Source of the DNA: Tricharina praecox | Taxonomy: Eukaryota | Assembly: GCF_024521635.1 (NCBI RefSeq) | Contig: NW_026250410.1 | Coordinates: forward strand, 248,001-312,000 | Length of the DNA: 64,000 bases | Direction: 5' to 3' | In this document: positions 1 to 64,000 of the stretch, in pieces | Layout: each line of letters starts with the position of its first letter | Position numbering within the stretch: position 1 is the stretch's first letter | Notes under the pieces: generated by a model | Databases searched by the model: none | The model's input: only the letters and a program-made list of their open reading frames with translations | Told to the model about the DNA's origin: nothing | Position numbers and translations under genes: made by a program

Positions 1-1597
1 TGGGCGGAGATGGCGGAGTGGGCGGAGCGGACACCAGATGCCCCCGCTGTGCGCGCTGTGTAAGCTGCGAACCGAGTGCTAAATGGCGATGTCCGGGTCG
101 GTTTTATCCCTTTGTCTGAAGTCCAGAGTCCAGACTGGCAGATCCACCCTCCCTCTCCCACCCCCCTTCATGAGATATCCAGACCTTCCACAGAACGCCC
201 TACCTTCAAGTCCGAAAGTCCGCGTGGGTGAACACGGAAGTTGACGGAACAGGCAATGTCCGCTCGCCGCCGCGGTCACTCGGGCGGCGAGCGACCCCTA
301 CTCCCCCGCCAGACCTAGTCAGTGGTGGCAAATACGCGTATAGTACTAACTTGGTTCCTGTTTTTCCGAACTAGAACAACTAGAACAGGTAGGAAGCACG
401 CCAGAAACACGCCAGAAACACGCCAGAAATCTTCAGCGCTCGGCCGCGCCGCCGTAAGCTTACCTCACTTACTTGCACTCCAGTTGCTCTCGGGGGAGGA
501 GGGGTGGCAGTCGTATGGATGTAGAAGCCTTCTGGATCCGCTCACTGCGGACCGTGGAAGTTTGTACCTAGTTTGTTCCTAGATATTCCGACTTTGCGCG
601 AAGGCGGATCTATGTAGATAGAGCGTTCGCGGTGCTCGGTGGCCCGTTCGTATTCGTTTTGAGATTTCGTGAGCGTGGGCGAGAGTGGCGGCTTGCTCGC
701 TCGCCCGACAACGCGATTGAATCCGCCTTCGTGTGTGCGTGCTCGGCCTACGGTACTCGGCCTACTCGGTGAACGGCTCCTTCGCCGTCCGGGCACGTTT
801 GCTCGCTCGCTCGCTGTTTTAAGACACGAGACCGGGGAACGGAGGACATACGGCACACTACACACCACACACCACGCAGAGTCGTAGCATTCATTCATTC
901 GGCAAGTATCATACGAGCAAGCGCAAGTATGAAGTAGGTGCCCATTATATGAGCGTGCTCTGGGCATGTATGCTATGCCTATTCTACATTACCCCCCTCG
1001 GATCCAGAGTCGAGCCCTCGACCGCACAGTGCACACAGGGCCGCACTATGGCGCATCGTAATAACCCTTGAGGAGAACCACTGTCGCGTCCGGCTCCCTT
1101 GCGTTTCCAATGTAGCATATGTACTTACCTGGTACACAGTGACACCTCCATCGAGATCCGAAGCTTAATTCGTTCCACATGCACGGTGCACCACAGCACC
1201 ACATGCTCGCCAAAAATACCCCTGGAAGTGGTGTATATACGTTGGCGGCGAAACAGATGTATTAGGTACATGCTCTGTGGCAAGACGGACGATGGAAGCT
1301 TGGAATTGACGTCTTCGTGTGGTTGAATGAACGGTAACGATTCGGTAGGTATCGCGGGGTGAGCGGTAATGTTCACGAAGCTCGCTCTCTCACCATCCTC
1401 TACAAAATAGAGAATCAACCCCCACCTTCCCCTCCGATTCCTCTGTGTGTGCTGTGCTCTCCTCTCGGCCCCACTGCCGGCCTGGAGGGGTGTTGCCAAT
1501 TGGCAAAAGAGCCGTCTGCAAACCCAATTTCGCACGGGGCAGAGCGGTGCCATTGCGGAGATACATATCTGTTCGGTTCGCGGGCGTCTTCCGGAAT

Positions 1598-1687
1598 GAC
1601 CAGGACCAGGACCAGGACAAGGACAAGGACAAGGACAAGGACCAGGACCAGGACAAGGACCAGGACAACGACAAGGACCAGGACCAG
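1598..1687. repeat. Hexamer microsatellite (GGACCA/GGACAA)n
   Basis: About 15 tandem GGACMA units read directly. They produce the spurious DQDKDK/TRTRT ORFs in the track. Confidence 0.9.
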
Positions 1688-1987
1688 AGTCAATCGGCAG
1701 AGCACTCAGTGCGGAAGCGAAATCTCGCCGATCATCGGTTTGCACTCGCTGTCGGGCCGGACTCCGGCCAAAGCCCGAGTAGAGCTCAGTCGACCTTAGC
1801 CAGAAGTTCTGGGCCCCTACGGACGGCAGTGAGTACGAACTGGTGCGTGTATCCGATTGGACAAAACACCCGCCAGCAGTCTGAGACTCTGAGGACGGGC
1901 CGGGACCGGTCTCGTCTCGTCTTGTGTCCCAGCGCACGTTTGGCGAAACTGGTGATATTACATGTGGCATCCACAAGAAGGGACGGT

Positions 1988-2044
1988 ACCACGAGACCAC
2001 GAGACCACGAGACCACGAGACCACGAGACCACGAGACCACGAGA
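1988..2044. repeat. Octamer tandem repeat (ACCACGAG)n
   Basis: About 7 tandem units read directly. Confidence 0.9.
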
Positions 2045-3417
2045 TCATATTGCGTAAGCCTAAAACTGTAGTATTCAAGCTATACACATACCAGCCAACC
2101 CAAGTTACCCAACCTCCTCATCCTCATCCTCTCCCACCGCCCAGAAATCGCCCCCGCACATCCCAGAAGAGCAGCAACCAAACCCCTCAACCCTACCGGT
2201 ATCATACAAACACCAGATTGAAGCCGAGCACGCACAACCCGAGCTTGAGTATTGACGGGCGTGAGCATTGTACGTGCGGTCGAATCACTGCGGAATGGCT
2301 GTGAGCACTGGTTGTTTTGCTGGGAACGGGAGGGAGGTTGATGGAGTGCGCACATTGCCCGGTAACAGGGCGGTCTGATCGTTGCGGCAGTGATAGTGTT
2401 GTGGGGTTTGTAGCCTCTGCTGCTCCTACTACTACTCCTCCCGTGCCTTGGGTGGGAGGACGTCGACAGGTAGGTAGTCGTCGCGGTGACCGGCGGCAGT
2501 GGGGGCTGGGAATGGGAGCTGGTGAGCTGTCGATGGAAAAGAGGAAGGAGGAGAGTGAATGGGAGCTGGTTGAGCGACATTTGGAAGCATAAACCAACGC
2601 CAACATTGGTGGTTGAGTGGATCAATGGCGAGTGAGGCTAGGTGATCGCTGGGCGTCTGGCTTCAACTAAATCACTCGGCCCTACCTATCCTGCTCATGG
2701 AATGCGCCTTTCCGGGAAGACGTAGTACTCAATGAGTAAACAAAGGCAAGACGCAGTACATTGAGATGGACAGTGGCGAGAAGCCGCCGCACATATTGCC
2801 ATGATCTGGCTGGGTCGCATGCAATTAGTAACGATCAACCAAAAAACAAAACGACGACGGAGTAGTGGAGCCAGAGGTTACTCCCATCAACGAACACCAG
2901 CCAGTCAATGGTGTACGACGAGACACTGATTGGCTGAAACACCAGCGCCCTGACATATTCTTCGTATCTGGTTGTACAACCTGTAGAAACAGCATCTGGT
3001 TTATGGACAACTACTTCGCCCTCGAGCTCTCGAGCTCTAGATGCCAGCACACGAGAATACGAAGTCGGCGTACTGCAGTTGCACGGGCTGTCGCATCTCT
3101 GCCTCCTCATATGGCCCACCTCACATGGTCCGCATTTCAGACCCCCGGCCGGCCGGACGGACGATAAGAGGAGCGGCAGCGTGCATTGCCGCTCCATGTA
3201 CATACATAAAAGCCGCATTCCACCACATCCCCCCCTCCCGCCGCCGTTTCGTCGTTACCCGAGACTCGCCGGCAGGCAGGCACAGTTCCGATTGAAATTT
3301 CCGGTGTCTTCGTGGTGGAACATGAGCCAGTATAAATGCCCCGTCCCCTCCCTCCCCCGGAGCCAGGTAGGAATAGCAGATAACACTCGCACGCACGCAC
3401 GCACACACGGGATCACG

Positions 3418-4128
3418 ATGCTCTCACTGGACCCCCTCAGAAACCTCTACAGCCCTTCTCCAGCGGTCGGCGACCGCCGCTGGAAAGTCCAGCCGCCGAA
3501 CCGCCCGCTCCTGGGCATCCTCGCCGCAAATGTGTGCATACTCGTCACCGCCATCAGCGCGCTGCATGTCTACGCCGCTGAGGATTACTGGGTCAGAGCT
3601 GAGGACTGGTACACCTCTCTGTTCGGGTAACCGCCCCTCCCCCCCCCGCTCCCCCTCCCTCCCCCTCCCCCCAGCTTCACTCGTCTAACCAGGAGCCGGG
3701 TATGGCGGCGGGGGGTTCAACAGAGCCATCTTCGTTACGATCGGCGTCGCATTCGCGGTCTTCGCGGCGCTGGACATAACGCTGTTCTACAAGCACCGGC
3801 TGAACCCGATCTACGCCGTCAGCATCGCGTCGATATGGAGCGCTGGCTGGATCAGCGCCGCGGCTATCATGTGCAAGATGTGCTCGCCCATGGTGCGGTC
3901 CCTGTACACGGGCGACCCGTTTGGGGCCAAGGTCGTGCCGGTGCTCTATGCTACGTTCTGCTGCGCGAATACGTGAGTCGAGATCCCCCGCTGTGCTGGT
4001 GTGAGGTGCTACACAGAGCTGATGGGTGAAGCGCGTTTTATCTCTGGTATCTGGTCCTGGCGGTCAAGACTTTTAGGAGGTGGAAACACGAGGAGAAAGA
4101 GAGAGTTGAGCTGAAGGACTGTGTTTGA
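3418..4128 (+). CDS. Small 4-TM (MARVEL-like topology) membrane protein, three exons, with an apparent +1 frameshift
   Basis: Exons about 3418-3626, 3693-3972 and 4032-4128, with GTAACC..CTAAC..AG and GTGAGT..CTGA..AG introns. Four hydrophobic segments: LLGILAANVCILVTAISAL, AIFVTIGVAFAVFAAL, IYAVSIASIWSAGWISAAAIM, VVPVLYATFCCANTAFYLWYLVLAV. The exon 1/exon 2 phase only matches if the G6 run at 3710-3715 is one G shorter. Confidence 0.55.
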
Positions 4129-5581
4129 AACGGGGAATAGCGGAGGGGTGGGGTGGAGGGAGGGAGAGAGAGAGGGGAGGGGGTGCTCTATGTTCGTGTA
4201 CTGGTTGGCAGGGCAATTGATTGATTGGACGTGGTGTTTTGCGGCTGAGGCTGTGCTGTGCTGAAATCGAACCAGTGACCAAAATTCTGGAATGACCTAT
4301 CGCAGTCGTTGTTCGTTCTGCACCTGAGCTGCTACGCATCCACCTGGACATTTATGTAGAAATAAACAGCCAGCGGCGAAGCAATCCGCCCTCCCACCCC
4401 TTCACGGGTAGCCATCGTGCATAGCATACGAGTGATCGACGGTGACACCAGCGCCGTTGTGCCACTGCCCACCATGCAAGCTCCACCACTGACAGCACAC
4501 GACGTCCCTGCACCACCGTCACCACCTGCCGTGTTCTCAGCGCCGCAGCGGCATGCAGGACGGGTGTCCAGCTCGCGTTACGCAGGAACGGGTTATGTAT
4601 GATAAACGGCACGGGTAGCAACCGCAACCGCAATCCATACCTCATACATCATACCTCATACCTACATGAAGCATCGGGCTCCATGGAGTAGGAGTTGTGC
4701 ACCCCCACCTGTATCTACAGACACTCCTGATTGCTTGTGGAGAAAGATGCCGTTGGTGCTCCGTTACACTAAACAGTGAATACCGGAACGCATTAGGTAT
4801 TGGACGGCGGGCATTTGAATTTTGGACTCAGTCCTGCTCGACTCTCGTTGTCAACGGTGTCGGAGTCTTCAAGGCGGCACTTACGTGGAAGGTGGGATCA
4901 ACTAGAGTAGAGTAGAGTACTCTACCTTGGTCATACAACCAAGCTGCCCAGTGCCCACTGAGGGAGCGCGGGGTAGAGTAGAGTAGAGGCATCTCTGTGT
5001 TGCGGTGAGCGGCGGTATGTACTGCCTATGGAGAGACGTTGTGGTTATGGAGGACAGGCCGGGGAGGCGGAGGTGGTGTGACGTAGGTCTGTCTCGAAGC
5101 GGAGGATCAACGTTGATTTATTCTGGTCTTGTTCTTGTCTTCTTCTTGCTTCCATTCATAACAGACAGACACATCATTCAGCACTCTTATTTTCTTGATC
5201 AAGTTTTTGAGCCTCTCACCACCCGACTAACTTTACATCTACTCTACTCAAGACTGAACAGAAGACCACTCTCAATCATCCCAGAGAAAGCGAATGCAAA
5301 TCGAGTGATTTGACATGTTTCACTGAAGCGAATCACGACACAGGTAACCCCATAGTCCTAGACAAGTGGTATATGGTATATTGTTCCTAAACTTACATAC
5401 AGAACGTCTCCATCCCAACAAAAGGAAACGATTTCAACTCCTTAATCCGAGCAACGAGCAAAAATAACAAAGATAACCGATATCCGCAACCCATAATCCC
5501 AAGCAGAATAACCAACCAAAGCCCGACCAAAGTGAACAATAACAACAGGAATGAAGAAAAGAAGGGCTAAAGCAAAACGCT

Positions 5582-7738
5582 CTACTTCTTCTGAGGTATC
5601 AAGCAAGCAGCAAAGAACTTCTCGACCAAGTCGGTGTCCTCGAGCTCGCAGACCAGCGACACGTACTGGTCGGGACGGGAGATGACCAAGCAACCGCGCT
5701 TGGGATCGACGCCGTAGTTCTTGTATGCGTGTCCATGGCCCTCGTGGTGGGACATGTCGTCGACGTACACGGACCAGTAGTCGTGCTGGGGGCGGAGGGC
5801 GGTGGGGAAATCGTGGAGCTCGACCTCGACGCGAGGAGCCGAGTGGATCGTCAAGACGTGGAAGAGACCGTCGCGCTTGCGGTCGGCGGGGGTGTACTTG
5901 TGGATGAACGAGTCGGGCTTGTCGAGGTGGGCGGCGAGCTTCTCGATGCGCGCCTTCTGCTCGGCGTCGCGGACGTCACCGGCGAAGACGGTTACCCGCC
6001 AGCGCGAGTCGGACTTCATCAGGTCCTGGAACTGCCATGGCCGGGAGTCGGACTGGTTCATCACCTGGAAGGAGTTGAAGCGCTGGCCGACGGGGATGCC
6101 GGTGGCGAGCGACTGCTTGGACTCCACGACCGCGGGCTTGACGGGGTTGTGAGGGTCCTCCGTCTCGGGAGCGGGCTTGGCGATGAGGTTGCTGGCCTTG
6201 TAGTCGATCGACACACCGGAGGCGAAGAGGTGGGACTTCTCGAAGACCTTCTTGAACTCCTCCATCGAGACACCGGCCTCGTCGGCGGCGTCCGTGGCGG
6301 GTTTGCCGGAGAACAGCTTGGCGAACTTGCGGTCGAAGTTGATCAGGTCGTGGGCGACGGCAGAGCGCTCGTAGCCGTAAGTGCTAAGAGCCGACCGGTC
6401 AAGAATACCCTGGCAGGCGGCACCGACCTTCCAGGCCAAGTTGTAGGTGTCCATCATGGAGGTGTTCATGCCCTGGCCGGCCTTGGGCGAGTGGGTGTGG
6501 GCAGCGTCACCGGTGATGAAGACACGGTTGTGGCTGGAGAAATCGTCGACAACACGCTGACCGATCTGGTAAGCGGTGAACCACTGGATCTCCTCGTACG
6601 TAATGGTGTAAGGAGCCATGATCTTCTGGCAGGCCTTGAGGATCATCTCGGGCGTGATCTTGGCGCGGTTGACACGGCCTTCGGCATCACGCTCGACCTC
6701 GGAAAGCTGGATGTAGAAGCGCACGAGAGCGCCCTCACGGGGAATGACCATGACGGAGCCGGAGTTGGCGCTGTGGATGGCACATCGGTTGCGAATGTCG
6801 GGGAAGTCGGTGATGGGGACAATGTCCAGGACTCCCCAGACGTAGTCGGTATGCTCACCGAGCATCTCGAAGCCGAGCTGTCTTCGAACCCAGGAGTGGG
6901 CACCGTCGCATCCGAGAACGTACTTGCAGTTGACGATCTCGGTGCTCTCCTTAGCGGTGTCTTCGGCAAGAGCGTTGTCCTCCTCGGCGGTGGTGACCAA
7001 GTTTGTGGAGCGGAAGAGTCCGTTGAGGACCTCGTGACCGAACTGTTCGGGGGCGCTGGCCTCCTCCTTGAGATGGCGCAGGACGACTTTGACCGGGTAG
7101 GCATCGTTGTCGTCGACCTTTGACTCGTCGATTTCCATCGACTCGGGCATAGTGCTGAACTCAACCTGGGCGCCACCATACTTCTTCAGGTTGTCTTTGA
7201 AGTAACCCTCAACCCAACCCTGGTGCAAGACAATCTGCTGGAACCGGGAAAGTCCAGGGCTCATGTCGGGAATGCGACCGGTCCGCACTACGCCTTTTCC
7301 AGACTCGTCGGGGTTCCAAAAGCAAATCTATATTGGGACCGAGTCAGCAAATCGGCGTCATCGCGACAGTGGGGTTGTCATCAGTACTGACCTCGAGCAT
7401 GTGGTTGGCGTCCTTCCAGGCCCGGTCGGCAAAGCCGAAACTCTGAAGAACCTCCAATGTGCGACACTGCAGACCATCGGCCTGTCCGGCAAAGATCTTT
7501 CCGTCGCGCTTCTCCACGATGCGCACCTTAACACCCTTGTGTCGCGCGAGCCATGCGGCGGCCATATATCTGAATAGGCGCGATCGTTAGAATATTGCCC
7601 CACTCCATGCAATGCAAGTCCAACGGCCTGGTACGCCAAATCGTAGATGACCTACCCGGCAGGACCGGCCCCAACAATCAGGACATCGCAGTCGGATGTC
7701 TGCACCTCTTTGGTCTTCGGGACTTGGGCGGTAAGCAT
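5582..7738 (-). CDS. Phenol 2-monooxygenase-like FAD-dependent aromatic hydroxylase (about 668 aa, 3 exons)
   Basis: Exons 7738-7656, 7569-7392 and 7327-5582 join in frame. Motifs: DVLIVGAGPAG (Rossmann), GQADGLQCRTLE, GCDGAHSWVR (DG), GDAAHTHSPKAGQGMN (GD), and a C-terminal thioredoxin-like dimerisation domain ending RPDQYV. Confidence 0.93.
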
Positions 7739-8745
7739 CTTCGCGAGGTGTTTCGTAGGTGAGATGGGTGCTGATGATTTTCGTAGGGAACGAGATGTAT
7801 ATCGCCGGCAATATAGAAGTGGGGTACGGACAAGGGAACCGAAGGATGGATACGGTACGGAGCGGATATATATGGAGATGAGATATAGAGATGATGTGAA
7901 GAGAAACCTGGCCAGAGCAGCGGAGGGAAACAGTTATAACGCGTCCCCTCGCCCCCTCCATCGGCTACTTGCCCCCACCAAGCTGGTTCACCGAATTACC
8001 CCGTGGGGACTTTTCCGCAGGCACGTCCGCCTATCCGCGAGCCCAACCGGATTTCAAAATGCCCGGTCGGGTTGCATCTGCTGGGGCCATCTGCTACCCA
8101 CTTGCCTAGCGCAAGATGCTGGGCGGATTAAGTCTAAGTTGGCGTCCCCCCACATGGCCGTCTAAAAGGTTCCCAGCCGCTCGTCCAGGGGTGGAAAAAT
8201 TCCAGGTCCAGACCCAAGTGCGATGGCCGCCATTCAGCGAACTAGCGCCATCATCATCGGACCTCTGCGCAACTGCGTCGGATGAGTGGCCAGGGTCGCC
8301 CACCCGCTGGCCTTGACTTGGTCCGGGGCTCTTCAGCTGTTGGTGTCGGCCAGACGATCCGAAACATCCGTAGATAGGCATGATAGTCCAACATCCGAAC
8401 CACTGCCTGGCCATGAGGAAGTGCAAACATCCGAGGGCGTTCACGGGACCCGTCCCCATACCCAGTTGCACGGCCGTAGCCGACTTGCACCAATCTTATC
8501 ACGGATGGAAGAATGCGGGAAGGAAATCGAAAGTTGGCAGCGTGATATAGCTCCTCCGGCCTCCTCGTTCGTTCACCTCGCACTGCTATACAACCGCTGA
8601 GTACTTACCTACCCACGCTTTTGCTGCTGATAAACCACACTCTCGAGACCAAGCCAGCGCCCGGAGAGCTCTCCTTCACATTTATCACCACGTCTAAGCC
8701 CATAGAGCCGTTCCTCAGCCACCGAACGCCCCCGGAAAACCAACA

Positions 8746-10572
8746 ATGAGCAAGTACTCTATCATCACTGGCGCACAGGCGGCATTGAGCCAGCTCATTG
8801 CACAGCCAGAAGGCCGAACATTGCCGCTTCCCCAAGCAGCTATCGACTATGCCCTCAAGGTTAGGTTCACGGGCCGGGACCAGGTGTTCCTCCCATGTGT
8901 GATGAAGGAGGTTGAGGCCTCTGCGGCCCTGAAGGCCATTGAAGGCGGCATGGCCGCAGCCATTGGAGAGTTGCGGTTTGGCTTTAAGGAGGATGATATC
9001 GAGATCAACATGGAGCAGGCTGCGGCCTTTTTGTTCCAGGTGAGTGATAGTAACTTCTTGGGTTGCTCCCTTCAGCAATATCCAGAAACTGAGATCAGAT
9101 AATAGGCCTATCTTGCCTCCGTAGACGGACTCACAAAGCTCGATAAAGAAGTGCGTGCCCGTCTCCGGGATACCGACTTCAACCGGGCCCAGAGCAACAT
9201 CTACCGCCGATTGTCGGCCAATCTCTACAAGACTAAGGACAACGGCTTCTACCACATCCACGGATCTCTCGCTGCCTCGCCGGCGCTGGAGATGATTGGG
9301 CTCCCATCTCACCGCGAGGAGTTCACCGATGAGGACTACCACCAGATTCTGGAGTACATCGGCGATGCCGTAGCCAAGTTCACGGTCGAGGAGCTCGAGG
9401 AACTGAACAACGAACGCAAACTAGCCGGCATTTACGCCATCAAGGAAGACGAGTTCCTGGCCTCTGCCCACGGACAAGCCCTGCAAAAGCAGCCATACTG
9501 GCAAGTCGACTCGATAGAAACCACGACACCCCCCGCGCCCTTCCCCGAAAGCTTCCCCATCAACCCAGAATCCAACGACCGTCCCCAAATCCTCAGCGGC
9601 ATCCGCATCCTCGAGCTCTGCCGCATCATCGCCGGCCCAACCGTAACCCGCATCCTCGCCGAATACGGCGCCGAAGTCCTCAAGATCACCGCACCCACAA
9701 GCCCGGACGTGCCCTTCTTCCAGGTGGATGGCAACGTCGGCAAGCACGCCGCCGAGCTGGACCTGAAAACGCCCGAGGGCCGGCGGATCTTCGAGGAGCT
9801 GCTTGCGTCCGCCGACGTGATCGTCGACGGCTACCGTCCCGGCGCCATCGAGAAGCTGGGATACGGACCTACCGCTCTGAAGGAGCTCGCCCAGAAGCGC
9901 GGCAAGGGCTATGTCTACGTCAACGAGAACTGCTTCGGATACGATGCGCCCTTGGCGCACCGCGCTGGCTGGCAGCAGATCGCGGACTGCGTGAGTGGTC
10001 TGGCGTGGGCCCAGGGCCGCGCAATGGGCCGCAACGAGCCCATCATCCCGCCGTTCCCCATGAGCGACTATGGGTAAGAAGACATCCCTCTCCAGCCCGA
10101 CTATCGTACAGAAAGCTGACAGGAATTCGTATATAGTACCGGCTGCATGGGCGCCATCGCGGCGCTGACCGGCCTCTACCGGCGAGCGACGGAGGGAGGC
10201 TCGTGGTGGGGCAAGGCGAGTCTGGTGCAGTTCGACATGTACCTGATGTCGCTGGGCTCGTACTCGAACGAGATCTGGCAGAACCTTGTGTCGAAGCAGC
10301 ACGAGGACTTTGCCCAGATCCGCTACAACGACTCGGTCGACCACATCGGCAAGACCGCGCTCAAGGGCATGAAGAAGGTTGCGCCGTGGTACTGGGATGA
10401 GGAGGATACCTACCTGCAGGAGATCGATTGTCCCGGCTTCGGCGGGAAGATCAAGATCGTTAGGCCCGTGGTCAAGATGGCGAAGACGTGGAATGGTTTC
10501 AATGAGACGAGTAGGCCCAACGGTTACGATAAGGCGGAGTGGTGGATGGAGACAAGCTCGAGCTCGAGCTAA
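8746..10572 (+). CDS. CoA-transferase family III (CaiB/BaiF-like) protein (about 565 aa, 3 exons)
   Basis: Exons 8746-9039, 9106-10073 and 10137-10572 join in frame. Motifs: LSGIRILELCRIIAGP, LAEYGAEVLKI, GK...LDLK, ADVIVDGYRPGA and PMSDYGTG (family III Asp position). It has an N-terminal degenerate half typical of the long fungal members. Confidence 0.9.
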
Positions 10573-10883
10573 GGGGTTTTTCAGAGGAGGGGGTTTTTTT
10601 TGGTTTATGGACCCACCGTTTGTTAGAAGTTGCATATACCCAATATCCAGCCGCGTCCTTCCGTTCGTTCGTCAATGTAATGCAGTCAGAGTACATTTTC
10701 AAATAAATCCTACTGTACTATACATATATATTGGAATGGAAGATTGATATCAATCCTCCAGCAATAAATGAAAGTCAAAGCAATAATACCCAACTCCTAA
10801 GATTACCACGCCTATTCTATATCCCTCCCCCCTCTCCCCTCCCGCTTCCCCCAAAGTATGCCTGTGATCCTTGAGTACATCTC

Positions 10884-13563
10884 CTAACCGGGCGGAGGAT
10901 TCATCTCCATCTCCGTCTGCGCACTCATAAAGAAATTACTCGGCGGGCCGTCCCACGAGAACTCCCACGGGACCGTCTGAGTATCCGCATACCCCGCCCC
11001 ATCACCAGGATCCATCCAGCCAAAGGGATTAAAAAAGTCCACGCCGCCCGCATACATATCCGTGTCCGCCTTGACCAGCGGTCCGCTTCCCAAATCGAAC
11101 TGCCCCGTCACTCCCGGCGTCATACTGAGCCCCGCCATGGGCCCTTTAGAATCGATGTAGGTCGGGAGGATCTGGTTGTTCGGATCGTGTTGGCCGTTGG
11201 ATGCGACAGACACCAGTGCGTGCGCGGCAACACTCTCGCGGCTTGCGGGCTCGGTCGAAACGGCACGGCTCTGGTAGGTGCCCGCGAAGTATTCGTTGCT
11301 GGTGGAGCGTAGCTCGTCCAGTAGGTCTGGCTCCCCCGGGCCTTCCCCAACGTCGCTCAGCCCGCGCGCGTTGGTTCGTTGGGCTTGCTGTTGTTGGTGA
11401 CGCCGCTCGTAGCCTTCGATTAGTGCCTGGTTAAAGTGTAATAGGATGCTGTGGTAGCGTTTCGCGGTGCAGGTCTCCACGCTCGCGCATTCGCCCATAA
11501 GTGCTATCAGCCGCGGCGCTCGGTTGCGGAACTTGGCAAGGGCGTCCTCTTCGTTTTCGTGGCTGTCACGGGGACACAGGACTTGTGGTAGGACACTGAA
11601 TGTCAAAACCAATCCCGCAGTAAACAGATAGTAACTACATCAAAACACCACGGATTAGCAAGAAAAACCGCATAAACGATGGATCATGGGGCATTACATC
11701 AGTGCAGCGTCGTTCCTTTGTAAACTACCCCGTCTCTGCATCCGATGAGCCAAGGCCACAGTCCTCTCCGCTACTAGCACGCAGGCCCAAGCATATCTCA
11801 ACATCTTTCGCTTGACGCTCGACTTGCTCGAAGATCTCCGTTTGTTACATCGGCAGTTCTCGTCGTCCATGATCTCTTCAGTCGAGGCTTCGACGACCCG
11901 TTGCAGGAAAGGCCGAGTTAACAGGATGACGGCATGTAGGTACGCCATGTGCAGTTGCACGACTGCAGCATCGGTGTCATTGTCCAGCGAAGCACATGAT
12001 GGCAAAGACTTCCACCATGTCTTCAGCTCCGCGCTCAACTTTTCGGTAACGTCTCGGGAAATCATTCTTTTCAGGTAGACAAGCTTGACGATATGGCCAA
12101 TTATGACGTGAAGTCGCACCTTGGCCGCAAGCTGATGGATCTGGTGGGTGGTCGCTGGCTGCTCGGCAGAACACCGGCAGTCCGTTAATGGATCGTCCGT
12201 TGGTTCTGTCGAAAACACTGGATCATTGCAGTCTTCGTCCTGTATCGCTAGCGGTCGTCCAAGGGAACATCCTGTGAATCGATCTAGCGAATAAAGCGTC
12301 CAGAACACGAGTCTTCGACGTCTGTAGTAGCTTTCGTCACAGCGGTGCTGCTCAAAGGGGAGCTCTGTCGAGTATATTCGATGCAAGCCAAGGGATTCGG
12401 CAACTCGGATAGCAAGACCGATGTACGTCCATGAGGAATTCCGCTTCGACGCATATTGCATGTATAACGAAAATACTAGCAGCAATCTAACCGACCAAAA
12501 GTCCGCTGACTCAAACACATCCTCCATCCCAGTCCTGGCCGCATCGAAGTATTGCATCCCGTCTCCAGTCATCTCTTCGGGCTGTGTGGTGAAGAACGTC
12601 CCCACGGCGCAAACTGCGTTTAGAAATGCGATGTCTCGGCTTCTGGCTCCCGTTGCCGGCACGGGTCCACCGGTGTACACGACAGAGATGAGGTGGTTCA
12701 TCTCTTCGCGGTCCAAGACATAGTGCACACAGTTGACGTTTGTGAAGAACATGTCGATCAACACCGTAGCCACCTGTGGAGGAGGAGGCAGCGAACCCGC
12801 CACGGTGAATGGAAGCCGTGGGATGATTGGTCGGTCGACGATCGAGTTCTGTGCCAAGTCGGAGGTAAACGTCGAATGCCCGAGCGAGTCCATCACCGTT
12901 TTCCGCACTCGAGCAAGGAACGACAGAGATCCCGTCTCCCCAATGTAAACTGTGACATTGTCAGCCTCGTGTCAACAACCACTCAGGCTTAGCCGTACGT
13001 AGTCGACCACTAGGGTCGGAGAGCAGGCGAGTCTTATGGTCGATAGGCGCCTCAACTTTATCGTCATCCGTGTCGGTTCCGGTCCCGGTCCCGGTCCCCT
13101 CGCTGGTTTCCGCACGACTCGTTACAAGGTGAGTCGTAAGATCCTCAGCCGAGTTTGTCGGATGCGCATAGTAAGTGCCGACGCGCAGGGTGCTCGTGCC
13201 GTCGCCATTGCCCACGTTATGATTACTGCTGTTGTTACTATTGGGGCTGACATCGATCTGCTTATTCTGGACCGGCGAACACGGCGATCGAGTCGACCGC
13301 ACACTGGCACACTCGCTGGGGCCGTCGCTCGTCTGGGTGCTCTCGCGTCGCCGCTTCAGGTGCCGTGGAGGTTGTTCAACGTAGATGCAATCAGCACCTC
13401 TTCTGCTGCAGATGTTACAGGGCTTCTGGCCGTCGCATTTCTGCTTCCGAGATTTGCAGGCGAGACATGCGTTGGCTATCCGCTTCCTCTGCTCGGCGGC
13501 GACCCGTCGCCTGGCCCGCCTCGCCTCATCGGGGTCTGGAACTGTTGACGATAAGGATTGCAT
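10884..13563 (-). CDS. Zn(II)2Cys6 fungal transcription factor with Fungal_trans middle homology region (about 855 aa, 3 exons)
   Basis: ACLACKSRKQKCDGQKPCNICSRRGADC binuclear cluster, a YIGETGSLSFL linker and a GLAIRVAESLGLHR..RRRLVFWTLYSLDR..LGRP middle region. Exons 13563-12999, 12949-11698 and 11634-10884 join in frame. Confidence 0.93.
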
Positions 13564-14227
13564 ATGTGGGTGGAGTCGTATGGAGGTGGATAATGTGCTG
13601 TGAACAGCTCTGCGATTGGCAGTGGCTTTCTCTGGCAGTGGCACTGGGCACCGGGGGGGAGCATGACATGGCCGGCCGGGCGGTCGGTCGATTCGGCAAA
13701 TGGGATGGTGCGCGCGCGCAGCAGTCGGTGGGACACGGAAAGCACGGGACTTTGTCGCGACAAAGCATCGAGAAGTATCGTGCGGGGTCTCGCCAAACAC
13801 GATGGGCCACTCCGGATACCTAGGCACGAGTCTCTACGTATCTCCACGATTCTTTATATCGCACGTCCGCGAAATGCCTGAAGGAAAACACTTTATGCAG
13901 ATATCACTGGATAATCGTTTAGGGGCAGCGATACGTGAGCCCGTGCAAGGACCCCCTAGTGGATATTCACCCGCCCGTCATCACGAATTCGAAGCGATCC
14001 AGTGGTTAAAACAGACTTCCCTCGGGCTCTGTCGAAACACCTCCCGCCATTACTCATACATATGGAAGATTCAGATGTGTTTCGCGCGGTATGTACATAC
14101 GAGCACGACACATGTGCAAATACTTCAGCACAGTTAGGAAGTGCTGACTAAGGCATGACGAACAGCAATCAGGCTCGCCTGCATCATCATCATTACCATC
14201 ATCGTCGTCATTAGAGTACAAACTGCA

Positions 14228-14721
14228 TCACACAACCCTCACATTGCCTGCCTCGTCTGCCTCGATCCTCTTCCCGAGAGCCACAATCATGGGGCTCGCG
14301 TCCAGATACACCTGGTAGAACTGCAACTTCTCCCCCGACTCGTCAAACACCATGCGAGACGACCACTCGGTTGTTAATGAACGTCCGCTCTTGAGCGTGT
14401 AGTCAACGTGGCCAAACATCATCACGGCATCCTCGTCGGCACCAGCGACGGACGGGTAGAGCGCAGTCACGACGTGGTGACGCGAGGACACAGCTGCCCA
14501 CATGCCCTCCCTCACGGCCAGGATTTCTAATGACGGTCAGCTCTGCCCCGGAGACTTCTCGGGGTGCACGGGCTGGACTTACGGTCTTTGCCGACAGCGG
14601 TCTTGAGGCCCATCTTGAGGGTGGCATCGGCGGTGAAGTTCTCGGTGTATCCAACATGGTCCGTTGGGTTGTCGCTCGCGAGGAAGAACGACTCAACAAA
14701 AGCGGCGTGATCCCGAGGCAT
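14228..14721 (-). CDS. Small SnoaL/NTF2-like fold protein (about 145 aa, 2 exons)
   Basis: Exons 14721-14583 and 14526-14228 join in frame (GTAAGT..CTGAC..TAG intron). The pattern FVESFFLASD..YTENFTADATL..G.DQI...R...W..V..RHH......G.V.Y.....EW......LQFYQVYLD matches SnoaL-like proteins. Confidence 0.8.
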
Positions 14722-15068
14722 TGTGATGTTGGTGATGGTATCGAGGTTGTTTTTTGCGTGTGTATGTATGTGTCGGTATGTGTGTGTAGTTTCGTAATAT
14801 ACTCTATCTTGCTATGCCTGAAGGTATTGTTCGGATGTCTGCCTTGAGCTCGAGATGGTCGCGGAGTTGTGACATTCTGGCCGAGATTGCGGCGAAGAAA
14901 GTATCGGATCCATACATCCGAAGGTCCTCGGTTTCTCTACCAGCGGTCCAGATGACGTACACTACCATATCTCCATCTCAGAGTTCATTCACAGCAGACA
15001 AAACTCCCGAGTCCCAAATCCCCATTACGCACTGCTCCAGATCAATTCCGCATCATCAGAGTTTCACC

Positions 15069-15926
15069 ATGTCGTACGCACAACTCAAGAGCGCAAAGGT
15101 CCATTACACCGACATAAACCCAAGTCCGTCGGACGTCTCGGACACAGTAGTCTTCGTTCACGGCCTGGGCTCCTCGCAGAACTTTTACATTCCTCTCACA
15201 TACACACTGAAGAAAGTCAATCGTCGCTTCATCCTCCTCGATTCGCCGGGTGCTGCGCGGTCACCTCTGCCGGCTGGAGATGTTCTCACGGTTCAATCGC
15301 TTGCCGCAACTGTACTCGAGCTTCTCGAGCACCTCGGAGTCGCACAGAATGTCACGATAGTCGGACACAGTATGGGGTGCCTTGTGGCCCTTCACATCGC
15401 ACAGCTTGCGCCGGAGAAGGTTGTGGGCTTGGTCCTGTTGGGTCCAGTCTACCCTTCGGCTGGTCTCGCGGAGGTCTTCGAGAAGAGGATTCCCGCGGTG
15501 AAGAAAGGTGAATATCTTCCTCTTCACGTACAGTCTGGGGGGTCTCTAACGGGATCAAAAACAGATGGAATGGAATCGATGGCCGCTGTGGTCCCCAACG
15601 CCGCTGTGGGCGTGAAGGCCTCGCCACTAACGAGAGCATTCATCCGTGAACTTCTACTAGGTCAGACTGTTGACGGCTACGCTGCATTGTGCAATGCCAT
15701 TGCCACGTCAACTGTTGGGGATCTGTCAAAGGTCAAGCAGCGTGTCCTGATCGTTGCTGGTAGTGAAGACAAGAGTGCTCCCATGGAGGGATCCCAGAAG
15801 TACAACGAGGAGATCGCAAATGCAGAGCTTAAGGTTATCGATGGTGTTGGTCACTGGCATGTCGTTGAGGCACCACAGGAGGTTTCAACGATTGTGGATG
15901 AATTCTTGGGTGCTTCCACAGTGTAA
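15069..15926 (+). CDS. Alpha/beta hydrolase, 3-oxoadipate enol-lactonase (PcaD/CatD)-like (about 266 aa, 2 exons)
   Basis: HGLG oxyanion motif, GHSMG nucleophile elbow, AGSED acid and GVGHW catalytic His. GYAALCNAIA resembles PcaD. There is an in-frame 57-nt intron at 15508-15564. Cluster context supports the substrate call. Confidence 0.82.
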   Translation: MSYAQLKSAKVHYTDINPSPSDVSDTVVFVHGLGSSQNFYIPLTYTLKKVNRRFILLDSPGAARSPLPAGDVLTVQSLAATVLELLEHLGVAQNVTIVGHSMGCLVALHIAQLAPEKVVGLVLLGPVYPSAGLAEVFEKRIPAVKKGEYLPLHVQSGGSLTGSKTDGMESMAAVVPNAAVGVKASPLTRAFIRELLLGQTVDGYAALCNAIATSTVGDLSKVKQRVLIVAGSEDKSAPMEGSQKYNEEIANAELKVIDGVGHWHVVEAPQEVSTIVDEFLGASTV

Positions 15927-16405
15927 ATAGCTTCTCTATACGGTACTTTGGATGGATTTTTGGGTGCTGTCACAATGTAAACAGCTTCTCCATACGGTAT
16001 CCACTTTAGAATACCTAGGTAATTGTAACGATGTTGATCCGAACCTAAGGGATCAGCCTTTGGCCACAAGGCTCGGCCCACGACATCCGCGTGCGCTCTA
16101 CATAGCTGTTGCCATGGTGCGACTTACCGCGGTATTCCATCCGATGGACACCCCCACACACGGCGTCTAGATAGTTACAGAGCTTCATCGGAGCATCTCG
16201 AGATGACCGATGCTTAGGTATCAAGAGGCTACATCCGCCAATCAATCAGCCACCATCTCCAAGCTCTTGGTCCGAGCTCTCCTTCCAGCCATTTCTTTTG
16301 CACGCCAACTTCCCGCTCCCTAACAATTGGTAGCGCCGGCTGTCTCTATTTCCGCCCGTTTGGAGGGGAACCACGCAGCTCCGCACATAGCGCACTTATA
16401 CCACG

Positions 16406-16605
16406 CATCCGACGCAGTTTCACCCCCATCCGACGCCATCAGGGTGCATCTCGTCTACCCCGCAACTCAAGCATCCGACGCATCTGGAGGACCGAGAAGA
16501 TCCTTGCCTATCTAGCTCTTCCTTTCCCCATTCCCGAAGTCCGCCCCGCATTTGAGCTTCCAACCAAATGACACGCATGAAAAATCGTCGCATCCGACAG
16601 TCGGA
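16406..16605 (+). promoter_or_regulatory. Cluster of CATCCGAC(GC) motifs upstream of the dioxygenase; candidate Zn2Cys6 binding sites
   Basis: CATCCGACGC at 16406, 16427 and 16472. CATCCGAC at 16591 overlaps the palindrome TCCGAC-A-GTCGGA (16593-16605). The function is inferred. Confidence 0.55.
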
Positions 16606-16834
16606 GTAGAGGAGTTACGGAGATATCCCCCAAGAAGATAGCCTCCAACCATAGACGAATTGAAAGGTTGTATTCCCTGCCTTCTCGTAGATACATATAT
16701 CCACCAGGATCAGCAATACCCCATTGCCCCAATTCCAATTCCCCCCGCATCTTCCCATTCGATACCTCACGATACCCTCACCGTTCAATCTCCTCGCCTC
16801 TTCTTTCTTTGATACCCCCACACAAAGCCCCACA

Positions 16835-17842
16835 ATGTCCGCCTCCCACAACCCCTCCGCCGACCGCAGTGCGGCCCCTCAGCCCGCCGGTGCCGACCAA
16901 GCTCTCGAGACCTTTAAGGCCACTCTCAGCGACCCTTTCACCAACAATGTAATCAACGCCATGTCTCCCGAGACGCCCGAGCGGGCACGCGTTGTCCTGA
17001 CCTCTCTGATCCGCCACCTGCACTCCTTCGCACGTGACGTGCAGCTCCTCTCGCCAGAATGGATGCTGGGAGTCAACACTCTCAACCGCGCCGGGCAGAT
17101 GTCGGACGACAAGCGCAACGAGGGAGTTCTCGTTTCGGACGTTCTCGGTCTCGAGGCGCTGGTCGACCAGATCACGCAGGAGTCCATGTCGAAGATGACG
17201 GTGGATGCGCTCAAGCCCGCCACGCTGTCGTGCATTCTCGGCCCGTTCTTCCGCGAGGACGCCCCCAAGTACGAGAACGGCGCCGACATCGTGCAGAAGC
17301 ACGGTGAGGATGATCCCACCACCTTCATGGACGGCCACATCTATGATCTGGCTGGCAACCCCGTCGAGGGCGCTGAGATCGACCTGTGGCATACCAACCC
17401 CAACGGATTGTACGAGCAGCAGGACCCCGACCAGCCCGAGTACAACAACCGTGGAAAGTTCTTCACCGACAAGAACGGCTACTACTCGCTCAAGTGCCTG
17501 TGCCCCACCAGTTACCCCATCCCTTACGACGGTCCTGCCGGTGACATGTTGAAGCTCATGGGAAGACAGTGAGTTCCCCTCCGCATCCTCCACCAGTGAA
17601 ACAACCACTAACGCTTCGCCACCAGCCCGATGAGACCCGCGCACATCCACATCATGGTGCGCAAGGCCGGCTACGCGCCTCTGACCACTCAGATCTACGA
17701 CAGCCGCGACCCCTACACTCTCGACGACTCCGTCTTCGCCGTCAAGGACAGCCTGGTTGTACACTTCGTCGACAGCAAGCGGGACGACGTCAAGTACGAG
17801 CTGACATACGACATCCACCTTTCCCAGGCCCACAACGAGTAG
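16835..17842 (+). CDS. Intradiol ring-cleavage dioxygenase (catechol / hydroxyquinol 1,2-dioxygenase; about 316 aa, 2 exons)
   Basis: LIRHLHSFARDV, SDVLGLE, ILGPF and DLWH motifs. Fe(III) ligands lie in GLYEQQD, SYPIP and RPAHIH. The intron at 17569-17625 restores GRHPMRPAHIH. Confidence 0.93.
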
Positions 17843-20595
17843 AGTAGAGAAAGTACGCGATTTTTGATTTTGGTCTTGGTTTTGATCTTTGGAATCTGCT
17901 TTGCATGGTGTGCCTGCCTGTCTTGTGGTGTTTTCTGTTTTCTGTTTTTGGGGGTCAATTTTGCTGCGAAACCACCGTGCGGTGGTGGGGATTCGCTTGT
18001 AGTGTAACATGTACCTACATAATGGGCGTTAAATAAGTATTCGGTAGTCTGTAATTATGGTACAGAATCTACAGATATAATGTCCAGCTTCCTCTCCCGA
18101 GGCGTGATCGAAGGTATTGCACAACGTGAAAAGTCCTGGATACCTTCACCAATTGTTCCTCGAAGGGCACGAGCACACTCACCACAAGACACTCGTGCTT
18201 ACGAGTGGTGATTCTTGGTAACTCCTGAAATGCCCACCTCTTGTAGGATCATGTTAATCACGGACACTCACTGGGGTCTCTTGCTCCGAAAACCAGGCTT
18301 GTGGTAATGGACACACACTATCACTCGGAAAATCCCCTCGAAGGCTGGCAGGAAAGGTCGCCATAGTATAGACTGTATCATTAGAGGTCAAAAGGTCAAT
18401 GCGGATTCTACTATAGGTACCTATTGGAGCTGCCCGTGACAACATGGCCGAAGTTTCAGCGGCGTTGGAGTCTGGAGACTCGAGAGGCTAGGTATTCACA
18501 TCACCGTGGTGGCGACACCGAAAGGAAAACTTACCATTCCTGGCGGAGTAAACAAACTGCTGAATACACTGACCCTCGACCTCTTGCGTATAGTTATCTG
18601 GGTGCATATCTGTTACCTGCCTGAGTTGCCATTGACACTGCTACCTAGTGCTATTCACACACGCTCGCTCGCTTTCGATATCGTCCCACTCTACATGCAG
18701 CCTTGGAAGTTGGAGCTGTAGCACGGGCTAGCTGGCTAGCTGGCTGGCTGGTTGTTCAGCGTCTATTGTTCTCGCCTCATCTCGAGCGGCTATTCACACT
18801 CCACCGTGTATGACTAGTAGGAGCCGAAGAACCGGATGAGCCCGACGAGCCTGACGGTTAGAACTAAATGAGTCTGGCTAGAGTCGGTGGGACGGAATCA
18901 TTCGCACTCGCACTTGAGAAGCCGAGAAGTTGAGATCCCGTGCCCTCACGTGCACCACGACCAGACCCAGTGCAAGTTACTCGGTGCGATTTAACTACTC
19001 CCGATACTGATATCTAACGTCTGCTCACTCGTATGAGGTATGTAGTCTGGAATTGTAGGCAGACGGTCGTCAAACGGAAGGGGTCCATCCAAGATTCCAA
19101 GCTTCGAGAGCTCCGAGCATCTATTCGAGCTGGACAGCTACCTACTAGGTATTCAGAAGTCGACCTCAAGGGCTCAACCACCAGTTTCAATAAACCTGCA
19201 TCCCCGGATTCACAGCTAGGCATTCACTGCTATCCACGTTCGGCGTCCCATCCACCGAGCCACGTCGTCCCACCCACCGGGCCACCCCATCCCACGCCGT
19301 CCCACCCTGCCACCCCCCGTCCCCGTTCCCGTCCGGTTCGCCCCCCGTCCAGTTCCGTCCAGTTCCGTCCCAGCTTGAGCCCTCCGCCACCCCGCCGCAG
19401 TCTCTCTCAGCAGTCCAGCTTTCAGCGCTCACCCAAGAGTCAAGCAGCCAGCCATGTGCGGCTGCGAGCACGCTATGTGCGCTACATGTGGCGTTATGTG
19501 GCGCCATGCGAGTAGAGTAGAGGTATATACGCTCGCTCACTCGCACCGAGAAGTTAGAACAGCCGGAAGGTGAGGGGGTGGGGGGTGGGGGTGGGGGTGA
19601 ACGGGTGAGTTCCCGGAGTTGCCGGGGTTCCTGGAGTTCCTGGATTCCCGGAGTTGCTATTGACATTGGCATTGTCATTGGTATTGATCCTATTGATCCC
19701 ACTGGCATTGATCGCATTGACCACTCCGTGGCGCGCGTGAATGTACATACAAGGTACGCAGGTACTCAACCCCCTTGCCATGGCGAGGCCCAGGGAGTGG
19801 ACTTCCTCCCCAGCTCCGCTTTCGTTGCTCGCTGCTCGTTACTCATTGCTGGCTTGGAACTCGACCGTTTGGCGAATCGCGAGTAAGGCTGGATGGCTGT
19901 TGGTAGAGACGAGTAGAGTAGAGTAGTACCAGACCTCATGGACGGAATGAACATATCATACAAATACCAAAACTGCCCACCTCAACCTCAATCGTGCTCC
20001 AAAACTGCAACTGATACAACTTCCACCATGTTACCTATACCATACGCCCACCAGTCTCCAGTCTCCATTTCCGGCCCTCGTTCTCGTTCCCGCTCACACA
20101 GCTTCACATGCACACCTCAATCCCCCCTCCGTTTGCTTTTCCTTTTCCTTGTCCTCCTCGCTCGCTCGCTTCCCCCCGTCTGCCTCCGTCTGCCGCTTCC
20201 TTCCCGCTGTCACCCTCCATCCCCAGCCCCTCCCGCTGTCACAGTATCACCCGCCCGCATTCGGCCTCCCGTCCCCTCCCGTTCCCAGTCCACAGATTCA
20301 CCTTCACCTTCACATTCACATGTGTCCATCTTGGCTTTCGCTTGGTTTCTTTTCTTTATGTTTTGTTTTATTCTTTCCTAAGTATTTTCCCATCCCCCCC
20401 CTTTCGCCCCCCAGGCCCATCCCCTCAGGCCCCACCTCGCCCTTTCTTTACAATACTCTCTCGCTATCACTCCTATCACTCCTATCACTCCTATCACTCC
20501 TATCACTCCATATTTCAATATCTCAATATCTCAACCCGCCCAAACCCCCTAAGCCAAGCCAAGCCAACCAGTAAAAAAGAAAGAAGAAAGAAAAA

Positions 20596-20596
20596 A

Positions 20597-20680
<84 letters not shown>
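20596..20680. repeat. (AAAG)n microsatellite; adjacent (CTATCACTC)5 at 20464-20509
   Basis: Read directly, downstream of the TBC gene. Confidence 0.9.
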
Positions 20681-20681
<1 letters not shown>

Positions 20682-20984
20682 AGAAAAAGTACAAAAAAAC
20701 GAAAAAAATATTGTAGAGTGACGGATGGACAGGACAAAGTACAAGGCCGAGTGTTATATAACGAAACAACGCAAACTCAGCAGAAAACACAGCAGCAGCA
20801 GCAACAGAAGAAACAACACACTAAACGCCACGCCTCGAAAACGGCAAACAGAAAACAGAAAACAGAAAAAAAGCAACACCGCTCCATAAATGCCCCCCAT
20901 AATAAGAAAACAACAAAAAAAACACAAAACAAAAAGAAAACAAACGTTAAGAAACGAGTTATAGTTAGCGACTGCTGTTGCGTG

Positions 20985-23900
20985 TTACGTCTTCACCAAG
21001 ATCTTTTTAAACTTCTTCCCCAAGTCTCCATGGTGGCCGCCTCCAACTTTATGCGAGGAGGCAGTATCGAATCCTGTGCTGCGCAGTGCACCGTCATCCT
21101 TGCTGAGTCGGACGCCGCGGGCGATGAGCGCACGCTCTTCGGCAAAGACGTTGCGGCGCTCCTGCCGGCGCTCATCGATGGTTTCTTGGCTGAGGTGGCC
21201 GAAGCCGTTGCGGCGACGGTAGCAGGCTTCGATCAGCGCGCCGGCATCGATCAGCCGTCGCGGAATCGTCTGCACCACTTGGAAGATCTCCATCGGGTCG
21301 TTGACGGCTTTGATCTGGGGCTCGCCGGTTTTGAACACCGTCAGGGCGATGCGGAAGAGCGTTTTCGAACCCTCGCTGTGGTGAGATTAGCATCAAACGA
21401 GTAGCTCGATGGAGTGTTCCTTGTACTTACTACCAGAGACAATCCCAGACGCGAAGGATGGACTCGATAGGTAGGCTTCCGATAAAGCCGCTCATGAACC
21501 ACGATGAAGTGCACAGTGTGACTGGTGGAAGTGCAGTACCATTAAGCTCTACCTCACTACCGTCCAATCCTCCACCAATCTTCTGCCAGATGTGTGGTAA
21601 ACTATCTCGGACGCTCGTCATGAGTACCTGTTTTATTCTGCGTTAGAGGGGTCCCCACTAATTCGGAGCGACGCAAGGGAACGGCTTACCCATTGATCCA
21701 CACTACTCCCCTCCAAGTTCATCTCGTGAGTTCCTGGCAGATGCGTCTGGGTCATGATAAACAACATCCAGAAAGCCTTCTCTTCCGGCATAAACAACAG
21801 CAGCAACCCGGCCAGAAAGTTCAGACTCTGGCAGTACCCAATCCTCGGTACATGTATAGCAAACGCACCCAACACCCTTCTAAGTTTTTGCACCATAGGC
21901 GTCTCGAATTGCTTCTCCAGCATCTTGGACATCCGCGTCCCGGGAGGAGGATCGGGCTTATATTTGATATTGTCGGGGAATGTGCGGTGAAGATCTCGCT
22001 CGATCAGCTCCGCATCGGGCGCAATCGACCCCTTCTTAACCAGACTATCGTATACCCCCACATTCTTGCTGAGATACTTCTGACCCCCCGCATACCAGAA
22101 CCAGGCTGCGCCTCTCCATTCCGGAGGTATACCTTTGCGCACATATCGTTTTATTTTGGCCGACTTGGGTGGAAACCTAACTGGCCCCTCTTCTCCGGGC
22201 GTCAACCCGGATTCCCGCAACAGCTGATCCCATTTCTTCCGTCGCCTCTCCAGCGTCTCGTTGTACCGCCCCTCCCATTCTTCGTACTCCGCTAGCGAAA
22301 TGTATTGGCTCTGCTTCTTGAATCTATCGCACACCCATTCGCCGTCAGTAACATGCTCGATGGATGGATGTCAGCCCTAGGGGGGGGGGGGGGGGGGGGG
22401 GGGGGGGAGGGGGGGGGGGGGTCCTACCCGTATCGATCTCTGGGTTCTATAGGCGGGAGCGGTGGATCTGCGATAGCTTCTGGTATTGGGTCTTGTGGCT
22501 GTTCTGGCATATCCGGTGATGTGGTGTCGACCCCTTCGTCCATTTCGCCGTTCTCGTTCGGTACGGAGCTGAGAACCATCTCCTCGACCAGATCCGGCGG
22601 AGCACCAACGTCGGGACCGTCCTCGATCGACGGAGCTGGCGATTTGCGCCGGAGCACCTCGTCGGCTCGCGGTGCGCCTAGTGATTCCCCCTGTGCCTGC
22701 CTCAGTATCTCCTCCTCCAGTCGCTCTTCCTGATCCGAGTGTCGCGACCGCGTTTCCGGGGATGCCTCGCCTCCGAGAACGGAATCCCCCTTCATCCTAT
22801 AGCTACACTCGGAATAGCTGCCGTGCGGGGAATTTCGTCCTCCGCCGAGCACCGAGTCGCCCTTGCTCCGCCGATGCTCAGATTCCATCCCGGAGGTGTA
22901 CATGTCGTCATCCGTGTCGGAACCGTACATCCCTATCGCCTCGTCCACCGTCATCGCGTGGCTGTCTTCGGTCGGTGCTTCGGACGCAGTGGTGAAGCCG
23001 CTCGATCGATTCATGTCGGAAGCTGAGAGCGCCGAGCGGAAGGATGTTCGAATCTCGTCGGCATTGTTGAAGGGACCAAACGAGCTGTGCGGGGAGTTGT
23101 ATGCGCTACTGTTTGCCGAGAAGGGGGGTTGCGGTGGGTAGGGGTGGGTTCGTGGGGGTTCGCGCTGTTGGGGTCGTTGGCGGTTTTCGTAGAGGTCAGG
23201 TGCGCCGTTCGCGGGGATTACATGGGGACCGCGTGGGTGGTTGCGCGGTAGTTGTGGTGGTTGCGGTGCCGGATGCGATCCCGTGGTAAACCCCCGTTCC
23301 CTGGCTATGTTGTTGAAAGCGAGAGGCATCTTGAGGCCCGGGGGAGGTATCGGCCGGCCCTGCGCCATCTGGTGAGGATGCTGACGTACATCGTTCCGAC
23401 TGCCTGGCCTGCTCCCCGGCCTGCTCCCGGGTCTGTGGCCACCGCCACTTATTATCCGTTTTCCAGACGAAGGTCGTGGTGGAGCTCCGACAATCATCCC
23501 CCTCTCGATGCTCTTCTGTCGTATCAGCCTGTTTCCGCCGTGCGCGACAGGTGGCACCTGTCTCCCATCCCAAACTTTGTAGCTGTTAGAGCTGCCACGT
23601 TCGCGGGAATGTGATCGGGCTGGCGGTCTCGTGCCTGGGCCGCCGCGTAGCGTCTGGCCTAACTCTGGAACTGAGGACATCCGCCTCACGCCGGCGTACC
23701 GATTGACTTGCGGTGGTCGATTCGCTGGTTTGTTTGAGGGATGCGACGGATGCGACGGGTGGGGGTTGGGGTGCGAGGATGGCAGGTAGAAAGTGGTGTC
23801 GTCCTCGTCGTCGTCGGAGCGGTACGGGGGAGGGGGAGGGTGCGGCGATGTAGGAGGGGCGACGCCGTTCGGAGGTGGAGGAGGTTGGTGGTTGGTATTA

Positions 23901-24067
23901 TTGATGTGGTTTGGGGGGGTGTCGAGCGGGTGTTGTCGCGGAGGGGAGGGATGTGGGAGGTGGTATTGACGTTGTTGCTGCGGTTGCTGCGGCGGCAACT
24001 GCCGTACTACTCCTTCATCTAATGAGTGCCCTGTCGACCTTGGGTCTATATTCGACGCGGTAGTCAT
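20985..24067 (-). CDS. MSB3: TBC-domain Rab GTPase-activating protein, Msb3/Gyp3-like (4 exons)
   Basis: Exons 24067-22428, 22323-21690, 21627-21431 and 21375-20985. Motifs: RDRYGFKK, RYVRKGIPPEWRGAAWFWYAGG, IERDLHRTFP (Arg finger), GYCQSLNF (Gln finger) and RVWDCLWYEGSK. The N-terminus is long, Pro-rich and predicted disordered. Confidence 0.9.
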
Positions 24068-27000
24068 GGTGGATCAAAGCCGAGATGCTCGAGTCTCGGG
24101 GGCTGGACGGTACTGTGTTCGGGAGACAACAACGCCAGCTCGCCGTTTCCACACGGGGGATAGAAGTAAACGAGTAATATGGGCGAACCAGTTGTTGTAG
24201 CAGCAGGACGGCAAATGTATCCAGCACTGCAGTCGGAATAGATGAAGGTGTGTTGAACGTATGTACACTGGTATGAAGAAGGAGAAGAAGAAGAAGAAGA
24301 AGAAGAGTACCGGAATGGGCGTGGTTCCTGTTCGAGGACAGATCAAAGCGGGAAGCAATAATTAATATCAGAGACCCTGTAGCAGGTACGGGGGGGGGGG
24401 GGGGTGGCAGTTGTAGTAGCAGCAGTAGTAGTAATGGTAATGGTAATGGTAGTAGTAATGTAGTAATGATGGTAGGCAAGTAAGGGTTGGTGGTACTAAT
24501 AACGGCTGGCGTTGTTAGGAGGTAGATTGGGGGCGAGGGGCGAGGGGGAAGTGGTAGCGAGAACGAAAGAGAGGTCGAGGATCGGATTTGTTTGTTTGCT
24601 TCTTCTTCCTCTTCTTCTTCTTGGTCTTCTTCTTCTTGGTCTTCTTCTTCTTGGTCTTCTTCTTCTTGGTCTTCTTCTTCTCCTTCTTCCTCTATGGTAT
24701 CTCCCTTCGAGGAGGTATTCCTCGTATTGTTTGGTCTTTGGACAGCTAGGTAGTGTTCTCCAGACAAGCTCGAGAATAAGAAAGATGGCGGTTACGCAGA
24801 AGTCTAGAATAAGAATGGAATGTGCAAAATGCGGTGTGCAGAAGCAGGCAGGCACGCAGACAGGCAAGCAGTCAGGCAACAAGCAATCCCCACGGCAGCG
24901 GCAGCAAGCAAGCAGCAGCAAGCAGCGTGCAGGTAGCCGACAAGTTCGTCTCGGTAAACCCGTAATCCCGCAGCGGATCAGCGTCGTCGTGTTGCGTGGT
25001 ATGATGGCATCGGGGACGATAATCGACTGGGGGGCGAGACGTGCCGAACAAACAAACGAACGGGCGAGCGAACGGATTCGGTTGAGGAATAAGTTGAGCG
25101 AGAAGGCGAATGAGCGTGGTGATGGTTAATGGCTGAGGTGAGGTTGGCGGTTAGTGATGCAGGTGGTGGTGGTAGTGGTGGCAGTGGTGGTATGCAGTGG
25201 TGGTACGCAGTGGCGATGGTGGTGGTGGTGGTGGTGGTGGTGGTAAACTCACGGGAAACATGAACATGAACAGGAACAGGAACAGGAACAGGAACAGGAA
25301 CAGGAACAGGAACAGGAATAGGAACAGGAAGGAAAGAGGAGAGAGAGAACACACAGACAAGCCGACCGAGCAGCCAATTCGAGGCACGCTGCACTGCACA
25401 CGGTGGTAGTTACTGCGCTGCACTGCGCTGCACGCACGCACCGCACAGCACCGCACTGACAGAGCAAAGAGGAGGGAAGAGGACGAGCTCATCACGCTCT
25501 CTCTTTCGCTCGCTCGCTCGCCGCACCGCTTCCTTTTCCTTTAGCCCCCTCCCAATCCCTTCTCCCAATCCCCCCGAAGCCCACCCGCCGGCTCAAAGCA
25601 GTCAAGCCGGCGAGACGAGACAGCAGGACAGCGACAAGCTGAGATTCGCATTGCTTGCTCTAGCCGAAGAAGGAGATGTTCGGTATGGACCAGCGCTTCG
25701 TTTCTGCAGCGGGCTGGTTTGGTTTTTGGTTGGTTGGGTTGGGTTGGGTTTAGAGCGGGATGCAGTTAGCGGCTGGTGCTGGTGCTGGTGGTCGGAATGG
25801 CGAGGAGGGACTTGGATATCGGCGTAGAATTGGCCAAGCAAAACTACGGCTTCGATATGGGATCGGTGCGAGAGGAGGGAGGAGAGTTACCATCTCATCT
25901 GCTTCCCGACAGTCCTTACTAGCATGATACTCCCCTATGAATGTATCCTCCTCGCGATCCATCCACTCGCTCTGGCCCGAGTAGAGCGGAGCAGAGCATA
26001 TGGCCGGACATTCGACCACGATACTCTCTACTGCACCACGAACGTCCGGCACCTCGTTACGGATTCCGTTTCTCCCGTCTTCAGGCGTGAGTTCGGCATT
26101 TCGATGTTTTCTCGCCATCCCCTCCCCCCGTCCGTCCCCCCTCCCCGTCCACCCATCCCCCGTCCCTCCCCTCACCCCCGTAGACCCATCGACGGCTCCC
26201 ATGGTACAGATCGGGCTAAGATCCGCCACCACCGCTATACACCGCTACCACCTCGCTGCGGCAGCTTGGCAGATCCGAAACGGGATCCGAGGACATTGAT
26301 CCCCAGGACCCCAGGACCCCAGGACCCCAGGACCCCAGGGGAGGGGAGGGAGGGACTCGTTTTTTTTTCTTTCGTCTTTTTTTTTTCGGACTTTCTCTTC
26401 GGACTTTCTCTTCGGACTTTCTTTTTCTCTTTGACGCATGGTGAGCATGAGCGTGAGTGTTTTTTCTCTACCGGACTTGCTGTGTAATATGTCTGATAAA
26501 AGTAATCTTCCGGATTGAATTGAATGCCCGTGGAGCCTATTATGGGTCCGGAAAAAGTACTAGTAAATAAGAGGGTTTGCTCTATATACATTCGATGTGA
26601 TGTGATCGTGTGTGGTGTGGTGCGTCCGCTCCGCCGGGATTTTCAGATGCTCTTCTCTTCGCTGCTCTGCTCTGTGAGAGATAGAGAGAGAGCAGATATC
26701 CGCGTGACGTCTACATACCCTACGATGCTCTGATGCACCGTGTAGCGTCGTCGTAGGTGGTTATCCGGCTTATTTACGGCCCATACAGTAGTTACACCTC
26801 CAGTCCGTCGGAGCGTGCTGCGCGCATGAAGACGCATTTGCATCACGTATTTGCATCTCACCTCGTATCTTCCGAGTCTCATCAAGTCTCAAGTCTCAAG
26901 TTGTTTGCAGTGCAACCACGGCCGGGTTTGTTCCCCCACCCCGCCTCGCCGCGAGCTCAAGCGCCCGCGTCTATGTACGGTAAGTTCTACGTACCTCGCC

Positions 27001-29686
27001 GCTCGCGGGACCCGTCCCGCCCGCCTGCATTGCCGCTCGATGCTCGATGCTCGATGCTTGATTCTCGGCCGGATGGGCGGGTGACGGGTGACGGGTCGGT
27101 CCGTCTGACTCGGTCTGTCCGTCCGTATATATGCTCGGTTTCTGTAGTTACAGCTTCCTGGCGGATACTCTATCACCCACTACCCACGTCTGTGGCGACT
27201 TTGATAAGGGGGTCTGCCCTCGAGATCTGGACCTCGCACAGGGCGATGAACCTCTCGACTCACCTTAAAACTCAAGAGTCGAGAGGATCCGAGCTCAACG
27301 CCCAACGCCCATGAGCAATGAGGCGGCTGCCAAGTGTTTGGTGCAAGTTTCTCGATGTAGAGTGTGTATCAGCGCCGCCGCCACCACCACCAACTTCCAA
27401 GAGACGCACCACCGCCACGAACTACTTCCAAGAGACGCAAGACGCACGACACAGGAGGAATGGGACGATCCGCTCCGCTCCCGTAGAGTACCCGCAGAGT
27501 ACCCGCAGAGCCAAACACGGATGAGCGGTTGAACGGATTCGTTTCGACCGTCGCTTCGGCCGTCGCTTCCGAGGTTTGAAATGTGCGGAAGCGGAGGCGG
27601 AAGCGGAAGCGGAAACACGGCTGCGGAACCTTCTACGAAACCTGTGGCGAAATCGGAACCCAAAGACGGCTCCGAATGTAGACACCCTATGTAATGCTTC
27701 TACTGCGCTTCCATCCGTGGTCTATGTAGGTACCGATACCCTCTTCCCTTTCTACGAGCATGCCCCCCAGTGCCTGCTCAGTGCCCGCGTACCCGCGTAC
27801 CTGCGTACCTGCGTACCTGCGTACCTGCCTACTCCTAGCCCTCCGCTGAGCACTCTAGCCACGTTGCCGGGACCGTTCACGTCGTAAAATTAATCTATAT
27901 ATTCCATGTATTCTATCCCATGTATCCCATGTATTCTACCTATTCCATCTTGGTGTTCCATGTATTCTACACCCCCACCGGGCCCACCCCAGTCATCCAG
28001 CCAGCCAGCCAGCCAGTCAGTCAGTCCAGTCAGTCGACCGTCCAGGTGCCGTATGTAGGTAGCAAAAAAAATCCTCAAGCAGAGAAATTGCAATTTGCAT
28101 CTTTACGTACCTGCGTACCTATTCTACCTGCGCACCTGCGTACCTGCGTATGTAGAGTGCCTCCCTCCCCCGGTCCCCGGTCCCTTCCCGGTCACAAATC
28201 TACACACACACACGGAGAGGAGCCTGGAGGAATGAGGAAAGGGCGTGGAAAGCGATTTTCCTGCCTGCCTGCCTGCTGGACTAGAAATGGGAAGCGACGG
28301 CTTACGTCCGAAGCCTGCTGGGTGGTCCGCCTCTTCCTCCTATCATGTGGACCGCACGGCGTATAGGCCGCATAGGCAGACTCGGCTCCTCTCGTCTCGT
28401 TTCGTTTCCTCTCGTATCTCTCCGTATCTACCTAGAGTACTGTAACTACTCTACAGCCGCACGCAAACAAACCTCTCATACCTCTATCACATCCTCTACA
28501 TATTATGTATGCTAGATACCAAATCATCCAAACCATCCAAAAACCACCCCCCCCCCCCGTAATGCACTGCACAACTGCGCATGTACAACCACCGTCAATT
28601 TCTTCCCGCATCACGCATCACGTCACGCATCACGAATCACGCAAGCACCTCCACACCCCCTCCCCCTCCCCCTGCAGCGCGGCTCTGCTCTGCTTGTGTT
28701 GGGAAACGATAAACACACACACGCACACACTCCTGTGGCTGCCTATTTGCGGTTCTCTGCAGGTGCCAGGAAGGGAAGCGGAGGTGGTGCCGGCACCGGC
28801 AGCGACAAAGATAGCCGTATGTACGCAGAGCCTTCCGAGTGTTTATCCCGATGGCACGGCTGGCCGGCGAGTTTGAGAGTTTGAGAGTGCTCCACAAACG
28901 TATCATACGAGTCAAGTCTCACGTCGCCTTCGACTGCGCATGCTCACTGTTCAGTTTTCAGGCATCCCGCACACCGGAGACTCTGGAGCCTGGAGAACCC
29001 TGTGTATGAGATTCGACTCGGTTCCTGTGACGGCCACGGCCCACCCTGCCCTGCAACCACAACCTCATGACCGTCATCGCCATCGCCATCGCCATCGCCG
29101 TAGGTGACCATCGGCCATGAATCATGATCCATCCCCTGACAACTGTGCACACGAATTCAGGAGAAATCCAGGAGAATGAATCAACCGCGTTGCATTCCAT
29201 CTTCTAGCTAGCCCGCCCACAGGTATAGGTATTCGACCAGAACAAGATAACCTTTGTAGACAAGCACGAATTTCAGGCAAAATCCGCGAAAATTTTTCAC
29301 CTTGCTGCAGCAAAGAAAAGAAAAAGAAAAAAATAAACCATAAATCGAAGATGGAAAAGGGCTAAAGGAAAACGGAGGAGGAAAAAAAAGAATAAGAGGA
29401 AAAGAAAAAGAAAGAAACCGTTATCGTCGCCCAACCGTAATTTTATTTCCGCGTGATGGTGTTGTGTATTTCAAACCTCTAAAAGAGAGCTCTGACGTCA
29501 GTTATCCTGGATCACGTTAGAAAGCAGGAAGCCGTTGGGGAGGGGGGGACGCTGGAAAAAGAATCCGGCCAGGAAAATTGCGATCAACACATCGCATCGA
29601 CCCGAACAAGGCATGCTCACATGGAAAAACACGCCGCCTCGGACTTTCCTCCTCGCGAGCCTGCCGGAACGGGGGGGGTGTACGGA

Positions 29687-30363
29687 CTACTTCGCGTATT
29701 GCTTCGTCCAGTCTTTTGCCGTCTTCTCGAAGCTCGCCTTGCGGTTCTTGTACTCGTCGGCGATGGCGTTTTCGACGGCATCGTCACTAAACCCTGTTAG
29801 CCGATGCCCACGTTGTTCTCGCAGAACAGAACAACGGATGAACAACGCATGACGTGACGTACGGATTCGGCTCCAGCATCAGGCCCCGCGCCATCTCCAG
29901 CACTGCTGCGATCTTGCAGCTGGGCTTCCACTGGTCACTACGGAGTATACCAAGACACATGCTGCCCTTGTCGTCGTTCGAGACGTTGGGATGGTAGATC
30001 TTGGTCTGGAACGAGAGAATCGGAGGCTTGAACGGGTAGTTTTCGGGAAGCGTGAGGAGGAGCTTGAAGGTTCCGCCCTATATACATAGCATGTCAGCAA
30101 GGCTTCCCCAGCGCGCGGGGGAGGTGGGAGGGAGGAATGACGAACAGCGTATGGCGAACCCTGCGGCCCGGTGAGCTGGATGTGCCATTTAAACATGTCA
30201 CTGTCAATCGGCGAGATGCTGATGCCATCCAGCGGGTTCGACGAGATCTCGGCGTACTCCTGTGGGTTTGTCAGTATGTGACCGCCACCACCGCGCCGAC
30301 ATAGCCGGGCAAGCAAAGGAAGGGCGGACGTACGCGAGAGATGCGTTTCTGGGCGTTGGCCAT
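29687..30363 (-). CDS. Ubiquitin-conjugating enzyme E2 (about 152 aa, 4 exons)
   Basis: Exons 30363-30334, 30259-30146, 30077-29863 and 29786-29687 give MANAQKRISREY..GPQGSPYAGGTF..YPFKPP..KIYHPNV..SMCLGIL..WKP..EPNPDD, with the HPN motif and catalytic Cys. Confidence 0.93.
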
Positions 30364-32958
30364 GCTGTCGGAGCGGTCTGGAGGTGTCGGTATACGGGAG
30401 GTTGTGGTTTGGTTTGAAGAGCTTTCGTAGGTGGTTCAGCCCCGCGATGATGCTGTTTGGTGGTGGGAAGTGGGGCGGCCTGACCTTAGCTCGAAGGGGA
30501 CGGGAGCTTAGGCGGCTTGGCCCGAGACATGGATCTTGCATGCATGAGCTGGAGCCCCACGATACACAGAGCACTTTGTCACCATAACTACAGCAGACAG
30601 CAGACGGAAGACACTCGATGTCACTCACCTGGCGCCGTTGAGGGTTTCTCCTTTGATCGTACTCGTATCCGGCCCGAGGCCGTTGGAGGTTTGTGATTGA
30701 GAGCTTCCATGGTGGATTCTGATCAATAAGTGACTAAAATACACCTACTCGTACATGGATGGATTATTTAAAGGCAACTGGAAGATTCCCAATAGTCCCA
30801 AAGAACCCATTCACAAGTAGTACCTAGCAAAGGAACACCGAGTGTGTTAAGCGCTAGTTCTTGATTCTCGCCTTGAGCTGGGATACATCACCTTTGGTAC
30901 ATGTGTACTTGTATTCCTTCCTTTCATCGGTCATCTTAATGGTGCAGAATCTCTTTGAACAAAGTCTGAAGCTATATGGCATCGACTGATATCTATCCCC
31001 TAGACGCCGCGGGTAGATTTACCAATCCGCCGAACCTGTCCACAAGAGCATCTTGCTCGCCGACGGGACACATCATAGGCAGAAGGTTAGTTAGTCGCCA
31101 AGCGAGCTGCGTCAACCGGTGTATACGCACCGCGGCAGTCAAGCGCCGTTCCTCTGGCACATGTCCTAGAAACAAGCAGCACTCATTCGAGATAGCCAGT
31201 CTGGGCTGCCACCGGAAGATCAATGTGGCCACCAAATTTGGCTGTATTTCGCTGCCTTACCGTACCGTACTGCTATCTACCTCAAAATTTAAATCCAAAT
31301 CCACGTTCCCCGAGCAACGCCAATCACGAATTAAAAGAGACCTCGCCCCACATCCACATCTCCCCACGGACCTTCGCACGCATCCCTCCCTCCCTCCATC
31401 CCCCCTCCCGCGATTTCGTGACATGAAACCGCACCCGCCCCCTGTCTTTCGTTTGCCTCGTTTTGTTTCGTCGCAATTACATATGTACGACGATATTTGC
31501 CTCCTTCTAGCTGTTCCGGATGAGGCTCGAGCGTAAAAGAAAGGGAAAGAAAAGAAAAGAAAAAAAAAGGAATTGGGGGTTTCTGTGTGAAGAAGAGTGG
31601 GGGTTTTTTCTTTTTCAATTTAAAGTTTTTTCATTTTTTTTTCATTGGCGATCTCGCAATCGAATCGAATCGAGAGTTGCTCTCGCTATTGATTCCGATT
31701 TATGTAAAAGCGCGCGCGGGGGGAAGGGGGACGGGGAAGGGGGGAGCATGCACATGGTCTGCGAAGAAGAGAGCGCGCGCACGAGTGATCGGTCTCGTGT
31801 CAAGAGTCAGGACTCTTCAACCATCGCGAGGCTGCTACGAGGTACATACGTACTCAATACTCAATCTTGTACCCAGAGGCGAGGCTGGCGACCTTCCCAA
31901 CACGAAAAGCGAAAGGAACCTTCGCGAAATTCCATGAGTTCCTTCTGGAAGGTTGCCAGCATCCCTCATCCCTCATCCCCGACACCGGAGTAAGATCTCC
32001 CATGGGCCTGGAACCGGATGAATTACTCTAGCCTCTAGGCCCGCGGCGGCGGTGGTGGGCCGGGCACGGCTACGGAGCGACTTCCAGAAGAGTGGTGGTG
32101 GTGGACTACGGATGAGAAAGAAGGGCATCCAGCCGGGGGGAGAGAAAGCTTTGGCCATCCGCGCGCCTTCAAAGTGGACGGACATCTGAGATTACACTTG
32201 TGTATTGTGCACTAGGTACTACCGGTATACCAATTGCTTGCTCGCACACACGCGATCAAAATCCCTTTGTGTACGGGCTGCAACTGTTCGCACCACGGCG
32301 CAAGTTAAATCCAAGACGAGAAGGGCTACATAGGGACTGGTGAGCTCCGTATGGTCATTAAACGCTGGTAATGGCAACCGCGAATTGGGCGACTCTGCGT
32401 ATACCGGCGTCCGCAATCTGACACGCTCTCCAACGACTGGTTTACGTGGGTTCGGTACACCGGGGAAGCTTTGAAGGCTTATCCTGATCGAGAAACGACC
32501 TTATTAGAGTATACTCATGATTGATTCATCTGGGTTGTATGGCATAGGACTCGTGGGCTATGGAAAAAATCATGAAAAACTACCGTGTATCAGCCTGGTC
32601 AGGGCAGTTCTCGTCAACACCTAAAGAGGCTATGGGATCGTCGTGATATGATTTATGGGATTCCATCATGCAAGATGAGTAACAGGGAAGGGGAGGGTTG
32701 GGTCCCACCAGTTTGTCGTTATAGGAGGTTATAGTGGCGCTTGTCTTAGAGGATGTTGAAGCAGGAAGAAGGAAAGAATGGGGTTCTATGATGGTTGTTT
32801 CAAACGATGAGGTTTAAGCACGCTTATCATCCGATCGGTGGGGAATTCTACAATCGTTGTCCTGTTCAACTCTGTGAGATCCCTCTCTTTACTAGTAAAT
32901 TCAGTGAAACCTGACCGAATATCTTGCGTATAAATAAAAGAATTCCAGTAATCAATAC

Positions 32959-33318
32959 CTATCCTCCCAACGATTTATATCCACTCATCCTCACATCCGC
33001 GTCTTTGTTTGCGTCTGACCTCCCAGTCCCAACCATCACCCCAAAAAGCTCTCCAGGACCATCCCACTCCTTCCAGTCCCTCCGGAACTCCTCTCCCTCA
33101 CTCGTCATTACGCCCCCGCACGGCAGCCTCTGTAGAAGTACCTCACTTACCGCCCACTCCTTGGCGCAGTCGTAATGTACCCAGCACCCACAGTCGCCCA
33201 GGACGACGCCGAAGATCAGGTTGATGACTTTTCTGGAGCAGACAAGGCCGTGAAGAATGCAGGAGCATGGAATGATGGGTGTGCGCTGGAAGATGCGCCG
33301 GCTAACCGGGAAACGCAT
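32959..33318 (-). CDS. Small Cys-rich orphan protein (119 aa) with partial RING-like spacing
   Basis: ATG in CACC context preceded by a CA-rich leader. The C-x-C...C...CGCWVHYDC...W...C pattern is visible. No family is recognised with certainty. Confidence 0.35.
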   Translation of the reverse strand: MRFPVSRRIFQRTPIIPCSCILHGLVCSRKVINLIFGVVLGDCGCWVHYDCAKEWAVSEVLLQRLPCGGVMTSEGEEFRRDWKEWDGPGELFGVMVGTGRSDANKDADVRMSGYKSLGG

Positions 33319-36300
33319 GGTGTGAGTTTGTACAGTGTTTGTGATGGAGAGGTGAGGATGAAGTCAGTCGTGTGGAGGAGGCTACGTGGTCTGAATTCAT
33401 AACGATTGTTGGGTAAGGGACTAGTTACTTTAGGGCAGTCAAGTTCTTTCTTCCACTTCGTAGTGTATGATACCAGTAATCACTCACGGCCCACAAGTAC
33501 CTTGGGGCTTCGCTCCAATAGTAGAATCTTCCACAAGAAACGACACATTGAAGTACTGAAACCAGAATCGACCATAGGCCGGGACTGGACGAGTGACAAG
33601 CAGTACGCTCAGAGCAAAAACTAATGTGGTAGTCGAGAAAGTTCCATGAAAGGTGGTGGTGCGAGTGTCCGTCATCTTCGGCCTCCTCCACAATATGTAC
33701 CAACCAACCAGGTGAGTAACACCCATCCCATCCCGCAAGCGTGTGAAATGACTCATCAGGTGGGGAGCAGCCTCTAAGCCAATTGTTCTTGGACGACGTC
33801 TCATATCATACGAAACTTTCCCAAAACAGTTCGTGCCTTCAATGTTGGGCGCACGAAGTTGCCGCAAACGGCATGAAGTACAATACATACATAAATTTAG
33901 GCAGCTGCCTCGAACCCCATCGAGAGCTAGGTACTACGATACTTTGGTGCCTAATACTATACATAACTCTGTAGCGTTGTATAAGATTCTTCGTGTGGGA
34001 CTGCTGGGGCAAGAGGTTGCCGTCGTGATTCAGGCGTCGGACAAACGAGTACCACCAAATGCTCAGATATTATGTATACCCTCATACGCCCTTGCAGCGC
34101 TGAATATGGTGGGAGTTGGATCGTAATTCTTCCTCCTTTGTAAGTCATACATCTGCAAACCGACTCCTATGCTCTCCTTCCTCCCCAATCCGCTGTTATT
34201 TCGTTTTTTAAAAAATAATTATACAGAGAATCACACCCAATCACTCGAATAGAAGACCAATTTTCTGAAATTGTATGTCTGTGTTTTATACCACACATAT
34301 CTCTCCCAAGCGACAGTCCTCTATCCTCCGAGCGCATGAGATGCAAGCAGAGCTTCTAGAGAATAGAAGCTCGGTTGCAACTGGGCCCCTACCACCACCC
34401 CCTCCCTCTTTTCAAAATTCCCACCCAAATCGCCAGCAAAAGGTGATGCGGATACTCTACACTCAACCGCATTCTTGTAGTGTCTCTGCGTTTTTGGGGC
34501 CGTCAGAACTCGTCTCTGTGCGAGTGTGTCGTCAATCGTAGAGAAAGCGGTATCGGCAGCGGGGCCTCGTACATACAGCTGGTTTCCACCTGTTAGGTAG
34601 AGGCCATCGTCCAGGTACGTAACGGACAGATGTCGCCGATGTGGGCGCCCCTGTAGAACAATTAGGTAGCACCTATGAATGTAGAGATGTCCACCGTCCA
34701 GGGCCATCGTCTCAACATCGGATCTGGACTCGACGGCTCTATCGTTTGTTAGGAGGAGGGAGGGAGATGGTTGTGGGCTGGGGAGTGGGCTTGAGCTGCG
34801 AGGCTCTTTGTCACCGTGGCGGGCGCCGTCTCGGCGTGTTTTTGTTTGTAAATTTTAATCTTGTCCTTCCTTGGGTAAGTGTCGTTGGATGCTACAGGAA
34901 GGAATGGACTCGGTCTAAGTGGAGATCTTTATCGATGTCGGAGTGCGAATAGGGAATGCGATACCTGGTACATCATACTTCTATACGCCAGTGGGGTCAA
35001 TGGGAGTTGCTGGGTGGAAGTAAGATTTCCTTTTTGACATTATCGCGATAACCCTAGCCGACAACGCAGGTACATAGTTCTTTGAAGAGCAGGAAGCCCT
35101 TGTGTGAGTGATAGTTAGGGTTCCGAGAACCAACCCTAAATCGCTCCCTCACAAAACCGACAGCGACCAACCCGCATTTCCCTCTCTCTCTTTCTCTTAC
35201 AACACACTCCAACCTCAACACACAACACAACCGAACAACGATCCGACATCAGATACCAGCCCTCCGAAGCATTCTTCCCCACCATTTGTTCAAGCACCCG
35301 ACGCCTGTGCCTGCAATTCCCTTCACCAAAACCAGTCCAGAATGGACTGAATCTTGGAAGCCCGCCGATTCTTTGGCGGGCTCGGCCAGCGCCGCGCGGA
35401 GATGATCGAGGTAGTTTCACTCCGGGCCGACATTCCCGGGACCAATTGTGGCCCCTCGCTCTTTTCCAGCCTCCTCACGGGGGCTGGCTGGTTGGCTGGG
35501 CCGGTGTCGACACCGGCCCAGACCTACGGGGCTGATTAAGCTCCTGGAACGACCTGTGTTGTGTTGTGTTGGTGGTCGTGGTCGGGGGGCGGCGGTGGAT
35601 GGTGACCGCCGATAGGTTTCATCCCGTTCCACTCTGCCCCACCCCCACTTGGGTCGGGGTGGCAGAGGAGGTTGCCACCGATTGGACCAACGAAGAAGCC
35701 ACGGCTTCTCCATTCGTCACAGGAGAGGAATGGACGCAGAAAGAACCCCAACAAGAAATTGCCGCGGTAGTATCAAGAGGCCCGCCCACAGCAATCTGGG
35801 CTGCACGCTGGCAGGAGGTTGGTTTTCTTCAGTTCCAGATGTCGACTGATCACTGCTAACTGTCTTCACTCCAGGCCAAAAAATACACCCGCCAGCACAC
35901 CTTGGTACCATGTGGTGCGGGTGAAGTTGCGGGGGTGCTGACTCGGATCCGGATTCGAGTTCCAAGTGACGATGCCAACGCTGCATTGGCGTCGTCTTGT
36001 GGGTATGTCTAACCAACCAGTGATGTTGACGGGTTTGGGGAGTCGGCTGGCTAACATGAGTGCGGGATATGATAGTATAACGTTTATTGCGTTGCCTCCG
36101 GTCGGACCTTGGTTGGTCCCAGGAGAGGAGTGGACACGTCCACATCCTCGACAAGATATGGCCCCGGTAGTTCCGGGAGTCCAGCCAGCAGAATGTCGGC
36201 TGCATGGGCAGGAGGTGGGTATTCTCCAGTTCAAGATGTCGACTGATCACTGCTAACTGTGTATTCACTCCAGGGCATTAACAACTCCTTCTAGAGCAGA

Positions 36301-36345
36301 GTCTCGCGGGCGGCCCGCGATGCCCAAATCATCGAGATGCAAGTT

Positions 36346-36865
36346 TTTTTTTTGTTTAACCAGTAATTGCTTACGACCTAAGTAGATCATGGCAATATAC
36401 CTACATTGTACACACTCCGGTTCCCCGCCACTGTCCAACGCGACTTCCATCGAGTGGCCCGCTGTGGCTTTCCCTGCCCACCGCCTCGGCCTATAGGCTG
36501 TCCCCGCAATGAAAGTACAACGCGCCAGGGAAATAACACTAGGAAAAGGCATCTTCCGCTCCCTCTCCCTACTTCCAGTTCCCTCCGCCTGCTCCCTCTT
36601 CCAAAAGGGATGCCACGAAAGAAGGTGTGGGGAGGAACAGCGCTCCTCCTCCTCCTCCTCCTCCTCCTGCCTGAGCTCAGCCTCCCTTTAGGCTTTCTTC
36701 CCGCTCCCTGAGCTCCCAGCCTCCCACTCGGAAAACCCACTCTCTGTATGAGTATCTTCCCCAGCGGTCTCGACTCTCCGGCATCCGTCTGTCCAGTGTC
36801 CACATCAGTGGAAGGTTGGAACTCCAGAGTCCAGAATTGCCTTGCTGTAGGCTGCAGCGCTCGTC
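36346..36865 (-). mobile_element. 5'-truncated non-LTR retro-insertion (LINE 3' end or SINE) with poly(A) tail and 17-bp TSD
   Basis: Direct repeat TCATCGAGATGCAAGTT at 36329-36345 and 36866-36882. A T-run follows the left copy directly, which is a poly(A) tail on the minus strand. Confidence 0.7.
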
Positions 36866-36890
36866 TCATCGAGATGCAAGTTACATGCCA

Positions 36891-37068
36891 GGTCAAAAGT
36901 TTTTGTATGATACACTGATAAAGGGCCCGTTTTATACCAGAAATGCACATTTTCTTGCTACGTAAATCTATATATGTAGGTAGCCGACACCTGGCCGGGA
37001 AAACATCATCTCTTGAACAGAAGTCTGAATCATATGCCTTTTTAGAGATAAGAAATTTGACGACTTTT
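36891..37068 (+). mobile_element. Diverged 5' fragment of the MITE family found at 47440-48065
   Basis: Colinear similarity blocks: GGTCAAA.GTT, GGG.CCGTTTTA.ACCA.AAATG, CCTG..GG.AAA.ATC.TCT, AATCATA.GCC and ATAA.AA.TTTGAC..CTTTT. Confidence 0.6.
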
Positions 37069-37314
37069 ACCGAGGATTGGGGGTGGGGGGTGTGCGATGT
37101 TGTGTTGTGCAAGAGTGGAAAAGTGACAGCAGATTTTGTATGGGGCTTCTATACAAGAAGCCACTTGGAGCTGCCTGGAGCTGGCTGTGTTCGGGAGATA
37201 GATACCGGTACCGTATGGCGGGCTTTCGTTCCTTCTATCATAGGTACCTTCTTTCCGTCTAATCCGACTCCGAGATCGGCGCAGCCTCGGGGATAGCTAC
37301 TCCAAGCCGTATCA

Positions 37315-37380
37315 TTCCAATTCTTCCAATTCTTCCAATTCTTCCAATCCTTCCAATTCTTCCAATCCTTCCAATTCCTT
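37315..37380. repeat. 9-bp tandem repeat (TTCCAATTC/TTCCAATCC)n
   Basis: About 7 units read directly. Confidence 0.85.
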
Positions 37381-37995
37381 CGAGTACCCACACACATACT
37401 TGGATACTACTAATTGTAGTCTACTGGTACCTACTAGTCTCCATGGGCATGCGGCTGAATCTTGAAGTTGCTATTCGACTTCACTCACTCACTCACAAGG
37501 CTCTCGAAGAAGTGAGGTCGAGTTCACCATTCACGACGACGAGCAAGAACCGCGCCAGTACCAGCGCTAGTGATCACAACCCCTCACCCATCACCCGTCA
37601 CCTACCCATATGTACCTATCGCGCAGCTATGCTAGCTATGCTAGCTAGCTCCACCATCTGCACGCTGCAGCTAGAATACACGTACATACATACATACGAA
37701 GACGAAGATGACCGCTGCGCTGGCAGACGTGAGCTTAATGCAACCTATACCCGAGTAAAGGGCGAATAACTACTGAGCTCCGGACCGAGTAGATACGGTA
37801 GCTCGGCGACAATTCTTGTTGCTCTAGGTATCTACAGCACTTGAGTGCCCACCACCGCCTCCGTTTTCCACGCGGTCTCTACATAGGTACCTACCAAGGT
37901 ACCTTTTCCCAGCAGCTCAGCAGCCACTATAAGCTCCAAGCTCCAAGCTCTCTCCCCAGAGCTCAGAGCTTGCGCCACCTCCCCTCCGCAGATCT

Positions 37996-38150
37996 CCCAT
38001 AATCCCATAATCCCATAATCCCATAATCCCATAATCCCATAATCCCATAATCCAATAATCCCATAATCCAATAATCCCATAATCCCATAATCCCATAATC
38101 CCATAATCCCATAATCCCATAATCCCATAATCCCATAATCCCATAATCCA
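37996..38150. repeat. 9-bp minisatellite (CCCATAATC)n
   Basis: About 17 near-perfect units, with two CCAATAATC variants. Confidence 0.92.
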
Positions 38151-38964
38151 TTGCCCTTCGGAGTTCGGGCTTCACGTCTCTATTCAAGCTGGCTGCACTC
38201 CGGTTCACATCACTGCAGTCCCACGATACGGATATGAAACGCATCTGTAACCACTCCGGCCCCGCTCCCGTCCGCCTCGGGCCCCCTCATCCGCCCCATT
38301 CACGTCCGCACAATCCGGTCTTGTGGTAGCAGCGGTATAGTAGTAGTAGTAGTAACTCAATCGCCCGCCAAAGGCCAAAGTCCATAGTCCATATTCCACA
38401 GAATTAATAAGACAAAAAGATACATACATGCTGTGTCACAGCACCGCACCCGTATGATAGGTAGTAGAATCAAAAGTTCAACAGTTCAACAACGTCTCCA
38501 GCCCATTCCCAGATCCTAGCAGGGAGCGGGTGGTGGATCCGACCTTCCCCGCCCCGCAAAGCAAGCAAGCAAGCAAGGAAGCATGCAAATCATCCGCAAC
38601 CAACCTAACAACAAACAAACTAATAAACAAACAATAATATCGCACCATAGAAAAGCAATCGCACCGTATCCGTATCCGTCCGTACCATAGCACCGTATCA
38701 TCGCACGGTAGCGAACCGAAGGAAGGAAGGAAGAAAGAATACCCAAGAGCAAGAAAGCAAGACAGCCGCGAGAAGGAGGAGCAAGGAGGAGCAAGGGGCG
38801 GGGGAGCGATCAGGCCTCCTCCCCCTGCGCGCCGAGTCCGAACTGCGAGTTGTGAATGATAGGATTGCGGGTTTCCTTCCTTGAGACCGGCGAAGCTGCA
38901 GCCGCTGTCATTACCCGTTAGCCATCTGCTGTGCGGTGTAGCCTATCCCCCCTCCCCCTCCGCC

Positions 38965-39249
38965 CTAGGAGTAGTACTCACACAACCCCTTCTCTCTCAT
39001 CCCCTCGCCACTAACGCTCCCCCGCTGCCGCCTCGGACTCCCGCCGCGAACGAGCTTTAGGAAGTCCTCGAGCACGTCCTGCGTGCTCCGCAGCGACGGC
39101 GACGGCGTGCGCGGTGATGGCGCCGCTGCCATCAGGATGCTGGGTATGCGCATCGGCCGCGGCGCGAATACGATCGGTGTCGGCGGCGGTGGGGGCGGCA
39201 TCGACGCGGCGTGAGCGGTGGGGACGGGGGAGGCCGGCGGGGAAGTCAT
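38965..39249 (-). CDS. Small Pro-rich hypothetical protein (94 aa)
   Basis: ATG after a CA-rich leader (AAGCAATG) and GC-rich codon usage. A short amphipathic segment QDVLEDFLKLVR is present. No family recognised. Confidence 0.4.
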   Translation of the reverse strand: MTSPPASPVPTAHAASMPPPPPPTPIVFAPRPMRIPSILMAAAPSPRTPSPSLRSTQDVLEDFLKLVRGGSPRRQRGSVSGEGMREKGLCEYYS

Positions 39250-40572
39250 TGCTTGGGTTGGCGGTTGTGGATTGAGTGGTTTGCGGTTTGGAGGGGGAGG
39301 GTGGCTGTGGTTGGGGTTGTGGTTGTAGTGGTGGTGGTGGTTGCGGGATTGTGGCTGGTTGTGGAGTTGGTGGTGGTGGAGTTGATGGAGTTGGTGGAGT
39401 TGGTGGTAAAGTTGGTGGTGGTCGAGTTTGGCGGTGGATTGGGTTCAGGATGGTTGAGAACGGGGATGCACGGTAGTTAAAGAGGATGGCGCTGGGGGGA
39501 GGCACAGGCGATTGGCCGCCCGATTTGTGAGCTCCATCCCTGGCACTACCTGGATTGCCTAGAGTGGAGTAGCTGGGCGCAGCAGCACGTGAGCGCGCCA
39601 ACCAGCAGCCAACTCCACTCGGGCTGTGACACGTCCGTCGGAGGACTCCTTCCGTAGGGCGAGCAGATAGAGTACCTTAGGTACAGACATACACTTTATT
39701 CCGCAGATAGAGGACGCAGATAGACAGATGCCTAGTCTATCTATCCGGTCGAATATTGGGTTCTGATCCCGTTGCTACATACAGTAGAGTAACTACCGGC
39801 GGGCCTTAGGCAAGATGTAGGTCCTTCGTCGCGGCACAACCGAGTTCCATTCAATACCCGATCCGGGGCATACATGGTACCGTCCTTCTCCTGCGGCCTT
39901 CCATAGGGTTCCATCCATGCCCCACGACAAAGGTAATGCCGGTAACCACTCCTGCTCCAGAGTTCACACCCCGCGCCCCACAGTGCGACACCCCACACCC
40001 CGCCTCACTCAGCCCCGACGACAGGCTCGCTGCGCATGCCGGACCCGTACCAGAACCAGTACATGCTTCGGACATCACTCGGAGAAAAATACGATGTATG
40101 CATGTGTAGGATGAGGTAGGTACTCTTAGACCTACAGCGTCACTCGCCAACCACCTACCGGTACTACCTAGTAGCACCACGAAAACTACGCTCGAGTCTG
40201 GAGTCTTCTGCTCAAAACGGCCAACGCAGCCGGTGCGAAAAGGATTCTGTCCCCCCATAAGTACTAACCCGCCACCAAAAAAATCCCCCGCATCGCCGTT
40301 ATCGAGTGATTATGCATGACATCGCCCAACAAACAAAGGGGTCTTCCTTCTGGGATGTCCTAGAAACCCACGAACGAATGCCGGCTGGGCCATGCAGAGC
40401 AGGGCTGTATGTGCAGCAGAGTATGACCCTCAAAAGGAGCATGATTCCTGGTGCGGCATTCTTTCGTTCAGGACTTAGTACATATCATGGTCGGAGAAAG
40501 AAGAAGGAGGGAAGGGTAGTTAACTTGTAAGGCTAATTCGGTGGATTTATACCTCTTAGTATTGCACCCAGT

Positions 40573-40744
40573 GTTCTCCACAGTCCGGACGGGACGGACT
40601 GCCAAGACCCAGTCCCGTCCAGCGTCAGTGCCTTTTGGAGGACGGTATAAAAGTAGTCCATCCCGTCCGACCTTACTGGCGGACTACCTAGTCCGTCCAA
40701 CACACCCCCCCCAGACAGACGGACGGGATGTATGTAGTCCAGTG
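40573..40744 (+). repeat. GTCC-rich dispersed repeat, copy 1 (putative non-autonomous transposon end)
   Basis: TTCTCCACAGTCC..GCCAAGACCCA.TCCCGTCC..GGAGGACGG.ATAAAAGTA..TCCCGTCCGACCTTACTG..GGATGTATGTAGTCCAGTG is shared with 42670-42887. Confidence 0.75.
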
Positions 40745-41807
40745 TAACACTGGGGTGGTTCACAGTTGGCACGCTCACAGTAGCGGGCAAAGACAGTCTA
40801 CTGATCAGAAGAGAACAGCACCTGTACAATGGCGGTGAAGTAAACGTAGAGGCCCAACTGATTCGCACGGCGCCTTGTTCTTGGAAACAACAACTGAAAA
40901 GGGTTGATGATCGGATAATCACGAATAGGGAGAGAGAGTAAATCCAAGAGTAACAATGTTTGATTGTTATGGCTTAACTCCCAGTGATGGTAGTCGATGC
41001 CTTCTCTACGACGGAAAGCCGTCGGTCTTTATACCGACACGGCTCACCCCGCCTGATGTCTAACTATGAGCGCTCGGGAGAGTATTACCTCGGTAATACA
41101 CAAGAGTATCCTGTACGAGATGTGGACGATGGTTCTAGGCACTGGGTCTTCGGGTACCGAACCCTTGTCTATCTTCGATTTTGGTGTTTCCGAGCGGAAC
41201 TCGTATGCACCCTTGAGTTGGTCGGCGACTACAAACGACGGAGCCGCAGCCTATTGGCTTGATGACTTCCGTGTCCTTCCGGTGACTACTATCTCGCAGA
41301 TAGTATGCGTCTCCTTATTGTCTATGACGTGCCTCAAGTGCCGCAGCAATCGCAGTATGACTGCAGAAGTATGTATATGCAACTCGACAAGTTTTGATCC
41401 AAACTTCTCTAAAGTACTGACAGATGACAGGCTTCCCTTCATATACCCACCGGGTACGTTTCGCCTCGCCTGTCCGGCACGACCGTTCGAGGGTTATTTT
41501 GACCCCAAATAAAACTTTATTTGTATGGGAAACGGAAACTAGTATGCTTTTACCATGGCGGCCACGGAGGATAACCTTTGACAACCTGCACGTCTTGATG
41601 AGATTTTCAACAGGTTTTCCTAGGTAATTGAGCGCACTCCAAAACTCATCAATGAGTCCATAGCCACCCTCCACGAGGTTCTAGTGGCCATCTGTGAGGT
41701 TTGAATCTCGATCACAAGTTATCACTCGTCCCAAATCCACTGATTCTGGCTGAGTTCTTCCAATGACTGCCCATAGTAATGGTTGATGATGACCAACAGC
41801 GGTACTA

Positions 41808-42293
41808 ATGTATTCCCATATGCCTGAAGTACGTTTCAAGCTCGCTGGGTGTAACAAGCGGATGCAAATACCAAACGCCGGGATCACAATTTTCAGGAAG
41901 GGGACCGCAGTTAAGCTCGATTTGGGCACCGATCTTCCGATTCATCCAGTCTTTCACGTCTCACGCCTCCGGCATGACACTACTGACAGATCAAGACCAC
42001 AAGAGCACATCCCACTACTCCGGTTGAAGAAGGAGGGAGGCGGGGTCTGTGAGCTAAAATCGATTTTAGAGCATACAAACGCAGGTACCACCAAGAAGAA
42101 CGCTCGCTACTTGGTAGAATTGGATGACTACATTGGCGATACGGCTTGGTTAGAGTTGGATGGACTACGGAACGCACGGGAGTTGGTGGAAGAATATCAC
42201 GAAAAGCACGGGCTAGGTCCAGGCGATTGGGATGCGAAACGGAGGGCGCAGCAGGCAAAGGCGAAGAGGAAGAGGAAGGAATATTGGGGCTGA
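41808..42293 (+). mobile_element. Ty3/Gypsy (chromovirus) integrase C-terminus with chromodomain; retroelement relic
   Basis: AVKLDL...IHPVFHVSRLR (integrase tail) is followed by ELKSILEH..RYLVE..Y....WLE...L.NA.ELVEEYH (chromodomain). The upstream integrase core and RT are absent. Confidence 0.85.
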
Positions 42294-42367
42294 TTAGCGG
42301 GTGTTATTTTTCTTCACCACGGCGCTTGTTCTGAACAGGGAAGTGATTTGGGGTTCATATCTCGAGG

Positions 42368-42498
42368 TGTAGGGTTCATACCCTGGGGAGGGTAACCCGG
42401 GTCGAGTTGGGGCCGAGAAGTATATAAGGAACTCCTGTAGATAGATCTTCCTCTTCAGACAACACGTTTACACCTAACGACCACAATTGTCTCCTACA
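42368..42498 (+). mobile_element. Putative short 3' LTR of the chromovirus relic
   Basis: Begins TGTAGG and ends CCTACA (inverted termini), contains TATATAA, and lies about 75 bp after the integrase stop. Confidence 0.6.
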
Positions 42499-42669
42499 GT
42501 ATGTATGTGCAGTAGAATACGGTATAGCTCTCACAGGGAGTCCGATTTCTAGTCCCGCGCTCTTACGTTTGGGACATTTGTGAGCTAATGCAACTCAACC
42601 AGTCGTGAAGACAAGAAGGAGGAAGAAAATGTCAGGCCCGTCAGGTGAATAAGTATCGCACAGCCGGTA

Positions 42670-42940
42670 TTCTCCACAGTCCGTCCCGTCCGGACAGCCA
42701 AGACCCAATCCCGTCCGTCCGTACCTTTCGGAGGACGGGATAAAAGTACCCAGTCTGTCCCGTCCGCCGATTTTCTGCACGGGGTTGGAATTCAGTCGGC
42801 TGCAGTCCGTCCCGTCCGACCTTACTGTCGGATTACCCAGTTCGTCCAACAAACACCCCGGACAGACTGGATGTATGTAGTCCAGTGACCAGTCCCGTCC
42901 ATGGGTCCGGACGGACTGGACCGGACTGGATCGGACTATG
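42670..42940 (+). repeat. GTCC-rich dispersed repeat, copy 2 (longer, ending in GGAC repeats)
   Basis: Direct repeat of 40573-40744 with an extra internal segment of about 50 bp. It ends in GGACGGACTGGACCGGACTGG, complementary to the leading CAGTCCGTCC units. Confidence 0.75.
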
Positions 42941-43479
42941 TGGTATGAGAACTCTGAGATTCGCACCTACCTAGAGAGCGGTGCTCGCTGTACTTGGGTA
43001 TAATATTCAACGCAAGATCGCACTCCGCCGAGCTCCAGCCTACATACCTCATATATCCTCCGAGTAGCTAGAGGTCGCAGAGTGACAACCTGTGCCGCCG
43101 GATATGCAAGTCTTTCAAGTTTCACGTAGCCTCGAGCCCTGAAGCATGCCGATGGAACTAGCATTGCCGCGAAAGAGATGGCTATATATCCGAATTCCTT
43201 CTATTAGGATGCAGGATAAGCAGACGGATCCACTCATCTGACAGATGATCGTGATCAAGGTGGACAATACAATGCAATACATTTGTGTTGCGGGGTATAT
43301 ACATGGGTGAACTACCTAGGCTTGCTATGTACGGGATAATCAACCATCTATCATCTAGGCGATAAACAGGAGCACCAGTTAATCGGTGACTTAAAGATGG
43401 ATGGGACCCGTGTAAGCCATAAGCCACAAGATCATTTCGTTCGGTACTCACTCGGAAATCCGAGTCCCACACAGAACAG

Positions 43480-45561
43480 CTACGCGACCCCCCACCAGAC
43501 CTCCCTAACCTTCTTGCTAACGACGCAGCCAATCTTCCGTCTGCCGATAGTATTCTCACAGGCTTTGAAGACGAGCTCATCGCGCTGCCTATCGTCGTTA
43601 CAGCCTACAAACGCCTCGATCAGGGCGGCAGGGGTAGCAAACGACCTCTGTATCTCGAGGGCCTTTTCGGCGGAGATGCCACGGACGCACATCAGCATCT
43701 TCAGGAAGACGTCTCTGAGGGTGGTGCTGCCGTTTTTATTCACCAGGCTCGAGAACGTGTCGTAGGCGAGGTAGAAGCCCCTTTCCGGGTGGGTGTTCTT
43801 GAGGTGGGTGCGGAGGTGGGAGTAGGTGCGGCTCTCGACGAGTTCAGCGGGGATGATGTGCAGGTCCCTGCCGAGGTAGAGGTCTCGCAGTGTCTTTGTC
43901 ATGCGCGCGAGGTAGCGGATCGTGTCGTCGAGCTTGGCGGTGCGCTTCACAAAGAAGCCGTTAACCACCTGCGTGCTGGAGATGGCCGTCTCGATCGCCT
44001 CCGTCATGTGCGCGCCGTTGTCGCCGAGCGCGAACGCCTCGATGATGTAGATCACGTGCGGGATCCCGCTCTTGGTGAGCCGGAATTTCTGCTCGTGGAA
44101 CCGCCCGTCCTTGATGGAGCTGACTAGGTCGTCGAGTCGCTTGCGCTCGACGATGTAGTCGAGCACGAACTCGCGGTTGCCGGAGCGCGCGACCCAGAGT
44201 GCGTCGCCGACTTGGAGCGCCCGCGTGGTCGGTGTCACGCCGGCTGTGATGAGGTTGTTCTGGAGGTAATCGCGGTCCGTCTTGGAGCGTACTTCGCGGT
44301 TGTCCAGAATCAGCTCCACGGTGTACTCGCTAGAGCGTAGGACCGCGGGCTCGAATGGGGCGAACACGGGGGGCACCGAGGCGGAGCCAGCGGCAGTGCT
44401 GGAATGATTGCTAGCGGACGAGCTCGTACGCGCGAGTGCAACAACCGACGCAGCCATCGGTTGACCACCGCCAAGAGCAAGGCCCACCGGAGGAACTGGT
44501 CGGCCATTGAGGGTGCGCTGTCGCACCTCCTCCACTTCGCGGTCAATTGCTGCCAACTCGGCGGCTGTGCGCGCAGGGAGGTTGTTGCCGTATTCAGGAC
44601 TCGCCCCGCTATACATGAGCTGCAGCCTCCGTCTCTGCGCCTGTCTGTCTGCATTCTTCTCGACTGCGCTGCGGTTTTCCGGGCCTTCGGAATCCACGTT
44701 ATAGACACCGGGGTTGACGACCGACCCATCGAGTACCATATCCGAATTCAACACGTTGAGATTTCGCCGCGACAACCCTGCAGGACCCGGAACCGCACTG
44801 CCCCTCGGCAGAGCAGAGGCTTCACGGGGAGGGGGAGGAGGAGGCGGAGGAGGAAGAGGATCACCAGCTCCAAGACCCTCACCGCGCCTCCTCGCCTCCT
44901 GGATCCCCTCCGCCACCTTGGTGCCCGACTCCGTCAAAAAGTATCTCGGCGGATGTCCCTTGGAATAAACAAGATTCTTGTCAAACAATGCCTTCCTCGA
45001 CGACCACCCATTATAGAACGACTTCGTACTCTCTGGCGCCTCCATGCTCGTATCACAATACGGCTGCGCAGCGTCGACCAAGTGCTGCTTCAACATTCCG
45101 GGGGGTTTTTGACCGTTGGGCACCTCCTGTTCCGCCTCATACAGCGCGAGGAGGATCGCATACGGGCCGCTCCTGATCCGGGGCACATACGGCCTCTCAG
45201 TATCCGTATTCGTCTTCCTCCTCTTCGCCGTCCCCGTCCCCGTCCCCGTCCCCTGCTCCTCCCCCAGCTGCTGCTCCCCTCCCTCCCCTCTCTCCCCCAC
45301 ACCCCTTCTCTTCCCCCTAACAGGCACGGCCATCCCATTCTCAGCACAATAAACCTCATACGCGCGCGTGAGCTTGTCGACGATGGCAGGGCCGATGCCG
45401 TTCAACTGCTGCGCCTCGGAGGGGTGCGAGAACGCGATCGGACACGACGCCATGCTGTCGTGTGCGCGCTTTAGGGTCCCCGCTTTTTTGTGCCCTTGCT
45501 CGCGCGCTTCGTCCCACCATTCCTGCAGGAAGGTTAGGAGGATGGGGTTGCCACAGGGCAT
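43480..45561 (-). CDS. MUS81: Crossover junction endonuclease Mus81 (693 aa, single exon)
   Basis: N-terminal HhH (L.GIGP.IV.KL), winged-helix region YVPRIRSGPYAILLAL, ERCC4 nuclease domain (ILDNRE..GDALW..IVERKRLDDL..SIKDGRFHEQKFRL) and C-terminal HhH (MLMCVRGIS.EKA..RKIG). Confidence 0.95.
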   Translation of the reverse strand: MPCGNPILLTFLQEWWDEAREQGHKKAGTLKRAHDSMASCPIAFSHPSEAQQLNGIGPAIVDKLTRAYEVYCAENGMAVPVRGKRRGVGERGEGGEQQLGEEQGTGTGTGTAKRRKTNTDTERPYVPRIRSGPYAILLALYEAEQEVPNGQKPPGMLKQHLVDAAQPYCDTSMEAPESTKSFYNGWSSRKALFDKNLVYSKGHPPRYFLTESGTKVAEGIQEARRRGEGLGAGDPLPPPPPPPPPREASALPRGSAVPGPAGLSRRNLNVLNSDMVLDGSVVNPGVYNVDSEGPENRSAVEKNADRQAQRRRLQLMYSGASPEYGNNLPARTAAELAAIDREVEEVRQRTLNGRPVPPVGLALGGGQPMAASVVALARTSSSASNHSSTAAGSASVPPVFAPFEPAVLRSSEYTVELILDNREVRSKTDRDYLQNNLITAGVTPTTRALQVGDALWVARSGNREFVLDYIVERKRLDDLVSSIKDGRFHEQKFRLTKSGIPHVIYIIEAFALGDNGAHMTEAIETAISSTQVVNGFFVKRTAKLDDTIRYLARMTKTLRDLYLGRDLHIIPAELVESRTYSHLRTHLKNTHPERGFYLAYDTFSSLVNKNGSTTLRDVFLKMLMCVRGISAEKALEIQRSFATPAALIEAFVGCNDDRQRDELVFKACENTIGRRKIGCVVSKKVREVWWGVA

Positions 45562-47439
45562 GCTGTTGTGCTGTTGGGGGGGATGGGGGAGGGGGTGGAT
45601 GGAAGGGAGGGGGGCGAGGGGGTGAATGGGGGGTGAATGGGCGGTGGGGTTGTGTAGCTTTCAGTTGCGCTGTGCTGTGCTGTGGTTGTTGCCGCAGTGG
45701 AGAGTCCAGAGTCCAGAGTCCAGAGTCCAGAGTCCAGACTGGTGTGTGGGAAGACGTGTAGAGTTGCTACCCGCTAAGCAAGGGGTGGTGTGGCACGTGA
45801 CTTGGCGTAACCAGCCACTAACCAGTAATCCGATAAGATAAGATAAGATAAGATCCCAGCAGAGTACCATTCCATGTCGATCACAAGGCATCATTCACTC
45901 GTCATCCGGAGCAATACCATGGACAGGTATATTTAAAGGGGAGGAATACTGGGAACAAACGCTTTGGGTCCACCGTCCGGGGGGAGTACCTGTTGTTGTT
46001 GAGGCCTACTCGGGTACACTACTCTAGATTAGAGGAAGGCGAATATGACGACCGACCGACCAAAGACGAAAGACAAAGAAACGCCTCTTAACCAACTACC
46101 GGACCGGCTGACGGTATGTTTATACCGGTACGGCACACATCCTCTCGGGCGATCTCATTGTCACCCAGGGAAGGAAGTGCCCCCCGGAGAAGCGGAGGAG
46201 AAAGAAGAGAGAAGAAGAAGACGGAAAGTGACGCTTCCAAATGCGGTTCAATTCTTACGAAAAGGACGTCGATGTGAGCACTGAGGGGTGGATGGCGAAG
46301 GATGAGCGGCGTGAGCATTGGCGGCGTCCGTAGGAAGTACCTAGGACGACGGTCAGACCATTCCTCTCGGTGCTTTGATAATTTTCCCTGCTAGCAAACA
46401 GTAGGATAGAGTGGTGCCTGCCAAAGTATCCCGTGGTTTACCGTATTCGTACATACCGGGAGGCTTTCAAACGGTAAAAAAAATCATCCTCATCCCCCTC
46501 TCCGGCACGGCGCATACGATAAGTGAAGTGTCAAACGACCAGCTCGAAGTATCACTCGGCGCCCATTCATCCACGGAACCCCACGGGCGGATCGTAGGCT
46601 CCCGCGCAGTGGGACGTGTGTACAGCCATGATCTGATAAGGCCGAATGCTATGATGATTAAACAAAACAAAACAGCTTCCGCGCAGTGAGATATCCATCC
46701 AGAAAAAAGAAACGTACTTAGTCTATAGGCACATAAGATTAGTAGCCGGCCGTACAGGAGAAGGAATTCCACGGAACCTGGCGGAGGAGACGGTGCATGT
46801 GGGAGCTGCTGGATGCATCGTTAACCCAACCCAACCCAACCCGAATGGATGGATGGACACCAGCACTGCTCACAACCCATCGTTTCCAATACAACCATCC
46901 GGTCTTCCAGTACTAGGTATAGCTGTTCATGCGACGAACGTACTGAGAACTGTGACGGACAGCCTTCATAGCGGTCACACTAGATGTGTGTGTGGATATG
47001 GATGTGGATGTGCGTGTGGATTCCTGGATGTGTGCTGTTGGGTTAAGGCCAACGATTGGGATTACACCCTTCCGTATTGTCCGTTGTAGTGAAATTACTG
47101 TGTCAAGACTCGTCTGGACTCTGCAACTTGTTCCCGACATCCTTCGATGGAAGCTGTAGCATGTAGGACGACTGAAAAGGTTGATAATATCAAAAACCAG
47201 TACCGTAGTACGACCGAAAACGCAGGTCGATTGCTTATATCGCCTCACTCACTCACCAGCCATCCAGCCAGCGCAGCACAACAGCGAAAATCTTGTCCTA
47301 ACGCCATACACCAATCTATTCAGCTCCCATTCCATGCTATGTATGTATGAAGTATGAAGTATGTAGAAGTAGATGTGGTGGCAATAACAAGAAGATTGAA
47401 AGTTACATCCACTCCGTTCTCCCTTTATATAAAGTACTA

Positions 47440-48065
47440 GGTCAAAGGTTATCGCCAGGGGGCCGTTTTACACCAAAAATGGCCACTTTCACACCACTAA
47501 AACTCATCCTTCGCCTGACGGAAAAATATCGTCTTTCACAGACGCCGTAAAATCATAAGCCCTCTCATATATAAAAATTTTGACCGCTTTTAGTCAAGAT
47601 TGGTGGCTTTCAATGGGGGGTTTGTACATGACCTGAACAGTGATTTCGCATTTTGTATGGGGCTCCCATACAAAAAGTTGCATGACAACCAGCGTCAACC
47701 ATAAATTTTTCTCTTGGGCCGCATTGCTCAACCATAACTGCTTATATTTGCAAGCCAGTTTCTTATAAGATCACTTAAGCAGTTAAAAAGGACTTCCAAT
47801 TGCCCAATATTTTTTAAAGTATGTTTGGGATGCAGAATCTGTGGTTGAAAATTGATAGCCTTGAGACAATAGGACTTGGGTTAGCCGCATAACTTCACAT
47901 AAAATACTGATTTCCTTTGGCTAGAAGTTTTGTCGAAGCTGGATGTGTATCTAAACACCCTGTATGCAAACTTGTATTACTTTCTATTGTGTGGTTGTGG
48001 TGTTCGAGAGGTTTACATGTGTGGTGTGGTGGTCTCGTAGGGGCGAATGGCGATAACTTTTGATC
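47440..48065. mobile_element. AT-rich MITE (about 626 bp) with 18-bp terminal inverted repeats
   Basis: Left TIR GGTCAAAGGTTATCGCCA (47440-47457) and right TIR TGGCGATAACTTTTGATC (48048-48065) match at 16/18. There is an internal hairpin at 47651-47675, no coding capacity, and a second partial copy at 36891. Confidence 0.72.
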
Positions 48066-48357
48066 TGATTCTTTATATCCCCATCCCCGGGCGTCCCTCG
48101 TCCCCTATGCTGTACAAAATTCGACCCCGTGCCCCCTTAGGTAGACAAAAAAGTAACAAGAAAAGAACAGAAAAGAACAAGAAAAGATCCAAAACAGATG
48201 CGCGCCCGTTAAAGAAAAAAGCCAAAGTCAACCCCAGGTTATGTATGCTCGTGATGGTATGTGAAGATGTGATGTGATGTGATTTGGTGATGGTGGCAAT
48301 GTACAATGCGATTCGATCCGATTCGTTTCTTTCGTATAAATATGGTTCGTTTCGTGA

Positions 48358-48672
48358 CTAGGCGGCAGTCTTGCGAGACGAGTTTTCCCGCTTGCCGTGC
48401 TCGGGGCTCTGCGCGGACGCTGATGGGCGGAAGCTGATGTCCATCTGCTTGCGGGTGTGCTCGAACAGGATGCTGGGGGGAATGTTAGCTGGCTGGATGG
48501 ACTTGTGGATGCGCACGAGGGAAGAGGGAGGGAGAAGGGGGACTAACCGAGCGTACGACTGGATCGGGTCCGCGGAGGTGTCGTGGTGGCTCTGGTGGTG
48601 GCGCATGTAGGAGCTGTCGCTGCTGGACGAGGCGCCGTTGGTGTGCACGGAGGTGGTCATGGTGGAAGACAT
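48358..48672 (-). CDS. Small Ser-rich hypothetical protein (about 79 aa, 2 exons)
   Basis: Exons 48672-48548 and 48472-48358 with a GTTAGT..GCTAAC..CAG intron. The spliced product contains PIQSYARILFEHTRKQM, and codons are strongly GC3-biased. Confidence 0.7.
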   Translation of the reverse strand: MSSTMTTSVHTNGASSSSDSSYMRHHQSHHDTSADPIQSYARLVPLLPPSSLVRIHKSIQPANIPPSILFEHTRKQMDISFRPSASAQSPEHGKRENSSRKTAA

Positions 48673-50769
48673 GGGATTTTGGTAGGGGGTCTGTCGAAAA
48701 GGCGAGGAAGGGTGATGGAGTTTGTATGGTGTTGAATCAGAGGACTTCGTCTGTGGGAGTGCGAGTGTGGCTGGCAGCGATGGAGCTGTTGGTGTTGGGG
48801 AGGATGGGGGTGGTTGCAGTGGGTTGGTTGTGGTTGTGGTGGTGGTGATGGCAGTGATGGTAATGTTCCGAATGCTGATGGGATTGAATATTGATGTTAG
48901 GATGGAGTGGAGGGAGGTTTATATATTTCGATGGGTTCTTGGGGGGCGACCTGGTGGCCGCCGCCTCCCTCGACATCAGACTGAGCAAGATGAGGTGCAC
49001 ACATTCAGTCTCGCTTGTCATTCCGACACTTGCATTGCCGGTTAACTTGCGCCTTGTGCCGTGGGAGCTGCCGGTAGGATGGATGGCTTTGAGAGTCGGA
49101 CCGGCAAACAGACAGCCAGACAGACAGCCAGACAGACAGCCATCCATCCAGCATCCATGGACAGCCACCGAGCCAGCCAGCCAGCCAGCCAGCCAGTCAG
49201 TCAGCCAGTGACGGACGAAAGCAGGCGGCAAGCAAGCACGCAAACACTCACGTCCGGAGTCGTCTTCCCACATCCGGATGATGCGTGAATCAAAGTGCCC
49301 ACTCTGGGAGGGGAAAGTGAGCCCTGCAGCTTGCAGCCGGCAGCAGCAGTAGTTCGTAGCAGCATCACCACCACCACCACCATCACCACCACCACCATCA
49401 CCACCACCACCATCACCACCCCACGCTCGCGGCCCATACCCACCTAACCGAGCCTGGCTCGCAGTCCAGGTGGACTGTGACTGGCTGACTGGCTGACTGG
49501 TGGGGCAACTCCCCCTCCGCAAGGATGGAAACGGGGTCTGCGAACTGACCCATCTACTCTGGAGTAGTTACCCCGACCACTCTGCTGCGTGCTCTGCGTT
49601 CTGCGTCCTCTGCATACGAGGCACAAGGGGTTGGTTGGCTGCGAGACACGGGTGGCGGCCGATGATCTCATGGCTACCGCCGATCCCGGAATATTCAGGG
49701 TCCCCCGACGCCGATCCTGACATCAAATCCAACGACGCTGCGGTTTCTCCACTTCCTCGCACACACCGCCGGAGTGGGGGCAAGCAAGTAAGCACTCGAG
49801 TACCCAGGAATGCGTCTGCATCGAAGATGGCATTTCCATCTCGACGGGGGGCCTTTTGCTTCTGGAAATCCACAATCCACAATCCACCCCCGCCCGAGCT
49901 AGCTGCTTCTCAAGCCCCGGAACCATCCACCCAACCCACCCCAACCCCAGACTGCATCCTGCATTCGCCCCAGCGTTGCCCAGTGTGGCTTGCATGATGA
50001 CAACGCGATGCGCGACGACGACATCCGCTGGAATTGCCTGCTCCTGCCTTTCCTCTTGCTCGTCCTGTTTCTTGTCCGTTAAAGCGGCGTGGACGAAAAA
50101 CAAATCAAAAAAAGTAAATTAAAAAAAATACGCCAGATGAGAATCTTGATGCCGCTCCTCCTGGTCAGATCTCAAACGTCCCTTTCCCTTTCCCCTTCCC
50201 CTTCCACTTCCGCTTCCCTCCGCCGCATTCGCGATACCATCCCGCCCCGTCACGGCGGATGGCGTCCCTGGACTAGGCAGGTTGATCCCCCTTGCTAACA
50301 TACCCACTACGTACCTCTCGCCGGACCCGGACTTTCTTCCGCAAGGCTGGAAACCGTGGAGTGCTCCTCCAGGTTTGTGAAACACCCACCACTGACCACC
50401 ACTGACCACCACTACCGCTGTCCCGCCGCCGCCGCCGCCGCTGCACGCCAGCACGCCAGGTGGAAAAAGCAACCACTCAACTTCCCTTTCCTTTCCTTTC
50501 CGGTTCGCAAGAACGTTCCCGCGGGTATGATATGTACGAATATGTACTGTACTGAGTAGGCTCTCGTAGCTACCAAGTAAGTACCCTCCACGTCCGTTTG
50601 GTCTGGTGGCAATTGTCTCAACTTACTCTATGATACATAGAGTAGTACCTATCCTATCCTATTCTACCCTATCATATCCTGGAGTACCTCTCCAGAGCAC
50701 CTATCTACGGTAGGTACGGTACTCTATGCCCCCTGTCTTGAGATCTCACTCGCGTCCTCATGATTCACC

Positions 50770-50837
50770 CACCCATCCATCCATCCATCCATCCATCCAT
50801 CCATCCATCCATCCATCCATCCATCCATCCATCCATC
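50770..50837. repeat. (CATC)n microsatellite
   Basis: Read directly. Confidence 0.9.
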
Positions 50838-53444
50838 CTCTTGGCCAAGTACCCACCTATCATAATAGGCACCCCCGAAACATCGGTGACCCCCGATTCC
50901 TGCACGCTGCAACTGCGTCCGGCCATCGTGATGATAGATCTACCAAGGTACTCTACTTTACTCTACTGATGTCGGCAGACGTCGTGTGTGTGTGTGGGGG
51001 GGGGGGGGGGGGTATAGCACTTACCTACCTCTCACTTACGTTTCTCATCCTCCTCCTCCTTCTCGGACGTCCGTCTGGGCAAAAACCTGTATGTATGTGT
51101 GCAGATCACGATCATCATACATACAGCCAGGCAGGCAGACTGAAGCGACGTATCCCCCCCCCCCCCCCCTACCCCCACCGGAAACAGCAACGCAAGATAC
51201 AATCATGCAAAAGCCTAACCGGCCTGAGCCAGCACGGCGGGATAATCCTTCACGAAGGGCGGCCAGTTCGGGAAATGCTCGGCGTAGGCATGTAAACTAA
51301 TCTCGAAGTGGTCCGAAGTGATCGGTGATGTGGGCTTTGCATCACACCTTATGGGTTGCCGTGCGGAGGTAGGTTACTCTAGGTAGCAAGTGAGCAAGCA
51401 AAGCAGGCAGGTAAGTAAGCATTCTTCCAGTTTCGGGCTTCGGACAGAGGACAGACAAGGAGGATGGCAGAGCACCAGAGCATCATCTCACTCTAAATTC
51501 CCATGACGGAAGCTTGATTCGACGGCGGGGGGACCGGTAACCAGACGGTCATCGACGACGGGCTTTGAGTTTTCGACGGATATAGGTATGCAAGAAGCAG
51601 ACCTTCCATTTCCCTGCTGAAGGATCTTGCTAATTACGTACGGACAGTATAGTACCTGATTACGTACAGTAAAGTATTTCTCCCGGTACGGCGGTACCTA
51701 TGACTGGGAGGGTGCTAACCGGCCTGTACCGCATCTACGCATATAAGTAGTTGGTTTGTTGATTCACAGGCATCGGTATGAGCATAGATATTACCTATCT
51801 GTTACAAGTTACAAGTTAAATCCCAGACCCAAAGCTTGAAATTTCGTGCGGAATGTACACGAGTACGGTACTGTACGGTACCTACTGTACATTTCGAGAT
51901 ATGCAATAGCCGGTCATCCTTCCTGCACCTGCAGCTATGTACGGTATGTATGAGTGAGTGAGATCGGTATGCATGCCCAATACCCGCGATTCCGGCCCTC
52001 CTCCACCAAAGGAGACATCTTGGTGGCTGGGGCTTGTATATGGATATGAAGATGCAGATGCAGATGCAAAAGCAGCGGTGGGTAGAGTGGAGGAAACCCG
52101 CTGGAGAATACGCACACACACATATACAGAGAGAGATATGTACGAGGACGTCAATCCGCGTGCGGCCTGCAACGTCCGTAGCCCACGAACGCACCAGCGA
52201 GGACACCGTGGTCCATACTATACCACAATAGCATACCGGTGAGCCGCCGATCTTCTGCATCTTCTGCATCCATCCATCCATCCATCCATCCATCCATTCT
52301 CTTCCTTCCATCCATAGGAGGGAGGTACTACTCTACTTTAGGCATACATTCGAGACATGCACCCAGCAACCACCGTGAAGATCTTCCCCGGTTTGTAGCG
52401 GCTGTGGAGTATATCCTGCAGCAATGCAGCAAGTGCACATAAACATAAACCAGCCCTGGGCAGTGGGGCCTAAACAATCTGCCTGCCAGCCAGCCAGCCA
52501 TGACTATCACTGTTGTTGCTTTACTGCGCTGCGCTGTGCCATTGAACCGCAGAATGCCCCCTTCTGGAATGGCGTCGATGGGGGGCTTACTTTACTTTAG
52601 GTCGTGGTGTTTATGCGGACCTCCTGGCTTGCTGCTTGCTGGAGCATCGGTGCGAGCGCACAAACGCAGCCGCTCGTCATCCCCCCATCCCACCCCTCCT
52701 CCCACTCCCTAGTAAGCCAGTGAGCCGACATCGTTGACCGCGACAGGAATAGACAGATACCGTATATCATAAACCAAGGCCCAGTCAATGGCAGTAGCAG
52801 TGGCAGTGACAGTGGCAGTGACATATCGTCAGCCCTATGTGCATACGGTAGTGAGACCTAATGTCTCACCACGAGTCCTAATGTATACTAGCACATAATC
52901 CCTCGGAATGTTGGCACAACGGCACTCGCTCGGGCAGAGCGCTGCCGGGGTCTTAGCCGGGGAATCCTTCGGCTCCTCCACGGGATGGAGCGGTGAGAGC
53001 GCCACCGGCTTGGTGGAGTGGGGAGATGGCTGCTTGCCGAACCCGGGCGGCTGGCCCCGTCGTGGGTGGGTCCGTTGGTCTTGTCTTGGGTTGAGTTGGG
53101 AAACCATGGTTTCGTCCAACTACCGTAGTTAGGCCGGGGGGCGGGGGACGAAGATGAGGATGAGGACGTGAACTCCCGGGGCGGCCCGGAATCTTCAACC
53201 TTGGTCGGGCCATGATCGAATGATCAGTGTCGAAGCCACTCTCACTCGCTCGTTCACTCGTAACCTACTTCTTCCATGTCGCGTCCTGTCCTGTCCTATC
53301 CAGAGTTATGTAGAACCGAAAACAAGTTTTATGTCGATATCTCACCAGGTACGTCCCTGGGTATCATGCCAACTGGGCCCACTCACATGATCCCGGCCCT
53401 GCGCCTAGTGAGATTTCGTGGAGGCTGGAGATTCCTTCCTTCGG

Positions 53445-54180
53445 AATTACACTCTAAGGCTTCATCCACCTCATGGCTCGTTCGCTCCAAGGGTTCATTC
53501 ACCCCAAGCCGCCATGTCACCCACAGACTCCAAATGAGTATTTCCGGGGCGCAGTTCCAAGGATTCAATCCTCCACTCCAAAGCTTCATTCACCTCCGCG
53601 GCTTCGTTCGCTCTAAGGCTTCATTCTACTCCAAGGCTTCATTCACCTCACGGCTCGTTCGTTCCAAGGCTTCATTCCTCCACTCGGCGGCTTCATTCCA
53701 CTCGGCGGCTTCATTTACCTCCCGGCTTCATTCACCTCCCGGCTCGTTCGCTCCAACCACTCCACGGGGCTCCATTCATCTCACGGCTCGTTCACTCCAA
53801 GGCTCCATTCAACTCGCCGGCTTCATTCATCTCACGTCTCGTTCACTCCACGGCTTCGTTCACTCCACGGCTTCGTTCACTCCACGGCTTCATTCCACTC
53901 CAAGGCTTCGTTCCACTCGGCGGCTTCATTCAACTCACAGCTCGTTCACTCCAAGCCGCCATGTCACCCACAGACTCCAAACGAGAATTTTCAGGGCGCA
54001 ATTCCAAGGCTTCAAATTTCAATCCTCCACTCCGCGACTCCATGCCTCAGTTCACTCCCAGACTCAATCTCACTCCGAAGCTTCACCTCCGTTCCGCTCC
54101 AAACTTCAATCCCCAGCCAGTCTCTCCAGAACCTCGATTCCCTGACTTCGCTCCACTCCGCCTCTCCAAGCTTCATTCAA
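53445..54180. repeat. Complex degenerate minisatellite built of about 17-18 bp GGCTTCRTTCACTCC units plus a duplicated block of about 80 bp
   Basis: Many GGCTTCATTC/GGCTCGTTC..CTCCA units. The block CCAAGCCGCCATGTCACCCACAGACTCCAAA..GGGCGCA.TTCCAAGG..TTCAATCCTCCACTCC occurs at about 53504 and about 53951. Confidence 0.8.
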
Positions 54181-55072
54181 TTCCACGGTCCCAGCCGAGA
54201 GTTTTCAGAAGTTCGATCGAATTCCGGAAACCAACCCAAGTGCACGCTCCGACAGCCTTCGACTACCGGATTCCAAGAGCTATCTCGAAATACACGTTCT
54301 AGTGCTCAGACCCATAGCCGTACACATCTACCGAGTATTTCGTTCCAACTTCTGACCGGCGAGGGAGGGATAGGTACTTCAAGTCGCATGATATTTCGTG
54401 ATGCACACTCGCACTTGCGCCCTGCCACTGCCACTGCCACTGTACTCTCACACAAACCCGATTCGTTTCGTTCCCGATACCATCAATACCATCAATAGAA
54501 ATTATATTCCCGTTGAGAGCAACGCTACCCACCCAAGTCCCAAGTAAAGCAACTTACAAAGTATCTACATAGCCCGCATCCAACCAACAGTAAGTAAGTA
54601 AGGAAGAGTAAGAAAGTAAGAAAGTACAACAATGGACACCGTCGCCGCCCCCTAATCTAACTAACCCCCCAAGCAACCCCAAAGCAACCCCTCGACCGAA
54701 TGAATGAAAAGAAAACAAAAACAAAAAAAAAGGTGGCATAAAAGGTAGAGTACAAACGAAATACCTAATGTATAGTACAAATCTCATCCCCCGGACAATC
54801 AAGCAAGCAAGCAAGAAACAAACAGCTCAGAACGCCAATAGGCCATCCAGACCAGCACCAGAAGGATGAAAATAACAACGAAATCAAGAGTTGAAAGAGG
54901 AAAAAAAGACAATGGACAAAACAAAACACCAACCCCAACCCCAACCCCGACCAATCAACTCCAATCTGAAAAAAAAAATATAGGAAGAAAAAAGATAGGA
55001 AAAAAGATAGGTGGAAAAAAATACAAGGAAAAAGAGAAGAAAATAACAAAGAAAACGAATCGCCCATCTCCC

Positions 55073-58000
55073 TTACGACGAGCGAACGGCCCTCCAAGGG
55101 TCACTGGGACCCTCAGGCCCGGGCACCTCCGTCATCCTGATCACCGTAGGCTCCAGCTTGAGTTCTGCTGCTGGTTCCTCTGGCTCAGTGTTGTCGGTGT
55201 CAACATTCGCCTCCTTAACGAGCTGCTCGCCAGGCGAGTCCTCTTTTTCCTGAGAGCTAACGGCATCTCCATCATCGTCGGAGGTATGGTCAGAGGTACT
55301 CGGCGATTTCGACATTGGTGAGGGCAGGGGCAACGAAGAGGGCACGGGTAGGGGGGAGGATGGGGGACTGTCGACCACCTTGGATTCCTGAGGCTCGGTT
55401 TCCTGTTCTTCGTACAGGCTGCACACGAGATCGAAGATTTTCTTCCTCAGGGTCGGGATGCCTTCCACCTTCCAGATCTCGTTATCGCAACTCAAGTTCC
55501 GGGCGAGGAAGGATGCCACGAAGGTCTCAACATGGTCTAGAAAGACTTCGCTGTAATGCAAAGCGTGGACGCCACAATCGTACCCATTGTCCTGGTCAGG
55601 ATTCTGTAAAGATTAATAAATGACCTGCCCACGGGAAGTTGGTAAATATCTTACCTTGGCACTGCAGCCCTTGATTTCGGCTTTTGAAATCTCCAGGCCA
55701 CGCTTGACCTTCGCTTCGTGGATTAACCATTCCCTTAGCCTGGCAATAGCAGCCTGCCGTGGCACATTCATTGAATCCAAGATAATGATCGCAGGTCTAT
55801 TGTATGTCAGCCACCAGCAATTAGTATGCGGGATCATTTTACATACGTGTTTGGCGGAACGTAGTGTTTACTCTTCCGCTTAGCTTTCGATCCATTCCCA
55901 TATGCGTAATTAGACGAAGAGTCAATGCCTAGAGTTTTGGGGGATAGTTTGGCGCTGTGATTGCTGGCTTCCTTCTCGCCGTCTAGTCGCTCGACCTCAT
56001 CCTCCGACGGCCACTCGTCTTTATCGACCGACATGCTCTCTGTGCTAGTCAGGGTGTCTGAAACATCAGACGATCTGTCGGTGGAAGGATCCACGGCGGC
56101 TACCGGCTCATCGGCGGATGCCTCATCCGAGTCCGTGTTGGGCGTGTCGACCACAAGCTTTCGCTCCAAATTATGAAGGTTGCACACGATAGCGAGGTAC
56201 CAATGAGAGCTATACAACGTTAGTATGAAACACTTGCCTGCCAAAGTGACTTGAGTTACCATTCATTAATCGGGATTATGATGTAGTTCTTTTTGAACAA
56301 ATCAAGCTTCGCAGTCCACTTCAAGATTCCGTCCAGATTCTTCTCCTTGCTGGCGCCGATCCTGTTCTTTTGGCAGAGGCGCTCGTAGAAAAAAGTATTC
56401 ATGAAGTGGACTTGTTCTGACAACCGGGGATTCTTCTCTTTGAGGGTCACATCAAGATACCTAAAGATGTCAGCGCATACCTTAAACCAAATCCGTGCCG
56501 ACCTACTTCATGTAGAAATTGATGATGTTGTCGTTCAGCCACTCCTCCGGATTCAATCGGTAGAGGTCATCGTATTCGACAGGCGTACGTCCTAGACCAC
56601 TAGATGGGTAGATCAATGGCCGGGACCATCGTGGCTCCGGCAATTGCAGCGATTTTGTGCGTTTATTTGCCCACACCAGATCTTCGTCTATTTCCAAGGG
56701 GCGTTTGACAGCCTCCTTCATGCCTTCGTTGCTAGGCTTGTCGCTTCTGGTGGTTCTCTTCGTCTGCGTAAGACTTAGGAACGGCATACGGCCGCCCGTA
56801 CTCCTGGTAGACCTCCGTCTCTCCTGTGAACTATGTTCCTGTAAAGACTTCGCGAGTGCAAAATCGATGGCTTCCTGCGCAGTCATAGGCCTTGCAGTAT
56901 CACTAGAGGGCGCCCGAGACTTGGAAGGTCCTCGTGGTTCTGGATCAGAGCTCCGGATCCCGAATTTCTGCTCCATTTCACGCAAACGTTCGAAATCTTC
57001 AGGATCCTCTACGAGCGACACCTGTTCGTGGCGTGAATTGTGCATTTTGATGTTCTGGCAGTGTTTCTTCATCCGCTCACTAGACCGGCATTAGTAGGGG
57101 AAGTATTTCAACAGGTCAAGATAAACTTACTCATCGACCTGGTGGACTTTTTTGCGCTCCAATTCGGAGGTGAGAGCACCCCTCACTTCCTCTATATCTT
57201 TTTTGTTTGTAATGGCAAGGTAACCATAAGTATGTTTCGTCCCGTGGAACTCAAGCCCAATTTGATTCTCGCAGTGCTGTAGAACTGTCAGCAGGGCAAA
57301 CAAACACGGTAGGGAGTAGTAAGAGAAGTGTACATAGAGCTTCACAAAATCTGCGGAAAAATCCGCAAGCACTTCGGAAGCCTTAGTGTGCCCATCCACT
57401 TTTTTGACTCGGAATTGCGCTCCTTTTCCGTTCCGTTTCGCTTCCCACTCCAGATGGAGATCCTCCCCGTTTCTCGGATCCGAATTCGCTTGTAGCGTAC
57501 CCTTCTGGAATGTCGTAATCTGCCAGTGCTTATTAAGTTTATTCTGGGACACCAAACCACGAGGCTTTCGGCCGCCGGAGCTGCCATTGGCGCTGCCGCC
57601 GCCGCTGCCACTCCATCTATTCGGCTGGGAGGACCACAGCTGCGATTTACCCCCGATCGTCTGCCGTGCCCTCTTACCCCCTCCGATCTCCGCTCGCGAG
57701 TTCGGATTTCCGTCGCCACCGGGGGAGTCCAGCGTTCCCTTGAGGTTTTCGGCTATGGGATCGCTGATGTCCTCCCCCAGCTGTCTCATGCGCTTTCGGA
57801 GGTTCGTCTGGGGAGCGGAGCCGCGATCGCCAGAGATTTTGTCGACATGTCGAGAGGGACCGCTCTACAATCAGTAAGTCACCGACACGGAACCGCGGAA
57901 CGACGACGACTGGATGAATCGTACCAAGAGGCTGGAGTGTTCGGTTTGACTATATGGAGTCGGTATTGTTTCGGAGTCTGCGCTTCTGCTGGGCCACAAC

Positions 58001-58303
58001 CTGTCAGCCCACAAATCTCACAACCGCAAGAGGGCGACGGTGTACCGACGCGAATGTTGGAAAATGCTTCTTTTCTATTGCTCCAGATGTGGTGAAATCC
58101 TGTTTGCCTTCCTATCTGGGAGGTTAGCTACGGCGCTCAAAGCCTGCTAGCAGGTCTGCGTGAACACTGACATGTGGCCGCGAACGCCCAGATCGGGGTG
58201 GCGGTAATGGAGGCGCCTTTTCTTCGATTGTGTCGCTGTCGGTTTCGATAGGATCGGTAGAGAGCTGCCGAGGCGCCTGCCCGGAGGCGAAGCCCGGCGG
58301 CAT
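55073..58303 (-). CDS. ULP2: Ulp2/SENP-like SUMO protease (Peptidase C48), multi-exon; 5' exons uncertain
   Basis: DDLYRLNPEEWLNDNIINFY, FMNTFFYERL, IIIPINE, HWYLAIVCN (His), IIILDS (Asp) and QDNGYDCG (Gln, Cys). An acidic insertion splits the catalytic domain. Exons upstream of 57864 could not be phased cleanly, so the start at 58303 is tentative. Confidence 0.85.
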
Positions 58304-60142
58304 GGTTCGAGAGGTAAGGGCAGTTGGCTTATTGTTGTTTTGAGGGAGTAGTAGGAAGTTCTCGGGGATGTGCTTCGCTCAAGTTAAGAGTTAAGGAGGA
58401 ACGAGGAGGGGTTTCGTGGACATGCGAGGGTGATTGATCGGTTGGAGTAGGGTTTTTGCTGTCGCTTGTAGTGGTGGTGTGGGATGGCGGGTCCGTTACG
58501 CCGCAGGTATGGAGAGATCGCTCGGAACACTAGACAGAACTAACGATGTCGCTCTTTGTCGTAGAGGAGGAGTTGTCGTGGTGGGTTTGCTTGCGGCAAG
58601 ACGTTCTGGCGCGGGCGGTGTGGTTACGCCTAGGGAATCTTGACAGGGTTCCGCGTCCCGGTGATTGTGTCCTAAGATGCCAAGCGTGCAGGCTGTATGT
58701 ATCAGACTCACGTGCAGTGAATTGTATGCGCAAGTCGGGGTGTATCAAGCACTGTTCTACGCTGCTCTACTGGCTTCTTGCGTGTCGTCCTGACCACCAG
58801 CGTAGATTAACTAGCGGCGGTCTGTTCTTGTCGCGTACCGATACCAGGCTACGCACATCAAAACCTAGATATCGACTTATGAGCTCGTCTCAGAGCGGCT
58901 ATTGAAAATTTCTCTACTTCCTCCAGCGTTCCAAGGGCAGTTTTCACCCTCACCATGCTGATCTTCAACGGATAGTTAATTTGAGAACAGAGGCTCTGCT
59001 ACAGTTTCTTTACATATATGCAAGGAAGAAGACTTAAGTGGTGACCACTTCCATTGCAGTTGTACTGCAACTAGCCCCATTAAGGTTGTACACTAGCCGG
59101 TTGCAGCAAAATGAGTGAGCCACTGTGAGAGTCCGTGTGGAGGGCAACTGCCTTGGAACGTACGGCGAAATGGAAGTGGTCACGACATACCCTTGCATGT
59201 ACATATTCTATCCCGCAAGGTGCATAGTGCCTTCTACACGTTCTTCGAAGCGCTTCTGTACTAAGGGCAAAGCGAATGAGCCCTATGTGACACAGAACAC
59301 CTCACGCTCGGTGCTGTGCAGTGGCCTTTCGACTGGCGTCTATCACCATCCAGCCTCTTGCGGCCTTGGATGCTCCCTTAAAATAGACTGCTCACATGTC
59401 ACCAAGTTATCTCACATGAGAACAAGTACGTCTACAGGCGTGAAACCGGAGTATGTTTGGGGAGTATCAGATCGTCAAATGCTACCAGCGCGAACATGAT
59501 CCCAACGGCCGAGTGATGACACATGAACTTTTTACAGCTCTTCGGTGATGGTGCTGGCACTAGTTTTTAGGACTCCCGTGATTTTGTTGTTGATATCGTC
59601 TGCTCAATACTATTGCATTCTGGTGGTCATCTGTGCGGCTGGTTTGGTCGGATAGCCTCAACGTTCTTTGTCTTCCCGCACAAGGGGGACTGTGGTCGCT
59701 TCCGGCCAATCTCGATTCTTTCGAGGCTAGAGGGGAGATCTCCAGGTGCTTCCAGACCGAAATCTTTCGACTCGCCTTTGCCGGCTGCATCTATTCTTCC
59801 TCCTCTCCTAACCCTACTCTACATGCAAGTCGGTCTTTGAAAGCTGGCGGCTGGCGCTTACTTTTCGCTTAAACGGAACTATTCTCGCACATCGGCCTCT
59901 TTTGGCGCCGACAATTCATCCGAAGGGTTCTCAGAAATTCGCAGTCAGGGAACTCTTCAGTCTGCATCAGCAAAGAAGCACTGCTGTTCACTTCAACAAC
60001 ATCCCTGCAAGAACGAATAGTTAGCTGCCGACCGCTCGCTGGCCGTCTCCTTTTCCAACATTCCCGTTCCTCGAACACGTACGCTCAATCCACAGCACAT
60101 CAAACGGAACAGCACAGAACACGTCCGAATATACGATTTACG

Positions 60143-60952
60143 ATGCGGTTATTGCTGCTGTTCGGAGCCGCCGTCTTGGCTACCCTGTGTCTGCTCGTCC
60201 CCTCCGCCGAAGCCACCGCCCTCACCTACAAGCTGCACGCAAACGAGAACCAGTGCTTTTACATTAATAACGAGAAGAAGTCAGCGAAAGTCGCGTTCTA
60301 CTTTGCCGTGAGTACTGCATAGCTCCCTTTGCTCGTAACTGCCACTGACGGCGATGTGCAGGTCCAATCTGGAGGTTCCTTCGATGTCGACTACAAAGTG
60401 ACGGGACCGAATGAGAAGGTGATCCTCGATGGATCCAAGGAGCGACAGGGCGACTTTGTCTTCACCGCCAACGACATCGGCGAGTACTCGTTCTGCTTCA
60501 GCAACGACATGTCGACCTTCGCCGAGAAGATGGTGGACTTCGAGATTGCGATCGAGAACGAGGCAAAGGCGGAATTACCATCTAAGCAAGGCACTTCCCC
60601 GGAGCATCTGTCTTCCCTCGAAGAGTCGCTTTTCAAGCTCTCAGGCCAGCTCTCGACCATCGCCCGTAACCAGAAGTACTTCCGCACCCGCGAGAACCGC
60701 AACTTCAGCACTGTTCGCTCCACCGAATCGCGGATATTCAACTTCTCGGTCATCGAATCCCTCATGATGGTTACGATGTCGTGCCTGCAGGTGTTCGTGG
60801 TCAGATTCTTCTTTCAGGGTGCCCGAAAAGGTGAGATTCTCCCCCACTACCGTCTTATGTTATCCTCCCCTTGGTCGACTGCTCTCCCGCCGGTTGACCA
60901 TGTTTTTGCATCACCCTGATTAATGCTGAAGCGTACTCTAGGCTATGTGTAA
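60143..60952 (+). CDS. ERP3: p24/emp24/gp25L ER-Golgi cargo receptor (Erp3-like, 3 exons)
   Basis: Signal peptide MRLLLLFGAAVL.., GOLD domain (CFY..FYFAVQSGGSFDVDY..GEYSFCFSN), coiled coil QKYFRTRENRN, TM and tail FFFQGARKGYV. Introns are about 60308-60361 and 60831-60941. Confidence 0.9.
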
Positions 60953-61539
60953 ATATGATCTTCTTCTTTCTCTTGTGGACGTCGTTGTTTGCGCTTCAGC
61001 AGATTGTTCTTAAATCAATGGAGTTATGACTATTTGCGATGTGTTCCTCGTGATTTCGGGCGATGCCTGTGTTCCTTTACCCGCTTGCTTGTTTGGTTGT
61101 CGTTTACGAGAAATGTGAACAAACGGAAATTCTTCCCCAGGAATGCTGATGTTTCAAAGACCCTGTGAGCGGCGGTGCAGTGCCCATCGGCGTGGTCTGT
61201 CCTAACGGGTTAGAGCTCAGGTGTCCACACAAAGCATCATCGCCCTCCCAAAGCCTGCTTATTTGCACTTCCCTTTCACTGTCCTCCTTGGTTCCGATTC
61301 CGTCCAGGACCTCCCATACCTTCCCCATGCATCCACTGACCATACCCCGCCGACGTCAGGGTCAATGCGGATGCAACGGTACTTACTACTCCTATAAGGT
61401 TTACACTACCACGTCTTTGTTCTGTTGTAGGGGCCTCCCACCTCCTATGGCCTTTGTTCTCCTCGGCCGGATATAACAAAGCAGCTATGTGGGAAGAAGA
61501 CGCCCACTCACACTCTATTACTTCCACCACCACAGCAAG

Positions 61540-63555
61540 ATGGCCTGTGAGCATTGCCACCGTTCGTGGGGACCCTCATCCAACAGACGCAACAGCTTGC
61601 CCACCACATTCGAAGAAGCGAACGTAACCGCACACTCCTCCAGATCCTTCAGCACAGCAGCCGAGGAAACGAGCGTGGCGTCCACCTGCTCGGAGATCGA
61701 CTGCAAACATGCAAGGTGCGCCAATGCAACCTACCCATCCATTATCTCGCCGTCCTGCAGTGAGCACCATCGATCTGTGGAAGATCCCAGTTTCTCGGCG
61801 GGAGGTGACACTCCCATATGGTGCAAGACGTGTGCGTCTGAATCCACCATCTACTATCCCCCCGACACCAGCAGCCCCGTGACCCAGACTCCGCTGGCGC
61901 AGAAAGAGCGCTACGAGGGAGACCGAAGCAAGTTGTATCGGCTCCGCCAGGGCTGGGGCGAGACACCACCGGGCCCCGAGAGCGAGCTAGTAGAGGCTAC
62001 CGGGTATGATGGCGTCTCCACCGCGGACTTTGAGAATAGCAGGATCACGGAGGTGGATGAGGAGGCGGAGGATACGGACATGGGCAATACGACAAAGGAG
62101 GTAGAAGGACATGATGTTTCCTTCCGCTTTACCTCTCGCTCCAATGACAAATCCCCCTCAAAACCCTCCGATGACAGCTTCCTCCCCGACCCCCCAGAAA
62201 CGAGCATGACACTGGAGCCGTTCACAATCTTCCGCAAGAGGGTACAAGGCTTCATGCGGCGCACCGGAAAAGCTTACACGGCGGACTACGTCGAGGACTT
62301 TGGCGTCTCGAGCCACCGCATCATCGCCATCCACCACAAGAAGAAGCCGAGGTCATCCAAGAGCCTGCCATCGCAGATCCTCCGGATCCCCCGCAAGACG
62401 AAGCTGTGGACCGACGAGCAGGGAATAAACGTCAACATCCACCACCACGTAGCGGTGAAGGCGTACATCCGGCGGCTGAACTTGACCGCGGGACCGCCAG
62501 CGTGGCTGGCGTACGATGCCACCGCCGAGAACGAGCTCGGCTGCGGTTACATACTCGAGGCATTCTGCAAAGACGGTGTTTTGCGGGACCAGATGTGGTG
62601 CCGCGACATCGAGACCAAGCTCGACATCTGCGAGCAGGTGATCAACATTCTCACGGAGCAGGGAAAGATCGTGTTCCCCGAAGCGGGAAAGCTGGTGTCT
62701 GCATGGAAACTCGCCGACCGCCACAGCGACTACATCAGCGGCATCCAAAACCCGCAGGAACTCTCGACCTCCGTCAAAATCGAAGGCCTGGGGATCGGCG
62801 TGCGCATCGCCCCGCAGAAAATCCTCGCCGGCGTCATAAAGGAATTCATCAAAGCGTGGCCCCTCCGCGAAAACATCTGGTTCCTGACCTCTTTCGAACA
62901 CATGTGGGAGAAGCTCCGGGTCGTGGCCTTTGAGATGAACCGGCTGCGGTTCTTCGACGACGAGGATAACTACGATTCCGGCGTCTGGAGCCAGGAGGTC
63001 GCGGCGCTGAGCCATGTTCTCTACCACGGTGATCTGGATCCACGGAATCTGGCGGTAACTTCATCCGGGCCTGGGGACAGGATCGTGATCACCGAGATGC
63101 TCGATTGGGACGATACCGTTGCCGTCCCGGCCGTCATCGCGCGAAGGCCGCCGGTGTGGTTGTGGTGTCCCGATATCAGTAACCTGGAACCGAATTGGGA
63201 CGGGGACTACGATACGCTCAAGAAGGAGCCGCCGCTCACTGAGGATGGAAAGAGGGTCAAGGCTTTGTTCTTCAGGAAGATGGAGTATCAGTTCCCCGGG
63301 TATACGAGAGATTGCTATAATCCGAGGAAGCGCTGGACGAGAAGAATCTGGGAGATTGTGAGATATGGGTTCTTTTTGGGAAAGCATTTGGCGAGGTGTG
63401 AGAAGTTCCTTGCGGACTGGGAGGAGTGGAAGCAGGAATATTGTCCATTAGGTGTGCCGAAAATTGAGGATGATAAGACGAGGGAGAGCTTTTGGACGGA
63501 GGAGGATTATGACTTTTCTCAGTTGGAAAAGTTAGCGGAGATGCAATTGTTTTAG
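61540..63555 (+). CDS. Aminoglycoside-phosphotransferase/choline-kinase-like (APH fold) protein with Cys-rich N-terminus
   Basis: ILRIPR (VAIK-equivalent), YDATAENELGCGYIL, LYHGDLDPRNL (catalytic loop), ITEMLDWDD (metal-binding) and PPVWLW. The ORF-track start is GTG and the first ATG is 61540. Confidence 0.8.
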   Translation: MACEHCHRSWGPSSNRRNSLPTTFEEANVTAHSSRSFSTAAEETSVASTCSEIDCKHARCANATYPSIISPSCSEHHRSVEDPSFSAGGDTPIWCKTCASESTIYYPPDTSSPVTQTPLAQKERYEGDRSKLYRLRQGWGETPPGPESELVEATGYDGVSTADFENSRITEVDEEAEDTDMGNTTKEVEGHDVSFRFTSRSNDKSPSKPSDDSFLPDPPETSMTLEPFTIFRKRVQGFMRRTGKAYTADYVEDFGVSSHRIIAIHHKKKPRSSKSLPSQILRIPRKTKLWTDEQGINVNIHHHVAVKAYIRRLNLTAGPPAWLAYDATAENELGCGYILEAFCKDGVLRDQMWCRDIETKLDICEQVINILTEQGKIVFPEAGKLVSAWKLADRHSDYISGIQNPQELSTSVKIEGLGIGVRIAPQKILAGVIKEFIKAWPLRENIWFLTSFEHMWEKLRVVAFEMNRLRFFDDEDNYDSGVWSQEVAALSHVLYHGDLDPRNLAVTSSGPGDRIVITEMLDWDDTVAVPAVIARRPPVWLWCPDISNLEPNWDGDYDTLKKEPPLTEDGKRVKALFFRKMEYQFPGYTRDCYNPRKRWTRRIWEIVRYGFFLGKHLARCEKFLADWEEWKQEYCPLGVPKIEDDKTRESFWTEEDYDFSQLEKLAEMQLF

Positions 63556-63682
63556 TCTGGATAATTGGGATATTTGTTTGATGCATTCCTTCTTTGTTTC
63601 GTCACGGAATGAAAGTACATGCGAAATTAGACCCAATCATGATGTGAAACTCGACCATTAGTCCAGAACCTTCATCGTCAAC

Positions 63683-64000
63683 TCAAGCCTTCTTCAAATC
63701 CAGAACCATATCCGCCACCTGGACCTGATCCCCTTTCACCACACCCGCCTTCTTCAGAATGCCTAGGGTCTTTTCGACAACCTCCTTCTCAACAACCCCA
63801 CAATCCTTGGAAAACTTGACCGTCTTCAACCACTCCCTCGCATCCTCCTCCGAGTAATCCAGATTACCCGCGATCCACTTTACTGCCTCAGCCAGGTGCT
63901 CATTGAAATACTTCACACCCTCGTTGACAGCCTCGGCAAACGCAGCCACAGCCTCTGTCTTCTGCGAGGAGTGCGCTACAATATGCCAGGACGGCCACGG
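63683..64000 (-). CDS. C-terminal part of an NMT1/THI5-like periplasmic-binding-protein-fold protein (runs off the window)
   Basis: PWPSWHIVA..AVNEGVKYF..AVKWIAGNLDYSEEDAREWLKTVKF..TLGILKKAGV, which resembles fungal NMT1-like substrate-binding-fold proteins. Confidence 0.7.
   Translation of the reverse strand, partial: PWPSWHIVAHSSQKTEAVAAFAEAVNEGVKYFNEHLAEAVKWIAGNLDYSEEDAREWLKTVKFSKDCGVVEKEVVEKTLGILKKAGVVKGDQVQVADMVLDLKKA

Follow-up and report, generated by a model that had tools for sequence, protein, structure and literature searches.

A 12 kb locus of Tricharina praecox very probably encodes the full route from phenol to 3-oxoadipate, together with a Zn2Cys6 transcription factor as its likely activator; we infer the enzyme activities, the substrate and the link between the factor and a promoter motif from sequence. 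In this proposal, a flavoprotein would hydroxylate phenol, or one of its simple substituted derivatives, to a catechol, an iron dioxygenase would open the catechol ring to give cis,cis-muconate, a protein with the fold of the family III CoA-transferases would convert this to muconolactone, an NTF2-fold protein would generate the enol-lactone by a double-bond shift, and a serine hydrolase would release 3-oxoadipate; the remainder of the route would fall to a CoA-transferase encoded elsewhere, on contig C61, and to a thiolase. We consider the route to be fully encoded because the CoA-transferase-like and SnoaL-like genes appear to supply its two middle steps. The original prediction had also read the locus as a complete path from a phenolic substrate to 3-oxoadipate, whilst naming enzymes for only three of the five steps, and orthology now supports that reading.

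Structure of the locus

The locus spans positions 5582-17842 of the window (the whole 64,000-nucleotide stretch of DNA that was analysed) and comprises six adjacent, intact genes, three on the minus and three on the plus strand:

5582..7738, minus strand: putative phenol 2-monooxygenase (FAD/NADPH), 668 aa; exons 7738-7656, 7569-7392, 7327-5582
8746..10572, plus strand: family III CoA-transferase-fold protein, 565 aa; exons 8746-9039, 9106-10073, 10137-10572
10884..13563, minus strand: Zn2Cys6 transcription factor, 855 aa; exons 13563-12999, 12949-11698, 11634-10884
14228..14721, minus strand: SnoaL/NTF2-like protein, 145 aa; exons 14721-14583, 14526-14228
15069..15926, plus strand: alpha/beta hydrolase, 266 aa; exons 15069-15507, 15565-15926
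16835..17842, plus strand: intradiol dioxygenase, 316 aa; exons 16835-17568, 17626-17842

As had been predicted, the six genes are contiguous and include two divergent pairs (hydroxylase with CoA-transferase, SnoaL-like gene with hydrolase). Pfam domains were found for five of the six, the SnoaL-like gene being the exception. RNA contigs from two runs of unspecified growth condition (run X3, with scraps of coverage, was left out), show splicing at the predicted sites for eight of the nine predicted introns: both of those in the hydroxylase (in both runs), those of the CoA-transferase, both in the factor, and those of the lactonase and dioxygenase. The spliced form of the SnoaL-gene intron was seen in neither run. 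The block contains no transporter gene and no gene for a step past 3-oxoadipate.

Conservation of the cluster

The grouping of the genes is not a matter of chance, because metagenome loci repeat the same genes, order and orientation. The SnoaL family is present in ten such loci; two hold all six genes in identical order and orientation, two hold five and one holds four (these last three each being broken by a contig end), and the five clustered loci look like two organisms rather than five. Gene order in other genomes had been put forward as a test of the original prediction, and it is conserved, both in these loci and in P. omphalodes, P. domesticum and S. brunnea, where the genes have accessions that follow one another; in two yeasts, homologs of the dioxygenase and cycloisomerase genes have adjacent locus tags. 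A tblastx comparison of the flanks of metagenome loci L014 and L016 with those of the window found nothing in common.

A candidate regulator and its sites

The factor, which carries domains PF00172 and PF04082, is most likely an activator of the enzyme genes that acts at repeated candidate sites with a CGG triplet, as we infer from the promoters. A CGG triplet is the usual Zn2Cys6 half-site, and the heptamer CATCCGA contains one. This motif, or the shorter CATCCG, recurs in three regions (no strand assigned):

7739..8745: divergent promoter, hydroxylase/cycloisomerase; five CATCCG, at 8279, 8365, 8392, 8428 and 8502
14722..15068: divergent promoter, isomerase/lactonase; two CATCCGA, at 14832 and 14915
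15927..16834: dioxygenase promoter region; seven CATCCG, 16084-16591

Dinucleotide shuffles of these regions gave 0.81, 0.09 and 0.74 sites, respectively. Across the 2.9 kb of cluster intergenic DNA there are ten copies of CATCCGA against 0.22 expected, for a motif picked after the fact, within the window; its background in four other stretches of the genome (eight in 39.7 kb, or ~0.6 per 2.9 kb) is above that of the window flanks. Three of the five hydroxylase-promoter CATCCG sites are kept in place in L016, and in both relatives compared the promoter of the hydroxylase ortholog shows CATCCGA enrichment; the remaining promoters of L014 and L015 do not, and the factor gene itself has no copy of the motif in its promoter.

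The enzymes could act as proposed and the Zn2Cys6 gene still be just a conserved neighbour, or the heptamer be read by another factor. There is precedent in C. albicans, where Zcf10, encoded inside another cluster, is reported to be dispensable for growth on hydroquinone (PMC12625712), and CATCCG is a common word: a genome-wide scan for close pairs returned 754 matches, among which regulon members could not be singled out. We nevertheless regard this alternative as improbable, given that the factor keeps its position in metagenome loci L014-L018 (54-87% identity) and that the motif carries the triplet expected of its class. Furthermore, the Scedosporium catechol cluster has a factor, and Zcf25 is reported to control the equivalent C. 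albicans cluster, catechol supporting growth only when this factor is present (PMC12625712). Activation by the linked factor is, as such, the reading that we carry forward.

The proposed steps from phenol to muconate

The hydroxylase combines PF01494 with PF07976 (FAD-binding and C-terminal dimerisation), is the strongest of four PF07976 matches in the genome, and has phenol 2-monooxygenase 1PN0 as its top PDB match (E 1.3e-180), scoring 605 bits where 3-hydroxybenzoate hydroxylase scores 304; on these grounds we class it as a putative fungal phenol 2-monooxygenase (EC 1.14.13.7), closest to the solved phenol hydroxylase. The dioxygenase contains PF04444 and PF00775, with Tyr193, Tyr227, His251 and His253 as candidate iron ligands by motif, and shares 80% identity with a Pyronema protein whose annotation notes similarity to P86029 (C. 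albicans HQD2). It can be classed as a predicted catechol 1,2-dioxygenase, with an indirect placement in the catechol clade: its identity to homologs from Aspergillus and yeasts, two of which adjoin cycloisomerase genes, is 57-61%, whereas a second dioxygenase on contig C28 (35% identical to the cluster enzyme, and divergent from an FAD monooxygenase gene) is 37-39% identical to them.

The top PDB matches of the cluster dioxygenase are hydroxyquinol dioxygenases, and some of its homologs are so named, which could point to a hydroxyquinol or protocatechuate route, in which hydroquinone or resorcinol would be the substrate of the hydroxylase, and hydroxyquinol or protocatechuate, rather than catechol, that of the dioxygenase. 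The C. parapsilosis enzyme MNX3, a phenol 2-monooxygenase, is indeed a hydroquinone hydroxylase, and the genome search returned just two intradiol dioxygenases, which leaves room for one of them to have a broad substrate range. Such a route would however leave three catechol-branch enzymes (muconate cycloisomerase, muconolactone isomerase and enol-lactonase) in the cluster and, set beside the identities given above, the C28 gene with its divergent partner fits a hydroxyquinol role; no maleylacetate reductase-family gene is linked either, with PF00465 matches on contigs C13 and C1 but none in the window. We therefore hold a hydroxyquinol or protocatechuate route to be very improbable; the hydroxylase probably has some side activity towards diphenols, which would not conflict with the catechol route.

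The middle steps and the probable lactonase

Judged by sequence, the cluster CoA-transferase (PF02515) is the ortholog of AN3895/MCI1, the assigned ascomycete muconate cycloisomerase. It is identical to A. nidulans AN3895 at 293 of 565 residues (52%) and is the best match when the genome is searched with AN3895 (E 5.6e-126; next 1.9e-58), whilst a tree of 24 selected rows, with its deep forks unresolved, places the two in one orthogroup with the C61 paralog apart, in agreement with a Pyronemataceae placement and with no sign of transfer. FAMeDB (PMC13094099) assigns the muconate cycloisomerase function to AN3895 and MCI1, both of CoA-transferase family III, and that of muconolactone isomerase to the SnoaL/NTF2-like proteins AN4061 and MLI1. 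According to a review, deletions of AN3895, AN4061 and AN4531 accumulate muconate, muconolactone and enol-lactone, respectively; one paper found some catechol-branch genes of A. nidulans to be non-essential on salicylate. A view that two steps were missing, based on the absence from the genome of any match to PF02426 (the bacterial muconolactone isomerase family) and from the block of any beta-propeller or enolase gene, was dropped after the FAMeDB assignments.

The SnoaL-like gene, present as a single copy in the genome, encodes a protein identical at 103 of 145 residues (71%) to P. domesticum protein 408583, given in a published supplement as the sole AN4061 match of that genome (PMC8579045), and at 53 of 121 (44%) to the C. 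dubliniensis MLI1 ortholog (per FAMeDB); two of the motifs that the family conserves are also encoded by AN4061 primers. Through these two proteins it can be assigned to the AN4061/MLI1 family of putative muconolactone isomerases. Its exons have no Pfam or NCBIfam match. The fold comes from the ESM Atlas, and structure matches are to many tied NTF2-like folds (VIA-align, Z <=8.6), which are weak and carry fold information only; a model predicted from a nine-sequence alignment reached a middling pLDDT of 71.5, and a Foldseek search gave nothing at E <= 0.001. The alpha/beta hydrolase is likely a 3-oxoadipate enol-lactonase: its top NCBIfam matches are PcaDC and PcaD (both under their cut-offs), Ser101, Asp215 and His243 form a candidate triad by motif, and the syntenic P. 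domesticum gene_5189 is annotated as an enol-lactone hydrolase (PMC8579045).

We give very little credence indeed to an incomplete cluster, in which the substrate of the CoA-transferase would be some unrelated acid, or its step would come after 3-oxoadipate, with genes elsewhere providing ring closure and isomerisation; the protein does retain the fold of family III and its catalytic aspartate, contig C11 holds one unlinked gene of the beta-propeller lactonase family, which has the fold of the Trichosporon cycloisomerase, and AN3895 was, in the account consulted, assigned from mutant accumulation rather than a purified enzyme, but the gene is the ortholog of one whose deletion accumulates cis,cis-muconate, 3-oxoadipate CoA transfer is assigned to KstA/AN10495 (with a PF01144 gene on C61), and the SnoaL gene falls within the AN4061/MLI1 family.

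Assigning both middle steps to the cluster corrects an annotation gap, in that screens on the bacterial catB/catC families overlook both enzymes. In the accessible text of the Pyronema study, no cluster is described and the cycloisomerase step is given to a different gene, the beta-propeller gene_11790, at 29% coverage (PMC8579045).

A possible role for CoA in ring closure

The cluster makes a question testable: how does a CoA-transferase fold close the muconate ring? Asp419 aligns with the active-site aspartate of solved family III members, is invariant in 40/40 homologs, and occupies what we take to be the position of the aspartate that forms acyl-anhydride and aspartyl-CoA intermediates in the family; its catalytic role is drawn from the titles of PDB mutant entries. 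Formyl-CoA transferase, CaiB, SUGCT and AMACR share the fold and this aspartate, but the present protein (~560 aa) has ~250 extra N-terminal residues, with no sequence match to any solved chain, and an assigned cycloisomerase step.

The conserved catalytic aspartate suggests that cyclisation may be CoA-activated. We put at about even the chance that muconate cycloisomerase in ascomycetes still functions as a CoA-transferase, using CoA catalytically for a metal-free ring closure. An acyl-CoA would prime the enzyme, and Asp419 would activate the C6 carboxyl of muconate as a mixed anhydride or muconyl-CoA; this would ease attack of the C1 carboxylate on C4 with no need for a metal ion, and CoA would be handed on to the next muconate after cyclisation. 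If true, muconate ring closure would have evolved convergently a third time, in addition to the enolase and beta-propeller enzymes, with its mechanism concealed behind CaiB/BaiF annotations throughout Ascomycota. Our literature search found no account of the cycloisomerase mechanism, and the term ‘muconyl-CoA’ was absent from the 15 papers listed out of 25.

Plus-strand RNAs apparently crossing the divergent promoters

Two unexpected introns point to spliced plus-strand transcripts that seem to run across each of the divergent promoters:

7731..7786, plus strand: intron spanning the hydroxylase start codon; the RNA crosses the promoter into the cycloisomerase gene
14089..14165, plus strand: intron in an RNA antisense over the SnoaL gene and running into the lactonase

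The first junction was found in one of two runs (short side 28 letters; canonical signals), and the second in both (with a canonical donor, branch site and acceptor). At the matching places in L014 and L016 the antisense splice signals are missing, although L016 gave one unrelated candidate. We tentatively raise the idea, with rather low expectation, that such spliced long-leader or antisense RNAs might hold the cluster off without inducer, in the manner of yeast GAL10-ncRNA. These RNAs and the CoA mechanism are, to our minds, leads of more interest than the cluster.

Comparison with known systems

The original prediction overrated the interest of a cluster that includes its own factor, as regulator-containing catechol-branch clusters have been published for both C. 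albicans and Scedosporium. The C. albicans ZCF25 cluster (MCI1 C4_02190C, MLI1 C4_02200C, OEL1 C4_02210W and HQD2 C4_02230C; PMC12625712, PMC13094099) shares with the present one four catechol-branch enzyme families (that of the lactonase probably) and a linked Zn2Cys6 factor (a likeness of class and linkage); the C. albicans phenol hydroxylases PHH1 and PHH2, however, lie outside it on chromosome R, whereas here the hydroxylase is inside. In Scedosporium apiospermum (SAPIO_CDS8717-8721 and SAPIO_CDS6464-6465; PMC8283699), a factor, phenol 2-monooxygenase, catechol 1,2-dioxygenase and CaiB/BaiF-type cycloisomerase are clustered as they are here, but that cluster has an MFS transporter, and the isomerase and lactonase are reported from a different scaffold; the present locus keeps its six genes together and lacks a transporter.

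The A. nidulans branch (AN4532, AN3895, AN4061 and AN4531; Martins 2015, as cited in PMC12388069, PMC7842363 and FAMeDB) is the source of the genetic assignments; judging from the locus numbers, AN4531 and AN4532 are neighbours and the other two genes lie apart, so that the branch is spread over three sites, which fits the earlier expectation of partial scattering in Aspergilli and contrasts with the one cluster seen here. In P. domesticum, the hydroxylase (gene_5185), CoA-transferase III (5186), AN4061 match (5188), lactonase (5189) and dioxygenase (5190) follow the gene order of the present locus, and gene_5187, by its place in the series, should be the factor; on char, expression of the hydroxylase (-4.27), CoA-transferase (-2.81) and SnoaL gene (-1.74) is lowered, not raised, the dioxygenase change is non-significant, and the lactonase is printed as +1.59 (PMC8579045).

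The chemical route is common to bacterial catBCA/pcaD and to the Trichosporon beta-propeller cycloisomerase, but the folds of the middle steps differ, bacterial CatB having the enolase fold. Clusters of this kind in Dikarya are reportedly the subject of a 2019 survey by Martins, in which Pezizomycetes may already be included. The compact phenol-to-3-oxoadipate module, with its candidate regulator and site, may be of use in muconate engineering and in soil-fungus ecology. In itself it adds little: two partial arrangements, published for C. albicans and Scedosporium, are joined in a Pezizomycete, and the cluster is their union, a new example rather than a new system.

The six-gene cluster and its setting

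The block of six genes put forward in the original prediction was recovered as six intact models with canonical introns, filling window positions 5582-17842 (the window being C83:248001-312000 of a 38.4 Mb assembly). In order along the window, with flanking housekeeping genes below:

Minus strand, phenol hydroxylase
8746-10572, plus strand, CoA-transferase III gene (putative muconate cycloisomerase)
Minus strand, Zn2Cys6 factor
14228-14721, minus strand, SnoaL-like gene (putative muconolactone isomerase)
15069-15926, plus strand, alpha/beta hydrolase (putative enol-lactonase)
Plus strand, intradiol dioxygenase
21633-24073, RabGAP-TBC
29787-30733, ubiquitin-conjugating enzyme
43480-45660, Mus81-like nuclease
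60323-60919, p24/GOLD protein

Pfam domains were found for five of the six genes (phenol hydroxylase domains; CoA_transf_3; Zn_clus with Fungal_trans; Abhydrolase_1; Dioxygenase_N with Dioxygenase_C), the Pfam search being without a match for the 145-residue SnoaL-like protein. Contigs of two sequencing runs, X1 and X2, skip eight of the nine predicted introns at the predicted places and are thereby shown to derive from RNA. In neither run is the SnoaL intron spliced out. The closest named homologs come from Sphaerosporella, Pyronema and Geopyxis, which the CoA-transferase III protein joins with full support in a tree built from 24 selected rows.

No further aromatic-catabolism genes were recognised in the flanking frames scanned within the window. 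A 692-residue frame (61477-63555) has no Pfam match, nor do 55073-57864 and 41793-42293, whose motifs point to possible Ulp-type protease fragments and to a possible retroelement relic, respectively; some 1.2 kb of degenerate short repeats (53264-54498) leaves several frames open.

A proposed route from phenol to 3-oxoadipate

We propose that the hydroxylase would convert phenol to catechol and the dioxygenase catechol to cis,cis-muconate, which the CoA-transferase III protein would close to muconolactone; the SnoaL protein would then isomerise this to the enol-lactone, and the hydrolase would release 3-oxoadipate. The following step would fall to a PF01144 CoA-transferase on another contig, C61, the sole one found (at least one gene). 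The claim that the locus encodes this full route is borne out by orthology, with both middle enzymes assigned. A first reading, in which those two steps were absent because the genome has no match to the bacterial isomerase family PF02426, was dropped after the FAMeDB family assignments.

In the FAMeDB supplement (PMC13094099), AN3895 of A. nidulans and MCI1 of C. albicans are CoA-transferase family III muconate cycloisomerases, and AN4061 and MLI1 SnoaL/NTF2-like muconolactone isomerases; a review (PMC12388069) reports that salicylate-grown deletions of AN3895, AN4061 and AN4531 yield muconate, muconolactone and enol-lactone, respectively. AN3895 (recovered as P0130) and the window protein have 293 of 565 residues in common, and the window gene is the top AN3895 match in the genome (E 5.6e-126); next comes a paralog on C61 (E 1.9e-58), set apart from the other 23 rows of the tree on a very long branch. 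This paralog (L026, 4263-5830) is a long family III protein, 35-39% identical with the aspartate kept, and adjoins an FAD monooxygenase and retroelement remnants. A structure model made for the Pyronema ortholog, confident at pLDDT 92.6, matches family III structures, and Asp419 of the window protein aligns to their active-site aspartate, kept in 40 of 40 homologs. Closure of the muconate ring is a conjugate addition for which the C6 carboxyl must be activated. We propose, with the chances about evenly balanced, that it is activated as an aspartyl anhydride or as a CoA thioester, with CoA recycled; no account of CoA-activated muconate cyclisation was found in the literature searched, three key subscription papers lying outside that search. 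A single 840-residue Stylonectria model (P0103) fuses a CoA-transferase III to a dioxygenase, and is probably two neighbouring cluster genes joined by annotation.

Judged from sequence, the SnoaL gene is a member of the AN4061/MLI1 isomerase family, the link running through proteins of relatives. Its product matches P. domesticum protein 408583 at 103 of 145 residues; the supplement of PMC8579045 gives that protein as the sole AN4061 match in its genome (45.8% identical). With C. dubliniensis XP_002419874, the MLI1 ortholog per FAMeDB, it agrees at 53 of 121 aligned residues. Published AN4061 primers, when translated, give two motifs conserved across the family, and Arg52, Trp56, Arg62, His64 and Gly85 do not vary among 60 near-full-length members (picked from 150 hits and four seed rows). 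The invariant arginines may hold the carboxylate, with His64 or Asp17 as base in ketosteroid-isomerase-like chemistry.

Of the remaining enzymes, the hydroxylase has phenol 2-monooxygenase 1PN0 as its top solved relative, at 605 bits; 3-hydroxybenzoate hydroxylase scores 304. The dioxygenase carries all four ligand motifs, and a simple catechol call is weakened by its top PDB matches, which are hydroxyquinol dioxygenases; in favour of that call, its Pyronema ortholog is annotated as similar to P86029, the C. albicans catechol dioxygenase, and the window enzyme is 57-61% identical over the shared region to four Aspergillus and yeast homologs, as against 37-39% for a paralog on contig C28. Least secure is the putative enol-lactonase, whose top NCBIfam matches are enol-lactonases that score under the bacterial cut-offs.

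The C28 paralog (L024 4746-9901; C28:1831245-1836400) is transcribed divergently from an FAD monooxygenase, with a flavin-reductase-like gene coming next; this is probably a small hydroxyquinol-branch cluster. The genome has at least three PF00775 matches, in the window, on C28 and, with a secreted look, on C30, and may lack a dedicated protocatechuate dioxygenase. The window enzyme has 60% identity to a Sphingomonas dioxygenase and 54% to a Rhodospirillales one (P0351, P0438), the former value slightly exceeding the 54-57% of Aspergillus and yeast homologs; cross-kingdom transfer is possible, and a preprint reports candidates for catA transfer close to Pezizales orthologs.

A shared promoter motif and unexpected RNAs

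CATCCGA ranks first of 2,308 7-mers in the four cluster intergenic regions. It occurs there at 10 sites, where the rest of the window would predict 0.22 and four other genome stretches about 0.6. All 10 lie in the three enzyme promoters (7739-8745, 14722-15068 and 15927-16834) and none upstream of the factor. As a fixed motif it is enriched in the hydroxylase/cycloisomerase promoter of two metagenome relatives (3 against 0.11 in L014; 2 against 0.22 in L016), without clear enrichment in their remaining promoters. Three of the five CATCCG sites in the window's copy of this promoter line up in place with L016. The CGG core of CATCCGA suits a Zn2Cys6 half-site, and the 7-mer is a candidate binding site for the cluster's own factor.

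In a char-versus-sucrose comparison for P. domesticum, the values in the supplement of PMC8579045 are -4.27 for the hydroxylase, -2.81 for the CoA-transferase, -1.74 for SnoaL and -0.74 (not significant) for the dioxygenase; the lactonase, gene_5189, is printed as +1.59, the other columns of its row implying about -1.56, and no factor row was found among those listed. On these values, char is no inducer of the block. The same table names AN4061 muconate isomerase (row gene_5188) and takes gene_11790, a beta-propeller gene with a signal peptide, for the cycloisomerase.

Over the SnoaL gene and the hydroxylase start there appear to be spliced antisense RNAs of the plus strand that continue through the divergent promoters, their strand being known at the splice joints only. 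An intron at 14089-14165 is present in X1 and X2, in contigs that run unspliced across the SnoaL gene into the lactonase (13825-16020), and one at 7731-7786 crosses the hydroxylase start in X2 (7700-8745); in each run the 1 kb hydroxylase/cycloisomerase promoter is covered by contigs. Each of the two introns carries canonical splice signals, and upstream ATGs number 19 and 15 in the leaders that they imply. The X1 dioxygenase contig starts 546 bases upstream of the start codon. Such RNAs resemble those of GAL10-ncRNA repression (PMC12566771). Contigs can prove neither single-transcript continuity nor strand beyond the joints, and neither L014 nor L016 conserves the splice signals; leaky transcription is therefore no less likely.

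Conservation of gene order

Among ten metagenome loci retrieved with the SnoaL alignment, L014 and L015 agree with the window in all six genes, in their order and in their orientation; L016 and L017 carry five and L018 four, each truncated by a contig end, and these five loci look like two organisms. L014 (8140-10000) and L015 (8594-10000) are near-identical, differing by about 450 bases in an isomerase/lactonase spacer that is 4-5 times as long as its counterpart in the window and devoid of CATCCG. In more distant fungi, dioxygenase, CoA-transferase and SnoaL genes are adjacent in L022, and CoA-transferase and SnoaL in L019 and L021; L020 and L023 are too short to show linkage. Accession numbers point the same way: in P. 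omphalodes and P. domesticum those of the dioxygenase and CoA-transferase differ by four, and in S. brunnea those of SnoaL and the dioxygenase by two. In two yeasts, dioxygenase and CoA-transferase homologs have adjacent locus tags. P. domesticum gene_5185, 5186, 5188, 5189 and 5190 bear annotations matching the cluster (supplement of PMC8579045).

Comparison with known clusters

As described in PMC12625712, C. albicans clusters four of the same enzymes with Zcf25, a factor shown there to be necessary on catechol, but has its phenol hydroxylases outside the cluster, whereas that of the window lies inside. The S. apiospermum cluster, as described in PMC8283699, unites factor, hydroxylase, dioxygenase and cycloisomerase as in the window, but its isomerase and lactonase sit on another scaffold, whereas here both are within the cluster. 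The window locus is the union of these two arrangements; an unusually complete new example of an already published type of fungal cluster.
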